Below, one piece after another: positions 1 through 43,154 of a DNA stretch of 43,154 bases; positions within the stretch are counted from its first letter, which is position 1; each line of letters begins with the position of its first letter. A program made the translations under genes and the position numbers. Source of the DNA: Bernardetia sp. Lineage in GTDB: Bacteria > Bacteroidota > Bacteroidia > Cytophagales > Bernardetiaceae. The stretch lies in assembly GCA_020630575.1 (NCBI GenBank), contig JAHDBD010000016.1:1-43154 (forward strand). Direction: 5' to 3'. The notes beneath the pieces were generated by a model. It ran no database searches. It worked only from the letters and a program-made list of their open reading frames with translations, and was not told where the DNA came from.

Positions 1-192
1 TACAAAAATAAACCGAATAAAATTTGGTTCAACTTATAAAATGCGAAAGTCCTAGTTTGTAAAAGGGAGAAAAAATACTAAAAACATATTCACAGGCAAT
101 AAACGCATTTTATTGCAATTAATTTTTAATTTATTAACTTTCACAAACTTATTTATGGAAAAAATAGATTTACTCAAATTTATAGTTTGTTT

Positions 193-651
193 TTAATCTG
201 TTTTCAGTTTATCTTCTTCTATATTACTTTGAGAACTGCCTTTTAATAAATCTCTAATTTCGGTAAGCAATAGAATATCTTTTGGCGTTGGTGCTTCTAC
301 ATTTTTTGGGTCTTCTGCTTTCTTTTTTAAGGCATTAAAAGCCTTTACAACAGCAAAAATGCAAAGAGCAATTATGAGAAATTGAATTACAATATTGATA
401 AAATTGCCGTAATTGATAGAAACAGCTTCTTCAATCACTTTTCCTGTTTCATCTAAAACAGCATTTTTAAGTACAAATTTTAGATTAGCAAAATCAATTC
501 CTCCTGTCAATATTCCGATAGGAGGCATAATAATATCATTGACAAGTGAAGTTACAATTTTCCCAAAAGCTCCTCCAATAATGACACCGACAGCCAAATC
601 AATGACATTTCCTTTGACAGCAAAATCCTTAAATTCTTTTATAAAGCCCAT
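193..651 (-). CDS. mscL: Large-conductance mechanosensitive channel MscL
   Basis: 152 aa. N-terminus [33 protein letters not shown] is the canonical MscL signature. Two TM segments and a charged C-terminal helix ([10 protein letters not shown]). Confidence 0.9.
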
Positions 652-694
652 TTTCTAAATAATTAATGTATTCGAATTATTTTTTTACATAAAA

Positions 695-727
695 AATCCG
701 AAAACTACTTTCATAATTTTCGGATTC
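695..727 (-). terminator. Rho-independent terminator downstream of the hemolysin-III gene
   Basis: 10-bp perfect stem AATCCGAAAA/TTTTCGGATT with an 11-nt loop. Followed by a U-run on the minus-strand transcript. Confidence 0.5.
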
Positions 728-774
728 AAAAATACTTTTTTTCTTTGGTTCAAAAAAGAGCTAGATCAAAATTT

Positions 775-1422
775 TTAGACATATAATCCAACAGCTAAGA
801 AATGACACAAACTTCCTCCCAAAACGAATAGATGCCAGATAGCATGATTAAAAGGCAGTCTTTCCCAAATAAAAAAGATTACACCTAATGAATAGGAAAG
901 CCCACCAATTCCGAGCAAAATAAGTCCTCCTGTGTGTAAATTTTCAAAGAAAGGTTGTATTGCCACAACAGCCATCCATCCCATAGAAACGTAAAGAATG
1001 ACAGAAAATCGTTTCCATCTTCCCAAAAAGAACATTTTATAAATAATTCCTAACAGAGCAATTCCCCATATTATACCAAAAAGCGTCCAGCCCCAAGCAC
1101 CACGCAAAGTAACGAGTGTAAAAGGAGTATAAGAACCTGCAATTAAGAGATAAATTGCCATGTGGTCTATTTTTTCAAAAAACTTTTTTAGTTTAACTGT
1201 TCTTGCTCCATGATAAAGTGTAGAGGCTGTATAAAGCAAAACAAGTGTAGTTCCGAAAATGGAAAAGCTAATTATTTTCCACATATCTTGTGCTTCACTT
1301 GCCCAATTAACAAGGAGCATAAGAGCAATAACACTTAACACAATGCCTAATCCGTGTGTAATTGTATTGGCAAGTTCTTGGTGTTTGTTGCTAAATTTTT
1401 GTAATTTTTCTAAAGTTGTCAA
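775..1422 (-). CDS. Hemolysin III / PAQR (TrhA-like) family membrane protein
   Basis: 215 aa with 7 predicted TM segments. Conserved HlyIII motifs: N-terminal NxxTHG (ANTITHGLG), SxxYH (STLYHG), C-terminal HxxxH region (HAIWHLFV). Confidence 0.8.
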   Translation of the reverse strand: MTTLEKLQKFSNKHQELANTITHGLGIVLSVIALMLLVNWASEAQDMWKIISFSIFGTTLVLLYTASTLYHGARTVKLKKFFEKIDHMAIYLLIAGSYTPFTLVTLRGAWGWTLFGIIWGIALLGIIYKMFFLGRWKRFSVILYVSMGWMAVVAIQPFFENLHTGGLILLGIGGLSYSLGVIFFIWERLPFNHAIWHLFVLGGSLCHFLAVGLYV

Positions 1423-1487
1423 GGTATTATTAAATATTTTTATTGATAAAGGGTTAATTTATTTGAGTTAAGTGTTCATTTGTTTTC

Positions 1488-2069
1488 TTAATCAACATCG
1501 AAACCAAATTGTTTGGCGTATTCGATAAGTTTTTCCTTCAAAACCCCTCTCGCTCTATGCAAACGAGAACGAACTGTTCCGATAGGAATATCCAAAATTA
1601 CAGCCATTTCTTCATACGTAAACCCTTCCAAATCGCAAAGAATAATCACAGTACGAAAATCAACAGGCAAAGAATTTAAAGCTCCTGTAACTTCGTCACC
1701 AATTTTATTTTGCATTGTCGAAGTACGTAAATCAACAGTATGATTCATTTCAGCCGTTTCTACTGAAGCCGAATTATAATAATTCTCAACATCTTGATAA
1801 TCTACTTTTGAAGGTTCTTTTGTCTTTTTTCTGTAATTATTGATAAAACTATTTTTCAAAATACGAAAAAGCCATGCCTTTGCATTTGTACCTACTTCAT
1901 ACGAACCTGCAAAACGATATGCCTTCATGTAAGCATCTTGTACCAAATCTTTGGCATCGTCTTCATCAAAGGTAAGTTTGTAAGCAAAGTTGTACATGGC
2001 ATCTGCATGAGGCATAAATTCAGTATTGAAAATATGTAATTTTTCTTTTTCTGGAAGTGATTTAGCCAT
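1488..2069 (-). CDS. ECF-type RNA polymerase sigma-70 family factor (sigma-E-like)
   Basis: 193 aa. Region 2 motifs (DLVQDAYMKAYR, AWLFRILKNSFINNYRK) and a region 4 HTH (EGFTYEEMAVILDIPIGTVRSRLHRAR). No anti-sigma gene immediately downstream. Confidence 0.85.
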   Translation of the reverse strand: MAKSLPEKEKLHIFNTEFMPHADAMYNFAYKLTFDEDDAKDLVQDAYMKAYRFAGSYEVGTNAKAWLFRILKNSFINNYRKKTKEPSKVDYQDVENYYNSASVETAEMNHTVDLRTSTMQNKIGDEVTGALNSLPVDFRTVIILCDLEGFTYEEMAVILDIPIGTVRSRLHRARGVLKEKLIEYAKQFGFDVD

Positions 2070-2232
2070 AAATTAGGAATGGTAAATTATTAATTAGGAA
2101 TGATAAATGAATACAAATACGTAAGCATCAGATTTTTAATTAGAATACTGTTTAGATTTTTTATAAAAATGAATAATTACATCTAACAATAAAACAAATT
2201 GGTAACTGATTACTACTTTACTGGTGACTGAC

Positions 2233-2832
2233 TTAGCCATTTTCAGCCACTACTTCTTTTACCTCAGGCATCATATTTTTGAAAAGATTTTCAATTCCAG
2301 CCTTCAAAGTAATTGAAGAAGATGGACACCCACTACAAGAACCTTGAAGCAAAACGCTCAACTTTCCTGTTTCTTTATCAAATTGAGAAAAAGAAATTGC
2401 TCCTCCGTCCATTTCTACAGCAGGACGAATATATTGGTCTAAAATATCTTTTATTCTTGCAATAGTTGGATCATCATTGAGTTCGACTTTTGAGTCTGGC
2501 AAATCTTCTGAAAAAACAGGCTTTTGAGCTTCAAAATAATCTTTCAAATAATTACGAAGTATAGAATTAATTTCAACCCATTCTACATTTTCAGTTTTGG
2601 TAATTGTAATAAAGTTTTTACTCAAAAATACACGTTCTACAAAATCAAATTCATTAAAAAGAGCAGCAGCTAAAGGAGAATCTGTTGTGTCTTCTTTACT
2701 TGCATAATCTTTTACTATTCCATCTGCCATGAGCATAAAGCTCATCACAAATTTCATTGAATTAGGATTTGGATTTTCTTCTACATATATATGTACGTGG
2801 GGCGCACGGTTGTTATCTGTGATTACTGCCAT
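2233..2832 (-). CDS. NifU/Nfu-type Fe-S cluster assembly protein (Nfu_N + NifU C-terminal domain)
   Basis: 199 aa. C-terminal CSGCPSS motif typical of the Nfu/NifU Fe-S scaffold C-domain. The N-terminal part resembles the Nfu N-terminal domain. Confidence 0.75.
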   Translation of the reverse strand: MAVITDNNRAPHVHIYVEENPNPNSMKFVMSFMLMADGIVKDYASKEDTTDSPLAAALFNEFDFVERVFLSKNFITITKTENVEWVEINSILRNYLKDYFEAQKPVFSEDLPDSKVELNDDPTIARIKDILDQYIRPAVEMDGGAISFSQFDKETGKLSVLLQGSCSGCPSSSITLKAGIENLFKNMMPEVKEVVAENG

Positions 2833-3119
2833 AATGATTTATAGATTAAAATTAACTGGTTACTTATTTATCGAACTATAAAAAAGCATTTGAGTTCTAT
2901 CAAAATCGCTTTTTATTTGTTTTTACTACAAAGATACCATAAAATAAAACCAAAATTAAGTATAGAAACTATAATCTATCTAAAAAACCATAAAATCGAC
3001 TTATAGTCAAATAAAATCAATTTTCCAAAACAATATACACATTTCTATGTTATATAGGTAGATTACAAATTTTATAGTAGTCTATTTTTTTTACCTCACT
3101 TTTTTGAACACTTATTTTT

Positions 3120-3569
3120 ATGGCAACTTATCAAGAAGATACTTCTTATACCTCAATGGACAGAGATTCTAAATTTGAATCTGAAGAAACGGCACAAGCA
3201 AAACTTAATCAATTGGATTCTGATGAAGTACAATCCCGACCAGCAGGTCAAGCACCTTCATTTATTATGCGTGTTATGTTAACAAGCATGGTTGTATTTT
3301 TGGTCGCTGTAGGTTTAGAAGTTTTTGTTATGCACTCTGTTATGGATAATCCAGATGTAAACTTAGCTCGTAGAATAGCTGTATTAGCTATTGGTAGTGC
3401 GCTTTTAGGTGGCGCAGTTGGAATGATCACAGGTTTTGCATACGTAATGAAGAAAGAATTCAAATTTAAAAGCGCAATGACTGTAATGGGAGTTGTACTC
3501 GTAATTTTAATGGTCGGAATCGCTATTTTGGGAGATAACCCAATTTTAAATCAATATATGACTAATTAA
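3120..3569 (+). CDS. Hypothetical small membrane protein (acidic N-terminus, 3-4 TM)
   Basis: 149 aa ORF with several hydrophobic helices (MVVFLVAVGLEVFV, IAVLAIGSALLGGAVGMITGF, VMGVVLVILMVGIAILG). Convergent with the HlyD-family gene. No recognisable family. Confidence 0.45.
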   Translation: MATYQEDTSYTSMDRDSKFESEETAQAKLNQLDSDEVQSRPAGQAPSFIMRVMLTSMVVFLVAVGLEVFVMHSVMDNPDVNLARRIAVLAIGSALLGGAVGMITGFAYVMKKEFKFKSAMTVMGVVLVILMVGIAILGDNPILNQYMTN

Positions 3570-3633
3570 TCTTAATTAGATATCTTAACTATCACAATTT
3601 GACTAACTAAAAATTATTATCATTATAAAACTG

Positions 3634-3667
3634 AAAAGCCTTTTTTCTCACGAAAAAAGGCTTTTTT
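3634..3667. terminator. Bidirectional rho-independent terminator between convergent genes
   Basis: Perfect 14-bp stem AAAAGCCTTTTTTC / GAAAAAAGGCTTTT with a 4-nt loop, flanked by A/T runs on both sides. Confidence 0.65.
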
Positions 3668-3686
3668 TGTATTATCTGTATTATTA

Positions 3687-5018
3687 TTATTCAAAGGCTT
3701 CCACGGAATAGACTGTCTGTTCCAAAAATTTATCTAGCAGACTTCTTTCCTCTAAAACTATTTCTACTGTTCCATAAATTTCATTTTTAGAATCTAAATC
3801 TACTTCGACCTTTCTGTTGGTTTGTAAACCATTGTCTAATTTTAGTTGGACAGAATATTTATTTTCTTGTGGCGCAAGGCTTATCTGTGCAACTTCTGCT
3901 TCTATCCAACCATAACGAGCAAAAGGATAGGCTTCTAATTTTATTTTTGCTTTATTGGCTTCTTTTCCCTCCTTGAGCTTAGAAATATGTTTTGAGTCTA
4001 CTTTTGTATAGGCATAAATAGCATTTTTTTGAGGAATAACAGAAATAATCTCTTTATCCATACCAACTGATTGATACAAATTAAGAGGATTAAAGAAATT
4101 AACTTTACCTTCTATCGGACTAATAATCAAATAAGAGGTTTTCCAATCTTCTAACATTTTCTTTAGAGTTGCAAAACTAGTTCGTAATTGTTGCTTATAC
4201 TTAAATGCTTGCTCTTGATAAGCAATAGAAACTTCTACAAGCTGTTGATTGAGCTGACTAACTCTCATTTGGGCATTTAGATTTGCTTCTTTATTTTGCA
4301 AAAAACTGCTCTCTTTGTTTAGAAATGCACTCTTTGTTTGTAAAAACTCTTGTTTGGCAATTGCTTCACTTTTGTACAATAATGAATCCGTAATATATTT
4401 TTGTTTGCTCAACTCATAGTCTCTTTCTTGAAGTTCATATTTTTCTTGTAAAATAACTCTTAACGAATTTTGAATTTCTATTTCTGAACGAATAGCAGCT
4501 TGTTTTTGAGCATGCGAGTTAGTTTTAGAAAATAACTGATAATCTAAAATATTATTTTTTAGTCTTTCGTAATCTAGTTGTAGATTTCCCAAATTTGTAA
4601 AGAAAGGAATTTCATTTTCCTGAAAAAAATCTACACTTTCAAATACTGAATTTTGACTAGAAAGCGTGTCTAAATAATCTTCTAACTTTTTGGCTTCTTT
4701 CCAATCTGTTGTGCTTTCCAAGACTAATAAAAGCTCATTTTCTTTTACCTCTTGACTATGTGCTGCATTTATAAAAATAATACGGCTATTAATCTTTGGA
4801 AACAAACTTGCTTTTGCTTGATTTGCATATAGTGTTACTTCTGAAGTCGATAATTCAGGGTAACGTATAAAGTGAGAAACGACAAGCATTAGAAGCAAAA
4901 CACCAAAGATGATTGTAATACCTGAACGCATAAAAAAGCCTTGTGGACTTGTCAATAATTCTTGTGTTTCTTCTGAATAAGAGCGAAAAACCTCTTCTCT
5001 TTCTATATTATCTTCCAT
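3687..5018 (-). CDS. HlyD-family secretion adaptor (membrane fusion protein) of bacteriocin/peptide export type
   Basis: 443 aa. Single N-terminal TM (ITIIFGVLLLMLVVSHFI), a long coiled-coil central region and a C-terminal beta domain. This matches the HlyD/CvaA/LcnD-like architecture. Directly downstream of the C39-like/VKOR/Trx gene. Confidence 0.7.
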   Translation of the reverse strand: MEDNIEREEVFRSYSEETQELLTSPQGFFMRSGITIIFGVLLLMLVVSHFIRYPELSTSEVTLYANQAKASLFPKINSRIIFINAAHSQEVKENELLLVLESTTDWKEAKKLEDYLDTLSSQNSVFESVDFFQENEIPFFTNLGNLQLDYERLKNNILDYQLFSKTNSHAQKQAAIRSEIEIQNSLRVILQEKYELQERDYELSKQKYITDSLLYKSEAIAKQEFLQTKSAFLNKESSFLQNKEANLNAQMRVSQLNQQLVEVSIAYQEQAFKYKQQLRTSFATLKKMLEDWKTSYLIISPIEGKVNFFNPLNLYQSVGMDKEIISVIPQKNAIYAYTKVDSKHISKLKEGKEANKAKIKLEAYPFARYGWIEAEVAQISLAPQENKYSVQLKLDNGLQTNRKVEVDLDSKNEIYGTVEIVLEERSLLDKFLEQTVYSVEAFE

Positions 5019-5083
5019 TACAAAATTTACATTATTCTTAGTAGTAGAAACTAATTAGGTACAACTTTAAACTATTTTGATAA

Positions 5084-6766
5084 TTAGTTTTCTTGCAAAG
5101 ATAGTTCTTCTTCTGGATTTTCTTCTGACTCATCCATTTCACTAGCCAAATGAACTAAAAAATACTCTAAATCAGTAACTGTATATTTTTCTGGTAATAA
5201 ATAACCATTTACAATAAAAGCAGGTGTAAAAGTAATTCCTGTCTGATTTATCCAAGTATAATGCTCTGAAATGATACTTTCTTTTTCTTTATCAGAATAA
5301 GATGTTGGAAGATTTGATAACATTTCTGAAATTTGTTTGTAATCTTCACTTGTTTGATTGGCAGTCAGATGGCACATAGTTGTAGTAAAATAATTGCCAA
5401 AATCTTCTCTCAATTTTTGTAAATCTTTCTTTGCGCTAATACAAGGTGGACAAGTAGGGCGACTAATGACAACTAAAGAAACTTTACTCTCCTCTTCTTC
5501 TTCATCTAGTTCGGCTGAAATAGTATTTCCTTCTACAAAATGGGTTGGAACTTCGCTTATATCTACTTTTTTATTTTGATGAAGAAGTGTTTTGAAAACC
5601 TCATAATCATACTTAAAAGAACGTAGATTCTTAGTTTCGTTATTAGAAGAGTTATATTTTTCAAGAACTGGTTTTAAAATATTCCAAATAAATATAGGCA
5701 ACAGGAATGAAAAAACAGCTATTGCTAAAATTGAAAAAACAGAATACAAAGTAAAAGTAGAAGATAAAATTTCATCTTGAAAGCTAAATAAATATATTCC
5801 CCCTAACACAGATTCTACAAACAAAACTGCCATTACAGAAACACAAAGCGAACACCATTCTTTAAGAACAAATTTCTGATAATATAAAGACACAACAACA
5901 GCAAAAATACCCAAAACAGAAATTAAACTTTGAAAAATAAATCCCCAAGAATTACCAATCAGTAAAAATAAAAATGCCCCAAAGAAATAATAAACTCCTA
6001 ATTCAGAAAAGGTAAACCATTTTTTGATTGAATCTATTTTACTGGTATTTTCTTGTTTTATGTCAGCACAAGAAGATGATTTTCCGAAGGCAGTACAGGC
6101 TTTTTTGAAAACTGCGTTATTTTTAAAAATTTCTCCAGAAAGTAAGATAGCACTGATTACAAATCCTATAGTATGTAAAATATAAAAGGAAACTTCAAGG
6201 ATAGACTTTGTGACTTGTTGATTTGTAGTAAAAAAAGTTTTTCCAACTAAAAATAAAAAAGAAATACCTACTAAAACTTGAATGGTATTTTTTATAGTGT
6301 CAGAAAACTGTTGGTTCTTTTGTGCTTTTTTGTGAGCAGAGTAATTTGGTTCTGCTGCATTTTCATTTTTATCTAATAACAGTGTATAACCTGTCCATGA
6401 TTTTTCAAATTCTTCTATTTCAACTATCTGTTTCTCTGAATTGACATTAATCAAGACTACTTCATTGTCTCTAACTTCGTCTAAAATAGAATAATCCGTG
6501 TGTGTTCTTCCATTTTCATCATTATGAGAAGCCAAAACAAGAGCAGGCAAAAGAATTTCTGATAAATGCTCTTTTCCAATCTGAACAGCTAAAGACTCTA
6601 TTTTATAATGTGCTAAGAGTGTAGTAAGATCACTTAATGTTTGAGCATCATTATATTTTGCTGTCAGTTTTTGTAGATAAGTGAAAGTATAAGAAATTTC
6701 AAATTTATCTAATAAAATACTTACGATAGTTTTCATATTATATCTATTTTCTTTTAAAGTTACCAA
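5084..6766 (-). CDS. Tri-domain protein: N-terminal peptidase C39-like domain (no catalytic Cys) + VKOR membrane domain + C-terminal thioredoxin-like CPPC domain
   Basis: 560 aa. N-terminal ~150 aa align with the C39 domain of ComA/PCAT proteins (LPALVLASH...THTDYSILDEV..., conserved WTG motif) but contain no cysteine. The central region has 5-6 TM helices with the VKOR loop Cys pair (CTAFGKSSSC) and a CXXC at the start of a TM helix (CSLC). The C-terminus has a thioredoxin fold with CPPC (VVISRPTCPPCISAKKDL). Confidence 0.8.
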   Translation of the reverse strand: MVTLKENRYNMKTIVSILLDKFEISYTFTYLQKLTAKYNDAQTLSDLTTLLAHYKIESLAVQIGKEHLSEILLPALVLASHNDENGRTHTDYSILDEVRDNEVVLINVNSEKQIVEIEEFEKSWTGYTLLLDKNENAAEPNYSAHKKAQKNQQFSDTIKNTIQVLVGISFLFLVGKTFFTTNQQVTKSILEVSFYILHTIGFVISAILLSGEIFKNNAVFKKACTAFGKSSSCADIKQENTSKIDSIKKWFTFSELGVYYFFGAFLFLLIGNSWGFIFQSLISVLGIFAVVVSLYYQKFVLKEWCSLCVSVMAVLFVESVLGGIYLFSFQDEILSSTFTLYSVFSILAIAVFSFLLPIFIWNILKPVLEKYNSSNNETKNLRSFKYDYEVFKTLLHQNKKVDISEVPTHFVEGNTISAELDEEEEESKVSLVVISRPTCPPCISAKKDLQKLREDFGNYFTTTMCHLTANQTSEDYKQISEMLSNLPTSYSDKEKESIISEHYTWINQTGITFTPAFIVNGYLLPEKYTVTDLEYFLVHLASEMDESEENPEEELSLQEN

Positions 6767-6771
6767 AAAAA

Positions 6772-6817
6772 TAGCGATAGAGTCTTTTGAATATCATCAA
6801 AACTTATTCTATCGCTA
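6772..6817 (-). promoter_or_regulatory. Intercistronic stem-loop between the precursor-peptide gene and the C39-like/VKOR gene
   Basis: Inverted repeat TAGCGATAGAGTCTTTTGA ... TCAAAACTTATTCTATCGCTA forms a 10-bp plus 6-bp stem. It lies in the 78-bp gap between the peptide stop (6845) and the next start (6766). Confidence 0.4.
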
Positions 6818-6844
6818 GATTTTATCAATTACTTCACATTTTGA

Positions 6845-7009
6845 TTCTTATACGTTACAATACTCAGGGAATTGATTTGGGTTACACATAATGTAAGGAG
6901 GACAACAACATTCAGGTAATGTGTTGCATCTGAAACTACCACCATTTACTTTAGTTGCTTTTTCTTGAGAGATAGCAAATTTTCCAAATTTCTTTTTCAA
7001 AGATTTCAT
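6845..7009 (-). CDS. Unannotated 54-aa precursor peptide with double-glycine leader and a 6-Cys core (bacteriocin/RiPP-like)
   Basis: Manual translation gives MKSLKKKFGKFAISQEKATKVNGG | SFRCNTLPECCCPPYIMCNPNQFPEYCNV*. Below the 60-aa ORF-track cutoff. The leader ends in GG. The 5'UTR and leader are paralogous to the ORF at 9998..10192. Confidence 0.6.
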
Positions 7010-7293
7010 AAAAATTGAATTTAATAGGTATAATTAAAATAATTTATCAAGATTACTTACTTATACATTTTTAATAATTACCAAGTAAGTTTGACACTGT
7101 AAATATCAATAAAAACAAAGCAAATTTCCAAATAAAAATTACATTTATTTTTACTAAAATATTAAACAACTGAATTACAGACATTTACAAAGTGTTAATT
7201 TTTAAAAACACAAATTATTTGATATTGTAATTAAAACCCAATATGTTTCTATTTTTAAAACGCTATAATTTATGATAATTCTTTCTTTTTAAT

Positions 7294-7389
7294 CTAAATA
7301 GCTAAAGACTCTACTTTATAGTATGTAAAAAGTAATACAATATTACTTAAAGTTTGAGCTTGATTGGATTTTTTAATAAGCTTTGACAA
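7294..7389 (-). pseudogene. Truncated remnant of a second C39-like/VKOR gene (N-terminal domain fragment)
   Basis: The minus-strand translation ...KLIKKSNQAQTLSNIVLLFTYYKVESLAI* aligns with residues ~32-61 (KLTAKYNDAQTLSDLTTLLAHYKIESLAVQ) of the 5084..6766 protein. There is ~75% nucleotide identity to 6580..6665. No start codon and a premature stop. Confidence 0.45.
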
Positions 7390-7393
7390 AATT

Positions 7394-7433
7394 AGGCGTC
7401 TATAAGACGCCTAATTTGTCTAATAAAAATGTA
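7394..7433 (-). terminator. Terminator hairpin plus conserved 24-bp 3'UTR element downstream of the 473-aa thioredoxin-domain gene
   Basis: Hairpin AGGCGTC-TATAA-GACGCCT. It is followed by GCCTAATTTGTCTAATAAAAATGT, which is near-identical to 9186..9209. Confidence 0.5.
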
Positions 7434-7441
7434 CTTTTATT

Positions 7442-8812
7442 TTATAATTGATTGATTTGAGTTTCCAATGCTTTATATTGTCTCTCATCAAAAGTCTCAT
7501 CTTTTACTTCAAAAGCTTTTTCTAGCATTTTTTGTGCTTTTTGTTTTTCCTTATTGTGAAAGAAAACTTTTGCAGCAGTAAAATAGTCAGAATAAGAAGC
7601 AAGATATTCTTTCTCTAAAACTTGTTTCCAAATAGTGCTTAGGTATGATATTACTTCTTCTTGAACTTCCATTTTCAAATATTTTGAGGTATTATCATTT
7701 AAAAAATATATAGGCATTTGACTATCATTTCTAAAATTTTCTTCTATATTTTTTTGTAGATTATCAATTTGTCCATATTTCAAAAGATATTTACCAAACT
7801 TTGCACTCTCATTAATTTGAAAATAAAAGTTCATAGCTTCTCTATTTGTGATGAAAGTAACAAAACTATGAGAAATGGGACGTTCAAAACTTCTTTCTTT
7901 GCTGAGTAATTCTAATTTTTCAGAAAATAGTTCGTATTTTGAAATAGCCTTTTCAAAGTTTGTCATATCTTCCTCTGATATATTTTTTATTTCTTTAGTG
8001 TGACTAATAATTTTATCAATAGCATTAAAAAAAAGTATCTCTTCCATATAATTTTCATACGCCATTATGCTATCTCCATAGTTTTCTTCAAATTTATCTA
8101 TATGATCAAGATAAAAATTATATGTTTTATCGTTTCTGGTTTGTATTAATCTTTCTAATAAAAACTCAACTTGTTGCTTAGAATATTCGTTTTTTTCTTG
8201 CATACATTCTACAAATCTATCTTTTATTAAAATCATTTCTTTCTGTAGCTCATCTTCAGGAATAATACCCAAATATGTAATTACTAAATCTACATTACAA
8301 GGATTTTCAAAGTATTTTTGTTTTGCTCCTTTGTGTATAAGTTGATTTACTTCAGATTCTGATGAAAAAACTTTTCCTTTCTTCAAAGCCTGTCCATAAA
8401 TTAGTAGTTCATAGGCTGCTAAAGCACCTACATATTTAGATATCAGATTTCCCTCTCCATCTAGAAATAATAAAGTAGGAACGACTGAAATTTGATAATC
8501 TTTACTTATTTTTTTTCCTTTTTCTGTTTCTGTATTAATTTTGATATTCACAAAATTATTATTGAAATAGGCTGACAAAGTAGAATCTGTAAAAGTAAAT
8601 TTATCCATTTCTTTGCAAGGCTTACACCAATTTGTATAAGTATCTATAAAAATCAGTTTATTTTCTTTTTTAGCTTTGTCTTTAGCTTCTTCAAAGGAAA
8701 GGTATTCGAATAATATTCTTTTGCCTTGTTTAAGGTTTAAACTGTTATCTTGAGCTAGAACGGAAAAAGAAATACAAATAAATAACAGAATATAGATTAA
8801 TTTAGATTTCAT
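7442..8812 (-). CDS. Secreted thioredoxin-fold protein (WCKPCK active site) with long C-terminal helical extension
   Basis: Probable start at the internal Met, giving signal peptide MKSKLIYILLFICISFSVLAQ. The ORF track extends to 8863. Thioredoxin-like region FIDTYTNWCKPCKEMDKF. The remaining ~330 aa has no assigned family. Confidence 0.65.
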   Translation of the reverse strand: MKSKLIYILLFICISFSVLAQDNSLNLKQGKRILFEYLSFEEAKDKAKKENKLIFIDTYTNWCKPCKEMDKFTFTDSTLSAYFNNNFVNIKINTETEKGKKISKDYQISVVPTLLFLDGEGNLISKYVGALAAYELLIYGQALKKGKVFSSESEVNQLIHKGAKQKYFENPCNVDLVITYLGIIPEDELQKEMILIKDRFVECMQEKNEYSKQQVEFLLERLIQTRNDKTYNFYLDHIDKFEENYGDSIMAYENYMEEILFFNAIDKIISHTKEIKNISEEDMTNFEKAISKYELFSEKLELLSKERSFERPISHSFVTFITNREAMNFYFQINESAKFGKYLLKYGQIDNLQKNIEENFRNDSQMPIYFLNDNTSKYLKMEVQEEVISYLSTIWKQVLEKEYLASYSDYFTAAKVFFHNKEKQKAQKMLEKAFEVKDETFDERQYKALETQINQL

Positions 8813-9170
8813 AATAAAAGTAGTAAAAGTTAATTCTTGGATGATTACAATATTATATGTCAAAAATTTAGAAAAGTAAACCTATTTTTCCAACTCCTCA
8901 AAAACTACTTAATATCAATTTTTAAAAATTATATATATTTACATAAAACACACCTTTTCAATATTGATAATTTACAAGTGCTTATAATATTTAATAAGAA
9001 TTATTTTGACCAATAGATTAAATGTGTTTTTAATCCTGTGTTTTCAGTTTTGATAGTTCAGTTGTACAGAATATATTAGTGCAAATTTGGATATACCATC
9101 AAAAAATAATACTACTTTATCTCTTTTAAAATACACATAGTTCTATTTTTTATTAATTTTTGATAAAAAA

Positions 9171-9209
9171 AGGCGTGTTGAACCGCCTAATTTGTCTAAT
9201 AAAAGTGTG
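9171..9209 (-). terminator. Terminator hairpin plus conserved 24-bp 3'UTR element downstream of the TlpA-like gene
   Basis: Hairpin AGGCG-TGTTGAAC-CGCCT preceded by an A-run (U-run on the minus-strand transcript). It is followed by GCCTAATTTGTCTAATAAAAGTGT, paralogous to 7410..7433. Confidence 0.5.
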
Positions 9210-9225
9210 ATTATGTTTTTATTGA

Positions 9226-9915
9226 TTATTCCTCTAAAAGAGCAGTAATCTCATTTGTATATAAAGGAAAGTAATCATAAATGTGCTGTGAATAACCAGA
9301 AGTAATAAAACGAATAACTCCTTTTTTATCAATAAAATAGCTTTTAGGGGCAGCTTCTGTAAGATAATATTCTTTTAAAAAGTCTTTTGTAACATTTTTA
9401 AATTCCTTGCTGACTCTATCATCTTTATAATAACCATCACCATTCTTTCCAAGATAAGAAGCAGGAATAACTTTTACCTCATCGTTGTACTTTCCTTCTC
9501 TAAACTCTTTACCTTTTTTAGGGTTTTCTAGATATTTTTGTAAAGCTAAGAAATCTTCTGGGGTATCATGATGTGAAATCATCACAAAAACCACTTCTTT
9601 ACCTTTATAGTATTTTTCTAATTTATTTATAAAAGCTATCTCACGCATACACGGACCACAAAGGCGAAACATAGTAGTAAATAAAACTACTTTGCCTTTT
9701 AAATCAGATAACTGCACAGAATCTCCTTTTAGAGTTCTGAATTTAAAATTAGTAGCTTGTGTATCTAGCAATGTATCCATCTGTTCTTTACATTGTTTGC
9801 CTAAAGATGTTTTATAATAACTTTCTTTTGTCAGAACCTCTAAAGTAGTGGTATCTTGAGCTAACGAATGAAAACAAATAAAAAATAATAAGAAAGCAAA
9901 AATATTTTTTTTCAT
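9226..9915 (-). CDS. Secreted TlpA/redoxin-like thiol-disulfide oxidoreductase (CGPC)
   Basis: 229 aa with signal peptide MKKNIFAFLLFFICFHSLAQ. Thioredoxin-fold active site VVLFTTMFRLCGPCMREI. Immediately downstream of precursor peptide B. Confidence 0.7.
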   Translation of the reverse strand: MKKNIFAFLLFFICFHSLAQDTTTLEVLTKESYYKTSLGKQCKEQMDTLLDTQATNFKFRTLKGDSVQLSDLKGKVVLFTTMFRLCGPCMREIAFINKLEKYYKGKEVVFVMISHHDTPEDFLALQKYLENPKKGKEFREGKYNDEVKVIPASYLGKNGDGYYKDDRVSKEFKNVTKDFLKEYYLTEAAPKSYFIDKKGVIRFITSGYSQHIYDYFPLYTNEITALLEE

Positions 9916-9997
9916 AATATTTGAAATTTAGTATAATTAAAATTAGCTAGACTATTTAATTATAGTCCAACTAATTTTAAAAATAATTGAAATAACT

Positions 9998-10192
9998 TTA
10001 AACAGCAGTACAATATCCACCATCTGTATCTGCAAGTGCTTGCAAATCATCCATATTTTCGGCTGCAATAAGCCAATCTGTTCCACTTCCATCTGAGTTT
10101 TGAGTACAAACAGCCATGATGCCACCCTTAACTTTAGCCAATTTCTCAGTAGAAACAGCAAACTTTCCAAATTTTTTCTTTAACGAGTTCAT
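9998..10192 (-). CDS. 64-aa precursor peptide with double-glycine leader and a 2-Cys core
   Basis: MNSLKKKFGKFAVSTEKLAKVKGG | IMAVCTQNSDGSGTDWLIAAENMDDLQALADTDGGYCTAV. The leader is ~80% identical to the peptide at 6845..7009. The 5'UTRs are also homologous (cataaaaat..atttaa...). Confidence 0.6.
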   Translation of the reverse strand: MNSLKKKFGKFAVSTEKLAKVKGGIMAVCTQNSDGSGTDWLIAAENMDDLQALADTDGGYCTAV

Positions 10193-10483
10193 AAAAATAC
10201 GATTTAAGAATTATAAATAAAAATAGTTCCTCAAAAATACGATTAGCAGTTTCTAGAATACCTACTTGAGTATGTTTGATTGCACAAATATCAAAAAAAA
10301 AAAAAGCATATTTCCTAATCAAAATAGCAGTTGCATTAAAAATATTCTTTAATCAACTAATAATAAGCGATTTGCAAAATATTAAATTTCATATCAATTG
10401 TATTTTTTAAAGTTTATCATTGATATTTATAACTATTTTAAATATTTTTTCAGGTTAGATAAAGTATTTTTTGACAAAAAAAA

Positions 10484-10508
10484 GCAAATTCTTAGATTAA
10501 GAATTTGC
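10484..10508. terminator. Rho-independent terminator downstream of the giant S8 protease gene
   Basis: Perfect 11-bp stem GCAAATTCTTA/TAAGAATTTGC with a 3-nt loop. Flanked by an A8 run and a T6 run. Confidence 0.65.
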
Positions 10509-10541
10509 CTTTTTTCTATATTACTTTCTAATTAAAATAGA

Positions 10542-13500
10542 TTAATCTTCTTTAGCTATTTTGAAAGTAAGTGTTTCACTTGGTGTAACTACATTGATAA
10601 AATACATTCCCGAAGCATACTTACTCAAATCCAAACGGATTTCTTGTTGAGATTCTTCTCTGGAAATAGATTTAGTGATGAGAGTTCTACCAATACCATC
10701 AGTAAGTGTAAGTGTGAAGGCATCTTTTAAGTTAGCAGCCAATTTCAAACGAACCTCAGAACTAGTTGGGTTTGGATAAACTAATGTACAACAATTTCCT
10801 TCTTCGTCATCAACACCTGTAACTGGTTCAGGCTTACGATAAAAGATACTATTTGAAGTAATAGCTTGACAACCTGTATCATAGGTAACTTTAGCTCTGT
10901 AACGCCCTGTTTCATTAAGAGCAAGTGAAAGAGAATTAGAAACACTAAGCATTTCACCATCTTTACTCCACTCCACTTCTGTAATTGTTCCAGTAGATGT
11001 TATTGTTGCGATATTTTCTTCTACTAGATTAATATGTGCTGTTGGAACATCTATTCTTTCAATACTTACTGAATCGGTAATGAATACACAACCAGTTCCT
11101 AAAGAAACCTCAACATGATACTTTCCTGAACTATTCACAGTAAAGTTTCTATTTTCAGAACCTATACGCAATCTATTTCCATTTCTAAATAAAGTATAAA
11201 TTGCATTTTCTACTTCTGAAACAGAAATTATAGCACCTTGATCTCCTGCACAAAACTGTTCTTTGTCAGCAGTAATACTAATGTCTGTTGGAAATGAAAT
11301 TACCTCTACATTAATTTGAGCTTCTTGAGTACATGTTTCTTTGCTTACTCGCAATGTATAAGTTCCTGCATTAGAAACTGTAATAGAAGAACTTGTTCCT
11401 ATTTCAGTATCATTAAACAACCATTGATAAGTCGCACCTTCTACTTCTAAAGCAGATAATTGACCTGTTTCACACAACAATACTTGGCTACCTTGTTCTA
11501 TTTGAGCAGGAGCAACTTGTCCTACTTTCACTTGAACAGTTGGAGATACCATTGAAACACACTCATTTTGTGTTATTCTTAATGAGTAATTTCCACTTCT
11601 AATAACTTGATAAGTTGGCGCATTGCTATTTTGTATAGCTACTCCATTTGAATACCAAGTATAAATCAAATCAGAAGAAGCATTTTGTGTATCTGCTTCT
11701 AAAGTCAATGTGTTTTCACAGGTTGAACGGACTAAATCTCCCAAAATAGTTGCTACTGGAATTTCTTTAACATCAATAGTAACAGCTAATCTGGTCTGAC
11801 TTTCATAACGAATACCATTTGCAGCAACATAATAGGTTTTTGCAGCAGTAAGGTTTTGAGTTTCGAAAGTATAAGAATCATCTTGAATAGGCTCAGTAGA
11901 TGTTTCAGACTCATACCAAAGAATACTTCTTGTTGTATGTGTACTATTTACTACAATCTTTCCTTTTCCACCTGCACAAGCATCTGTTTTGCTTATTAAT
12001 GTTGGAGCTTTAGGGTAAGTAACAGCATTGGTAGCAACTTCTTTTCTAGATACTGAATTGAATGCTTCTAGTCTATACCCATAAAAAGTATCTTCATTCA
12101 ATAAGCTATCATCATAAGAAAGAGTAGAAGCTGATAGAGTTGCCACCAAACGGTTTAATCTATATAACTTATACCCAGTTGCATTTGTAGCAGCTTGCCA
12201 AGTAAGGTCAATACGAGAAGTATCTATTGCAATAGCTTTAAATTGTGTAGGTGCAGATACTGATGGTATAGTATTTCCTCCTCCACCTGTTGGAGCAACT
12301 ACATTTATAAGGCTACTTAAATCGGTAAAAGCACTTCCATCATCATTTACTCGTATACTATACTCTCCAATTTCATCAAATTGTAAATCTGACCAAGTAA
12401 ATACTCCATTTATCATAGCACGACTTCCTAATCCAGAAGTAGCACTAAGAACTCCAGTTCCAGTTCCTCCGTCTCTTAACAATGTAATTGTTCTGGCTGC
12501 TCGGTCTATATTTCCATTTGCATCAAGTGCCTGTACGCTTACTACAAAGTTTGAGCTAACAGTTGCTGTTGTTGGTACAGTTGAAAAACCTAAACGTGTA
12601 GCCACCACCTCTAAAGTAAATGTATTTGATACTACATTAGCAGGGAAAGTAGATGCAAAAGAAGAAGAACTATTTGAAGTTTGCGCTCCATGTGCCACAC
12701 TAGGAATTTGGAATTGTAATACTCCTTCGTCTAAAACTCCTGTTGTATTCAAAAACACTTTTACAGTATAGTCTGTATTTGTTCCATTTGCTGTGCTTGC
12801 ATTACCAGCAGGAATAGTAAAACGAATTTGGTCTGCCGTAATAGTAGCTGTTGCAGTAATCTGAGTTCCTCCAGACCATAATTCTGCTCCTTGTAGTTGT
12901 GTTGTCCAGTCTGTTACTGTATTTGCAACTCCTTGTTTAATATCAACCTGAGTTACATCAGTAGGCAAAGCATCTGTTGTTGCTAAATCCTCTACTTTAA
13001 AAGAAAATACTTCTACTGCATTAGCTGATGTAGTAGCCAATGAAGATATTGAGACAGAAGCAGGCATTGTGGTTGGCGCAACAATTCGTGAGTCTGCATC
13101 TGCTGATGTAGTAATAGTAGTAAACTGCCAGTTAGCAGGTAAAACCCCTCCAAAACCTAAACTATTAGCTGTAAATGTACTGCTAGGAACATCCACAGAA
13201 TAAGTTGTAGAAGTTGCTAGTGCCGAAGGTAAAGTTACGGTTGCTGTATTTCCTGTAATTGTAGTATTAGTTGCAGAAACAGGAATTACAATTGGAGTAG
13301 CTCCTCCTGTAAGAGTAATAGAGCCTGTACCGATAGTAGGAACACGATTAAAAGTAAGAGCTAGTGATGTATTTGTATTTACATTAGTCGCATTATTTGC
13401 AGGCAAAAAGCTAACTAATTCAATAGGCTTTTCTCTTACAACTACATCATCAACAGCAAAACCATATCCCCAAGTATTCAAATCATCATAGTAAAAAGCA

Positions 13501-16500
13501 ATCCATACTTGAGGTTCGTTAGCATACGCATCTAAATCTAGGGTAACATCTTGCCAAACGCCAGATATAGATGCCATTGTATGAATAGTTGTCCAAGTAA
13601 TTCGGTCTGTACTTATACGAACCTCTCCTCTATCCGTTCGGAATACAGCTCTAAATGCCATTTCAATTTGAGAATAAGAGGAAAAATCAAACTTTGGACT
13701 AATCAACCACGATTTATAAGGTGCTCCACAACCTGGACTAGGACAAGCATCATCGTTTGCTGCTGCATATTGATTACCAGCAGGAACATCTGGGATGGTA
13801 AAGAAAGAACTTCCCAAGTTAGTTCCATACTGCCAAGTTCCAACTCCTGCTCCATCATTTATTATATCCCAACACTCTGCAGGATTTGGATTCTCAAAAT
13901 CTTCTGTATAAGGTAGTACAGTAACAGGAGGATTATTTTGAACTGTATGATTTGAAATAGCATTATTTGCTCCATTTGTATCAGTTGCTAGGTTAGCAGA
14001 TGCTGTAAGAACATAACTACCTCCTGCTGACATATCTACTGTAGTAGTAAATGTATAATCTAAACTAGCTGCACCATTTAAATCACTAGCTAAAACAAGA
14101 TTTTCATTTACTGCTGTTCCACCATTTACTGTGTAAGAAACTGGAATTGTTGTTCCACTTGGTATAGCAGAACAAGCTAAGTTTTTGATACGAATTGTAA
14201 TGGCTTCAGTAGCTGTTCTCAAATCACAACCTTGTGTTGGAGAAACGATTGCTGAAAGTTCTAAATCTATTCCTGAGCCAGCAGCAGGAGTAATAGAAAA
14301 CGCTACTGAACGCTGACTTGTAGCTCCTGTAGTTGTATTTCTTGCACGAATACTAAACCAAGTTTGTCCTGAAAGCCCTGTTGCAGTAAAAGTAGTAGTT
14401 GCACTTGTTCCTATTTGTGTATATACTCCAGTAGTAGTGTTCAACTGATAAACAATATACTCGTCTGCATCAGTTACTGCATTCCATTGTAAGATAGCTG
14501 AACCACTACAAGGCTGACCTGTAATACCAGTAGGAACACCAATAATTGAAAATGCTTCACTTGTTCCACTTAAAGATGGAGTTGCTGAAGAAACACGAAT
14601 CTTTGCTTCATTAGTCATTGCATTTGGAACAGTCCAACTCAAACGACGAGTGTTGGCAGCCACAGCACCATTAATAACTGTCCAAGTAGTTCCATTATCC
14701 AAAGAATACTCAACAGAAGTAGTTCCTGAAACTCCTTCCATATCCCATTGAATAAGTTCAGTAGCAGAAGGCGTTAAAGACATTCCAGCTGATGGATAAG
14801 TAACTTCAATATAAGGTTCTGTAACCGTCCAAGTCAATGAATATTGTTGGTTTGCTCCAGACGGAACAGCTGTTCCTTTTACTCTTAGTGTATATGTTCC
14901 TGTTGCTGGGGTAGGAATAGTTACTTGTTCGATAATATCTACATTGTTTACAGCTCTAATAGCTACATTATTCGGATTTGCACCATCTAATGTCCAAGGA
15001 AGCCAAGTATTTGTAGTTGGGTCTAATACTTCTAAATCCAAATTATTTATCAAAGCAGGATTTGCATTTGCTGCTGCTGCTGGGTCAGACCAACATAACA
15101 TTACTTTTAGTTCGTGTGTACCAGCAGGAACAGCAATAGTAACATCATTTTGTCCTGCTGTCGTAACTGTATTTATTGCATAATTATTTCCCTCTAATGC
15201 TTTAACAGCTTTCAAACCATTAATTCTACCAAAACCATATTTATAATCAGGCCCTGTATTTCCTAAATCATCAGCATTATTTGATAATACAGCCTTCATA
15301 AGTGAGGCAATAGGGTCTGCATTTGCATTTAATTGACGATAGCTTTGATAAAGTTGAGCTACTGTACCCGAAACACCTGGTGCTGCCATTGAAGTACCAC
15401 TATTTGCTCCATATCCATTACTTGGTAATGTAGAAACTACACCATTTCCGAATGCACTTACTTCAGGTTTGATACGTCCGTCTTCAAGAGGACCAAAACT
15501 ACTAAATGTAGTAATAACATCGTTATTTGTTAAAGCTCCTACTGTAATTGTGTTTTTGGCTGCTTTTCCTGTTGTAGAACCAAAACCACCTGCACAAGAA
15601 CTTTGAGAATTGCCTGATGAAAATACATGAACAAGTTGAGGATTATTATTTACTAATAAATCTTGTCCTCTATTATTACTACCATAAGGGTCGCCAGTAG
15701 CACAATTAGGTCCTCCTCCGTATGAATTTTGAGTAATTACAATACCAAAGTTAGTAATGGCATTTTGCATTTCAGTAGCAATATCTCCATTAAAGTTATG
15801 AGAATAAATTTGAGCATTAGGAGCCATTCCTGTATTTCTAGGATTTAGTAAACCTGCTCCTGCCATTGTTCCTGCTACGTGTGTTCCGTGGTCGCTATCT
15901 GATGTATTTTCTACAAGAGTACGTCTTCCACTAAAGTCTAAATGATTTGCAACGTTTCCTCCGTCCCAAATTCCAAGATTTACTCCTGAACCATCTAAAT
16001 TTCTAGCACCATAATTTAGGATAGCCGAACGGTGGGCTAATTTTCCATAATAATTTTCTTCTTTTGGAGGCTCTGGCAAAGATTCTACCCAAAGTACCCA
16101 AGGCAAATTAGCTACTTGCATAATTGCTGTTTGAGGTACACTTACTGTCAGAATACCTGATACTTTACTTTCATAGATTAGCTTTCCTCCCATGTTTATC
16201 ATAGCCATAGAAGTAAGCATGGGATTTACAGTATCAAAGGGAATAATATTCAATTCTACTTGATTAGGCTCAGAAATAGCCCATTCAGGAATATCTCCTT
16301 GTACTAATCTTGTTTGCGTTTTTTGATTAACAGACAGTTTTACAAACGCATGAATCTTAAAATCTGAAATAAGAGCTTCTAATTTATCATTAGAAATAGT
16401 AGAATTGATTTTTGCAGTATAGGATAAATCTGGCAAATACTGAATCAGTTCGATACCTTTACTTTTTAGATTTTGACGTTGTTGATGTGATGGAAGAGTA

Positions 16501-16757
16501 GTAAATTGTACTACTAAAAAATAATGATTTCCAAAAAGAGCATCTGAAAAACTACTCTTATCATTTTTAAACTGCTCAGTATTTGATGTATACTGTTCAA
16601 TAGATGATTTTAAACGTAAGGAAGGGGAAGAGCTTTGTGCAATTGCTGATTGCATTTGAGAACTCAATATACCTATTCCCAAAACAAGTAATAATACAAG
16701 TTTTTGATAAGAAATAATTGAGTTCTTTGAAGAAGAAAACGAATGTCTATGCTTCAT
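10542..16757 (-). CDS. Giant secreted subtilisin-like (S8) serine peptidase with multiple Ig/FN3-like domains and a T9SS C-terminal sorting domain
   Basis: 2071 aa with a signal peptide. S8 catalytic motifs: D (LGIWDGG), H (DSDHGTHVAGTMAG), S (GTSMAAPGVSGTVAQL). Long Thr/Ser/Gly-rich beta-domain repeats. The C-terminal ~80 aa (CCTLVYPNPTSSEVRLKL...MYFINVVTPSETLTFKIAKED) match the Por/T9SS CTD. Confidence 0.85.
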   Translation of the reverse strand: MKHRHSFSSSKNSIISYQKLVLLLVLGIGILSSQMQSAIAQSSSPSLRLKSSIEQYTSNTEQFKNDKSSFSDALFGNHYFLVVQFTTLPSHQQRQNLKSKGIELIQYLPDLSYTAKINSTISNDKLEALISDFKIHAFVKLSVNQKTQTRLVQGDIPEWAISEPNQVELNIIPFDTVNPMLTSMAMINMGGKLIYESKVSGILTVSVPQTAIMQVANLPWVLWVESLPEPPKEENYYGKLAHRSAILNYGARNLDGSGVNLGIWDGGNVANHLDFSGRRTLVENTSDSDHGTHVAGTMAGAGLLNPRNTGMAPNAQIYSHNFNGDIATEMQNAITNFGIVITQNSYGGGPNCATGDPYGSNNRGQDLLVNNNPQLVHVFSSGNSQSSCAGGFGSTTGKAAKNTITVGALTNNDVITTFSSFGPLEDGRIKPEVSAFGNGVVSTLPSNGYGANSGTSMAAPGVSGTVAQLYQSYRQLNANADPIASLMKAVLSNNADDLGNTGPDYKYGFGRINGLKAVKALEGNNYAINTVTTAGQNDVTIAVPAGTHELKVMLCWSDPAAAANANPALINNLDLEVLDPTTNTWLPWTLDGANPNNVAIRAVNNVDIIEQVTIPTPATGTYTLRVKGTAVPSGANQQYSLTWTVTEPYIEVTYPSAGMSLTPSATELIQWDMEGVSGTTSVEYSLDNGTTWTVINGAVAANTRRLSWTVPNAMTNEAKIRVSSATPSLSGTSEAFSIIGVPTGITGQPCSGSAILQWNAVTDADEYIVYQLNTTTGVYTQIGTSATTTFTATGLSGQTWFSIRARNTTTGATSQRSVAFSITPAAGSGIDLELSAIVSPTQGCDLRTATEAITIRIKNLACSAIPSGTTIPVSYTVNGGTAVNENLVLASDLNGAASLDYTFTTTVDMSAGGSYVLTASANLATDTNGANNAISNHTVQNNPPVTVLPYTEDFENPNPAECWDIINDGAGVGTWQYGTNLGSSFFTIPDVPAGNQYAAANDDACPSPGCGAPYKSWLISPKFDFSSYSQIEMAFRAVFRTDRGEVRISTDRITWTTIHTMASISGVWQDVTLDLDAYANEPQVWIAFYYDDLNTWGYGFAVDDVVVREKPIELVSFLPANNATNVNTNTSLALTFNRVPTIGTGSITLTGGATPIVIPVSATNTTITGNTATVTLPSALATSTTYSVDVPSSTFTANSLGFGGVLPANWQFTTITTSADADSRIVAPTTMPASVSISSLATTSANAVEVFSFKVEDLATTDALPTDVTQVDIKQGVANTVTDWTTQLQGAELWSGGTQITATATITADQIRFTIPAGNASTANGTNTDYTVKVFLNTTGVLDEGVLQFQIPSVAHGAQTSNSSSSFASTFPANVVSNTFTLEVVATRLGFSTVPTTATVSSNFVVSVQALDANGNIDRAARTITLLRDGGTGTGVLSATSGLGSRAMINGVFTWSDLQFDEIGEYSIRVNDDGSAFTDLSSLINVVAPTGGGGNTIPSVSAPTQFKAIAIDTSRIDLTWQAATNATGYKLYRLNRLVATLSASTLSYDDSLLNEDTFYGYRLEAFNSVSRKEVATNAVTYPKAPTLISKTDACAGGKGKIVVNSTHTTRSILWYESETSTEPIQDDSYTFETQNLTAAKTYYVAANGIRYESQTRLAVTIDVKEIPVATILGDLVRSTCENTLTLEADTQNASSDLIYTWYSNGVAIQNSNAPTYQVIRSGNYSLRITQNECVSMVSPTVQVKVGQVAPAQIEQGSQVLLCETGQLSALEVEGATYQWLFNDTEIGTSSSITVSNAGTYTLRVSKETCTQEAQINVEVISFPTDISITADKEQFCAGDQGAIISVSEVENAIYTLFRNGNRLRIGSENRNFTVNSSGKYHVEVSLGTGCVFITDSVSIERIDVPTAHINLVEENIATITSTGTITEVEWSKDGEMLSVSNSLSLALNETGRYRAKVTYDTGCQAITSNSIFYRKPEPVTGVDDEEGNCCTLVYPNPTSSEVRLKLAANLKDAFTLTLTDGIGRTLITKSISREESQQEIRLDLSKYASGMYFINVVTPSETLTFKIAKED

Positions 16758-17004
16758 AATTAGTATAAAATAAATAAAAGTAAAAGGGTAAGATTTGTAT
16801 CAATCTAAAGTTATAATAAGCAGCTAGTATGTAAATCTAGGATAATTTTATGAACTTACATAATAGTATTTTAACTTTTATTGTATAATGATATACATTT
16901 CCACGCTTCACTTTATTTTTTTTACTAAAAAAGCACACAATTTATATGATTCTGTTAGGTTAAATCATAAAATTCATAATTTAATCAAAAATACTTACTC
17001 AAAA

Positions 17005-19347
17005 TTACATAATATCATCTTCCAAAGAGCCTCTAACTGGCATAAGATCACGCAGTGAAGAGTCACTTCCTGAACGGTTATATTTACTACAATCTGTTTC
17101 AATGGAAAGCTCAGATCTATTCACTAGATTTACTCTTGGTAGCACATAGTCAGTAATAGTAGAATCCATATACAAAGAATCCATAAACATTCCATAAGCT
17201 GGCATTGCCATTCTTGAGCCTTGTCCATAAGCAAAGTTGTTGAAGTGAATACTTCTATCATCTCCCCCTACCCATGTTCCGACAACTAAATTTTTGGTCA
17301 TTCCCATAAACCAACCATCAGAATAATTTTGTGTAGTTCCTGTTTTTCCTGCTATCTGAACGCCTGCTTTTCTAAATTTATATTTCCATAATCCTAAAGC
17401 TGTTCCTCCTCTTTCTTCTCCTGCACCCATAAGCATATAAAGCATTGTATTTGCATCATCTTTGGAGAGTGCAGGACGAGTTTTTGGAGAAAAATCACGA
17501 AGTACACGTCCATTTTTATCTTCTATACGAGTAATAAAGATAGGTTCTGTCCAGTTTCCTTCATTATTAAAAGTTCCATAAGCTCCTACCATTTCATAGA
17601 CAGAAACATCACTTACGCCTAATGCTAAAGCAGGAACGGCATCTAAAGGAGCTTCTATTCCCATTCTACGAGCATATTCAATTACTTTACTTGCTCCATT
17701 TTTAGAATCTAGTTCTCCAATCAAATAAGCTGCAATTGTATTTACAGAACGAGCAAGTCCTTGGCGAAGTGTCATGGTCTGTCCTGTATAACCACCACTA
17801 TTTTTGGCTGTCCAAGTTCCACCTGATTCTAAATTAAATGTTTTTGGAACATCTGTAACTTGAAAACAAGGATGAAATTTTTTCTCAGAAATAGCTGTTG
17901 CATAAACGATAGGTTTGAAAGTAGAGCCTGGTTGTCTTCTCCCTTGTTGTACGTGGTCAAATTGGAAGTGTTTGTGATTGATTCCACCTACCCAAGCCTT
18001 TATTTGTCCTGTATGTGGATCCATTGCCATCATACCAACATGCATAAAGTGCTTGTAATATTTAATAGAATCTAATGGTGTCATGACAGAATCTTTTTCA
18101 TATCCTTTGCTATTCCAGTCAAAAACCTTCATTTTGATAGGCTCATTCATTTGTTGTGCCATATCTTGTGCTATGAGAGTAGAATCTCCGTCATGTTTTA
18201 TTTTTGTAAGACGGTAACGTTCGGTTTGTCTTGTTGCTTTTTCTAAAAAACCTTCAATTTCTTTTCCATATTCATCTCTCCAAGGATTTTTGTCTTTCCA
18301 TTGTTTGAAAAAATTACCTTGTAATTCTTTCATGTGTTCTTTTACTGCTCCTTCTGCATGCTGTTGCATTCTTGAATCAATAGTAGTATAAATTCGAAGT
18401 CCGTCAGCAAACAAATCGTAGCCATTTTCTTTACACCATCTCATCACTTCATTTCTTACAATAGTTCTGAAATAAGGGGCTGCTCCGTTGTGGTGAGCAT
18501 CAACTTCACTATAATTTTCATTTGTTACCATTGGCTCTTCCTTCAAAATTGCACGTTCTTCAGCAGTAATGTAATTATATTTTTCCATTTGCTTAAAAAC
18601 TACATTTCTACGAAACTTAGATTTTTCAGGATTTCCGATAGCGTTGTAAGAAGTAGGAGCTTTCAACATTCCAATAAGTGTAGCAGCTTCTGGCAATGTC
18701 AAATCAATTGGTTCTTTATCAAAATACGTTTTTGCGGCTACTTTTATTCCAAAAGCATTTCTACCAAAATCTACAGTATTGAGATACCAATAAAGTATTT
18801 CATCTTTTGTATAAGAACGTTCTAGTTTTATAGAAAGCATCCATTCTTTAAATTTGATGATTCCCATACGTAGAATTTTGCTATTGTCTGGTGTTGTCCA
18901 ATCTCCTTCATATTTTTCGGTACGAGTATTAAATAAGTTTTTGGCAAGCTGTTGAGAAATTGTACTTCCTCCTCCATCAAGCTCAAAAGTAATAACTCCA
19001 TAAAAAACACGTAATAAACTAATAAAGTCTATTCCAGAATGTTCTCTAAAGCGAATATCTTCAGTAGCAACTAAAGCATTGATTACATTAGGAGAAATTT
19101 CGGAGAGTGGTACAGGAGTTCTGTTTTCTCTATAATATTTTCCCATCAATGTTCCATCTGCTGAATAAATTTCAGAAGCAACATTACTATTTGGATTTTC
19201 AAGATCTTTTAGGTCTGGCATACCACCAAAATAACCTCCAAAATCTTCTTGAATTGCCATTACCCACATGGCAATAAAAAATAGTCCTACTCCGAAAACT
19301 GCCCAAGTAATTTTTATGGCTTTTATGAATAAGGATTTTTTTAGCAT
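17005..19347 (-). CDS. mrcA: Penicillin-binding protein 1A (bifunctional glycosyltransferase/transpeptidase)
   Basis: 780 aa with an N-terminal TM anchor. GT51 motifs (ATEDIRFREHSGID, GGSTISQQLAKN). Transpeptidase motifs STFKP (SxxK) and KTGTT. Confidence 0.9.
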   Translation of the reverse strand: MLKKSLFIKAIKITWAVFGVGLFFIAMWVMAIQEDFGGYFGGMPDLKDLENPNSNVASEIYSADGTLMGKYYRENRTPVPLSEISPNVINALVATEDIRFREHSGIDFISLLRVFYGVITFELDGGGSTISQQLAKNLFNTRTEKYEGDWTTPDNSKILRMGIIKFKEWMLSIKLERSYTKDEILYWYLNTVDFGRNAFGIKVAAKTYFDKEPIDLTLPEAATLIGMLKAPTSYNAIGNPEKSKFRRNVVFKQMEKYNYITAEERAILKEEPMVTNENYSEVDAHHNGAAPYFRTIVRNEVMRWCKENGYDLFADGLRIYTTIDSRMQQHAEGAVKEHMKELQGNFFKQWKDKNPWRDEYGKEIEGFLEKATRQTERYRLTKIKHDGDSTLIAQDMAQQMNEPIKMKVFDWNSKGYEKDSVMTPLDSIKYYKHFMHVGMMAMDPHTGQIKAWVGGINHKHFQFDHVQQGRRQPGSTFKPIVYATAISEKKFHPCFQVTDVPKTFNLESGGTWTAKNSGGYTGQTMTLRQGLARSVNTIAAYLIGELDSKNGASKVIEYARRMGIEAPLDAVPALALGVSDVSVYEMVGAYGTFNNEGNWTEPIFITRIEDKNGRVLRDFSPKTRPALSKDDANTMLYMLMGAGEERGGTALGLWKYKFRKAGVQIAGKTGTTQNYSDGWFMGMTKNLVVGTWVGGDDRSIHFNNFAYGQGSRMAMPAYGMFMDSLYMDSTITDYVLPRVNLVNRSELSIETDCSKYNRSGSDSSLRDLMPVRGSLEDDIM

Positions 19348-19605
19348 AACTTTTATATATATAAATACATTTTTGATAAATGTATAATGAAATTCTTTTT
19401 ATATGACACTTTAAAGTGTTAGCAATATCAACAAACAAAATTGCAAAAAAATAAGGACTTTTTCAATTCTGAAAAGCCCTAAATAACAATTACGAATTAA
19501 AAATTGCGAATTATGGATTTAAATTACTGATTAGTCGACAATTAATCACAAATAGTAAATTCTTATTACCTGTTCTTACCTATTTTTTTTGGTTTTTTTT
19601 GGTTT

Positions 19606-20058
19606 TTATTGAAACATATCACGAATAATTTTCAAATGATGTTCAGTATGAATGCCTATAAAACGAATTGCTTCTTTTTTATTCATGTGTCCAAAAATAG
19701 GATGAGGAAAATAAGTGTTTTTATTCAAATCTTCTATCTTATCAACCTGCAATTTTGTCTTTTCTAAAAACTCTCTAATTGATTCTTCTGTAATTGGATT
19801 TTCATTTCGGACAGATTTGGGAACTCTTGCCTTTCCTCTAGGAATATGCTTTGTTAGCATTACAAAAAACTTAGGAAAACTAAATTTACTTTTAAACTCA
19901 CTTGGGTTAGAGTCTTCTAGCTGTTTAGCTACTCCACGAATAACACGCAGTGCATGGTCGACCTGCCAACCTACATTTGAATGTGTGACTTTTGGGTTTG
20001 TTTTTTCTAGTTGTGGAATATAAGACTCAAGTTCAGCAAGCTGTTTTTCGAATAACAT
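19606..20058 (-). CDS. DinB/DUF1569-like superfamily protein
   Basis: 150 aa. Spaced His residues (HALRV...HMNKKEAIRFIGIHTEHHLKII) typical of the DinB_2 four-helix-bundle metal-binding family. Confidence 0.5.
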   Translation of the reverse strand: MLFEKQLAELESYIPQLEKTNPKVTHSNVGWQVDHALRVIRGVAKQLEDSNPSEFKSKFSFPKFFVMLTKHIPRGKARVPKSVRNENPITEESIREFLEKTKLQVDKIEDLNKNTYFPHPIFGHMNKKEAIRFIGIHTEHHLKIIRDMFQ

Positions 20059-20069
20059 AGGAGAACAAA

Positions 20070-20180
20070 GTTAGATTTTAGAAATTAGAATTCAGAAGTA
20101 AAATTAGAAATACAAAACGTAAACTCTAAAAGTAAAAATTCATTTAATTCTAACTTCTAAAATCTACCTTCTAAATTCGC
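20070..20180. repeat. Intergenic tract of degenerate heptanucleotide tandem repeats (TTAGAAW units, then inverted TTCTAAA units)
   Basis: Read in 7-nt phase: TTAGATT TTAGAAA TTAGAAT TCAGAAG ... TAAACTC TAAAAGT ... TTCTAAC TTCTAAA ATCTACC TTCTAAA. Confidence 0.55.
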
Positions 20181-21455
20181 TTACGTTTTTCTTTTCTTTT
20201 TCTTAGCAGCAGGAAACAGAATATTGTTCAAAATTAGTCTATATCCAGGTGATTGTGGATGTAGGTTTAAGTCTGTTGGAGCTTCTCCTACATAATGTTG
20301 ATAATCTTCTGGATCGTGTCCCCCATAAAAAGTCCATGTTCCTTTTCCCATTGTTCCATGAATATAACGAACTTCATTTACCGTCTTAAATTCTCCCAAA
20401 ATCACAACATCAGATTTTACTAACTCTTTTCTAAAAGCTGTCGTTTGTCCCATAAAACCTTTTACTTTCGTAACGTGATTTTGAGTAAGCATAGTCGGAA
20501 TTGGATCCCATTTGGCAGAAAACTGAAAAAGTTCGAAATAATCATTTTTTTCTGTGATTCCTGTGCGCTGACGATAGCTATTATCAATACTAGAATACTC
20601 ATATTCAAAAGGATTCAAGACTAATTTGAAATCTTTGAAAGCAAATGTATTCTCAAACTTCAATTTTTTATTGGCTGCTGGGTCGGCAGGGTCACCGTCA
20701 TAAACTCTATCACAAATATCTATTCCTTCAGCTGCAAGCGCAATATCGTATGTATCTGTTGCTGAACACATAGCAAACATAAATCCACCACCTAAGCAAT
20801 ATCCTTGAATCTTCTTTACAACAGCTAATTTAAGCTCTGAAACTTTAGCAAAACCATACTTTTTGGCTACTTCTTCATATTCTCTTTGTTGGTCTTGATA
20901 CCATTTTTGACCTGAATAACTAGCATAAAATTTTCCATATTGTCCTGTAAAATCTTCGTGATGCAAATGTAACCAATCATATTCAGGAAGTTTGTCTTGC
21001 ATAATTTCATCATCAAAAACGACATCATAAGGAATTTCTGCATAAGTCAGAACAAGGGTTACGGCATCATCCCAAGGCTGTTTAGATTTTGGAGAATAAA
21101 CAGCAATTTTTGGAGCAACTTCCAGTTTTACAATGTCCATATTAACATCAGCCTTTGCAATCTGACTACGAACTTGAGTTGCTTGAGCTTCTGAGATAAT
21201 TTCAAAACTCACTCCACGAAGGCGCATTTCTTCTTCAAAAGGACGAGAATAATCAAACATAAAACTACCACCACGATAGTTTAGAAGCCATTCGACAGTC
21301 ATATCTTGTTTAAGAACAGCAAATGCAATTCCGTAGGCTTTTAAATGATTTTTCTGTGTTTCGTCCATCGCAATCATTATCTGATTAGCTTTAGCAAAAT
21401 TTGAAACACTTATAAAAAATAGAAAGAATAGAGATAGAATAAGTTTTTTTTTCAT
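20181..21455 (-). CDS. Conserved hypothetical secreted protein
   Basis: 424 aa with signal peptide MKKKLILSLFFLFFISVSNFAKA. Lys-rich C-terminus. No confident family assignment from sequence alone. Confidence 0.5.
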   Translation of the reverse strand: MKKKLILSLFFLFFISVSNFAKANQIMIAMDETQKNHLKAYGIAFAVLKQDMTVEWLLNYRGGSFMFDYSRPFEEEMRLRGVSFEIISEAQATQVRSQIAKADVNMDIVKLEVAPKIAVYSPKSKQPWDDAVTLVLTYAEIPYDVVFDDEIMQDKLPEYDWLHLHHEDFTGQYGKFYASYSGQKWYQDQQREYEEVAKKYGFAKVSELKLAVVKKIQGYCLGGGFMFAMCSATDTYDIALAAEGIDICDRVYDGDPADPAANKKLKFENTFAFKDFKLVLNPFEYEYSSIDNSYRQRTGITEKNDYFELFQFSAKWDPIPTMLTQNHVTKVKGFMGQTTAFRKELVKSDVVILGEFKTVNEVRYIHGTMGKGTWTFYGGHDPEDYQHYVGEAPTDLNLHPQSPGYRLILNNILFPAAKKKKRKT

Positions 21456-21673
21456 AATTGGATTTTTGTCTTTTTTATTAATTCTAATTCAAATATATAA
21501 AATTGAATCTAACTCTAAATATCGCAAAAATTATACTTGTTTGTACTAACACAGAGAGAAGTATAAAGGTATTTAAGTTTTTTTTCACTATGTTAAACAT
21601 CAAAAATGAGACGTAAAATATGTATAGAATTAGCCGATTCTCAAAAAATAATTGTTATTTCTAGGTTTTAACT

Positions 21674-23677
21674 TTACTTTCTCAAATAACTAGCAAGTTT
21701 TTGCTTGAAGGCTTCTTTATTAAATGGTTTGGCAATATAATCATTCATTCCTGCTGCAATACATTTTTCGGCTTCTCCTTTTAGTGCAGAAGCAGTCATG
21801 GCGATAATAGTCAAATCTTTAGAAATGGTTTCTCTGATTATTTTGGTAGCTTGGTAACCATCCATTTCGGGCATGTGAACATCCATTAAGACCAAATTAA
21901 ACTCTTCTTTTTGTAGCTTTTCGACGGCTTCTTTTCCATTGAAAGCCACTTCAATTTCATAGTTCCAGTTCTTAAGCATTGTTACTACTAAAAGCTGATT
22001 GATTTCATTATCTTCTGCTAATAAAATCTTATTTGTAATTGGTTTGGGAGCTGCAATACTTGTACTGTCTATATTCTCTTTTTGGATAAGATTTTCAGAA
22101 TTGATTGCATTACGCAGAAAATCAGGAATTTGATTTGTTCTATCTCGCTGTACCATAGGCTGACTTACTTCTGTATATTTTTTGTAGCGAAGTTGAAAAG
22201 CAAATGTAGAACCTTGTCCTACTTTACTTTTTGCATAAATCTCTCCTCCTTGAAGTTCTACCAATTGTTTACATATTGCAAGACCTAGACCTGTTCCACC
22301 ATATTTTCGTGTAGTATCGCTGCTTGCTTGCGTAAACATTGTAAAAATATCATCTATCTTTTCTTCTGAAATCCCTATTCCTGTATCACTTACATAAAAA
22401 TGAAGTGTTACAAAATTTTTATCTTCATCTACCAAATTAGCACCAATTACTATTTCTCCTTTGTGTGTAAATTTTACAGCATTTCCTAAGAGATTAAGCA
22501 AAACTTGTCTTAAGCGTACTTCATCGCCCACAAAACGAGCAGGAATATCTGGACTTATTTTGCTTCTTAAAGTAACCTTTTTAGTATCAGCTTTTACTTT
22601 GATACTACTTATCATATTTTCTACAATTGGATAAAAATCAATTGGACTTTCTTCAAAAGATATTTTTCCAGATTCAATTTTTGATAAATCTAAAATATCA
22701 TTGATAATAACTAAAAGATGGTCAGCAGAAGATTTAATGGCATTGACATACTTCAACTGAACATTATTTAGAGAAGTATCCAATAAAAGCTCTGACATTC
22801 CGTAAACGCCATTCATAGGTGTTCTAATTTCATGACTCATATTTGCCAAAAACTGCTCTTTTGCTTTTGCAGATTGTTCTGCTTGTTCTTTTGCCAAAAC
22901 TAAAGCTAAGTTTTGCTGTTCAATTTGTGCAAGCATATCATCAAAACTTTCTGTCAGTGTTCCGATTTCGTCCCTTCTTTCTCCTCTACTAATTCGTGTA
23001 GAATAGACTTTTTCTTGAGCAATTTGTTTTGTTTGTGCTGTCAGTTCCAAAATCGGTTTCGAAACTAATCTTTGTAAACGAATAGCTATAAAATAAGTAA
23101 GAAGAGAAACAGTAAGCAAAATAAGCCCCGTAATGAGCGCATAACGTTGCATACGATCATAAAAACGATCAAGATTAGATAAAAGATAAACGGTTGGATA
23201 AGTTGGAGGACGATTATCTATCGAAAGTCCTGTTGTATTATCTTTATCAAAATTAGCTAAATCTACTTCTCTACGATGATAAATTGACATTTGATTATTT
23301 AGTAAATCAAAGTCAGAATTTTCATAAGGAGGTTTCTTATAAGCAGGATTTACTTTCATTCCCAAACGCTCATATTTTGCAAAGGGTCTGCCAAGTGTAT
23401 CATATACTTGTGCAGCCAAAATATTAGGGTCAGAAGCAAATAAATCTTTTAACTGGTCTTCTGTATTTTTAGGATCTGCAAAACTAACTGGAAGATAAGC
23501 ATCCCTAGAAATAATCTGCGCTCTATCACGCAAACCTGTTTCTAATTCGGTTCTGTAATCAATCAAGTCATAGATAATAAAAGCCGAAAAGGCAATTATT
23601 AAAGCAATAATAGTCGCTATCATAATCGAACCGACTACTTTTGTCTTTATAGAAACATGATTGAGAAACTTAAACAT
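21674..23677 (-). CDS. Hybrid sensor histidine kinase/response regulator
   Basis: 667 aa. Two TM helices flank a periplasmic sensor region. HisKA H-box ([19 protein letters not shown]), HATPase_c G-boxes ([15 protein letters not shown]). C-terminal REC domain ([12 protein letters not shown]...[13 protein letters not shown]). Confidence 0.85.
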
Positions 23678-23898
23678 AGAAAGGAAAGATGAGTTTTTTA
23701 ATTTGTGTATTTGTCTTGAAATCTTTAAGAATTTTGAAAACTATAAGAGTTAAATAACTGCAATAGTTTTGCCTTAAAGTCAAAAATAGGATAAAATTAG
23801 TTATTATACTACTCTATTTTAGACCAAAGCTAACTTTGTATCGATTGACAAGATTTTTTACATTTGAAGTCTATGTTACTTTATATTTATTTTGTCCT

Positions 23899-23948
23899 TA
23901 CCTCAAAAGCCTAGCAATCTGTGCCAATAAATCCATAAAAATAATTTT
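23899..23948. repeat. Direct duplicate of the last ~50 bp of holB (3' end plus stop)
   Basis: 47/50 nt identical to 26332..26381. The minus-strand translation KIIFMDLLAQIARLLR* matches the holB C-terminus KIIFMDLSVQIARLLR*. Confidence 0.6.
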
Positions 23949-23999
23949 TGGTAACCCAAAGTAATTTTGGAAATAGTTTAAATATCTGCCTTGTATAAA

Positions 24000-24746
24000 T
24001 CAAAATACTTCCTCAATTTCAAAATCATTTCGTTGCCCAGCTTTTATATTGAGTTTGTAGTTTTTAGTATTTCCGAACGTATCATTTGTGTAATAATCTG
24101 TTCGGATTTGAAAATGAAGTGTGGTGTCTTTTTCTACATCAAAATATAGGTTCTCTATGGATTGGTTGTTTTGATGGAGTTGGTAGGAAAATAACTTGGG
24201 ATTATCAGAGTAATGCAAAAATATTTTTGGACTTAAAGTAATGAGATTGAGCGAAAATTTATCAAAAATCCCCCCACAATAACTCACTCGACTAAACTCC
24301 ACTATTTGAGCTTGATTGTGTATTCTGTACAAAGTCATTTTGTGAAGCCTTTGAAGGATTGAAGAATTAAGATTCTCATAATTTAGTAACTCTGTACTTT
24401 TGGTAGAAATAATATTCTGATAAGAGCTATCTCTCAAATGTTTTTTTAATAAAGTCCATTTATAATTATTGGTTTTGAATAGAGAATCTGAAAATTCATA
24501 ATTCTTGCGAAGTGAACCGTATAAACTGACATCTCTTGGGTTATAGCCACTTTCTGCCATTTGAGTTTCTCCTTCTTGTAATTCTTCTAAAAAAACTCTT
24601 TTGCTTTTCTCTATCAAAAATTTACTGCTCCTTTCAAGTGATTTGATATTTCTTTCCTCTTGCCTTTCTTTCAAAAAAAAGTATAAAAAACAAAAAATCC
24701 CTATCAAACCCCAAAGTGAAACAGAAAATATAGTTTTAATTTTCAT
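24000..24746 (-). CDS. Hypothetical N-terminally membrane-anchored protein (paralog of 24743..25327)
   Basis: 248 aa. The N-terminus MKIKTIFSVSLWGLIGIFCFLYFFLKE resembles MKNKILLSVSLWFLIAFLGIYYFISQK of the upstream gene. Start overlaps the upstream stop (ATGA). Confidence 0.5.
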   Translation of the reverse strand: MKIKTIFSVSLWGLIGIFCFLYFFLKERQEERNIKSLERSSKFLIEKSKRVFLEELQEGETQMAESGYNPRDVSLYGSLRKNYEFSDSLFKTNNYKWTLLKKHLRDSSYQNIISTKSTELLNYENLNSSILQRLHKMTLYRIHNQAQIVEFSRVSYCGGIFDKFSLNLITLSPKIFLHYSDNPKLFSYQLHQNNQSIENLYFDVEKDTTLHFQIRTDYYTNDTFGNTKNYKLNIKAGQRNDFEIEEVF

Positions 24747-25327
24747 TTTAAATAGTATTCAATGGGTTCTGGATGGAAAATATCTCTCAATCTAATAGCT
24801 ATTTTATCATTTTCTATAATCTCAATACTTACTTTGCTATATCCTACCTCCCAGTAAGATGTTCTTGGGTAGGTTGCATCATCTACAAAATTCATCAAGT
24901 CTTTGTACAAATAAAGTTTGTGTATTTTCTCTACAATTTTATTTTCCTTAGATGAACAGTAATTAGAATCATTTTGAGAAATAATTTTATTAGAAAACTC
25001 ATTTTTGATTATAGGATATTTTTCCATATCATCTAATGAAATAGCACCTTTTTCGTATCTAATTTCTGCCAGTTTGTGAGCATTTTCTATGTTTTGAAAC
25101 ATATATTGTTCTCTTTTACTGTAAGTAATAGTAGCTCCTACATGATACAAAAGTGTCAAATATCTATCTTTGTGAGCCTGTTGTATTGATTTTTTCAAGA
25201 CTTGGCTACTTTTTTCTACTGCAAAAACTTCATTTTCTTTCTTGTTCTTTTGAGAAATGAAATAATAAATTCCTAAGAAAGCAATCAAGAACCAAAGCGA
25301 AACAGAAAGTAAGATTTTATTCTTCAT
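24743..25327 (-). CDS. Hypothetical N-terminally membrane-anchored protein
   Basis: 194 aa with a signal-anchor. Start overlaps the upstream gene. No known domain recognised. Confidence 0.5.
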   Translation of the reverse strand: MKNKILLSVSLWFLIAFLGIYYFISQKNKKENEVFAVEKSSQVLKKSIQQAHKDRYLTLLYHVGATITYSKREQYMFQNIENAHKLAEIRYEKGAISLDDMEKYPIIKNEFSNKIISQNDSNYCSSKENKIVEKIHKLYLYKDLMNFVDDATYPRTSYWEVGYSKVSIEIIENDKIAIRLRDIFHPEPIEYYLK

Positions 25328-26267
25328 CTTTATAATAGGTATTTAGGTAGTCAAAATCTTGTATGATAGCGAAAGCAGTATCGCTTTGAAGTAGCGTTGG
25401 AATTTGTACTTGAAATTTTTGCACTCCTTTTCTAAATTCTTTTGGAACGATAATAAATCCATTCTCATCAAACTTAGTTTCTACATTCTCTGGGTAAACG
25501 ATACGAGTATTCTCTTTGTCAAAAGGAACAACACTCATTGTAGTAATATAATACGGTTTGTCTTTTTCCTTTTTGTAATGCACATAAGGCACAACTTTTA
25601 TATCTTCTGCTTTCAAATCAAGAGGAAAGAGAAAATATTTTCTTGAAAGTAGTTTTGCATCTTCGTAATACATAGTGGCAAGTTGTGCCTCAAAACGAGA
25701 ATAATGAAAGGCTCTCAAATAATCGTCTGTATCAAAATAAAAATCATATAATTCTTCGTTGGTCATTCCCTCTTCAAAAACAAAATCTTGATAACGCTTC
25801 GAAAGCGAGGAATCTAAAGCTGATACTTTTTGGACATATTCATTAAAAGCTGTAACGACTTTCAAATTAGGAAATTCGACGACAGTGCGCTCTTCTGTAT
25901 ATTTGGGGTTTGATTTTACTTTTTCTTTGACTAATTCAAATCTTGGCTCTTCAAAATAGGTAGTATGAGTTTCTTGATAAATTTTTTGAAGTTCATCTCT
26001 TTGTTTTTTGAAACGAGCATCTACTTTTTTTATGTAATCATTTTCTTCAACTCCATGTTCTTCAAAATGCCTTCCTACACTATGCCACGCTCTTTCTGCT
26101 AATTCAGTATATTCTTCCTTCAAGCCTATATTTTGATGATAATTATAGCCAAAAATTTCTTTTTCAGTTTGAGTATAACGTTCATCAAAAAAAGTCTTGT
26201 ATCCCCAAAAAGCGAATAGTAACAATAAAATAGCTGTAGGCAAATAAGGATTTTGTAAATATTTCAT
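25317..26267 (-). CDS. Hypothetical membrane-anchored protein
   Basis: 316 aa. N-terminal hydrophobic anchor (LPTAILLLLFAFWGY). First gene of a three-gene overlapping operon downstream of holB. Confidence 0.5.
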   Translation of the reverse strand: MKYLQNPYLPTAILLLLFAFWGYKTFFDERYTQTEKEIFGYNYHQNIGLKEEYTELAERAWHSVGRHFEEHGVEENDYIKKVDARFKKQRDELQKIYQETHTTYFEEPRFELVKEKVKSNPKYTEERTVVEFPNLKVVTAFNEYVQKVSALDSSLSKRYQDFVFEEGMTNEELYDFYFDTDDYLRAFHYSRFEAQLATMYYEDAKLLSRKYFLFPLDLKAEDIKVVPYVHYKKEKDKPYYITTMSVVPFDKENTRIVYPENVETKFDENGFIIVPKEFRKGVQKFQVQIPTLLQSDTAFAIIQDFDYLNTYYKDEE

Positions 26268-26330
26268 AACTAAAGAACGAAAAAAGGACTGAATTATTCA
26301 AAACAATAATTTTCATTTCTGACAAAAAAA

Positions 26331-27437
26331 TCACCTCAAAAGCCTAGCAATCTGTACCGACAAATCCATAAAAATAATTTTAGAATTTGCATTTCTTTCT
26401 AAGTGAAAATAGGCTTCATCTATTTTTTCTACCAATGAAAAAATATTCCTTTCATCAATTACTTTAGCAAAATTTTGCACAAATGTTAGTGTTTCAGATT
26501 CGGTACGAATAAGCTGTTCTGTGCCAAAATTAGAAATTAAAGATTCTCTCAAAATAGTCAAAGCATACATTAAAAGCGTTTTTTGTCCTTCTTTTCCTAA
26601 ACTATGAAATACATCAGCTTGATTTACAAAACCTGCATAATCGTGTTTGAAACAAAGACGCATCCAATCTCTAAAAAGCTCTTGATTTTTATTTTGTGAA
26701 TGCTCACTTAGTTTTATGGCTTCATTCAAGTTTCCATCTACTAAAGGCGCAATTTCTCCAGCTTCGTCTTCCTTTATATTCTGACTTATCAAATATTCCT
26801 TGACTTCTTGGTCAGAATAACGAGGAACTTGAATAAGCTGACAACGAGAAAGAATAGTAGCTAATATTTTATCAGTTTTTTCGGCTACCAAAAGAAAGAT
26901 AGTATTTTTTGGAGGTTCTTCTAACCCTTTCAAAAGTGCGTTTGCTGCACTCGCATTCATATATTCAGGCAACCACAAAATCAAAATCTTGTAACCTCCT
27001 TCATACGCTTTCAGAGATAAAATTTTTGAAATATAACGACTTTCTGCCACCGAAATACTAAACTGCTTACCATCTGTTTCCAAATAATCAGACCAATCTT
27101 GTAAAACTGGGTATTTATGTTTTGGTAAAAATTCTCGCCAACCTTTCATAAACTCCTCTCTTTCTTTGTAGGCTTTTGCTTTTGCTGTCGGAAAAACAAA
27201 ATGTAAATCTGGGTGAATTAGCTTTTTATAACGAATGCACGAGCTACATTTTCCACAAGCATCATTTTCTTGTTTGTTTTCACAATTTAAAAAAGTAGCA
27301 TACGCCCAAGCAAGCAAAAGTCCTGCGCTTCCTTCATAGCCTAAAAAAAGCTGTGCATGTGCCACATGGTTGTTATGAACAGCAGAAGTAAGCGTTTTTT
27401 TGAGTTGATCTAAACCTAAAATATCAGAGAAAAGCAT
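26331..27437 (-). CDS. holB: DNA polymerase III delta-prime subunit (HolB)
   Basis: 368 aa. AAA+ clamp-loader features include a sensor/Zn-module CGKCSSC and a Walker-B-like box. The overall length and order are typical of HolB. Confidence 0.8.
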   Translation of the reverse strand: MLFSDILGLDQLKKTLTSAVHNNHVAHAQLFLGYEGSAGLLLAWAYATFLNCENKQENDACGKCSSCIRYKKLIHPDLHFVFPTAKAKAYKEREEFMKGWREFLPKHKYPVLQDWSDYLETDGKQFSISVAESRYISKILSLKAYEGGYKILILWLPEYMNASAANALLKGLEEPPKNTIFLLVAEKTDKILATILSRCQLIQVPRYSDQEVKEYLISQNIKEDEAGEIAPLVDGNLNEAIKLSEHSQNKNQELFRDWMRLCFKHDYAGFVNQADVFHSLGKEGQKTLLMYALTILRESLISNFGTEQLIRTESETLTFVQNFAKVIDERNIFSLVEKIDEAYFHLERNANSKIIFMDLSVQIARLLR

Positions 27438-27545
27438 TTGTTTTTAGTGATTAGTGAAATACAAAATACCGTTTATTAGTTTTATTCCATGTTTTAAAGA
27501 CAAAGATAACAAAACATTTTCCTTCACAATTTGATTTTATAGATT

Positions 27546-27992
27546 ATGAAACTAACCATTGAAACTCCAATCAACCGTTCTGCCCAAGAGGTATGGAATG
27601 GCTTTACAGAAAAACTGTTTTTAAAACTTAGTCCTCCTTTTCCAAAGCTCAAACTAAATCGTTTTGATGGCTGTAAAGTAGGAGATGAAGTACATTTAGA
27701 ATTAGATTTTGGGATTTATAGCTCAAAATGGACTTCTTATATTGTGGAACAAGCTGAAACAGAAAGTGAAATTTATTTTATAGATACAGCCGAAAAAGAT
27801 TTGCCCTTTCCTCTCAAAAAATGGAAACACCATCACAGAATAAAAAAAATAGATGAGAATTCGTGTATAATTATCGATGATATAGATTATTATACTTCAT
27901 CTAAGATTTTAGATACAATAATTTATCCTGGAATGTGGGCGCAATTTGCCTATAGAAGTCCTGTTTATAAAAAGTTTTTCGAAGAGGATTAA
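27546..27992 (+). CDS. SRPBCC (START/Bet v1-like) family protein
   Basis: 148 aa. The N-terminal pattern IETPINRSAQEVWNGFTE is typical of polyketide-cyclase/SRPBCC-fold small proteins. Confidence 0.45.
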   Translation: MKLTIETPINRSAQEVWNGFTEKLFLKLSPPFPKLKLNRFDGCKVGDEVHLELDFGIYSSKWTSYIVEQAETESEIYFIDTAEKDLPFPLKKWKHHHRIKKIDENSCIIIDDIDYYTSSKILDTIIYPGMWAQFAYRSPVYKKFFEED

Positions 27993-29125
27993 AATTTTGG
28001 TTCTCTAGGCAAACAAACAATAAAAGTAGTTCCTTCATCAACTGTACTTTTTACATCTATTTTTCCCCCATTACTATATACGATATTTCTAACCAAATGT
28101 AATCCAATTCCTCTTCCTTCTATTTCAGTATTATCTTCGTGTAAACGTTGAAACATACCAAATAGACGGTTTTTATTGGCTTCCATGTCGATTCCTATTC
28201 CGTTATCTTCTACATTTAAGCAATAATATTCTTCTTGAGATTCTGCCCATATTTTTATTTTAGGAGTACGTTTCGGAGAGCGATATTTTATAGCATTTGA
28301 AAGGAGGTTTTGCATAATGCTATACATTAAATCGGGAACAAAAGAGATAGTTTGTTCGTCTGTGAGATCTACTTCAATGTCAATATCAGGTTGATTGTAA
28401 ATCTCTCGCATATCTTGAATTACCTTTCTAGTAAAACTAGATAATTCTATTGTATCAAATTTAGAACCTGAGGTTTGCTGTTCGACAAGAGTTTTGACAA
28501 GTGATTTTAATTTAAGGTGTAATTTGTCCACTCCTTTATATACCTCATCCATTACCTCTTCGGCAGTCTGGGTCAAATCATTGTGTTTTTTTTCTAATTC
28601 GTACAGTTGGATAGAAGCCTTTATAGAAACAATAGGTGACATAAGGTCATGAGAAATAATATGAGCAAACTGTTCTAGTTTTTGATTATATCCTCTGAGC
28701 ATGTCCATTGTTTTGGTCATTTGTTTTTGCGCTTCATTACGCTGTAAAGCATACAGAATTGCTCTTTCCATTCCAAACTCATCCAATGTTCCTTTGACAA
28801 TGTAATCAGCTGCTCCTAAAGAAATAGCTTCTAAACCTACATGAACATCATTTAATCCTGTCAAAACAATAACAGGTGTTCCATAATAATTATCTGTAAT
28901 TGTTTTACATGTTTCTAATCCATGACTATCAGGCAATGACAAATCTAAGAATACTAAATCTACTTTTTTTGTATTCAATTCTTTTAAACCCTCAGTAAGA
29001 GTGCCTGCTGTAATCAGGTTTTTGACAGGGAATGTAGTCTTCTCTAGTATTTCTTGCATGAGAAACTGATCAGCTATATTATCTTCTATCAATAAAATAT
29101 GTATTCTATTCAAAGTTCGATTCAT
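27989..29125 (-). CDS. Hybrid response-regulator/histidine kinase (N-terminal REC + HisKA + HATPase_c)
   Basis: 378 aa. REC (ILLIEDNIADQ...VFLDLSLPDSHG), H-box (IISHDLMSPIVSIK), ATPase motifs (EDNGIGID, GRGIGLHL). Last gene of the phytochrome operon. Confidence 0.8.
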   Translation of the reverse strand: MNRTLNRIHILLIEDNIADQFLMQEILEKTTFPVKNLITAGTLTEGLKELNTKKVDLVFLDLSLPDSHGLETCKTITDNYYGTPVIVLTGLNDVHVGLEAISLGAADYIVKGTLDEFGMERAILYALQRNEAQKQMTKTMDMLRGYNQKLEQFAHIISHDLMSPIVSIKASIQLYELEKKHNDLTQTAEEVMDEVYKGVDKLHLKLKSLVKTLVEQQTSGSKFDTIELSSFTRKVIQDMREIYNQPDIDIEVDLTDEQTISFVPDLMYSIMQNLLSNAIKYRSPKRTPKIKIWAESQEEYYCLNVEDNGIGIDMEANKNRLFGMFQRLHEDNTEIEGRGIGLHLVRNIVYSNGGKIDVKSTVDEGTTFIVCLPREPKF

Positions 29126-29181
29126 GATGTAAAAGGTTATTGCTCAAAATTAAAGGTCACTTTTTGTGTTTTTGTTCTAGT

Positions 29182-29610
29182 CTATGAGTTAGGCAGTTTT
29201 ACTATGGTCAGCCAAAAATTATTTATAGAAGAAACAATTTTGGTAAATTCATCCATTTCAACAGGCTTACTAATATAACTATTTGCATGATTTTTATATG
29301 CAAATTTTACATCTTCTTCATTTTCAGAAGTAGTCATAATCACAACAGGTATGAGACAAAGTTCGTCATGTCCTTTGATTTCCTTTAATACTTCTCTTCC
29401 ATCTTTACGAGGCATGTTCAAATCCAAGATAATTAAATCTGGCAACTTTTCACTATCATTTTCTAGTCTTTCATAAAGATATTCCATTGCCTTTTCGCCA
29501 TCAATAACAGTATCAATATCAAGATTAAGTTTACTTTCAAGCAAACTTTCTTGAATTAATACAGTATCAGCAAGATTATCTTCTACTAAAAGAATTTTGA
29601 TGGGTTTCAT
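29182..29610 (-). CDS. Single-domain CheY-like response regulator
   Basis: 142 aa. KILLVEDNLADT...LIILDLNMPRKDG receiver motifs. Immediately downstream of the bacteriophytochrome gene. Confidence 0.8.
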   Translation of the reverse strand: MKPIKILLVEDNLADTVLIQESLLESKLNLDIDTVIDGEKAMEYLYERLENDSEKLPDLIILDLNMPRKDGREVLKEIKGHDELCLIPVVIMTTSENEEDVKFAYKNHANSYISKPVEMDEFTKIVSSINNFWLTIVKLPNS

Positions 29611-29741
29611 AATTATTTTTACTTTGTTTGTAAGTAAGTGTTTATTTGATTAGTTAGTTATATTTAGATAAACAACGAATCATCTATCTTTGTTTATTTT
29701 TATTTTATATCAGCTAAGTGCTATTTATTTAAAACAATTTA

Positions 29742-32156
29742 TTAATCTGATTTTTTCAATGTAAAATGGATAGTTGTTCCTTCTCCAAATTTACTTTTCT
29801 GAGTATCTAGCCAAATTTTTCCGTTATGCTGTTCTACAATTTTTTGACAAAGAGCAAGTCCGATTCCTGTTCCTTCATATTGTTCTTTTGTGTGCAAACG
29901 TTGAAACAAAACAAAGATTCTCTCAGCAAACCTTGAATCAATTCCGATTCCATTATCTGAGATAGTAAATTCAAAATACTCTTCTGTTTCTGTATAAGAT
30001 ACTTTTATATGAGGAGTTTCTTCCGAACGATATTTAATTGCATTTCCTATTAAATTTTGAAAAAGTTGAGTTAGTTTTGTTTCATTACCCATTAAATTGG
30101 TTGTGGGCAATTCATTTTTTAATTCTATTTTAGCTTCTGTTTCTTCTATTCGAAGTGTCAGATTTTTAAGAGCATTTTGATAAATATCTTGTAAGTTAAC
30201 TTGTTTGTGAGGCGTTTCGTTGCGATGCAATCTTGAATAAAGCAGCAAATCCATAATAAGACTTTTCATTCTGTTAGAACCTTCAATAATAAAACCAATA
30301 TACATATCAGCTTTTTCATCTAATTGCCCTTTATAGCGTTTTTCTAAAAGTTGGCTAAAACTAGCAATTGCTCTCAATGGTTCTTGCAAATCATGAGAAG
30401 CTACATAAGCAAAGTGTTCTAGTTCTTTATTGGTAAGCTCTAAAAGCTGCATCCCATCTTTTAATTGTTTCGCTATTTTTTCTCTTGTCTGTATCTCTGT
30501 ATTTAATTTTTCATTTGTTGTTGTGAGTTCTTCTGTACGAATTTGTACTTGTTGTTCCAATTCTTTCCTTCTTAGTTCTTCTCTATATTCATTCATATTT
30601 TGAGTAACAAGATAGAAAATTTTAGACTGAATATTCTGCACGACATCTATTTCTGTTGTACTCCATTCTTTCGAATGACACTCTACCCTCTGATTCCATT
30701 TAGCAAATGAATTTCTAGGTTTAAGTACAAACTCATCTCCGTTTTTGAAAATAGCCTTTTCAGGCTTTCCTCCCCAACTTATACTCTGTTGTAATTCTTT
30801 TCTAAACCAAATTATACGGCTATTATCTTCTTTTGAAATAATAATACTCAGCAATCCTGAACAGATAGTTGTATCTATCTTGATACTTGGAATATCATCC
30901 GTAATGCAAGAAGAAAAAAACAATTCATTTTCATGTTCCTTATCCAACCAATCCGTAATTTCCCAAATTTGTTCATCAGTTGGTGTAAGTCCTACTTTTT
31001 TTATTTTTCTAGCACTTTCAATAAGATTGACAACAGCAAAACCATCAGCTTCTAAAAATCTAAGAAAAGAATTCCCTTTCTTTATCATTCCTGCATAGAT
31101 ATTTTTCTCTTCATTAAGCGATTCGATAATACCTTCTGATAAAATTCGTTTTTCTAATCTATCATACTGAACAGCATTTTTTTGTAATCTGTCAATTTGT
31201 AGTGAAACGAGCTGACCAAAAAACTCAGATGTCATACGAGTAGAATAATCTACTCTTTTAGCAGAGTTGTGATGGCACGAGATAAGTCCCCACAGTTTAT
31301 TATCGATAACAATAGAAATAGACATAGAAGAACCCACTCCCATATTTTTGAGATATTCGATATGCACAGGAGAAACACTTCGAAGCGTAGAAAAACTCAA
31401 ATCTAAATAATCATTTTGTAGAGAATCAGCTAATAAAATAGGAGAGGGTTTATAGTCTGTATCTACAATCAAACGCAGCCAATTTTTGAGATATAATTCT
31501 CTTGCTTGCTGAGGAATATCGGTAGAAGGAAACCATAAATCATAATAAGGATTCATTTCCTCTCTTTTTATTTCGGCTACAATTTGTCCATCATATTCTT
31601 CATTAAATTTGTAAAGCATTACCCTATCAAAATCTGTAATATTTCTTACTTCTTCTACAATCACTTTATACAGCTCTGTCAGTGTATTTGAATGCTGAAA
31701 ACGAATAATAGACTTTTTATTAATTTGATAAAAATTATCTCTTATAAGTTCTGTTTTTTCTGTATCTATTGATTCTAATTCTAATATAAATCCTTGATTA
31801 CTTTTGTGAATAATTCCATCAAATGGCTTTTTTTCTGTATCTATTTCTAAGAAAAGACGTAACGGATTGATTGTTTTGTAATAAGCTGTTTTTTGTTGTA
31901 GGTTAGCCTCTTTTATCTTTTTTTGGATAAAAAGAGTTTGTCTTTCTCCCAATAATTTAGAAAGAGAATTATTTATAAGGTCTTCAAAACTATAATTTGT
32001 TTCTTGTATTAGATTTTGACTTACCCCTAATACTGTCATTTCTTCTGAAAATACAATCAAAAAACCATGAGGTTGTATTGAACCTAAACGATGTATAGGC
32101 TCTTTTGCACAATTTTCAATAGCATTTTTTAATTCCTTTTCAGATAAATTAGACAT
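29742..32156 (-). CDS. bphP: Bacteriophytochrome photoreceptor histidine kinase (PAS-GAF-PHY-HisKA-HATPase)
   Basis: 804 aa. N-terminal biliverdin-attachment motif NCAKEPIHRLGSIQPHGFLIV (cf. CEREPIHIPGSIQPHG of BphPs). GAF/PHY region. H-box ASHDLQEPLR. ATPase boxes DNGIGID, GTGIGLAL. Confidence 0.85.
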   Translation of the reverse strand: MSNLSEKELKNAIENCAKEPIHRLGSIQPHGFLIVFSEEMTVLGVSQNLIQETNYSFEDLINNSLSKLLGERQTLFIQKKIKEANLQQKTAYYKTINPLRLFLEIDTEKKPFDGIIHKSNQGFILELESIDTEKTELIRDNFYQINKKSIIRFQHSNTLTELYKVIVEEVRNITDFDRVMLYKFNEEYDGQIVAEIKREEMNPYYDLWFPSTDIPQQARELYLKNWLRLIVDTDYKPSPILLADSLQNDYLDLSFSTLRSVSPVHIEYLKNMGVGSSMSISIVIDNKLWGLISCHHNSAKRVDYSTRMTSEFFGQLVSLQIDRLQKNAVQYDRLEKRILSEGIIESLNEEKNIYAGMIKKGNSFLRFLEADGFAVVNLIESARKIKKVGLTPTDEQIWEITDWLDKEHENELFFSSCITDDIPSIKIDTTICSGLLSIIISKEDNSRIIWFRKELQQSISWGGKPEKAIFKNGDEFVLKPRNSFAKWNQRVECHSKEWSTTEIDVVQNIQSKIFYLVTQNMNEYREELRRKELEQQVQIRTEELTTTNEKLNTEIQTREKIAKQLKDGMQLLELTNKELEHFAYVASHDLQEPLRAIASFSQLLEKRYKGQLDEKADMYIGFIIEGSNRMKSLIMDLLLYSRLHRNETPHKQVNLQDIYQNALKNLTLRIEETEAKIELKNELPTTNLMGNETKLTQLFQNLIGNAIKYRSEETPHIKVSYTETEEYFEFTISDNGIGIDSRFAERIFVLFQRLHTKEQYEGTGIGLALCQKIVEQHNGKIWLDTQKSKFGEGTTIHFTLKKSD

Positions 32157-32220
32157 AGAGAAATAAGTAATTTGGAATGAATAAAGATAATTTCTTAGCT
32201 TTAATATGTATTAATTATTT

Positions 32221-32832
32221 TTATTGTAAAATGTTTTTAGCTTTATAAAATGCTGCTTCAAAATAGAGATATGCTTTTTCTGCTCCTTCTAAAAACATTT
32301 CTTTTTTTTGCTCTGTATTACACGTTTGTTCAACTAATTCTTTAAATGACTTCCACAAATAAGATGTTTTTTCTTCATAATTTTTAAAGAAATCAAAGTT
32401 TGTAACTAAAGGAATTTCTTTATTTTGAGCCAAAATTCTATGAATCATCTTTCCTCCCAACATTGAACCCTCTGCTACATACAGCCAGCCCAAAAGATTC
32501 TCAAAACTAGAAAAATGAATTGTATTTTCTTGTTGTTTGAGTTCTTGAAAAATAGCTACAGGAAGCATTGCTCTTAATTCTATTTCTAAAGAATCATTCT
32601 TTATACGATTTAAAAAATCTAGTTTTTTGATTTGCTCTTCTTGATTTTCATCTTTTAGAGATAAAAAAAAATGACTTTGATGTTCTAAATGAGAATGAAA
32701 AAGATAATTGGTACTTAAAAGCAACTTATAATCTTCAACAGAAAAATTACTCAAACGGTCTGAACCAATCAGACTTTCCATTAAATCATGCCTAGGGCGA
32801 GTAACAGTTCGGACAGTTTGAAGAATAGACAT
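32221..32832 (-). CDS. bphO: Heme oxygenase (BphO-like, biliverdin-producing)
   Basis: 203 aa helical protein. Conserved heme-oxygenase motif LGWLYVAEGSMLGG. Positioned directly upstream of bphP, as in canonical bphO-bphP operons. Confidence 0.7.
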   Translation of the reverse strand: MSILQTVRTVTRPRHDLMESLIGSDRLSNFSVEDYKLLLSTNYLFHSHLEHQSHFFLSLKDENQEEQIKKLDFLNRIKNDSLEIELRAMLPVAIFQELKQQENTIHFSSFENLLGWLYVAEGSMLGGKMIHRILAQNKEIPLVTNFDFFKNYEEKTSYLWKSFKELVEQTCNTEQKKEMFLEGAEKAYLYFEAAFYKAKNILQ

Positions 32833-33063
32833 AGTGGATATGAAAGATAAAAAATAGAATGTTTAAAAAATAGTCTAGCTTTATTAAACAGTAAAGATAC
32901 AATGTTTAAACTTAACTCACAAAATAACATCTTAAAAAAAAATCATTAAACAAATATAAGTTATAACACACAAAACCCTTACTTATTTTTGAAAAATAAG
33001 TAAGGGCGATATACTTTCTAACGACAACAGTAAGCCTTCTTTATCGTATAGATAGAAAACGAA

Positions 33064-33216
33064 TTAGCTATTCACAGAAGAATTTTGAACTGTGTTTGTT
33101 TTTTTAGCATACGTAGGACATGTTTTGTAAGAGGCACAAGAACTAGCTGTGATTACTAAAAGACAACCGATAATAGCTGATGCTCTGCGAAGATTTTTGA
33201 TTGAAGTAATTTTCAT
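33064..33216 (-). CDS. Possible small lipoprotein (50 aa)
   Basis: Manual translation MKITSIKNLRRASAIIGCLLVITASSCASYKTCPTYAKKTNTVQNSSVNS*. The n-region, hydrophobic core and Cys are lipobox-like. Not in the ORF track because it is under 60 aa. Confidence 0.3.
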   Translation of the reverse strand: MKITSIKNLRRASAIIGCLLVITASSCASYKTCPTYAKKTNTVQNSSVNS

Positions 33217-33627
33217 AGAAGTAAATTTTGAGGTATAAAATATCTTTAGGATTACTAGGATAATGGTAAAATACTAGTTCAAGAAATAAATATAAGTAAA
33301 AGACGATAATAATACAAAAGTACGAAATTTTTGATGACTTGGTTCTGTCAAAATGTATTTAGAGAACGTATTTTTGTTTAAATTGGTATATATTAATGGT
33401 GTATAAAATTTAAAGCAAATAACTTGCCTTTTTGGTGCATAATACGTCATAAAGATACTAATCTTCAAATAGTTATAGCTTCATTTTTTTCGTCGAGTAT
33501 TTCAGATTATTTACCGAGCATTTTTATCATATAGCTTCTTTATGGCTACAAGTTTGAAAAGTATAGCAAAGACTAAGTAAAAATCCTATTTCCTATACGC
33601 ACCCATACGTAATTAATAATTTAAGTT

Positions 33628-36600
33628 ATGAGATCTCTATCTTCTTTAAATACTAGTTTTACCAAAAAAAATTTATATAATCTATATAGAAGTGTTTTTT
33701 CGCTTCCATTTTTTATAGTACCTCTTCTAGGTTACATTGTCCTTTTGGTAGTCCTTTTCTTTGGCTCTAGTTTTTCTACGTTCGCCCAAAAAGGAATTTC
33801 TAAACAAATACAAGCCGAACAAATCCAACAAGCACAAGCAATAATGGGCTTGCGTTTCAAAAAATTTAACTCTGATGATGGTTTAGCACAAAATAATATT
33901 ACTGCTATTTTACAGGATACTCGTGGTTTTTTATGGATAGGAACAGGCGACGGACTTAGTCGTTATGATGGATATGAGTTCAAAAACTATACGCACATAG
34001 TAGAAGATTCTTCTTCACTTTCATCTGGAATGGTAACAGCTCTACACCAAGACGATAATGGAGTGCTTTGGGTAGGAACTACAAATGGAATCAATAAATA
34101 TGATTTTACTCAAGATCGTTTTATTCAATACAGGCTTAAAGAAAACAAAATTTCTAATCTAAATACTCGTACAGTAAGAAGTATTTTTCAAGATAGTCAT
34201 GAAACACTTTGGGTAGGAACTGAAAACGGAATCAAGATTTATGATAAGCTAAATAATAGTATAGAATACTCACAAGAATATAATGGTCTTTTAGATGTTC
34301 CTGTTTTGGCTTTGTTCGAAGATAGTGATAGTACATTTTGGGTAGGAACTGAAAATGGTCTTTACAAATTAGATAGACACCGTAAAGCATTTGTTTCTGT
34401 TTTTATAAATGACAAACAACTTACACAATTTCCTGTCTATACTTTTTTTGAAGATAAAAAACAAAACCTTTGGATAGGAACACAAGAAGGAGCTTTTAAA
34501 CTAGATAGAAAAAAAACAGAAGTACAAAAATATTCTTCTACTAGTTTTCCACATACACTTAGTAATGATATTGTCAAAACAATTGCACAAGATCAAAAAG
34601 GAGACATTTGGGTAGGAACGTATGGAGGTGGCATCAATCGTTTTATAGCCAAAACAGAACAAATCATAACTATCCGTCAGAATGATGCTGAACAGTATTC
34701 ATTGAGTGATGATATTGTACAAACTATCTACCACGACCGAAGTGGCATTATGTGGATAGGAACTTATGATGGTCTTAATAAATATGATGAAGAAAAAGAG
34801 GTCTTTTATAATTATCCAATTCCGTTACAATATGTAGCACACCATCTTCAAACCGAAATTTGGGCTTTAGAACAAGATTATTTAGGAAATACTTGGCTAG
34901 GAACAGAAAACGGATTGTATGTCTATATGCCAAAGCCAGAATCAACAGAATGGCAACTCATCAAAATAAGTGATAAAATTGGACTTCGAAACAAACATAT
35001 TTTGAGTTTATTAGAAGACAAAAACGGCAATCTTTGGATAGGAACACTACAAGACGGATTGTACAAATACAATTTAAAATCATTAGGACTTACAGGAAAC
35101 TCTACTTCTGAAGCTATTCCATTTGATTTGACCAAATTAGCAAATAAACAAGAAAAAAATGACCCTCAACTTGCAGACAATAGTGTCTGGACAATGATGC
35201 AAGATACATATAATGATATTTGGATAGGAACAAATAATGGACTTTATGCTATAAAAGGCAAAACTGAAAAAGTATATAAATATACAGAAAGAGATGGCTC
35301 AGGATTAAGTGATAATTCAGTATGGGCATTATTACAAGATAGATATGGCATTTTGTGGGTAGGAACGAGCAATGGACTTAATCGTTTTAGAAAACAAAGT
35401 AATGATTTTATTACCTACAATCAAGCCAATGATAATTCTGGTGGACTTAGTAATGGTTATATTGTTACTCTTTTTGAAGATGAAACAGGCGTACTTTGGG
35501 CAGGAACACATGGAGGAGGGCTTAATCGTTTCCATAAAGAAGCTGATAATTTTACACATTACACAGAAAAAGATGGTTTGCCTGATGGTGTAATTTATGC
35601 CATCGAACAAGACAACAGTCGTCATTTATGGATTAGTACAAATAGAGGTTTGTCAAGGTTTAATATTGATACACAAGTTTTTAGAAATTATGATGTAAAT
35701 GATGGGCTTCCAAGCAATCGCTTCAATCACAATGCCATAGAAAGAACAAAAAATGGTGAACTTATCTTTGGTACAGTGTATGGAATTACTGTCTTTCATC
35801 CAGATAGCATTAAGGACAATAATTATATTCCACCTGTTTATCTTACTAATTTAAAGATTTTGGGTAGAGATATTCGTGCAAATGACGAAACAGGCATTTT
35901 GAGTAGAAATATTGCTCAAACAGACATGATAACACTTGCTCACGGACAAAATAGTTTTTCGGTTGATTTTGTCGCCCTAAATTATCGTCTTCCTAAAAAA
36001 ACGGTCTATATGTACAAATTAGAAGGTTTTGATGAGGAATGGCATTATACATCTTATCGTAATCATACTGCATCTTATACCAACTTACCAGAAGGACGAG
36101 AATATATTTTGAGAGTAAAAGCTGCCAATAATGATGGATACTGGAATGAAAGTGGTGCTACTTTACGTATCTATATTAACCCTCCTTATTGGGAAGCAAT
36201 TTGGTTCAAAATTGCATTAGCTATGCTTTTGATTGGTGCTGGAGCTTCATTTTGGTTTTGGCGAAATGGGGAAATGCAAAAACAAAAAAGTCGTCTTTCT
36301 ATGGAAGTTCATCAAAGAACAAATGAACTAGAAGAAGAAAAAGAAAAATTACAGATTGCTTACAACGAAATTTCTAATCAAAGTCGTCAGATTTTAGATA
36401 TGAATGCTGTTTTAAAACAAAAACAAGCCGAAGTAATGGCACAACGTGATGACCTTTCAAAACAAAGAAATGAAATCGAAAATTCGTATCAAAATGTACG
36501 TGTACTCTCAGATATTGGGCAACAAGTAACAGCTACTTTAGATTTTGACCAAATGGTAGCCGTACTTTATCAGCATGTAAATAGTTTAATGAATGCCCCA

Positions 36601-37791
36601 GGTTTCGGAATTGGTGTTTTGAATGAGAAAAGCAGTTTGATAGAATTTAGAGGATATTCAGTAGAAGGAAACCCCTTAAAGTATGATTTTAATGCAGCTA
36701 GAGATAAAACATTACTTTCTGCTTGGGCAATCCGTAATCAAAAAGAAGTAAAAATTGGAGACCTTCAAAGTGAATATGCAAAGTATGTAGCTGGAGAAGT
36801 AGTAGCAGTAGGAACTACAATTCCAAAATCGCTTATTTATTTGCCGTTGGCTATCAAAAACCGTCCTGTTGGTGTTCTGACAGTACAATCTTTAGAGAAA
36901 AATACTTATTCTGACCGTCATTTGACATTATTAAAGGGATTAGCTTCTTATGTTTCGATTGCCTTAGATAATATACAAAATTATTCGGAGCTAGGTCAGG
37001 CTAAAAATACAATTCAGGAAAGTAGTGTTCGTATTATGGACAGTCTGCGTTATGCACAAACGATTCAACAAGCCATTTTGCCTACTGATGATATGCTTAA
37101 AAATAGTTTTGATGATTCATTTATGATTTTCAAACCAAAAGATGTTGTTTCTGGAGATTTTTATTGGCTTAGAGAAATTGAAGGACGCACTTTTATTGCT
37201 TCTGTTGATTGTACAGGACATGGAGTACCAGGAGCATTTATGTCTATGATTGGAAGTAGATTACTCAATGAAATTATCAATGAAGCAAATGTTCTTGAAC
37301 CTGCAAAAATTTTAGACGAATTACACGTTCGTTTGAAAACGGCTTTAAAACAAGAAGATTCTAAAAATGATGATGGAATGGATGTTTCTCTATGTAGAAT
37401 TGATGCTTTAGAAGAAGATACACTAGAAAGAGAAATTGTTTTTGCAGGTGCAAAACGTCATGCTGTTTGGATAAGCAGAGGAGAATCACATATCTTGAAA
37501 GGCGATAAAAAATCTATTGGTGGTTGGAGAAAAAGCAAAAAACGTCCGTTTATTCAACTTCAAATGACTGCCAAAAAAGGGGATGCGCTTTACTTATTTA
37601 CTGATGGAATAACTGATCAAAATAATATTGCAGGTGCAAAATATGGTTCGAAACGTTTACATCAATTATTAAATCAGAATTCAGATTTTGATATGAGTGA
37701 ACAAAAAACTATTTTAGAAGAAGATTTGGAGCGTCATCAAGGAAATCAAAAACAACGTGATGATATTACCCTTATCGGAATTAGACTTTAA
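33628..37791 (+). CDS. Sensor protein: periplasmic two-component-regulator propeller repeats + Y_Y_Y domain, TM, coiled coil, GAF, PP2C/SpoIIE phosphatase
   Basis: 1387 aa. More than 12 repeats of the WIGTxxGLxxYD motif (Reg_prop). Y_Y_Y (YKLEGFDEEWHYTSYRN...YILRVKAANNDGYWNE). TM (IALAMLLIGAGASFWFW). GAF-like region. PP2C motifs (ASVDCTGHGVPGAFMSMIG, LFTDGITD). Confidence 0.8.
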   Translation: MRSLSSLNTSFTKKNLYNLYRSVFSLPFFIVPLLGYIVLLVVLFFGSSFSTFAQKGISKQIQAEQIQQAQAIMGLRFKKFNSDDGLAQNNITAILQDTRGFLWIGTGDGLSRYDGYEFKNYTHIVEDSSSLSSGMVTALHQDDNGVLWVGTTNGINKYDFTQDRFIQYRLKENKISNLNTRTVRSIFQDSHETLWVGTENGIKIYDKLNNSIEYSQEYNGLLDVPVLALFEDSDSTFWVGTENGLYKLDRHRKAFVSVFINDKQLTQFPVYTFFEDKKQNLWIGTQEGAFKLDRKKTEVQKYSSTSFPHTLSNDIVKTIAQDQKGDIWVGTYGGGINRFIAKTEQIITIRQNDAEQYSLSDDIVQTIYHDRSGIMWIGTYDGLNKYDEEKEVFYNYPIPLQYVAHHLQTEIWALEQDYLGNTWLGTENGLYVYMPKPESTEWQLIKISDKIGLRNKHILSLLEDKNGNLWIGTLQDGLYKYNLKSLGLTGNSTSEAIPFDLTKLANKQEKNDPQLADNSVWTMMQDTYNDIWIGTNNGLYAIKGKTEKVYKYTERDGSGLSDNSVWALLQDRYGILWVGTSNGLNRFRKQSNDFITYNQANDNSGGLSNGYIVTLFEDETGVLWAGTHGGGLNRFHKEADNFTHYTEKDGLPDGVIYAIEQDNSRHLWISTNRGLSRFNIDTQVFRNYDVNDGLPSNRFNHNAIERTKNGELIFGTVYGITVFHPDSIKDNNYIPPVYLTNLKILGRDIRANDETGILSRNIAQTDMITLAHGQNSFSVDFVALNYRLPKKTVYMYKLEGFDEEWHYTSYRNHTASYTNLPEGREYILRVKAANNDGYWNESGATLRIYINPPYWEAIWFKIALAMLLIGAGASFWFWRNGEMQKQKSRLSMEVHQRTNELEEEKEKLQIAYNEISNQSRQILDMNAVLKQKQAEVMAQRDDLSKQRNEIENSYQNVRVLSDIGQQVTATLDFDQMVAVLYQHVNSLMNAPGFGIGVLNEKSSLIEFRGYSVEGNPLKYDFNAARDKTLLSAWAIRNQKEVKIGDLQSEYAKYVAGEVVAVGTTIPKSLIYLPLAIKNRPVGVLTVQSLEKNTYSDRHLTLLKGLASYVSIALDNIQNYSELGQAKNTIQESSVRIMDSLRYAQTIQQAILPTDDMLKNSFDDSFMIFKPKDVVSGDFYWLREIEGRTFIASVDCTGHGVPGAFMSMIGSRLLNEIINEANVLEPAKILDELHVRLKTALKQEDSKNDDGMDVSLCRIDALEEDTLEREIVFAGAKRHAVWISRGESHILKGDKKSIGGWRKSKKRPFIQLQMTAKKGDALYLFTDGITDQNNIAGAKYGSKRLHQLLNQNSDFDMSEQKTILEEDLERHQGNQKQRDDITLIGIRL

Positions 37792-37795
37792 TAAC

Positions 37796-37911
37796 TGGAG
37801 ATTGGAGATTGGGAATTAGAGAATGGAGAATTACAAATTAATGATTACGAATTACAGAATTCAGATACAGTATTTAACTGGTAACTGATAACTGATAACT
37901 GATAACTGAAT
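37796..37911 (+). repeat. Two heptanucleotide tandem-repeat tracts in the intergenic spacer, ending at the ATG of the next gene
   Basis: GGAGATT GGAGATT GGGAATT AGAGAAT GGAGAAT at 37796..37833. A degenerate ATTACGA/ATTACAG/AATTCAG tract follows. A perfect (ATAACTG)x4 abuts the start codon at 37912. Confidence 0.6.
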
Positions 37912-38457
37912 ATGCTTGATTTATACCCTTCCTTAGCTCATAAAGATGTCATTTTGATGTATCAAGGGGCAATGTCCCAAACTATTTTGGCAACGATGGC
38001 AAAACGATTACGTGAAGCTGAAGAAGATTATTTAGTTAGTAAACGTCTTTTTGCTATCATTATCGAACTAGGACAGAATATCAATCATTATTCTGAAAAA
38101 AGAGAGTTTTCTGTTGCAGACAGAAGAGAAGTAGGCTATGGAATGTTTGTCGTACAAAAAACAGATACACATTATATTTTTACAGCTGCCAACAAAATAA
38201 AAGCTGGAAAAATAAAAAAAATGAAAAAACATTGTGAACATATCAATTCGCTAAACCCTAAAGACTTGCGTGTTTTTTATCGTTCACAGCGAAGAGCAAC
38301 TCGTCAGGACGGACATTATGGAGGAAATATTGGCTTTATAGAAATGGTCAGAAAATCTAATAATCCATTAGAAACTGAATTTACTGTTTCAGAAAAAAAC
38401 GAAAAAATGGCGTATTTTTCTATTCAAGTAAAAATGAATCGCCTTGAGGTATTTTAA
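37912..38457 (+). CDS. Small GHKL-like (SiaB/RsbW-like) putative kinase partner of the PP2C sensor
   Basis: 181 aa. N-box-like ELGQNINHYS and Gly-rich HYGGNIGFIE resemble GHKL ATP-binding boxes of partner-switching kinases. Located directly downstream of the PP2C phosphatase. Confidence 0.35.
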   Translation: MLDLYPSLAHKDVILMYQGAMSQTILATMAKRLREAEEDYLVSKRLFAIIIELGQNINHYSEKREFSVADRREVGYGMFVVQKTDTHYIFTAANKIKAGKIKKMKKHCEHINSLNPKDLRVFYRSQRRATRQDGHYGGNIGFIEMVRKSNNPLETEFTVSEKNEKMAYFSIQVKMNRLEVF

Positions 38458-38747
38458 AAACTATTTTTTCTTTATTTTTATCAAATTCTTCTCGCATACT
38501 ATTTTCCATCGTAGTAATAAGTCTCAAATATTAATAAATAAACTACTTGGTATCCTCTTTTCTGATAGAATAACATGAGAAAAAAATAGACTCTTTACGA
38601 ATAATCCTAATTATGTCTTGTTTAGCTTTTTCCAAAAAAGCTCTTCTCATATAAAACATTTTTAAACAAAGCAAGTTTGTTCTATAATTGATTATTAAAA
38701 TAATCATATTATTGAATCATTTTTTAAACTTATAAAAACCAATTTTT

Positions 38748-39920
38748 ATGAAAGCTCTTTGTTGGCATGGTAAAAACGATGTTCGAATTGATAGGGTAGA
38801 TGATCCTATTATTGAAGATCAAGGCGATATTATTATAAAGGTAACTGCAACAGCAATCTGTGGTTCTGATTTGCATATATTGGCAGGAATGGTTCCTACT
38901 ATGAAAGAAGGAGATATTTTAGGTCATGAGTTTATGGGTGAGGTAGTAGAAGTTGGAAAATCTATACAAAATTTTAAGAAAGGAGACAGAGTTGTTGTTC
39001 CTTTTACTATTGCTTGTGGGCATTGTAATTTTTGTGATGATGATTTATACTCGCTTTGTGACAACTCAAACCGAAATGCAGAGCAAGCTAAAGAAAACTT
39101 AGGACATAGTATTTCAGGTATTTTTGGATATTCTCATATGCTGGGTGGCTATGCTGGTGGACAAGCAGAATATGTACGTATCCCTTTTGCTGATTATGGA
39201 CCTATCAAAGTACCTGATTCGCTTCGTGATGATCAAGTATTGTTCTTATCTGATATTTTTCCGACAGGGTATATGGCAGCTGAAAATGCCCAAATTAAAA
39301 AAGGAAGTACAGTAGCTGTTTGGGGCTGTGGTCCTGTAGGTCAGTTTGCTATTCAGAGCGCATGGATGATGGGAGCAGGACGGGTAATTGCTATAGATGA
39401 TGTAGAAGAACGATTAGATATGGCAGAAAAATATGGAAAAGCAGAAGTAATTCGCACTACTAACGAAAAAGAAGTGTATGAACGTTTGCAAGACATGACA
39501 GATGGTTTTGGTCCTGCAAGTTGTATAGATGCAGTAGGAGCAGAAGCACATGGAACAATGTTGGAGAATGCAAAAGATAAGATAGAAAAAGCTGTTAATT
39601 TACATAGTCCTCATCCTTATGTATTACAGCAAGTTATTAAAAATTGTAGAAAAGGAGGGACAGTTTCTATACCAGGAGTTTATGTGGGTGTAGTGGATGG
39701 AATTCCTTTTGGTGCTGCTATGAATAAAGGGCTCACCTTCAAAATGGGTCAGACACACGTACAGCATTATCTTAAACCACTTTTAGAAAAAGTAGAACGA
39801 GGAGAAATTGATCCGTCTTTCCTCATTACACACCGTCTAAAATTAGATGAAGCTCCAGAGGCTTATAAAACATTTAGAGACAAACAAGACAAATGTATTA
39901 AGGTTGTATTGACTCCTTAA
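38748..39920 (+). CDS. Zinc-dependent alcohol dehydrogenase, MDR family (formaldehyde-dehydrogenase-like)
   Basis: 390 aa. Catalytic Zn ligands (ICGSDLH..GHE), structural Zn motif [15 protein letters not shown]. Rossmann motif [12 protein letters not shown]. Confidence 0.85.
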
Positions 39921-39979
39921 TTTATACCTATATGATTAAAACCTATTTTACAATGTATGTAAGATAGGTTTTTTTATAT

Positions 39980-40660
39980 TTAAAAATTTTTTCTTTCTCT
40001 AATAAAACGAAAAGAAAAATAAAGAATATTTAGAAAAATGCCCATCAAAATTGTCATTCCCACCATCCGAGGATATTCTGTTAAATTAGTAAAACGAAGA
40101 CTAATATCATTAAAAAGAGCAGAAGGTTGATTGATGATATCCCACGTATTCCAACGCAAATATCTGCCAATATAAATTCCAAAACCACTTAAAAACAGGA
40201 AAAATATAGTTGTAGCAGTTATCCAAAAAGAAGAAACTTTATTTTTTGTTTGATTTTTTAGGAGCTGTTCTATATCCCAAAGACTCAGAAAACCAAAAAG
40301 TAAACCTGCCCAAGCAAAACAAAGAATCAGAAACAAATCAAACCAAACAGGCATAGACGTTTTAAGACGTAGATGAAACAAATCAGTCAGAATGTAAGGG
40401 GCGTTAGGAAAAAACACAAGCCAAACAAAAAAAAGAATAGCTAAAATAATTTTACTTTTTCCAATCTTGGGAGTAATTGCTACAAAACTGGTCAGCAACC
40501 AAGGAACACACGCCAAAAATAAATTCCAATTCAAGAATAAAAACACTTTTGAACCTGTGTAAGAATAACGAAATACAGAAAGTCCGAAGCATATTAAGGT
40601 AACAAATCCTAAAAATAAAGTTTCTTGTATCCTAGGATGAATTTTGAATGTATTTATCAT
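39980..40660 (-). CDS. Integral membrane protein (DUF1361-like)
   Basis: 226 aa with 6 hydrophobic helices. Trp-rich periplasmic loops. No catalytic motif recognised. Confidence 0.4.
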   Translation of the reverse strand: MINTFKIHPRIQETLFLGFVTLICFGLSVFRYSYTGSKVFLFLNWNLFLACVPWLLTSFVAITPKIGKSKIILAILFFVWLVFFPNAPYILTDLFHLRLKTSMPVWFDLFLILCFAWAGLLFGFLSLWDIEQLLKNQTKNKVSSFWITATTIFFLFLSGFGIYIGRYLRWNTWDIINQPSALFNDISLRFTNLTEYPRMVGMTILMGIFLNILYFSFRFIRERKNF

Positions 40661-40894
40661 AATTATAAGTTGAAATAAGCACTAAAGCAAATTAATTGTA
40701 TCACTTCACTTACAAATAAAACACAATGTAGAAAAAGTAAAAGGTACTGCGAAAAATATTGACATTTTTTTTAAAAATTTCAAAAATTACGTCATGCCGC
40801 AACTAAAAATTACTTTTTAAAAATAGTAGAGTAGTACGATTCTACTAATACATTAATAAAGGTTTTACAATAAGAAAAATTCGTAATTCGTAAT

Positions 40895-41371
40895 TTAAAC
40901 TTTATAAATCATTTTGTAGTGCATAATTCCACTTTCTTCAAAAATATCTCCGTCTTTTTCGAATCCACAACGTTCATACAATGAAACGGCAGCAAGTTGA
41001 GCATGTAAATAAATTGTTTCTAAGTTCTTGAACTCTTCCTTTTTTTGGATTTGTTCTAATGCAAATTCTACCATTTTTTGTCCTATCTTTTTTCCTCTAG
41101 CTTCTTCCAAAACAGCAAAACGCTCTAATTTTATTTTTTTTGGAGAATTATCTTTGTGTTTTTCAGTTACTCTAAAACGAGCTGTTCCAACTGCCTTCTC
41201 ATTATCATAATTACTTTCATCTATTGCTAGAATATGAGTTGCGATTTCATCTAGTCCATCAAAATCATCTTCTTCAGGAACATCTTGTCCTTCAATAAAA
41301 ACAATTCTACGAATAGAAAAAGCACGTTCTAAATTTTCTAATGCTGTTGAATCAAAAAGCTGAATCTTCAT
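40895..41371 (-). CDS. GNAT family N-acetyltransferase
   Basis: 158 aa. Acetyl-CoA binding motif A: RFAVLEEARGKKIGQKMVEFALEQ. Typical length. Confidence 0.8.
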   Translation of the reverse strand: MKIQLFDSTALENLERAFSIRRIVFIEGQDVPEEDDFDGLDEIATHILAIDESNYDNEKAVGTARFRVTEKHKDNSPKKIKLERFAVLEEARGKKIGQKMVEFALEQIQKKEEFKNLETIYLHAQLAAVSLYERCGFEKDGDIFEESGIMHYKMIYKV

Positions 41372-41635
41372 AATAGAGGAGATAAAATAAATAAAAAAGA
41401 GATTTTAAGGATTAAATAAAAAAGATTTCAGAATCTAATACCACTTTTTAGACTAAGTTCTGTAATTTTGCAGCCACAAAAATAATTTATTTAATTTACA
41501 AAGGACAACGTTTTACTAAAAATACTTTCAAATTTTGAACGACTTATTAACTAATAAAAAAATTTATTTACTTAGATTAATTTGTAATTCGTAACTCGTA
41601 ATTGTCTTTGATTCATTCATAAAATTCATAAAATT

Positions 41636-42103
41636 ATGATTCAGCGTATTCAAAGTATTTTTTTATTGATGGTTTCTATCTTAATGGGACTTACTGTTTT
41701 TCTTCCTATTTGGGGAAAAGAAGTAGGAACAAACAAAATTCAGATAAATGCTATCGAAATGATACAAACTTCAGCAGGGGAAACAGTTATGCAACAAACA
41801 ACAGTTTACCTCGCCATTATTGCAGGTCTGACAGCTATTTTAGCTCTTTGGAATATTTTTAATTTCAAAAATCGTCGTTTTCAGATGAAAATTGCACTCT
41901 TTTGTACTCTTCTCATCGCTGCTTTTATTGGTGTTGCTACATTTATAACCTTTCAAGCACAAGACATTTTTTCTCCTGAGGTAGGAGGAACTATGGCGTA
42001 CGGTTATTACTTACCTGTGGCAGCCATTTTATTTAATTGGCTTTCTGTTCGTTTTATCAAAAAAGACGAAGATATGGTGCGTAGTGCAGACCGTTTAAGA
42101 TAA
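41636..42103 (+). CDS. Small integral membrane protein (DUF4293-like)
   Basis: 155 aa with 4 TM helices. The N-terminus MIQRIQSIFLL is characteristic of a Bacteroidota membrane-protein family. Confidence 0.45.
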   Translation: MIQRIQSIFLLMVSILMGLTVFLPIWGKEVGTNKIQINAIEMIQTSAGETVMQQTTVYLAIIAGLTAILALWNIFNFKNRRFQMKIALFCTLLIAAFIGVATFITFQAQDIFSPEVGGTMAYGYYLPVAAILFNWLSVRFIKKDEDMVRSADRLR

Positions 42104-42123
42104 TTTTTTTATACCTAAAAAAC

Positions 42124-42159
42124 AAAAAGCCATTTCTAACTAAGTAGAAATGGCTTTTT
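42124..42159. terminator. Bidirectional rho-independent terminator between convergent genes
   Basis: 15-bp perfect stem AAAAAGCCATTTCTA / TAGAAATGGCTTTTT with a 6-nt loop. Followed by T-runs. Confidence 0.65.
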
Positions 42160-42201
42160 GTTTTTTGTTAAATTAGGATATTAATCATTTATAACTAATA
42201 A

Positions 42202-43154
42202 TTAATTTGCTCCTTCTTCTGGCGCATCTAATTTATCCCCTTTATTCATATTGAATAAAAGAGAAAAACGAATTGTATCAGCAAGTGGATGTTGTTGTTG
42301 ATTTGGAATAAGATAAGCGAAATCAAAACCAAAAACTTGATAACGCAAGCCCAAACCTACTGTAAAGTAACGACGATTTCCTTTTTCTTGGTTTTCATGA
42401 AAATATCCTCCACGAAGCGCAATCAAATCAGCATACCAATATTCTGCACCTACAGCAAAAATCATTTCTTTTACTTCTTCACCAAAACCATCAGGAGCAT
42501 CTCCAAAAGATTTGAAAATAGAAGATAAAACTGGATCATTTTTTCCATTAGAGGCTGTATTTTCAGGAGTAGGAACAAGTAATTTGCTTACATCAAAAGC
42601 AAGAGTTAGTTTATTAAACTCATCAAACTCTGCATTAAAAGCCGTTCCGATACGTAAGTTGGCAGGCAAATAATCTTGTTGTGCTGCATCATTATAAGTT
42701 ACTGGCGCACCAATATTTGAAATATTTACACCTAATGCCCAATCTCCTTCAAAACTTTTAAAGTTTAGTTTGCTCTTATAAAACATCGACACATCTACTG
42801 CACCTGTGTTAGCTGGTTTAACATTTTCTACTGGTCCATTGTTGGTTACATTTCCTGCTAAATTAGAGTGAATATAACGAAACGTACCTGCAATACTTAA
42901 TTTTTTAGAAAGCTGTTGAGCAAAAGTTGCATCAATAGCCGCTTCACGAGGGTTAAAATCTCTTAGAGGTTCTCCTCTAGCATCTGTAAATTGAAGACTT
43001 CCCATATCAAAATAACGAAAAGAAACACCTACTGTTTGCGTCTTTGAAATGCGTTTTACACCACTTACATAGCCCAACCACATATCATTTACCAATTTTT
43101 GTAACCAAGGAGAATAAGAAACACCAAAAGACCAATCATTTTCTATAAAAGCTA
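42202..43154 (-). CDS. Outer-membrane beta-barrel protein, 5'-partial (PorV/PorQ-like or FadL-like)
   Basis: The frame is open to the window edge. Alternating amphipathic beta-strand pattern. The C-terminal strand ...DTIRFSLLFNMN ends near the C-terminus as in OM beta-barrels. No signal peptide at the in-window Met, so the true start lies upstream of 43154. Confidence 0.4.
   Translation of the reverse strand, partial: AFIENDWSFGVSYSPWLQKLVNDMWLGYVSGVKRISKTQTVGVSFRYFDMGSLQFTDARGEPLRDFNPREAAIDATFAQQLSKKLSIAGTFRYIHSNLAGNVTNNGPVENVKPANTGAVDVSMFYKSKLNFKSFEGDWALGVNISNIGAPVTYNDAAQQDYLPANLRIGTAFNAEFDEFNKLTLAFDVSKLLVPTPENTASNGKNDPVLSSIFKSFGDAPDGFGEEVKEMIFAVGAEYWYADLIALRGGYFHENQEKGNRRYFTVGLGLRYQVFGFDFAYLIPNQQQHPLADTIRFSLLFNMNKGDKLDAPEEGAN

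Follow-up and report, generated by a model that had tools for sequence, protein, structure and literature searches.

A candidate disulfide maturase fused to a C39-like domain in a peptide export locus of Bernardetia sp.

How would short cysteine-containing peptides with double-glycine (GG) leaders be oxidised and exported in Bernardetia sp., if a search for an ABC transporter across the whole analysed stretch of 43,154 nucleotides (the 43-kb window) finds none? The original prediction had placed two GG-leader peptides, two secreted thioredoxin-fold proteins, a fusion protein and an HlyD adaptor on one strand between positions 3687 and 10192, and all of them are present there on the minus strand. 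This segment probably supplies the cargo, the maturation enzyme and the adaptor of a PCAT/HlyD system (PCAT, C39-ABC exporter) of the Bacteroidota type, in which a fusion protein predicted to face the cytoplasm would oxidise Cys-rich peptides prior to export. The features of the locus are:

3634..3665, both strands: bidirectional terminator-like hairpin at the end of the pep2-fusion-HlyD unit
3687..5018, minus: HlyD-family periplasmic adaptor, 443 aa, one N-terminal TM helix (TIGR01843)
5117..5554, minus: fusion residues 395–540, DsbA/BdbD-like thioredoxin domain
5678..6193, minus: fusion residues 182–353, VKOR four-helix core plus fifth linking helix
6230..6289, minus: fusion residues 150–169, extra TM helix (TMa) before the VKOR core (hydropathy, AF2, profile alignment)
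6347..6736, minus: fusion residues 1–130, C39-like pseudo-peptidase domain
6848..7009, minus: pep2, 53-aa precursor (ORF; leader MKSLKKKFGKFAISQEKATKVNGG)
7392..7414, minus: terminator-like hairpin TTAGGCGTC-TTATA-GACGCCTAA followed by TTTTG, 3' of the 473-aa gene (read directly from the sequence)
7442..8863, minus: secreted thioredoxin-domain protein with WCKPC, 473-aa gene (Pfam, NCBIfam)
9171..9188, minus: terminator-like hairpin 3' of the 229-aa gene
9226..9915, minus: TlpA/ResA-like thioredoxin-fold protein, 229 aa, CGPC, signal peptide (Pfam, NCBIfam, N-terminus and motif)
9998..10192, minus: pep1, 64-aa precursor (ORF; leader MNSLKKKFGKFAVSTEKLAKVKGG)
10232–10239, near pep1: -7 box of the Bacteroidota type, TATTTTTG

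The leaders of pep1 and pep2, both putative bacteriocin-like cargo, comprise 24 residues with GG at the end and are identical at 18 of these positions. The pep1 core (40 aa) is acidic and contains two Cys, the pep2 core (29 aa) six; the ORF of pep2 exists as predicted, but ends at 6848 rather than 6845. The pep1 leader family recurs beside fusion or PCAT genes in Bernardetia relatives, where leaders are 50–96 % identical and cores unrelated. The highest value was obtained for Bernardetia sp. MNP-M8, whose leader matches that of pep2 at 96 % identity while the core differs.

The fusion is a membrane enzyme of 550 aa with three domains (C39-like, VKOR and DsbA-like), confirming the domain calls made earlier. 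Its N-terminal domain keeps the overall C39 fold, as found in the GG-leader binders LahT150 and PCAT1. As had been proposed, its catalytic residues are lost: the family lacks the Cys and His of an active peptidase, and no conserved Cys was found in this domain among 147 members; it should thus be unable to cleave. HPxYPSL, the motif that characterises the family, is not matched by anything in the peptidase domains of PCATs. TMa (AF2 helix 132–168, then a 3-residue turn) is homologous to TM1 of PCATs, as aligned by profile to PCAT1 residues 68–186. The VKOR part carries loop Cys 214/223 and CSLC 295/298, and the DsbA/BdbD-like domain CPPC 429/432 and Thr-cisPro 504/505; 146–147 of the 147 members retain each of the six redox Cys and the cis-Pro. 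With 4217 matches, of which 1668 (clusters at 50 % identity) score E ≤ 1e-30, this uncurated Bacteroidota family is large and unstudied, and its architecture is uniform (nearly all of the best 150 matches are full-length).

The 229-aa protein matches AhpC-TSA (4.1e-12) and Redoxin (3e-11) of Pfam as well as ResA of NCBIfam (1.3e-12). Translation of the 473-aa gene probably begins with the ATG at 8812, at the head of the signal peptide MKSKLIYILLFICISFSVLAQ; its product matches Thioredoxin_2 (6.4e-13) and Thioredoxin_7 (4.5e-12) of Pfam and the DsbD and TsoB C-terminal domains of NCBIfam, is helical in its C-terminal part (roughly 300 aa) and has a homologue in the related locus L002 (42 % identity). 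The HlyD protein scored below the cut-off of TIGR01843 (6.3e-20) and gave no match in the Pfam search; compared with the HlyD genes located 3' of PCATs in 28 metagenomic loci, it yielded 1e-30 to 1e-42, and it shares 88–89 % identity with its counterparts in L001–L003.

Gene neighbourhoods were compared in 80 metagenomic loci and in annotated plasmids. GG-leader ORFs with at least two core Cys numbered 47 on the strand of the fusion, as opposed to 3 in the reversed-sequence control and 2 on the opposite strand; the core Cys count was even in 18 of 19 strict matches (mostly 6 or 8). In about 47 of 65 loci, a leader-bearing Cys-rich ORF begins 90–310 nt past the fusion stop, bearing out the expectation that fusion homologues consistently adjoin such peptides. 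Additional thioredoxin-fold genes are likewise a recurrent component: of the 60 ORFs lying between fusion and PCAT genes in the related loci, 31 encode TlpA-like proteins. PCAT and HlyD genes, usually in this order, lie at most 10 kb from the fusion in 12 of 16 well-flanked loci (at least 8 kb on both sides). On the Emticicia plasmid pEMTOL01 the order is histidine kinase/LytTR, fusion, two peptides, TlpA, PCAT, HlyD and TolC. Some related loci additionally contain glycosyltransferases and LanC. The PCAT gene is adjacent in Bernardetia relatives (L001, L002 and L004; upstream in divergent orientation in Bernardetia OM2101 and two MAGs). Strain MNP-M8, the nearest relative with a complete genome (fusion 94 % identical), has its PCAT unlinked and 2.2 Mb away; it is an orthologue of the L001 protein (92 % identity) and adjoins a peptide of 82 aa whose leader belongs to the same family. 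Since the PCAT is thus either beside the fusion or unlinked in relatives, the window likely holds one part of a split PCAT system, comprising cargo, maturase and adaptor; as no PCAT is encoded in the window itself, PCAT export in the source genome is extrapolated from these relatives.

The original prediction had taken the locus for an architecture without an ABC ATPase, which is correct for the 43-kb window but finds no support as a general feature given the linked PCATs. That fusion and HlyD by themselves form an export route without ATPase, driven or accompanied by leader recognition and oxidative folding, is very improbable: the window lacking an ABC gene, the 65-nt spacing of fusion and HlyD with a single terminator 3' of the latter and the missing nearby PCAT in 4 of the 16 well-flanked loci would agree with it, but it is opposed by the linkage in the other 12 and in L001, L002 and L004, and by the orthologous PCAT retained beside a same-leader peptide in strain MNP-M8. 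Moreover, the C39-like domain could not remove the leader, the sole role of HlyD adaptors known to us is as partners of inner-membrane pumps, and we know of no translocation function of the VKOR fold. That the fusion is the general VKOR-type oxidase of the cell, with coincidental adjacency to small ORFs, can be regarded as extremely unlikely. NCBI labels its homologues just as 'vitamin K epoxide reductase family protein', in line with such a role, but the neighbourhood signal far exceeds the controls, some genomes and contigs have two or more fusion copies, each with different peptide sets beside it (L072, L074 and L082; two Emticicia plasmids), and the gene sits in a strain-variable cassette and is decayed to remnants in L004.

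The original prediction had coupled export to VKOR chemistry facing the periplasm; helix number and loop charges of the fusion family point the other way. Six conserved hydrophobic helices correspond to six TM helices (hydropathy, AF2), and a signal peptide is absent from the fusion protein. Across the 147 members, the loops on one side average 0.33, 0.22 and 0.22 K+R, those on the other 4.6 (VKOR Cys loop) and 1.8 (before CXXC), with 4.9 and 6.2 in the flanks. This bias is the reverse of that of canonical VKOR in all 147 and opposite to that of Synechococcus VKOR. In PCATs of the same phylum, used as control, K+R make up 2–5 % of periplasmic loops versus 7–39 % of cytoplasmic flanks, with peaks before TM1 (22 %) and after TM4 (39 %); the stretch of the fusion that precedes TMa is homologous to the segment of PCAT1 ahead of TM1, which is cytoplasmic. 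HlyD has 2.0 versus 1.96 K+R on its two flanks. As charge counts beside large domains are weak evidence, the topology is argued from the short loops and the number of helices. Six TM helices, the missing signal peptide and the restriction of positive charges to the domain-bearing side thus predict that C39-like domain, VKOR active site and DsbA-like domain all face the cytoplasm, i.e., an inverted VKOR.

A possible, if doubtful, alternative keeps the same system in conventional orientation: VKOR site and DsbA-like domain would be periplasmic, oxidation would follow transfer across the inner membrane by the PCAT, the TlpA-like proteins would be partners or isomerases, and the C39-like domain would lie in the periplasm or, should TMa fail to cross the membrane, serve for docking in the cytoplasm. 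To our knowledge all characterised bacterial VKOR and DsbB proteins face the periplasm, including the Synechococcus structure matched to the fusion, and charges that flank large domains are a poor guide; the conserved TlpA-like genes with signal peptides fit most simply with periplasmic peptide redox chemistry, and the gene order parallels bacteroidetocin loci. This orientation would, however, require that a folded N-terminal domain of roughly 130 aa, lacking a signal peptide, be moved through the membrane, or else that a 19-residue uncharged helix, packed antiparallel to VKOR TM1, not span it. In 147 of 147 members, both the two active-site loops, with about 6.4 K+R, and the three loops facing them, with <1, would lie on the wrong sides; the positive-inside rule is obeyed by the PCAT controls. 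As PCATs remove the leader in the cytoplasm, a periplasmic leader-type binding domain would be left without substrate. It is also conceivable, though rather unlikely, that the C39-like domain is no leader reader but a docking module tying the oxidase to HlyD or PCAT, substrate choice resulting from exporter proximity. The HlyB C39-like domain, which contacts HlyD and the substrate body, provides a model; fusion and HlyD genes are adjacent across the Bernardetia clade, and HPxYPSL is foreign to PCAT peptidase domains. Nevertheless, the tightest linkage of the fusion is to the peptide gene, not to HlyD or PCAT, and the retained fold is that of the GG-leader binders LahT150 and PCAT1. Docking and leader reading could both apply.

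The identities of the domains, their invariant residues and the neighbouring genes are observed; substrate, leader binding, orientation and order of events of a dedicated, possibly leader-guided maturase are inferred, as follows. Both precursors would be synthesised in the cytoplasm with their 24-residue leaders, and the fusion would act as the system's own disulfide-forming enzyme. Core Cys would be oxidised by the CPPC of the DsbA-like domain, which in turn would be re-oxidised by loop Cys and CXXC of the VKOR part, passing electrons to membrane quinone. The non-cleaving C39-like domain may either grip the precursor leader or dock the enzyme to the exporter. With the disulfides set on the leader-bearing precursor, a PCAT encoded elsewhere in the source genome would cut after GG, and the folded peptide would be exported via HlyD; the two thioredoxin-fold proteins with signal peptides would be periplasmic and perhaps serve as isomerase or reductase. 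Counting against this order are the reducing cytoplasm, which opposes disulfide formation, the conserved TlpA-like proteins with signal peptides, and the bacteroidetocin system, whose activity depends on a thiol oxidoreductase encoded at the locus (PMC6671954).

Sublancin/glycocin clusters and pediocin PedC of Firmicutes combine a GG-leader precursor and a PCAT with a dedicated membrane oxidase and a thioredoxin-like partner for disulfides, and the analogy drawn to them in the original prediction is apt. There, however, separate DsbB-type and thioredoxin-type proteins act outside the Gram-positive membrane, whereas the oxidase of Bernardetia is of the VKOR type, forms one polypeptide with its DsbA-like partner and an inactive C39 domain, and has a predicted cytoplasmic orientation (nomenclature: SunA, SunS, SunT, BdbA, BdbB; GccC/D; PMC12457901). 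Within the same phylum, bacteroidetocins (class IIf) of gut Bacteroidales depend on a locus-encoded thiol oxidoreductase for activity (Coyne et al. 2019, PMC6671954); leaders have 15–16 aa and mature peptides 42 aa with 4 Cys, and a multi-TM protein, likewise required but of unknown role, is described as having five TMs and spanning the membrane along its whole length. Short GG-leader peptides with paired Cys, PCAT and thiol oxidoreductase are shared with the present system, and the order TM protein, peptide, oxidoreductase, PCAT resembles fusion, peptide, TlpA-like, PCAT. Compared by description only, the bacteroidetocin TM protein is not described as a C39-like/VKOR/DsbA fusion, nor is HlyD described for these loci.

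Synechococcus VKOR (PDB 3KP9/4NV2) shares the four-helix core, loop Cys pair, CXXC, fifth helix and fused thioredoxin-fold partner; the fusion differs in the added N-terminal TM helix and C39-like domain, the DsbA/BdbD-like nature of the partner with its helical insert, and the reversed loop-charge bias. A VKOR site facing the cytoplasm, only predicted for the fusion, has precedents. Inverted DsbB/VKOR have reportedly been engineered (Hatahet and Ruddock 2013), and the archaeal VKORi of Pyrobaculum aerophilum has a cytoplasmic active site that permits disulfides to form there, as cited in bioRxiv 10.64898/2026.03.26.714578. These proteins are stand-alone, come from hyperthermophiles or laboratory constructs and serve general substrates, whereas the fusion is bacterial, joined to a leader-peptidase-like domain and located within peptide-export loci. 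With the HlyB C39-like domain and the peptidase domains of PCAT1, ComA and LahT150, the fusion shares the fold, its N-terminal position and the subsequent helix of the PCAT-TM1 type, and with HlyB also the loss of catalytic residues; here, however, the domain is joined to a redox enzyme rather than to an ABC transporter.

Six genes of a candidate peptide maturation and export locus lie on one strand between a subtilisin-like (S8) peptidase gene and a convergent gene for a small membrane protein. They are accompanied by four terminator-like hairpins:

Genes and terminator-like hairpins of the locus
After the upstream S8 peptidase gene: terminator-like hairpin
10192..9998, minus strand: pep1, GG-leader Cys peptide, 64 aa
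9915..9226, minus strand: Trx229, secreted thioredoxin-fold protein, 229 aa
9171-9188: terminator-like hairpin after the Trx229 gene
8863..7442, minus strand: Trx473, secreted thioredoxin-domain protein, 473 aa (likely start at 8812)
7392-7414: terminator-like hairpin after the Trx473 gene
7009..6848, minus strand: pep2, GG-leader Cys peptide, 53 aa
6766..5084, minus strand: three-domain membrane protein (fusion); homologues begin at ATG 6736, giving 550 aa
5018..3687, minus strand: HlyD-type adaptor, 443 aa
3634-3665: terminator-like hairpin after the HlyD gene

ORF layout and domain searches agree with the original prediction in that all listed elements are present and the region is real and coherent. 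Since terminator-like hairpins are interspersed between the genes, three transcription units are likely, i.e., pep1 with Trx229, Trx473 alone, and pep2 with the fusion and HlyD genes. A scan of sigma-70 promoters stayed at chance level (50 sites vs. 41 expected).

The leaders of pep1 and pep2 comprise 24 residues, end with GG and are identical at 18 of these positions; both have the double-glycine type of leader (GG or GA/GS/AG end, hydrophobic residues at -4 and -7). The cores contain two (pep1) and six (pep2) cysteines. Matches to the Bacteriocin_IIc and bactofencin models were weak and confined to the leader part. That pep1 and pep2 are chance ORFs was ruled out: the leaders are kept while the cores vary between strains, and the corresponding genes of Bernardetia sp. 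MNP-M8 are called by NCBI. Both thioredoxin-fold proteins carry a signal peptide, Trx229 being TlpA/ResA-like and Trx473 DsbD-gamma-like.

The gene directly upstream of pep1 (10542-16757, minus strand) encodes a subtilisin-like peptidase of family S8 (2071 aa), which contains Big_5 and Ig-like repeats as well as a C-terminal domain for type IX secretion sorting. The position of this gene is kept in strain MNP-M8, but given the terminator between it and pep1, a connection with the peptide locus is improbable. At the other end, a small protein (149 aa; acidic N-terminus, four predicted TM segments; 3120-3569, plus strand) is encoded convergently to HlyD, with a bidirectional terminator common to both genes. 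It has a counterpart in MNP-M8 (152 aa) and none in the related Bernardetia/Cytophagales locus L001; an immunity role is neither supported nor excluded.

Pfam matches of the fusion to Peptidase_C39 (2.2e-12), VKOR (1.1e-08) and a thioredoxin domain bear out the three-domain composition originally proposed. The N-terminal domain has the papain-like C39 fold, the central part displays the four-helix core, the loop Cys pair and the CXXC at the start of TM4 typical of VKOR (PF07884), and the C-terminal domain combines a thioredoxin fold plus helical insert with a CXXC and a cis-Pro loop, as in DsbA/BdbD-like proteins. An exhaustive profile (HMM) search of 1.84 billion cluster representatives retrieved 4217 relatives, with E<=1e-30 for 1668; the best 150 of the 4217 are nearly all full-length (500-560 aa). 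In 147 of these members, the VKOR loop pair (C214/C223) and CXXC (C295/C298) are invariant without exception (147/147), and so are the thioredoxin CXXC (C429/C432) and cis-Pro in 146-147.

The N-terminal domains of these 147 members were aligned with those of 60 C39-peptidase ABC exporters (PCATs). The catalytic Cys is present in all 60 PCATs; at this position the fusions have Asn in 81 of 147 cases, and Cys is not among their six commonest residues. Likewise, the catalytic His is invariant in the PCATs (60/60), and the fusions carry Glu, Leu, Asp, Asn, Tyr or Ser, with His again outside the six commonest. The oxyanion Gln is lost in the fusions and the catalytic Asp remains in just 56 of 147. 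Since the catalytic residues are thus missing, the domain is only C39-like, a pseudo-peptidase resembling the C39-like domain of HlyB rather than a C39 peptidase.

NCBI names the homologues 'vitamin K epoxide reductase family protein' or 'C39 domain-containing protein'. NCBIfam holds no model covering the fusion family, and some of the peptides are matched by leader-domain models only; a literature search found no published description of the C39-like/VKOR/DsbA-like architecture. Per-domain divergence of the fusion within the Bernardetia clade revealed no informative difference, and no canonical VKOR was found among the fetched related loci. Some contigs or genomes (loci L072, L074 and L082) harbour two fusion gene copies, each with its own peptide set; the same applies to the Emticicia plasmids NC_018742 and NC_018749, where each of two copies lies beside its own peptides.

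The genomic neighbourhood of the fusion was compared across 80 metagenomic loci, obtained with a closer subset of the alignment, and annotated plasmids. On the fusion strand, 47 small ORFs with a GG leader and at least two core cysteines were detected, vs. 3 in the reversed-sequence control and 2 on the opposite strand. When the cleavage motif was relaxed to GG, AG, GA or GS, a leader-bearing Cys ORF starts 90-310 nt past the fusion stop in about 47 of 65 loci (about 70 %). The association of fusion homologues with GG-leader Cys peptides, on which the original prediction had been made to depend, is therefore recurrent. The commonest leader after fusion genes is MKTxKMSLANIQGKLSRAEMKNIMAG, and the number of core cysteines is even in 18 of 19 strict matches, chiefly 6 or 8.

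A full PCAT followed by HlyD is encoded no more than 10 kb away in 12 of 16 loci with at least 8 kb on either side. Thioredoxin-fold proteins of the TlpA/Redoxin type with signal peptides account for 31 of the 60 ORFs between fusion and PCAT, and glycosyltransferases recur there; DUF6625 (10/60) and DUF6734 (5/60) proteins, distributed over loci L015-L083, may be further parts of the system. In Emticicia oligotrophica the order on plasmid pEMTOL01 is HK plus LytTR regulators, fusion, two peptides, TlpA, PCAT, HlyD and TolC. The Parabacteroides distasonis plasmid NZ_OY725766.1 (L085, 7965-15778) encodes the fusion, a 59-aa Cys-rich peptide, DUF4369, LanC, two glycosyltransferases and a PCAT; LanC and the glycosyltransferases hint at additional glycocin- or lanthipeptide-like modification in some loci.

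No ABC transporter gene was found in the whole 43-kb window. The ATPase-free architecture of the original prediction is not supported, in view of the PCATs near the fusion in most well-flanked loci and their presence in Bernardetia relatives. The closest proteins to the fusion belong to Bernardetia, the nearest being that of MNP-M8 (Cytophagales; 94 % identity), and a scan of genome contigs yielded at least four close loci. A full C39-ABC exporter of 730-760 aa with the catalytic Cys kept is encoded divergently, just upstream of the peptide genes, in Bernardetia sp. OM2101 and two MAGs; among the loci of these relatives, L001 and L002 carry their PCAT upstream. The complete genome of MNP-M8 contains a syntenic fusion locus (PBP, 2071-aa S8 peptidase, peptides, fusion, HlyD, NifU, sigma factor, HlyIII, MscL), and its orthologous PCAT is encoded 2.2 Mb away, adjoining an 82-aa peptide of the same leader family (MKNLKKRFGKFAVSNKDANRISGG) with 6 core cysteines as well as a 612-aa TlpA-like lipoprotein. 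With PCATs either beside the fusion locus or 2.2 Mb from it in relatives, the ATPase is probably unlinked rather than absent. These PCATs also rule out that the window represents the whole system; its share of a split PCAT system comprises cargo, maturase and adaptor.

The HlyD-type protein matches the NCBIfam type I adaptor model TIGR01843 over residues 30-429, though below its cut-off (6.3e-20; 71.5 bits vs. 208), has no Pfam match and possesses a single TM helix near residues 30-50. Pairing of HlyD with an ABC exporter, not found in the 43-kb window, occurs in the relatives, and HlyD homologues directly follow PCATs in 28 metagenomic loci. Despite the syntenic flanks, the cassette between S8 peptidase and fusion differs between the window (6848-10192; two peptides and two Trx genes) and MNP-M8 (L089, 8773-9883; three peptides, no thioredoxin-fold genes). 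Leaders are 50-96 % identical and cores unrelated, a pattern typical of diversifying bacteriocin-like cargo. In a Cytophagales MAG (L004, 9670-10259), an intact PCAT and a leader fragment are accompanied by mere remnants of the fusion (residues 19-70 and 511-544) and by no HlyD, so this locus appears to be decaying.

Six hydrophobic helices are conserved in the fusion family. The first, TMa, lies ahead of the VKOR core and is homologous to PCAT TM1; it is followed by the four helices of VKOR itself plus a fifth, linking one. The AF2 model places the helices at 132-168, 172-203, 243-260, 263-291, 296-318 and 330-375, with TMa and VKOR TM1 forming a hairpin with a 3-residue turn. The even number of spans puts the N-terminal and the C-terminal DsbA-like domains on the same side of the membrane, and the N-terminal domain is devoid of a signal peptide. 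The charge of the connecting regions is distributed as follows:

Mean number of Lys and Arg residues (K+R) per region over 147 members
Before TMa: 4.9
Loop a-b: 0.33
VKOR Cys loop (b-c): 4.6
Loop c-d: 0.22
Before CXXC (d-e): 1.8
Loop e-f: 0.22
After TMf: 6.2

The sums for the two sides are 17.5 vs. 0.76, with the same sign in 147 of 147 members. Synechococcus VKOR has the opposite bias (loop 2-3 PLVKRWRWP, loop 4-5 HRWLDGGK, net acidic Cys loop). In PCATs of the same phylum, with topology taken from PCAT1 structures, K+R amounts to 2-5 % in periplasmic loops vs. 7-39 % in cytoplasmic flanks and is highest before TM1 (22 %) and after TM4 (39 %). The flanks of HlyD, beside its large periplasmic body, showed no charge bias (2.0 vs. 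1.96 K+R); the topology argument thus relies on the helix count, the short loops and the absence of a signal peptide, leaving the flanks aside. Sequence-based prediction does not yield the canonical periplasm-facing orientation of VKOR; instead, the C39-like domain, the VKOR active site and the DsbA-like domain probably all face the cytoplasm. To our knowledge, there is no bacterial case of an inverted VKOR. A natural one from the archaeon Pyrobaculum is cited in a preprint (bioRxiv 10.64898/2026.03.26.714578).

The fusion very probably serves a PCAT/HlyD peptide system as its dedicated disulfide maturase. From the observed domains, invariant residues and gene linkage of the locus, we infer a route of five steps: leader-bearing precursors would be made in the cytoplasm; the C39-like domain would hold the leader uncut, or tie the enzyme to the exporter; the core cysteines would be oxidised by the CXXC of the DsbA-like domain; the latter would be re-oxidised by VKOR, which in turn would reduce membrane quinone; finally, PCAT would cleave after GG and, together with HlyD, export the compact peptide. 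Oxidation ahead of PCAT makes sense of a leader-type domain in the enzyme, because leaders exist only before PCAT acts. This order also fits a route able to bypass the periplasm, and the PCAT1 cavity has been reported to have room for small folded proteins.

Alternatively, the peptides may be oxidised in the periplasm. The main evidence for this is provided by the periplasmic TlpA-like proteins, which are unexplained if oxidation is cytoplasmic; a role in isomerisation or proofreading, or one of another kind, is conceivable for them under the cytoplasmic model. A dedicated maturase in cytoplasmic orientation is the best combined explanation and moderately favoured. One may further speculate, with somewhat less than an even chance of being right, that the family represents a bacterial VKOR of natural inversion which, together with its DsbA-like domain and a dead C39 domain for leader recognition, constitutes a quinone-driven disulfide synthase at the cytoplasmic face, which would install two to five disulfides on leader-bearing peptides in the reducing cytoplasm, use the leaders as RiPP enzymes do, and pass the folded products to PCAT/HlyD.

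Elsewhere in the window, the genes at 27989-32832 (minus strand) resemble a light-sensing operon, comprising a bacteriophytochrome (PAS-GAF-PHY histidine kinase; 29742-32156), a heme oxygenase (32221-32832) and, beside the bacteriophytochrome, a single-domain response regulator (29182-29610) and a response-regulator/kinase hybrid (27989-29125). A 1387-aa protein with Reg_prop beta-propellers, Y_Y_Y, GAF and a SpoIIE phosphatase domain is encoded at 33628-37791 (plus strand), and a PorV gene (type IX secretion) is located at the window end (42202-43095, minus strand).

The fusion family is widespread but unstudied and combines, in one protein, an oxidase, the redox partner of that oxidase and a module resembling leader peptidases. 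A cytoplasmic orientation would change the view of where bacteria make disulfide bonds. If the synthase exists as outlined, it would represent a new class of leader-guided peptide-modifying enzyme and the first dedicated cytoplasmic disulfide formation in bacteria, spread over more than 1000 Bacteroidota sequence clusters. It would also explain how multi-disulfide peptides exit through a PCAT/HlyD route bypassing the periplasm, a question of type I secretion, and equip production hosts with a compact enzyme, easily transferred, that makes disulfide-rich peptides in their cytoplasm. As a genome-mining marker for Cys-rich peptide genes, the fusion gene is excellent: in about 70 % of loci an unannotated one is located no more than 300 nt away. 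It opens a large and diverse pool of candidate bacteriocins of Bacteroidota, gut Parabacteroides included.

Dedicated oxidoreductases for secreted peptides are already known, and so is the kind of system to which the locus belongs, in which disulfide peptides are exported by a PCAT and served by such oxidoreductases. The sublancin, glycocin and pediocin systems of Firmicutes are functional analogues, but employ separate extracytoplasmic BdbA/BdbB-type proteins. The closest known system is that of the bacteroidetocins, whose loci combine genes for a GG-leader Cys peptide and a PCAT with those for two required components, a thiol oxidoreductase and a five-TM protein of undescribed role (PMC6671954). 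Their gene order parallels that of the fusion loci. The VKOR and DsbA-like domains of the fusion belong to the respective families, its N-terminal domain being C39-like only. In its core, a widespread, uncharacterised fusion enzyme of predicted inverted orientation, the locus appears to be new.

What the first reader, a model, noticed from the sequence alone, without database searches (positions are those of the whole stretch)
5084..6766. C39-like domain lacking the catalytic cysteine fused to VKOR and thioredoxin; membrane topology is ambiguous
The first ~150 residues align with the C39 peptidase fold (ComA-like LP..A..H..Y.V and WTG motifs) but contain no Cys at all. This resembles the non-catalytic C39-like domains of RTX exporters that bind but do not cleave substrate. 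Two hydrophobic segments precede the VKOR loop-Cys pair. Canonical bacterial VKOR-Trx fusions have one. Depending on which segments are real TM helices, the leader-binding domain could be cytoplasmic, as in PCATs, or periplasmic. A periplasmic placement would imply leader recognition after export.
Basis: partly seen in the sequence, partly recalled or inferred. Interest (0 to 1): 0.8.

Follow-up and report, generated by a model that had tools for sequence, protein, structure and literature searches.

The report
Leader-binding domain fused to inverted disulfide-forming enzyme
This gene joins a dead copy of the protease domain that normally recognises bacteriocin leader peptides to a membrane disulfide-forming enzyme, and its six membrane helices and charge pattern suggest it builds disulfide bonds inside the cell rather than in the periplasm, which would be unusual for bacteria.

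Summary
The ORF on the minus strand (true start most likely the ATG at 6736, 550 aa) encodes three parts. There is a C39-fold domain that has lost the whole Cys/His/Asp triad. There is a complete VKOR core with both Cys pairs. There is a DsbA-like thioredoxin domain with CPPC. An extra transmembrane helix (H0) precedes the VKOR core, giving six helices.

It belongs to a large, uncharacterised, Bacteroidota-only family: at least 184 clusters at 50% identity and 506 loci in species-representative genomes. The gene normally sits next to Cys-rich double-glycine-leader peptide genes, a catalytically intact PCAT exporter and a HlyD-type adaptor.

An even helix count puts the C39-like domain on the same side as all the redox sites. 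In all 146 aligned members that side carries about 13 Lys+Arg against about 1 on the other side, the reverse of the periplasm-facing Synechococcus VKOR. The C39-linker-H0 module also aligns with the PCAT1 peptidase domain, linker and TM1, which are cytoplasmic.

My best reading is an inward-facing VKOR-DsbA that holds the precursor by its leader and oxidises it in the cytoplasm before one-step export. All evidence is computational, and orientation must be tested experimentally. I rate it a new variant of known kinds, interest 0.7.

The parts
5084..6736 (-). Coding sequence of the C39-like/VKOR/DsbA-like fusion protein (550 aa plus stop). The listed TTG at 6766 is probably not the start.
   Evidence: ORF list. 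Homologues at 65-94% identity in Bernardetia spp. start at MKT/MKN. Coordinates checked by translation.
6362..6736 (-). Non-catalytic C39-like domain (residues 1-125). No Cys. The catalytic positions are Met1 or absent, Asp81 and Asn97.
6227..6343 (-). One continuous 39-residue helix (132-170): a Lys-rich linker followed by the extra transmembrane helix H0 (about 151-170).
   Evidence: AF2 DSSP. H0 is the strongest hydrophobic segment in the family average. It aligns with the PCAT1 linker and TM1, residues 148-186.
5783..6214 (-). VKOR core, four TM helices (175-318).
   Evidence: Pfam PF07884 E=1e-8. Family profile vs Synechococcus VKOR-Trx 4nv6/3kp9 E=1e-6 to 2e-5. AF2 helices at 175-203, 243-260, 263-291 and 296-318.
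6068..6097 (-). VKOR loop cysteine pair, Cys214...Cys223 (CTAFGKSSSC).
   Evidence: Both are invariant in 146 family members. They align with the Cys pair of Synechococcus VKOR.
5843..5854 (-). VKOR active-site CXXC (Cys295-Ser-Leu-Cys298) at the start of TM4.
   Evidence: C295 is invariant and C298 is conserved in more than 90% of members. It aligns with CMYC of Synechococcus VKOR.
5681..5749 (-). TM5 (330-352). It returns the chain to the side of the VKOR active site and continues as a helical stalk to residue 375.
   Evidence: Hydropathy. AF2 helix 330-375.
5120..5554 (-). DsbA-like thioredoxin-fold domain (395-539) with CPPC (429-432, nt 5441-5452) and the cis-Pro loop Thr504-Pro505.
6848..7009 (-). 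Precursor peptide gene: leader MKSLKKKFGKFAISQEKATKVNGG plus a 29-residue core with 6 Cys.
   Evidence: ORF translation. The same leader type occurs in B. litoralis locus L003. Cys-rich GG-leader peptides are enriched next to family members.
9998..10192 (-). Second precursor peptide gene: a near-identical leader MNSLKKKFGKFAVSTEKLAKVKGG with an unrelated 40-residue core carrying 2 Cys.
3687..5018 (-). HlyD-type periplasmic adaptor with an N-terminal TM helix, 66 nt downstream of the fusion gene.
   Evidence: NCBIfam TIGR01843, E=6e-20, below cutoff. 24% identical over its full length to the HlyD that follows the PCAT in L002. The order PCAT then HlyD is conserved in relatives.
7442..8812 (-). 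Exported thioredoxin-fold protein. Start taken at MKSKLIYILLFICISFSVLAQD (signal peptide).
   Evidence: Pfam Thioredoxin_2/7/DsbH. N-terminus.
9226..9915 (-). Exported TlpA/ResA-type redoxin (signal peptide MKKNIFAFLLFFICFHSLAQD).
   Evidence: Pfam AhpC-TSA/Redoxin. NCBIfam ResA/TlpA-like. Redoxins are present in 43 of 86 related loci, most with signal peptides.
7264..7407 (-). Decayed fragment of a second copy of the fusion gene's 5' end (equivalent to residues 15-62, 50% identity, in-frame stops).
   Evidence: tblastn E=5e-7. Also visible as a 31-aa ORF.

Best explanation
The protein is a dedicated, leader-guided disulfide-forming enzyme for the Cys-rich double-glycine-leader peptides encoded beside it, and it most likely faces the cytoplasm.

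Proposed mechanism:
1. The non-catalytic C39-like domain binds the GG leader of the precursor without cutting it.
2. The tethered DsbA-like domain (CPPC) oxidises the cysteines of the core peptide.
3. The VKOR loop pair Cys214/Cys223 re-oxidises the DsbA-like domain.
4. The loop pair passes the electrons to Cys295/Cys298 and then to membrane quinone.
5. The extra N-terminal helix H0 turns the VKOR upside down relative to canonical bacterial VKORs. The leader-binding domain, both VKOR Cys pairs and the DsbA-like domain all then sit on the cytoplasmic face.
6. The oxidised, still leader-bearing precursor goes to a PCAT exporter. The PCAT is adjacent in most relatives but was not found in this window. 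It removes the leader and secretes the peptide with the HlyD adaptor.

Shown here: the domain identities, the loss of the triad, conservation of all six redox cysteines, six TM helices, the charge bias, and the gene neighbourhood.

Inferred: leader binding, the substrate, the electron path, the absolute orientation, and the order of events.

My sub-estimates are about 0.75 for the function (dedicated oxidase for the neighbouring GG-leader peptides) and about 0.65-0.7 for inward-facing orientation.
For: Domains and redox residues:
- C39 fold.
- VKOR core aligned with the Synechococcus VKOR-Trx structure, both Cys pairs matched.
- DsbA-like domain with CxPC and a cis-Pro loop.
- C214, C223, C295 and C432 are invariant, and C298 and C429 are above 90%, in 146 members.

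Triad loss:
- Cys falls on Met1 or is absent, His on Asp81, Asp on Asn97.
- Only 2 of 146 members keep Cys, His and Asp together.

Same-side arrangement:
- Six hydrophobic helices are conserved across the family, with H0 the strongest.
- AF2 (pLDDT 91.8, pTM 0.82) gives one straight helix 132-170, a 4-residue turn, then TM1 175-203.

Orientation:
- K+R on the C39/redox side averages 13.1 against 0.95 on the other side. The bias holds in 146 of 146 members, with a minimum difference of 6.
- The three loops on the other side are 9-11 residues long with 0.16-0.43 K+R each.
- The experimentally periplasm-facing Synechococcus VKOR has the opposite pattern (KRWR in the TM2-3 loop, HRWLDGGK in the TM4-5 loop). 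Canonical relatives P0164 and P0167 show the same opposite pattern.
- There is no signal peptide before a 130-residue folded N-domain.
- An inward-facing VKOR has precedent in Aeropyrum pernix (PMC13486548, citing Hatahet & Ruddock 2013 and Hibender 2017).

Genomic context:
- 49 of 62 related loci with enough downstream sequence carry a full PCAT, nearly always followed by HlyD on the same strand.
- The PCAT in L002 keeps the DCG...HFVV catalytic motifs.
- Cys-rich GG-leader precursors, mostly with 6 Cys, number 40 against about 4.5 expected. Fourteen lie within 500 bp downstream of the fusion gene.
- Bernardetia leaders are conserved while the cores are unrelated.

Rationale: PCAT-type type I secretion exports from cytosol to medium in one step (abstracts of 10.1101/2023.01.26.525739 and PMC11465617), so cargo would bypass periplasmic oxidases.
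Against: - There is no experimental topology. Orientation rests on the positive-inside rule, homology of the N-terminal module, and an AF2 secondary-structure summary. I could not read the model's coordinates.
- Every characterised bacterial VKOR faces the periplasm (PMC13486548), and the closest structural relatives of the Trx domain are periplasmic or extracytoplasmic proteins (ScsC, BdbD, DsbA, DsbG).
- The cytoplasm is reducing.
- These loci also encode TlpA/AhpC-type redoxins with Sec signal peptides: two in the window, and in 43 of 86 related loci. That hints at a periplasmic redox step, which the model does not explain.
- Leader binding by the C39-like domain was not tested.
- This window, and B. 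litoralis within +-10 kb, has no PCAT. The protease and exporter needed for the last step are unlocated here.
- My control set for canonical VKOR charge bias is small: one solved structure and two or three sequences.
Confidence: 0.55

Rival explanations
1. Same job, opposite orientation. The protein inserts N-out, so the C39-like domain, the VKOR active sites and the DsbA-like domain all face the periplasm, as in canonical VKORs. The C39-like domain would capture peptide in the periplasm. The captured peptide would either be a precursor exported with its leader intact or a mature peptide bound through another surface. Oxidation would happen there, alongside the exported redoxins of the locus.
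For: All characterised bacterial VKORs are outward-facing. The Trx domain resembles periplasmic DsbA, ScsC and BdbD. Signal-peptide redoxins are conserved in the loci. In Bernardetia no PCAT is adjacent, so leader removal during export is not demonstrated for this locus. The even helix count fits this reading as well.
Against: It needs a folded domain of about 130 residues, plus a linker carrying about 4 Lys/Arg, to cross the membrane without a signal peptide. It also leaves three 'cytoplasmic' loops with fewer than 1 positive charge in total, against about 13 on the periplasmic side, in 146 of 146 members. The N-terminal module is homologous to the cytoplasmic PCAT peptidase, linker and TM1. 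In most relatives a catalytic PCAT next door would remove the leader before the peptide reached the periplasm.
Confidence: 0.2
2. Split topology. H0 is not a true membrane-spanning helix (it could be an interfacial or re-entrant elbow). The C39-like domain would then stay in the cytoplasm while a canonical, outward-facing VKOR-Trx works in the periplasm. The protein would couple leader recognition or exporter docking inside the cell to oxidation outside it.
For: This is the arrangement a PCAT-like N-terminus joined to a canonical VKOR would suggest at first sight. ABC exporters do have an interfacial elbow helix before TM1 (established knowledge).
Against: H0 is the most hydrophobic segment in the family average. 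AF2 models it as part of a straight 39-residue helix joined to TM1 by a 4-residue turn, which is a membrane-spanning hairpin. The VKOR loops themselves carry the inverted charge pattern: the TM2-3 and TM4-5 loops are nearly uncharged, while the Cys loop and TM3-4 loop are Lys/Arg-rich. An elbow-only H0 would not explain that.
Confidence: 0.08
3. The C39-like domain is not a leader receptor. It would serve as a docking or regulatory module, for example pairing with the PCAT peptidase domain or with HlyD. The VKOR-DsbA part would then oxidise other clients, such as the locus's redoxins or the exporter, or would contribute to producer immunity.
For: Leader binding is untested. The family's most conserved N-domain residues are C39 framework positions (P64, F110, W..G), not a demonstrated peptide groove. 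In Bernardetia the gene is adjacent to HlyD with no PCAT. In the bacteroidetocin system, neither the thiol oxidoreductase nor the TM protein conferred immunity, but both were needed for toxin activity (PMC6671954).
Against: The fusion is tightly linked to Cys-rich GG-leader precursor genes, 14 of them within 500 bp. Leaders are conserved while cores are hypervariable. The domain is closest to true leader-binding peptidase domains, including LahT150, which was solved with its leader. These points make leader recognition the simplest reading.
Confidence: 0.12

Closest known systems
Peptidase domain of PCAT exporters (C. thermocellum PCAT1, ComA PEP, LahT150; MEROPS/Pfam C39)
   Different: All three catalytic residues are lost. 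The N-terminus starts at the position of the catalytic Cys. The domain is fused to VKOR-Trx instead of an ABC transporter.
C39-like domain (CLD) of RTX exporters such as HlyB
   Different: Only weak sequence relation (E=2e-3, against 1e-12 for PCAT1). HlyB's CLD belongs to an ABC transporter and handles RTX proteins that have no GG leader (established knowledge). Here the likely clients are GG-leader peptides.
Synechococcus VKOR-thioredoxin fusion (PDB 3KP9/4NV5)
   Same: A four-helix VKOR core with a loop Cys pair and a CXXC, then TM5, then a C-terminal Trx-fold domain with CXXC. The electron relay Trx -> loop Cys -> CXXC -> quinone is inferred by homology.
   Different: This protein has an extra N-terminal TM helix and a C39-like domain. 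Its charge distribution is reversed, predicting the opposite orientation. Its Trx domain is DsbA-like, with a helical insertion.
Inward-facing archaeal VKOR (Aeropyrum pernix ApVKORi)
   Same: A VKOR whose catalytic cysteines face the cytoplasm. This is the precedent that such enzymes exist (PMC13486548, citing Hatahet & Ruddock 2013 and Hibender et al. 2017).
   Different: That enzyme is crenarchaeal and linked to general cytoplasmic disulfide formation in hyperthermophiles. It has no leader-binding domain and no bacteriocin context. I did not compare the sequences.
Bacteroidetocin (class IIf) loci of Bacteroidales
   Same: GG-leader, Cys-containing peptides in Bacteroidota with a PCAT plus dedicated redox accessory genes. 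Deleting the thiol oxidoreductase or the 5-TM protein attenuates toxin activity (PMC6671954).
   Different: In those loci the accessory functions are separate genes, and the 5-TM protein has no assigned function. No C39-like/VKOR/Trx fusion is described. Whether the 5-TM protein is VKOR-like was not tested here.
Leader-guided RiPP maturation enzymes
   Same: The same logic: a leader-recognition module tethered to a modifying enzyme that acts in the cytoplasm before leader removal and export (established knowledge).
   Different: The modification here would be plain disulfide formation driven by membrane quinone. The recognition module is a recycled protease domain rather than a PqqD-like RRE.

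Membership tests
Peptidase C39 (bacteriocin-processing cysteine peptidase) | Papain-like C39 fold | tested here: met
Peptidase C39 (bacteriocin-processing cysteine peptidase) | Catalytic Cys at the N-terminus of helix 1 | tested here: not met
   No Cys in residues 1-213. The position aligns with Met1 or lies before the N-terminus. 24 of 146 relatives have a Cys there.
Peptidase C39 (bacteriocin-processing cysteine peptidase) | Catalytic His (HF/YVV motif) and Asp | tested here: not met
   The PCAT1 His aligns with Asp81 and the PCAT1 Asp aligns with Asn97. The His is present in only 10 of 146 relatives, and the full triad in 2 of 146.
PCAT (peptidase-containing ABC transporter) | ABC transmembrane domain and nucleotide-binding domain after the peptidase domain | tested here: not met
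   No ABC_membrane or ABC_tran hit. Only the peptidase domain, linker and first TM helix are shared with PCAT1. Some database names that call relatives 'ABC-type exporter' are therefore wrong.
C39-like domain (CLD) of RTX type I exporters | C39 fold without the catalytic Cys | tested here: met
C39-like domain (CLD) of RTX type I exporters | N-terminal domain of an ABC exporter for RTX proteins | tested here: not met
   No ABC domains. The neighbours are GG-leader peptides, not RTX proteins. The sequence relation to the HlyB CLD is weak (E=2e-3).
VKOR family (PF07884) | Four-helix core with a loop Cys pair and a CXXC at the start of TM4 | tested here: met
   Pfam E=1e-8. Aligns with 4nv6/3kp9, with both Cys pairs matched. 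The cysteines are invariant or above 90% in the family. AF2 helices.
VKOR family (PF07884) | Conserved Ser/Thr after the loop Cys pair (VL.S in the family consensus) | tested here: inconclusive
   Present in the family consensus. The Bernardetia loop is divergent (CADIKQENTSK) and has lower pLDDT, 63-72.
VKOR family (PF07884) | Quinone-dependent re-oxidation | not testable with these tools
   Needs biochemistry.
Bacterial VKOR-Trx fusion (Synechococcus type) | TM5 plus a C-terminal Trx-fold domain with CXXC and a cis-Pro loop | tested here: met
   CPPC at 429-432 and T504-P505 conserved. DsbA-like fold. TM5.
Bacterial VKOR-Trx fusion (Synechococcus type) | N-in topology with redox sites facing the periplasm | tested here: not met
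   This is a prediction only. The extra helix H0 and a charge bias of 13.1 vs 0.95 K+R place the redox side inside, the opposite of Synechococcus VKOR. It needs experimental confirmation.
Inward-facing VKOR (ApVKORi type) | Catalytic cysteines on the cytoplasmic face | tested here: inconclusive
   Predicted from the positive-inside rule, the lack of a signal peptide and the PCAT-like N-terminal module. There are no experimental data. Sequence relation to ApVKORi was not examined.

The most novel reading that the evidence does not exclude
Bacteroidota carry a widespread, naturally inverted VKOR-DsbA machine. It uses a decommissioned leader-peptidase domain to hold GG-leader precursors and installs their disulfides in the cytoplasm, before one-step type I secretion. 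Disulfide formation would then be a leader-guided, RiPP-like modification. This would also be the first inward-facing VKOR reported in bacteria.
Probability: 0.5. Interest if true: 0.85.

Novelty: new variant of a known kind. Interest (0 to 1): 0.7.

Why it matters
If the orientation and mechanism hold, four things follow.

(i) It would answer how disulfide-rich peptides that leave Gram-negative cells through a PCAT/HlyD conduit acquire their disulfides, given that this route bypasses the periplasm.

(ii) It would extend inward-facing VKORs from a few Crenarchaea to a major bacterial phylum.

(iii) It would add disulfide formation to the list of leader-directed peptide modifications, and show a protease domain reused as a recognition element.

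(iv) It would offer a compact natural module for making disulfide-bonded peptides in a bacterial cytoplasm, which is of practical interest for peptide production.

It also corrects database names: the protein is neither an active C39 peptidase nor an ABC exporter.

Tried and rejected
- Single-sequence searches of the two halves against PDB sequences found nothing meaningful. Only the family profile did.
A subset of 8 sequences (A3) worked.
- A control search for canonical VKORs, seeded with the Synechococcus fragment, returned only 5 proteins. The fetched loci hold no canonical VKOR genes. The canonical charge-bias control is therefore small.
- The AF2 model's coordinates are not exposed. Sidedness was inferred from helix lengths and turns, not measured. 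No docking of the leader was possible.
- Literature searches for a description of a C39-VKOR fusion found none in the held library. The Hibender 2017 paper on ApVKOR topology is not held.
- I looked for a PCAT in the window and in B. litoralis within +-10 kb and found none. I could not search the rest of the genome.
- I rejected the idea that the fusion itself is the exporter, because it has no ATPase or ABC transmembrane domain.
- I rejected the TTG at 6766 as the start, because no homologue extends upstream of the Met.
Full report
**What is at the coordinates**

The minus-strand ORF 5084..6766 is real. Its closest relatives are 65-94% identical proteins from Bernardetia species (Cytophagales), and all of them begin at the internal Met (MKT/MKN...). 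The start is therefore almost certainly the ATG at 6736, giving 550 residues. All numbering below counts from that Met.

Pfam finds three domains:
- Peptidase_C39, E=2e-12. The match covers profile positions 18-132 of 133, so it lacks the stretch that normally carries the catalytic Cys.
- VKOR, E=1e-8.
- A thioredoxin-fold domain at or just under threshold.

NCBIfam has no model for the whole protein. The seven cysteines are at 214, 223, 295, 298, 429, 432 and 455, with none in the first 213 residues.

**The N-terminal domain is a C39 fold with no active site**

In an HMM-guided alignment:
- the PCAT1 catalytic His falls on Asp81 (THTDY);
- the catalytic Asp falls on Asn97;
- the catalytic Cys falls on Met1 or just upstream of the N-terminus.

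LP..A and WTG are genuine C39 framework motifs. Across 146 relatives, 24 have a Cys at or next to the catalytic position, 10 have the His, and only two (P0044, P0093) keep Cys, His and Asp together. By sequence it is far closer to PCAT-type peptidase domains (E about 1e-12) than to the RTX-type CLD of HlyB (E=2e-3).

**The redox half is intact**

**Topology**

Family-averaged hydropathy shows six strong hydrophobic segments. The extra one, H0 (about 151-170), is the strongest. The AF2 model makes residues 132-170 one straight helix, joined by a four-residue turn to VKOR TM1 (175-203). After that come TM2-TM4, TM5 (330-352, continuing as a stalk to 375) and the Trx domain.

The profile alignment shows that H1, not H0, is VKOR TM1. 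So the protein is [C39-like]-[H0]-[VKOR TM1-4]-[TM5]-[DsbA-like]. With six spans, the C39-like domain must lie on the same side as the loop Cys pair, the CXXC and the Trx domain.

Three observations bear on which side this is.

1. Charge. Using alignment-defined loops in all 146 members, Lys+Arg counts are:
   - C39/redox side: N-flank 3.6, Cys loop 4.7, TM3-4 loop 1.9, C-flank 2.9, total 13.1.
   - Other side: three 9-11-residue loops with 0.36, 0.16 and 0.43, total 0.95.
   - The bias is present in 146 of 146 members, with a minimum difference of 6.
   - The experimentally periplasm-facing Synechococcus enzyme shows the reverse. Its TM2-3 loop (KRWR) and TM4-5 loop (HRWLDGGK) are positive, as are those of canonical relatives P0164 and P0167.

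2. N-terminus. The roughly 130-residue N-domain has no signal peptide.

Together these predict N-in, which places the entire VKOR-DsbA redox apparatus on the cytoplasmic face. An inward-facing VKOR has so far been reported only for a few Crenarchaea such as Aeropyrum pernix. All bacterial, plant and mammalian examples are outward-facing (PMC13486548, citing Hatahet & Ruddock 2013 and Hibender et al. 2017). This orientation is a prediction. I could not read the model's coordinates or run a dedicated topology predictor.

**Family and genomic context**

An exhaustive HMMER search found 184 clusters (50% identity) at E<=1e-30, almost all 510-560 residues long and spanning all three domains. A pattern scan of species-representative genomes confirmed 506 loci. 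The 80 best-matching loci that were kept and listed are all from Bacteroidota: Chitinophagales, Sphingobacteriales, Bacteroidales, Flavobacteriales and Saprospiraceae.

In 49 of 62 loci with at least 3.5 kb downstream, a full-length PCAT is present, nearly always followed by a HlyD-type adaptor on the same strand. The PCAT I inspected keeps the DCG...HFVV catalytic motifs.

Cys-rich GG-leader precursor genes, mostly with six Cys, are enriched about nine-fold over a reversed-sequence control (40 against 4.5). Fourteen lie within 500 bp downstream of the fusion gene.

The window itself carries:
- two precursors with nearly identical leaders (M[KN]SLKKKFGKFA.S.EK..KV.GG) and unrelated cores of 6 and 2 Cys (6848-7009 and 9998-10192). 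B. litoralis has the same leader on further unrelated cores;
- a HlyD-type gene 66 nt downstream of the fusion (3687-5018);
- two exported thioredoxin-fold proteins (7442-8812 and 9226-9915).

Unlike most relatives, the Bernardetia loci have no PCAT between the fusion and HlyD, and none in this window or within +-10 kb in B. litoralis.

**Most likely mechanism**

The steps below are inferred.
1. The dead C39 domain binds the GG leader without cleaving it.
2. The tethered DsbA-like CPPC oxidises the core.
3. Electrons flow to Cys214/Cys223, then to Cys295/Cys298, then to quinone.
4. The oxidised precursor passes to a PCAT/HlyD exporter, which removes the leader.

The cytoplasmic location would make sense because PCAT-type type I secretion moves cargo from cytosol to medium in one step (abstracts of 10.1101/2023.01.26.525739 and PMC11465617). 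Cargo would therefore bypass periplasmic oxidases. Bacteroides are also said to lack the general disulfide machinery, with bacteroidetocin loci carrying their own thiol oxidoreductase and a 5-TM protein, both needed for toxin activity (PMC6671954).

I put about 0.75 on the function and about 0.65-0.7 on the inward orientation, which gives about 0.55 jointly.

**Rivals**
- All-periplasmic orientation (0.2). It is supported by precedent for bacterial VKORs, by the DsbA-like fold and by the exported redoxins in the loci. It contradicts the charge bias, the missing signal peptide and the PCAT homology.
- Split topology with H0 as a non-spanning elbow (0.08). H0's hydrophobicity, the AF2 hairpin and the inverted charges on the VKOR loops themselves all argue against it.
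- The C39-like domain as a docking or regulatory module rather than a leader receptor (0.12). This cannot be excluded without binding data.

**Unexplained**
- The role of the signal-peptide TlpA/AhpC-type redoxins, present in 43 of 86 loci.
- The location of the exporter and leader protease in Bernardetia.
- Decayed 5' fragments of the fusion gene upstream of the intact gene, both in the window (7264-7407, E=5e-7, in-frame stops) and in a distant relative (L001 566-760). These suggest recombination at the precursor/fusion junction.

**Novelty and score**

No paper in the held library describes a C39-VKOR fusion. Databases name these proteins 'cysteine peptidase family C39 domain-containing protein', or wrongly 'ABC-type exporter'.

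Each component is a known kind, and both leader-guided modification and inward-facing VKORs have precedents. I therefore class this as a new variant of known kinds rather than categorically new. The predicted inversion in bacteria and the reuse of a peptidase domain as a recognition module are unexpected and directly testable, which is why I give interest 0.7.

Noticed in passing
window 7264-7407 (-): A decayed fragment of a second copy of the fusion gene's 5' end (equivalent to residues 15-62, 50% identity, two in-frame stops). It lies between the exported thioredoxin gene and the 6-Cys precursor gene. A comparable N-terminal fragment sits upstream of the intact gene in a distant relative (L001 566-760). 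This may mark cassette recombination at the precursor/fusion junction.
   Followed up: partly
window 6848-7009 (-) and 9998-10192 (-); L003 5230-5406, 9087-9311, 9612-9839: Bernardetia precursors share an almost identical 24-residue GG leader (M.SLK.KFGKF.VS....K...GG) but carry unrelated cores with 2-6 Cys. The pattern fits leader-based recognition with diversifying cargo.
   Followed up: partly
window 7442-8812 (-) and 9226-9915 (-); related loci L002-L086: Thioredoxin/TlpA/AhpC-type redoxins with Sec-type signal peptides accompany the fusion in 43 of 86 loci. By a crude test, about 42 of 59 inspected have signal peptides. Their role is unknown; immunity by reduction, isomerisation or a periplasmic maturation step are all possible. 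They sit awkwardly with a purely cytoplasmic oxidation model.
   Followed up: partly
window 3687-6736 (-); L003 10001-12999: In Bernardetia the HlyD-type gene follows the fusion gene directly and no PCAT is present in the window or within +-10 kb in B. litoralis. By contrast, 49 of 62 relatives have fusion...PCAT-HlyD. The exporter and leader protease for this locus are unlocated.
   Followed up: partly
family members P0044 and P0093 (alignment A1): Two of 146 relatives retain the full C39 triad (NCG..., GHFVV, D). A few members of this otherwise non-catalytic family may therefore still cleave leaders.
   Followed up: partly
window 10542-16757 (-): A 2071-residue protein lies directly upstream of the bacteriocin-like locus. 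Its translation shows subtilisin-type motifs (DHGTHVAG, GTSMAAP) and a long, repeat-rich C-terminal part. It was not analysed with family searches, and any link to peptide processing is unknown.
   Followed up: no
window 29742-32156 (-), 27989-29125 (-), 21674-23677 (-): The window also holds a bacteriophytochrome-type histidine kinase (PAS_2-GAF-PHY-HisKA-HATPase), a response-regulator/HATPase protein and a hybrid kinase. These appear unrelated to the finding.
   Followed up: no
database names of relatives: One relative, P0006 from B. litoralis, is named 'ABC-type bacteriocin/lantibiotic exporter with N-terminal double-glycine peptidase domain'. It has no ABC domains, so this is a propagated misannotation.
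   Followed up: yes

Follow-up and report, generated by a model that had tools for sequence, protein, structure and literature searches.

In the window (the whole 43,154-nucleotide stretch of Bernardetia sp. DNA analysed here) a short precursor gene, a neighbouring oxidase fusion gene and an adaptor gene lie together on the minus strand, and a second precursor of the same leader family is encoded some distance upstream. The features of the locus are as follows.

Layout of the locus

3687..5018, minus strand: gene of a HlyD-family periplasmic adaptor, 443 aa, co-oriented with the fusion gene and directly downstream of it
5084..6736, minus strand: C39-like/VKOR/DsbA-like fusion gene, 550 aa, identified by Pfam and by a family profile
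5087..5683, minus strand: DsbA-like thioredoxin-fold domain of the fusion with CPPC, aa 352-550
5684..6199, minus strand: VKOR core of the fusion with TM5, aa 180-351
aa 151-169 of the fusion: extra helix TM0
6332..6736, minus strand: C39-like domain of the fusion, aa 1-135, lacking the catalytic residues
6765..6817, minus strand: terminator- or attenuator-like hairpin with U-tract, UAGCGAUAGA...UCUAUCGCUA, between the precursor and oxidase genes
6848..7009, minus strand: precursor peptide gene including stop, 53 aa, supported by translation and homologs
6848..6850, minus strand: precursor stop codon
6851..6937, minus strand: codons of the precursor core, 29 aa with 6 Cys
6938..7009, minus strand: codons of the precursor leader, 24 aa with a GG end
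7010..7160, minus strand: conserved upstream region (promoter and/or 5' UTR), recognised by similarity between loci
9998..10192, minus strand: second precursor of the same leader family, 64 aa, MNSLKKKFGKFAVSTEKLAKVKGG, with a 40-aa core and 2 Cys

The precursor or precursors, the hairpin, the C39-like/VKOR/DsbA-like fusion and the HlyD-like adaptor form a conserved unit, and synteny of the precursor locus is kept in at least eight related loci. The minus-strand open frame of the original prediction is present, and its translation is exactly the one written there, with the leader MKSLKKKFGKFAISQEKATKVNGG followed by the core SFRCNTLPECCCPPYIMCNPNQFPEYCNV. Its limits needed correction: the precursor has 53 aa rather than 54 aa, and the gene occupies 6848..7009, the earlier boundary at 6845 lying 3 nt past the stop. 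The sole start in the frame is the ATG at 7009, and the beginning MKSLKKKF is common to every ortholog. The cysteines are Cys28, 34, 35, 36, 42 and 51, which gives the spacing C-x5-CCC-x5-C-x8-C in place of the x6 and x9 intervals proposed earlier. The frame had also been called unannotated. It is indeed nameless, and its relatives are labelled 'hypothetical protein' in Bernardetia genomes, but an identical protein already exists as a nameless prediction in a large protein collection.

The stem-loop expected between the open frame and the VKOR/Trx fusion was recovered as a hairpin that separates the precursor stop from the fusion ATG (6736). Its core lies at 6772..6817 and is followed by a T-run at 6765..6771; the minimum free energy is -23.8 kcal/mol (z = -3.79 versus shuffles). 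A strict terminator scan found none because the hairpin loop is long, and the region was folded directly instead. The same stem stands 3' of the last precursor gene in five of six Bernardetia loci, and locus L009 has a different hairpin with a T-run at the equivalent place.

About 150 nt upstream of the precursor are conserved between the window and loci L006 and L002, where the core-coding DNA diverges sharply right after the GG codons. A comparison of 7010..7160 with Rfam gave no family, the intergenic regions gave one chance-level match only, and inspection by eye 5' of the precursor found no exact match to a Bacteroidetes-type promoter (TTTG / TAnnTTTG). A relic of the 5' end of the fusion lies at 7240..7420. 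The second precursor was found by a leader-motif scan of all frames and by alignment, and its exact protein is present in the collection; related genomes carry two to four tandem precursors at this locus. Two signal-peptide thioredoxin-fold proteins are encoded nearby in the window. The 473-aa thioredoxin-like protein of the window was considered as an ortholog of the Emticicia TlpA-like gene and was rejected, the thioredoxin fold alone being common to both.

Conserved leader and variable cores

The precursor leader occurs in ten other 90%-identity clusters, eleven clusters in all. Constraint at the protein level follows from the substitution patterns, in which synonymous changes far exceed non-synonymous ones. 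Among Bernardetia relatives the leader has pN of 0.03-0.08 against pS of 0.21-0.56 (pN/pS about 0.05-0.15), and for the core compared with its nearest ortholog the values are 0.12 and 0.84. In distant cores pN rises up to 0.38-0.52 with the Cys scaffold retained. These comparisons show that 6848..7009 is a genuine conserved gene, translated and under selection as judged from its pattern of substitution.

The leader of 24 aa ends in ...KVNGG and is near-invariant among Bernardetia relatives, with the form MKSLKKKFGKFAISQ..K..GG. Precursors exported by PCATs carry leaders of about 15-30 aa with GG, GA or GS at their end and the core right behind. The GG pair falls in the same alignment column in 12/12 aligned family members. 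The hydrophobic positions of the window leader are V-4, A-7 and I-12; in paralog leaders, read from the listed sequences, V, I or L stands at -4 and at -12. In the LahT co-crystal, from which the rule comes, hydrophobic residues at -4, -7 and -12 dock into the C39 groove, and V-4, A-7 and I-12 together with GG agree with this binding mode of C39/PCAT leaders (PMC6363468). The GG leader that had been proposed is thus borne out, the gene encoding a genuine double-glycine-leader precursor with a cysteine-rich core. A search with this leader had been suggested as well, and Bacteroidota relatives do show a conserved leader with diverse cores. A frame not maintained among homologs had been named as grounds for abandoning the prediction; the frame, the start and the GG site are kept in all relatives.

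An NCBIfam scan of the precursor gave no curated leader model at cut-off (TIGR01847, NF047798, TIGR04149 and others), and a Pfam scan of the peptide gave no match. The best curated leader match, to NF038163 (bactofencin A), covers leader residues 2-24 and scores 15.5 bits where the cut-off is 35. Peptides near other members of the fusion family match weakly the Bacteroidota models NF047798 leader_Chryseo, NF047792 CCPGW and TIGR04149 GG_sam_targ_CFB. One of these matches is above cut-off, and therefore the general peptide class is recognised in annotation, whereas the window peptide matches none of the three models.

The family cores are hypervariable, and one leader carries many unrelated cores. 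The window core of 29 aa contains six Cys and only one Ser and one Thr; it is acidic (pI about 4.5), with a computed mass of 3384.37 Da when reduced and about 3378.3 Da with three disulfides. In a tally of the listed sequences, 19/19 Bernardetia-family cores have an even number of Cys, which agrees with full disulfide pairing. Two relatives with four Cys lack both Cys1 and the middle Cys of the triplet. Although it could have arisen only once in evolution, this joint loss hints at pairing of Cys I with Cys III (Cys28-Cys35).

With about 30 residues and six cysteines the core resembles knottins and conotoxin frameworks in size, and a fold of this kind had been suggested for it. The comparison does not support such a fold. 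The C-CCC-C-C pattern differs from the C-C-CC-C-C framework of ICK peptides, and the I-III hint from the relatives with four Cys does not fit the ICK connectivity (I-IV, II-V, III-VI). The AF2 model of the precursor, made from a 12-sequence alignment, contains a short leader helix only (pLDDT 53.6, pTM 0.16). The related statement that the peptide is not a typical class II bacteriocin holds for the core, which is short, acidic and disulfide-dense; it fails for the leader and the export logic, which are class II- or microcin-like.

The fusion family and its predicted orientation in the membrane

The fusion protein has Pfam matches to Peptidase_C39 (2e-12), VKOR (1e-8) and Thioredoxin_2/_4, and contains six hydrophobic segments. 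Residues C214, C223, C295, C298, C429 and C432 are invariant in 58 diverse members of the family. The fusion is thus a predicted disulfide generator of VKOR type, possessing the four-helix VKOR core, the loop Cys pair, the CXXC and the thioredoxin-fold CXXC partner that characterise such enzymes. An active C39 peptidase has a catalytic Cys and His, along with Asp and an oxyanion Gln. The N-terminal domain of the fusion was rejected as such an enzyme: the catalytic Cys is absent in 58/58 members, the column holding Asn in 35/58, the His column is not conserved, and 25 of the 58 have no Cys at all in their first 130 aa.

A PDB search with the single fusion sequence gave no match, and matches came from the family profile alone. 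With it, the N-terminal domain matches PCAT1, LahT, ComA and the HlyB CLD (3zua), the alignment covering PCAT1 residues 70-196, that is, the cytoplasmic PEP domain, the linker and TM1; DsbA-like structures and the Synechococcus VKOR are matched as well. The HlyB CLD likewise has no catalytic Cys, and the absence of this residue from the C39-like domain suggests binding without cleavage. In contrast to HlyB and PCAT1, the window domain, whose substrate binding is putative, is joined to a VKOR/DsbA-like oxidase and not to an ABC transporter. By analogy, the fusion appears built to recognise the leader and to form disulfide bridges. Its AF2 model from 14 sequences has pLDDT 65 and pTM 0.36, with pLDDT of about 48 in the TM0 region.

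The family comprises at least 2054 50%-cluster representatives at E<=1e-10, and a genome scan with a 10-sequence alignment placed it at 52 genome loci across Bacteroidota; annotated examples lie on Parabacteroides and Emticicia plasmids. Flanking genes were counted in 39 unrelated Bacteroidota loci outside Bernardetia, small ORFs being taken on the same strand and within 1.5 kb. A GG-leader Cys-rich small ORF, mostly with 6 or 8 Cys, stands beside the fusion in 23/39 loci. The modal Cys count of the flanking ORFs is 6, and 25 of 29 counts are even. The association with the adjacent VKOR/Trx gene to which the original prediction had drawn attention is therefore real and general.

In the same 39 loci a PCAT gene is found near the fusion in 20 and HlyD-like genes in 15. 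The adaptor of the window matches NCBIfam TIGR01843 type_I_hlyD (6e-20, below the curated cut-off), and a HlyD-like gene lies 3' of the fusion in every Bernardetia locus. The 43-kb window contains no PCAT gene (active C39 ABC transporter) and no outer-membrane channel gene; the case for processing and export therefore rests on relatives. A PCAT gene adjoins the orthologous locus in L001 and L009, and in the close relative MNP-M8 the 89%-identical PCAT ortholog lies at a distance of about 2.2 Mb, where it neighbours a further precursor carrying this leader.

How is the fusion placed in the membrane? The number of K+R is 8.4 on the side of the CLD flank, the CXXC loop and the DsbA flank versus 0.7 on the opposite side, with this bias present in 58/58 members. 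The solved Synechococcus VKOR has the opposite charge bias, 9 versus 2. The N-terminal domain is 150 aa long with no signal peptide ahead of it. From the charge bias and the N-terminal homology to PCAT1, all redox sites are predicted to face the cytoplasm, the reverse of the solved bacterial VKOR. Because the VKOR of the fusion appears inverted relative to known bacterial VKORs, we lean slightly towards oxidation of the core at the cytoplasmic side of the membrane, a site that would be uncommon in bacteria. The reducing state of the cytoplasm counts against an inverted model. So does a recent survey (2026 preprint), according to which bacterial VKORs are all outward-oriented.

The same peptide and enzymes could also work with a VKOR in the canonical outward orientation, the C39-like and DsbA-like domains of the fusion being periplasmic and oxidation taking place there during or after export. 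This arrangement is possible, though we consider it the less probable one. It would place the reaction in the normal oxidising compartment, and two signal-peptide thioredoxin-fold proteins are encoded nearby; the AF2 model leaves TM0 poorly modelled, and every experimentally oriented bacterial VKOR is outward (2026 preprint; Synechococcus structure). However, it conflicts with the charge bias, which in 58/58 members runs opposite to that of the solved outward VKOR, and with an N-terminal module homologous to the cytoplasmic PEP domain and TM1 of PCAT1, and no signal peptide is there to take the 150-aa domain across the membrane. PCATs remove GG leaders on the cytoplasmic side, so that a leader-binding domain in the periplasm would be left without its ligand. 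Moreover, type I secretion in diderms, by PCAT and HlyD, is thought to bypass the periplasm.

Precedents for the inverted arrangement are ApVKORi of Crenarchaea and the engineered inverted VKOR/DsbB of CyDisCo, whose cytoplasm-facing cysteines form disulfides there; the fusion family carries the charge bias expected for this inward orientation. Those enzymes are stand-alone, archaeal or engineered, and act on general substrates, while the window enzyme would be a bacterial, substrate-targeted fusion whose orientation is predicted. Whether Bacteroidota have a natural, substrate-targeted equivalent of CyDisCo we regard as evenly balanced; in it, the dead C39 domain of this widespread fusion would recruit GG precursors at the inner side of the membrane and the inward VKOR/DsbA-like part would oxidise them, after which a PCAT would cut them and export the folded peptide.

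Proposed maturation, role and related systems

Gene 6848..7009 probably encodes the precursor of a small exported disulfide-rich peptide, with disulfides formed under the guidance of the leader, cleavage at GG and export by a PCAT. The C39-like domain of the fusion, which is catalytically dead, would bind the basic leader just as the peptidase domains of PCATs do with GG leaders. The tethered DsbA-like CPPC domain could then oxidise the six core cysteines to three disulfides and would itself be re-oxidised through the VKOR loop Cys pair and CXXC, with electrons passing to the membrane quinone. Cleavage after Gly24 would fall to a genuine C39 ABC exporter (PCAT) whose gene lies elsewhere in the genome; together with the HlyD-like adaptor this exporter would release the 29-aa product with its three disulfides.

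If the inverted model is correct, the fusion would be without precedent in two respects, as a bacterial VKOR that faces inward and as a 'RiPP-like' maturase that forms disulfides under leader guidance, and it would overturn the view that bacterial VKORs act in the periplasm only. It would explain how type-I-exported peptides that skip the periplasm acquire disulfides, with the window peptide as one among a library of hypervariable substrates addressed by their leader. As a tool, it could allow multi-disulfide peptides to be made in the bacterial cytoplasm by addition of the 24-aa leader. The architecture of the fusion suggests a new maturation logic, a leader-recognition domain joined to a complete disulfide-generating relay; our literature search found no paper joining 'vitamin K epoxide reductase', C39 and bacteriocin. 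The fusion gene would also offer a practical handle for mining, similar Bacteroidota peptides being mostly 'hypothetical' or lacking annotation. The window peptide would add a conserved, uncharacterised, disulfide-dense and leader-addressed family from marine Cytophagales to the Gram-negative class II bacteriocin-like pool.

The role of the peptide is most likely antagonistic and bacteriocin-like, as one of a diversifying arsenal. The acidic core, unlike that of most cationic class II bacteriocins, weakens the antimicrobial guess. The peptide might instead be a secreted signal, a quorum-sensing or inducer pheromone, with which the acidic core would agree; PCATs are known to export GG-leader pheromones such as ComC and BlpC. 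The EntF induction-factor and BlpC models are weakly matched by some relatives (sub-threshold), and in the Emticicia cluster genes for a histidine kinase and a LytTR regulator immediately precede the fusion gene. No such kinase/LytTR pair lies beside the window locus, however, and dense disulfides are atypical for known GG pheromones. A signal depends on a receptor that evolves with it, and several paralogous hypervariable cores under one leader at a single locus speak more for an arsenal shaped by an arms race; we consider signalling rather unlikely.

It is very improbable that the cysteines are modified otherwise, as lanthionine, another thioether or metal ligands in a different RiPP class. 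Such chemistry is brought to mind by a related fusion on a Parabacteroides distasonis plasmid, which adjoins a LanC-family gene and glycosyltransferases, and by the use of Bacteroidota GG leaders in rSAM and lanthipeptide pathways too (sub-threshold TIGR04149 / lant_leader matches). The Bernardetia unit, however, has no LanB, LanC, LanM, rSAM or YcaO gene, and neither LanB/C, LanM, LanKC/L nor rSAM occurs among the scanned window ORFs or the Pfam-annotated called genes of the Bernardetia loci. A core with one Ser and one Thr, even Cys counts in all 19 family cores and a neighbouring enzyme with a complete, invariant disulfide-generating relay also argue against it. The shortness of the ORF, the relic at 7240..7420 and the truncated precursor and broken redoxin gene of L001 might point to a frame open by chance or to a pseudogene in decay, without product. 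The comparative data already contradict this reading: it is ruled out by dN/dS, by the frame, start and GG site retained across all relatives and by the conserved upstream region and downstream hairpin, and its probability is negligible.

The closest characterised system is that of the bacteroidetocins, class IIf bacteriocins of Bacteroidales (Coyne et al. 2019, PMC6671954), yet peptide, leader and oxidoreductase all differ. Both are GG-leader peptides of Bacteroidota with an even Cys number and an adjacent thiol oxidoreductase, which in bacteroidetocins is required for full activity; bacteroidetocins are exported by a C39 ABC transporter (PMC6671954), as is predicted for the window peptide. 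The bacteroidetocin leader has 15 aa against 24 aa in the window, with no similarity, and the mature peptide has 42 aa and 4 Cys against 29 aa and 6 Cys. The oxidoreductase domains are not given in the bacteroidetocin papers, so we recovered the bacteroidetocin B region with a published primer. The oxidoreductase encoded there, 173 aa long and N-anchored, is thioredoxin-like and has neither VKOR nor C39-like domain, in contrast to the 550-aa fusion. The bacteroidetocin cluster also encodes a PCAT and a 5-TM protein, the latter absent from the window, and has no adjacent HlyD gene. None of the four bacteroidetocin B proteins has a relative in the window (best E = 2.9 by tblastn with the recovered bacteroidetocin B sequence). 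Membership in the bacteroidetocins was thus rejected on peptide, oxidoreductase and cluster composition alike.

Peptides of the microcin V (CvaAB-TolC) type have a double-glycine leader, cleavage-coupled ABC export, an adaptor and sometimes one disulfide. We know of no dedicated leader-recognising oxidase among class II microcins and bacteriocins. The window system shares with them the GG leader, the hydrophobic -4/-7/-12 positions (PMC6363468) and the adaptor protein, and differs in that their cores are usually longer and cationic or hydrophobic and in that the window locus is without an exporter gene.

Prochlorosins and conotoxin precursors resemble the family in evolutionary logic only, the former carrying thioethers and the latter belonging to cone snails, so that chemistry or kingdom differs. 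In these systems, as here, one invariant leader carries many unrelated cores within a locus and across strains, and divergence begins abruptly at the cleavage site.

The precursor gene and its family

The window gene most likely encodes an exported peptide with three disulfides, in precursor form. The precursor's leader would first address it to a dedicated C39-like/VKOR/DsbA-like oxidase (hereafter the fusion), and then to an exporter formed by PCAT, an ABC transporter with an active C39 peptidase domain, and HlyD. Bacteriocin-like peptides with GG leaders and an oxidoreductase of their own are already known, and the system is a variant of these; what is more novel is the prediction that the oxidase faces inward and is guided by the leader.

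Features of the peptide locus and its surroundings
3120..3569, plus: 149-aa multi-pass membrane protein, convergent with the HlyD-like gene
3687..5018, minus: HlyD-family adaptor, 443 aa (HlyD-family match), next after the fusion
5084..6736, minus: 550-aa fusion, ATG at 6736 (Peptidase_C39, VKOR and thioredoxin-fold matches)
6772..6817, minus: hairpin core, U-tract following it, 3′ of the precursor stop (-23.8 kcal/mol, z = -3.8 vs shuffles)
6848..7009, minus: precursor, 53 codons from ATG, then stop
7442..8812, minus: 456-aa DsbD-gamma/thioredoxin-like protein, signal peptide, long helical tail
9226..9915, minus: 229-aa TlpA/ResA-like redoxin, signal peptide
9998..10192, minus: second same-leader precursor, MNSLKKKFGKFAVSTEKLAKVKGG plus a 40-aa acidic core with 2 Cys
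10542..16757, minus: 2071-aa subtilase (Peptidase_S8), Ig-like domains, T9SS C-terminal sorting domain

The precursor translates to MKSLKKKFGKFAISQEKATKVNGGSFRCNTLPECCCPPYIMCNPNQFPEYCNV. The original prediction had recognized the same ORF, and its translation agrees with ours except on three points: the ORF has 53 aa rather than 54, the lower coordinate is 6848 rather than 6845, and the cysteines are spaced C-x5-CCC-x5-C-x8-C, where x6 and x9 had been given. The gene lies directly upstream of the fusion with a stem-loop between them, as predicted, and 29 bases separate the U-tract from the fusion ATG. The core is acidic (pI ~4.5; computed mass 3384.37 Da reduced), unlike most class II bacteriocins.

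When 5.8 billion proteins were searched with the precursor, along the lines proposed for its leader, ten further clusters came up, all labelled just as hypothetical proteins of Bernardetia (Cytophagia). All related precursors have a nearly common leader, MKSLKKKFGKFAISQ..K..(V/I)xGG, and diverge completely after GG. In the DNA alignment of orthologous loci, ~150 nt upstream of the precursor and the leader codons are conserved; conservation stops abruptly just past the GG codons and resumes at the downstream hairpin. The leader has pN 0.03-0.08 against pS 0.21-0.56. For the core these values are 0.12 and 0.84 with the closest ortholog (L063), and pN reaches 0.38-0.52 with more distant members, which retain the cysteine scaffold. 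Together, these patterns argue that the frame is translated, with a leader under strong constraint and a core diversifying on a fixed Cys framework. The number of cysteines is even in all 19 family cores tallied. In related genomes the locus holds between two and four precursors in tandem; in the window, a leader-motif scan of frames detected the second one, flanked by the S8/T9SS protease and redoxin genes.

The original prediction stood as to a GG-leader Cys-rich precursor, but a likeness to knottins or conotoxins found no support. The Cys framework is a different one, and AF2 gave no fold for the precursor. In two 4-Cys relatives the first Cys has been lost along with the central one of the triplet, which hints at a Cys28-Cys35 bridge.

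Architecture and membrane orientation of the fusion

The fusion has six hydrophobic segments. An extra helix, TM0, lies C-terminal to the N-terminal domain; the VKOR part has four helices, a loop Cys pair (C214/C223) and a CXXC (C295/C298); the fifth helix leads into a DsbA-like domain with CPPC (C429, C432). Across 58 family members, whose identity to the window protein is as low as 21-34%, these six cysteines never vary. The N-terminal domain has a Peptidase_C39 match (2e-12) and is of the C39-like type known from HlyB; the family profile matches HlyB as well. Its catalytic Cys column has Cys in none of the 58 members and Asn in 35, and the catalytic His is not conserved across them. The precursor leader has V at -4, A at -7 and I at -12; in LahT, residues at these positions are those by which GG leaders fit into the C39 groove (PMC6363468). 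The domain would naturally be understood to bind the leader without cleaving it.

A six-helix topology puts the C39-like domain on the same side of the membrane as the VKOR cysteines and the DsbA-like domain. Mean K+R in short flanks and loops of the 58 members is 8.4 on this domain-bearing side vs 0.7 on the other, with the same sign in 58/58; the solved, outward-facing Synechococcus VKOR has the opposite bias (9 away from the cysteines vs 2). GG leaders are present only before PCAT cleavage and thus only in the cytoplasm, and type I secretion does not pass through the periplasm. The peptidase-linker-TM1 module of PCAT1 begins in the cytoplasm. The family profile aligns to residues 70-196 of PCAT1 (4ry2, 6v9z; E = 5e-12), through the peptidase domain and linker into TM1, and no signal peptide precedes the 150-residue N-terminal domain of the fusion. 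The charge bias, the PCAT1 homology, the absence of a signal peptide and the cytoplasm-only GG leaders favour the cytoplasmic side, and we lean modestly towards the predicted inward orientation. Inward-facing VKORs are described from Crenarchaea only; a 2026 preprint gives bacterial, plant and mammalian orthologs as outward-facing. Engineered inverted VKOR/DsbB does drive cytoplasmic disulfide formation in E. coli. The AF2 model of the fusion is poor around TM0.

Exporter and neighbouring genes

The gene order precursor(s), hairpin, fusion and HlyD-like gene is kept in every Bernardetia locus fetched. A PCAT with intact QxxxxCG...H...D peptidase adjoins this unit in two of them (L001 and L009); the 43-kb window contains none. 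In the close relative Bernardetia sp. MNP-M8 (CP147012), whose fusion and adaptor are 94% and 99% identical to those of the window, the PCAT ortholog (89% identical) is ~2.2 Mb from the peptide locus. Its neighbour is an 82-aa same-leader precursor (L066 7393..7641, minus), MKNLKKRFGKFAVSNKDANRISGG plus a 6-Cys core, which ties the leader family to this PCAT. By analogy with this arrangement, PCAT is likely encoded far from the locus in the window's genome too. A 612-aa AhpC/redoxin-domain protein also flanks the MNP-M8 PCAT.

Between the hairpin T-run and the fusion ATG, 6745..6765 (minus) reads TAACTTTA, one mismatch from TAnnTTTG, the -7 promoter motif of Bacteroidetes; besides read-through, a weak promoter of its own might serve the fusion gene. 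At 7240..7420 (minus) lies a non-coding relic, ~73% identical to the fusion gene 5′ end (nt ~30-180), with a 31-codon ORF (7294..7389) resembling ...AQTLSD..LL..YK.ESLA. This relic indicates that the locus once underwent duplication or recombination.

The two thioredoxin-fold genes stand between the two precursor genes, with GC of 0.23-0.28, slightly below flanking genes. Both are absent from the corresponding place in two related loci (L006/L007), and in L001 the redoxin is split into two fragments. A role of their products in immunity or isomerisation is possible. All Bernardetia loci have a small gene (127-152 aa) in the position and orientation of the 149-aa membrane protein gene, whose product could be a candidate immunity protein or simply a conserved neighbour. 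The subtilase adjoins the peptide locus in the window and in L006/L007, and not in L001/L002.

Known peptides and spread of the fusion family

The closest characterised system is that of the bacteroidetocins, 4-Cys GG-leader peptides encoded with a 5-TM protein, PCAT and a thiol oxidoreductase without which they are not fully active. The window system resembles these clusters in the outline of its working. However, the oxidoreductase of the bacteroidetocin B region, which we recovered from gut metagenomes via the published cloning primer, is a 173-aa N-anchored thioredoxin-like protein with neither the VKOR nor the C39-like domain of the fusion, and none of the four bacteroidetocin B proteins has a relative in the window; these differences rule out membership. 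The curated Bacteroidota leader models leader_Chryseo, CCPGW and TIGR04149 match some peptides beside other fusions, mostly weakly, and none matches the window peptide.

HMMER detected at least 2054 relatives of the fusion (E<=1e-10) among 1.84 billion cluster representatives. The best 150 are nearly all full-length (~500-560 aa); relatives that carry a name are entered as 'vitamin K epoxide reductase family protein' or 'cysteine peptidase family C39 domain-containing protein'. The genome scan located 52 fusion loci in Chitinophagaceae, Cytophagales, Sphingobacteriales, Flavobacteriales, Saprospiraceae, Balneolales and a Paludibacteraceae MAG (order Bacteroidales). Of 39 loci outside Bernardetia that contain a full-length fusion, PCAT occurs within 6 kb in 20 and a HlyD-like gene within that distance in 15; in 23, one or more small ORFs on the same strand and within 1.5 kb combine a GG-type leader with a Cys-rich core. 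Six is the most frequent Cys number in these flanking ORFs (14/29), eight occurs in 7/29, and the number is even in 25/29. The window peptide is therefore one case of a phylum-wide association, of which the literature searched gave no description.

Annotated plasmids of Parabacteroides distasonis and Emticicia oligotrophica have the same arrangement, with the small genes labelled hypothetical. In the former (NZ_OY725766.1) a 59-aa AGSG-leader 6-Cys peptide comes after a fusion member, and further genes encode a DUF4369 protein, a LanC-family protein, two glycosyltransferases and PCAT; in some lineages the oxidase may work alongside further kinds of peptide modification. In the latter (pEMTOL01) the cluster comprises a fusion gene, two Cys-rich small ORFs, a TlpA-family protein, PCAT and HlyD; immediately upstream of it are genes for a LytTR regulator and a histidine kinase, and the locus looks like a quorum-regulated version of the peptide cluster.
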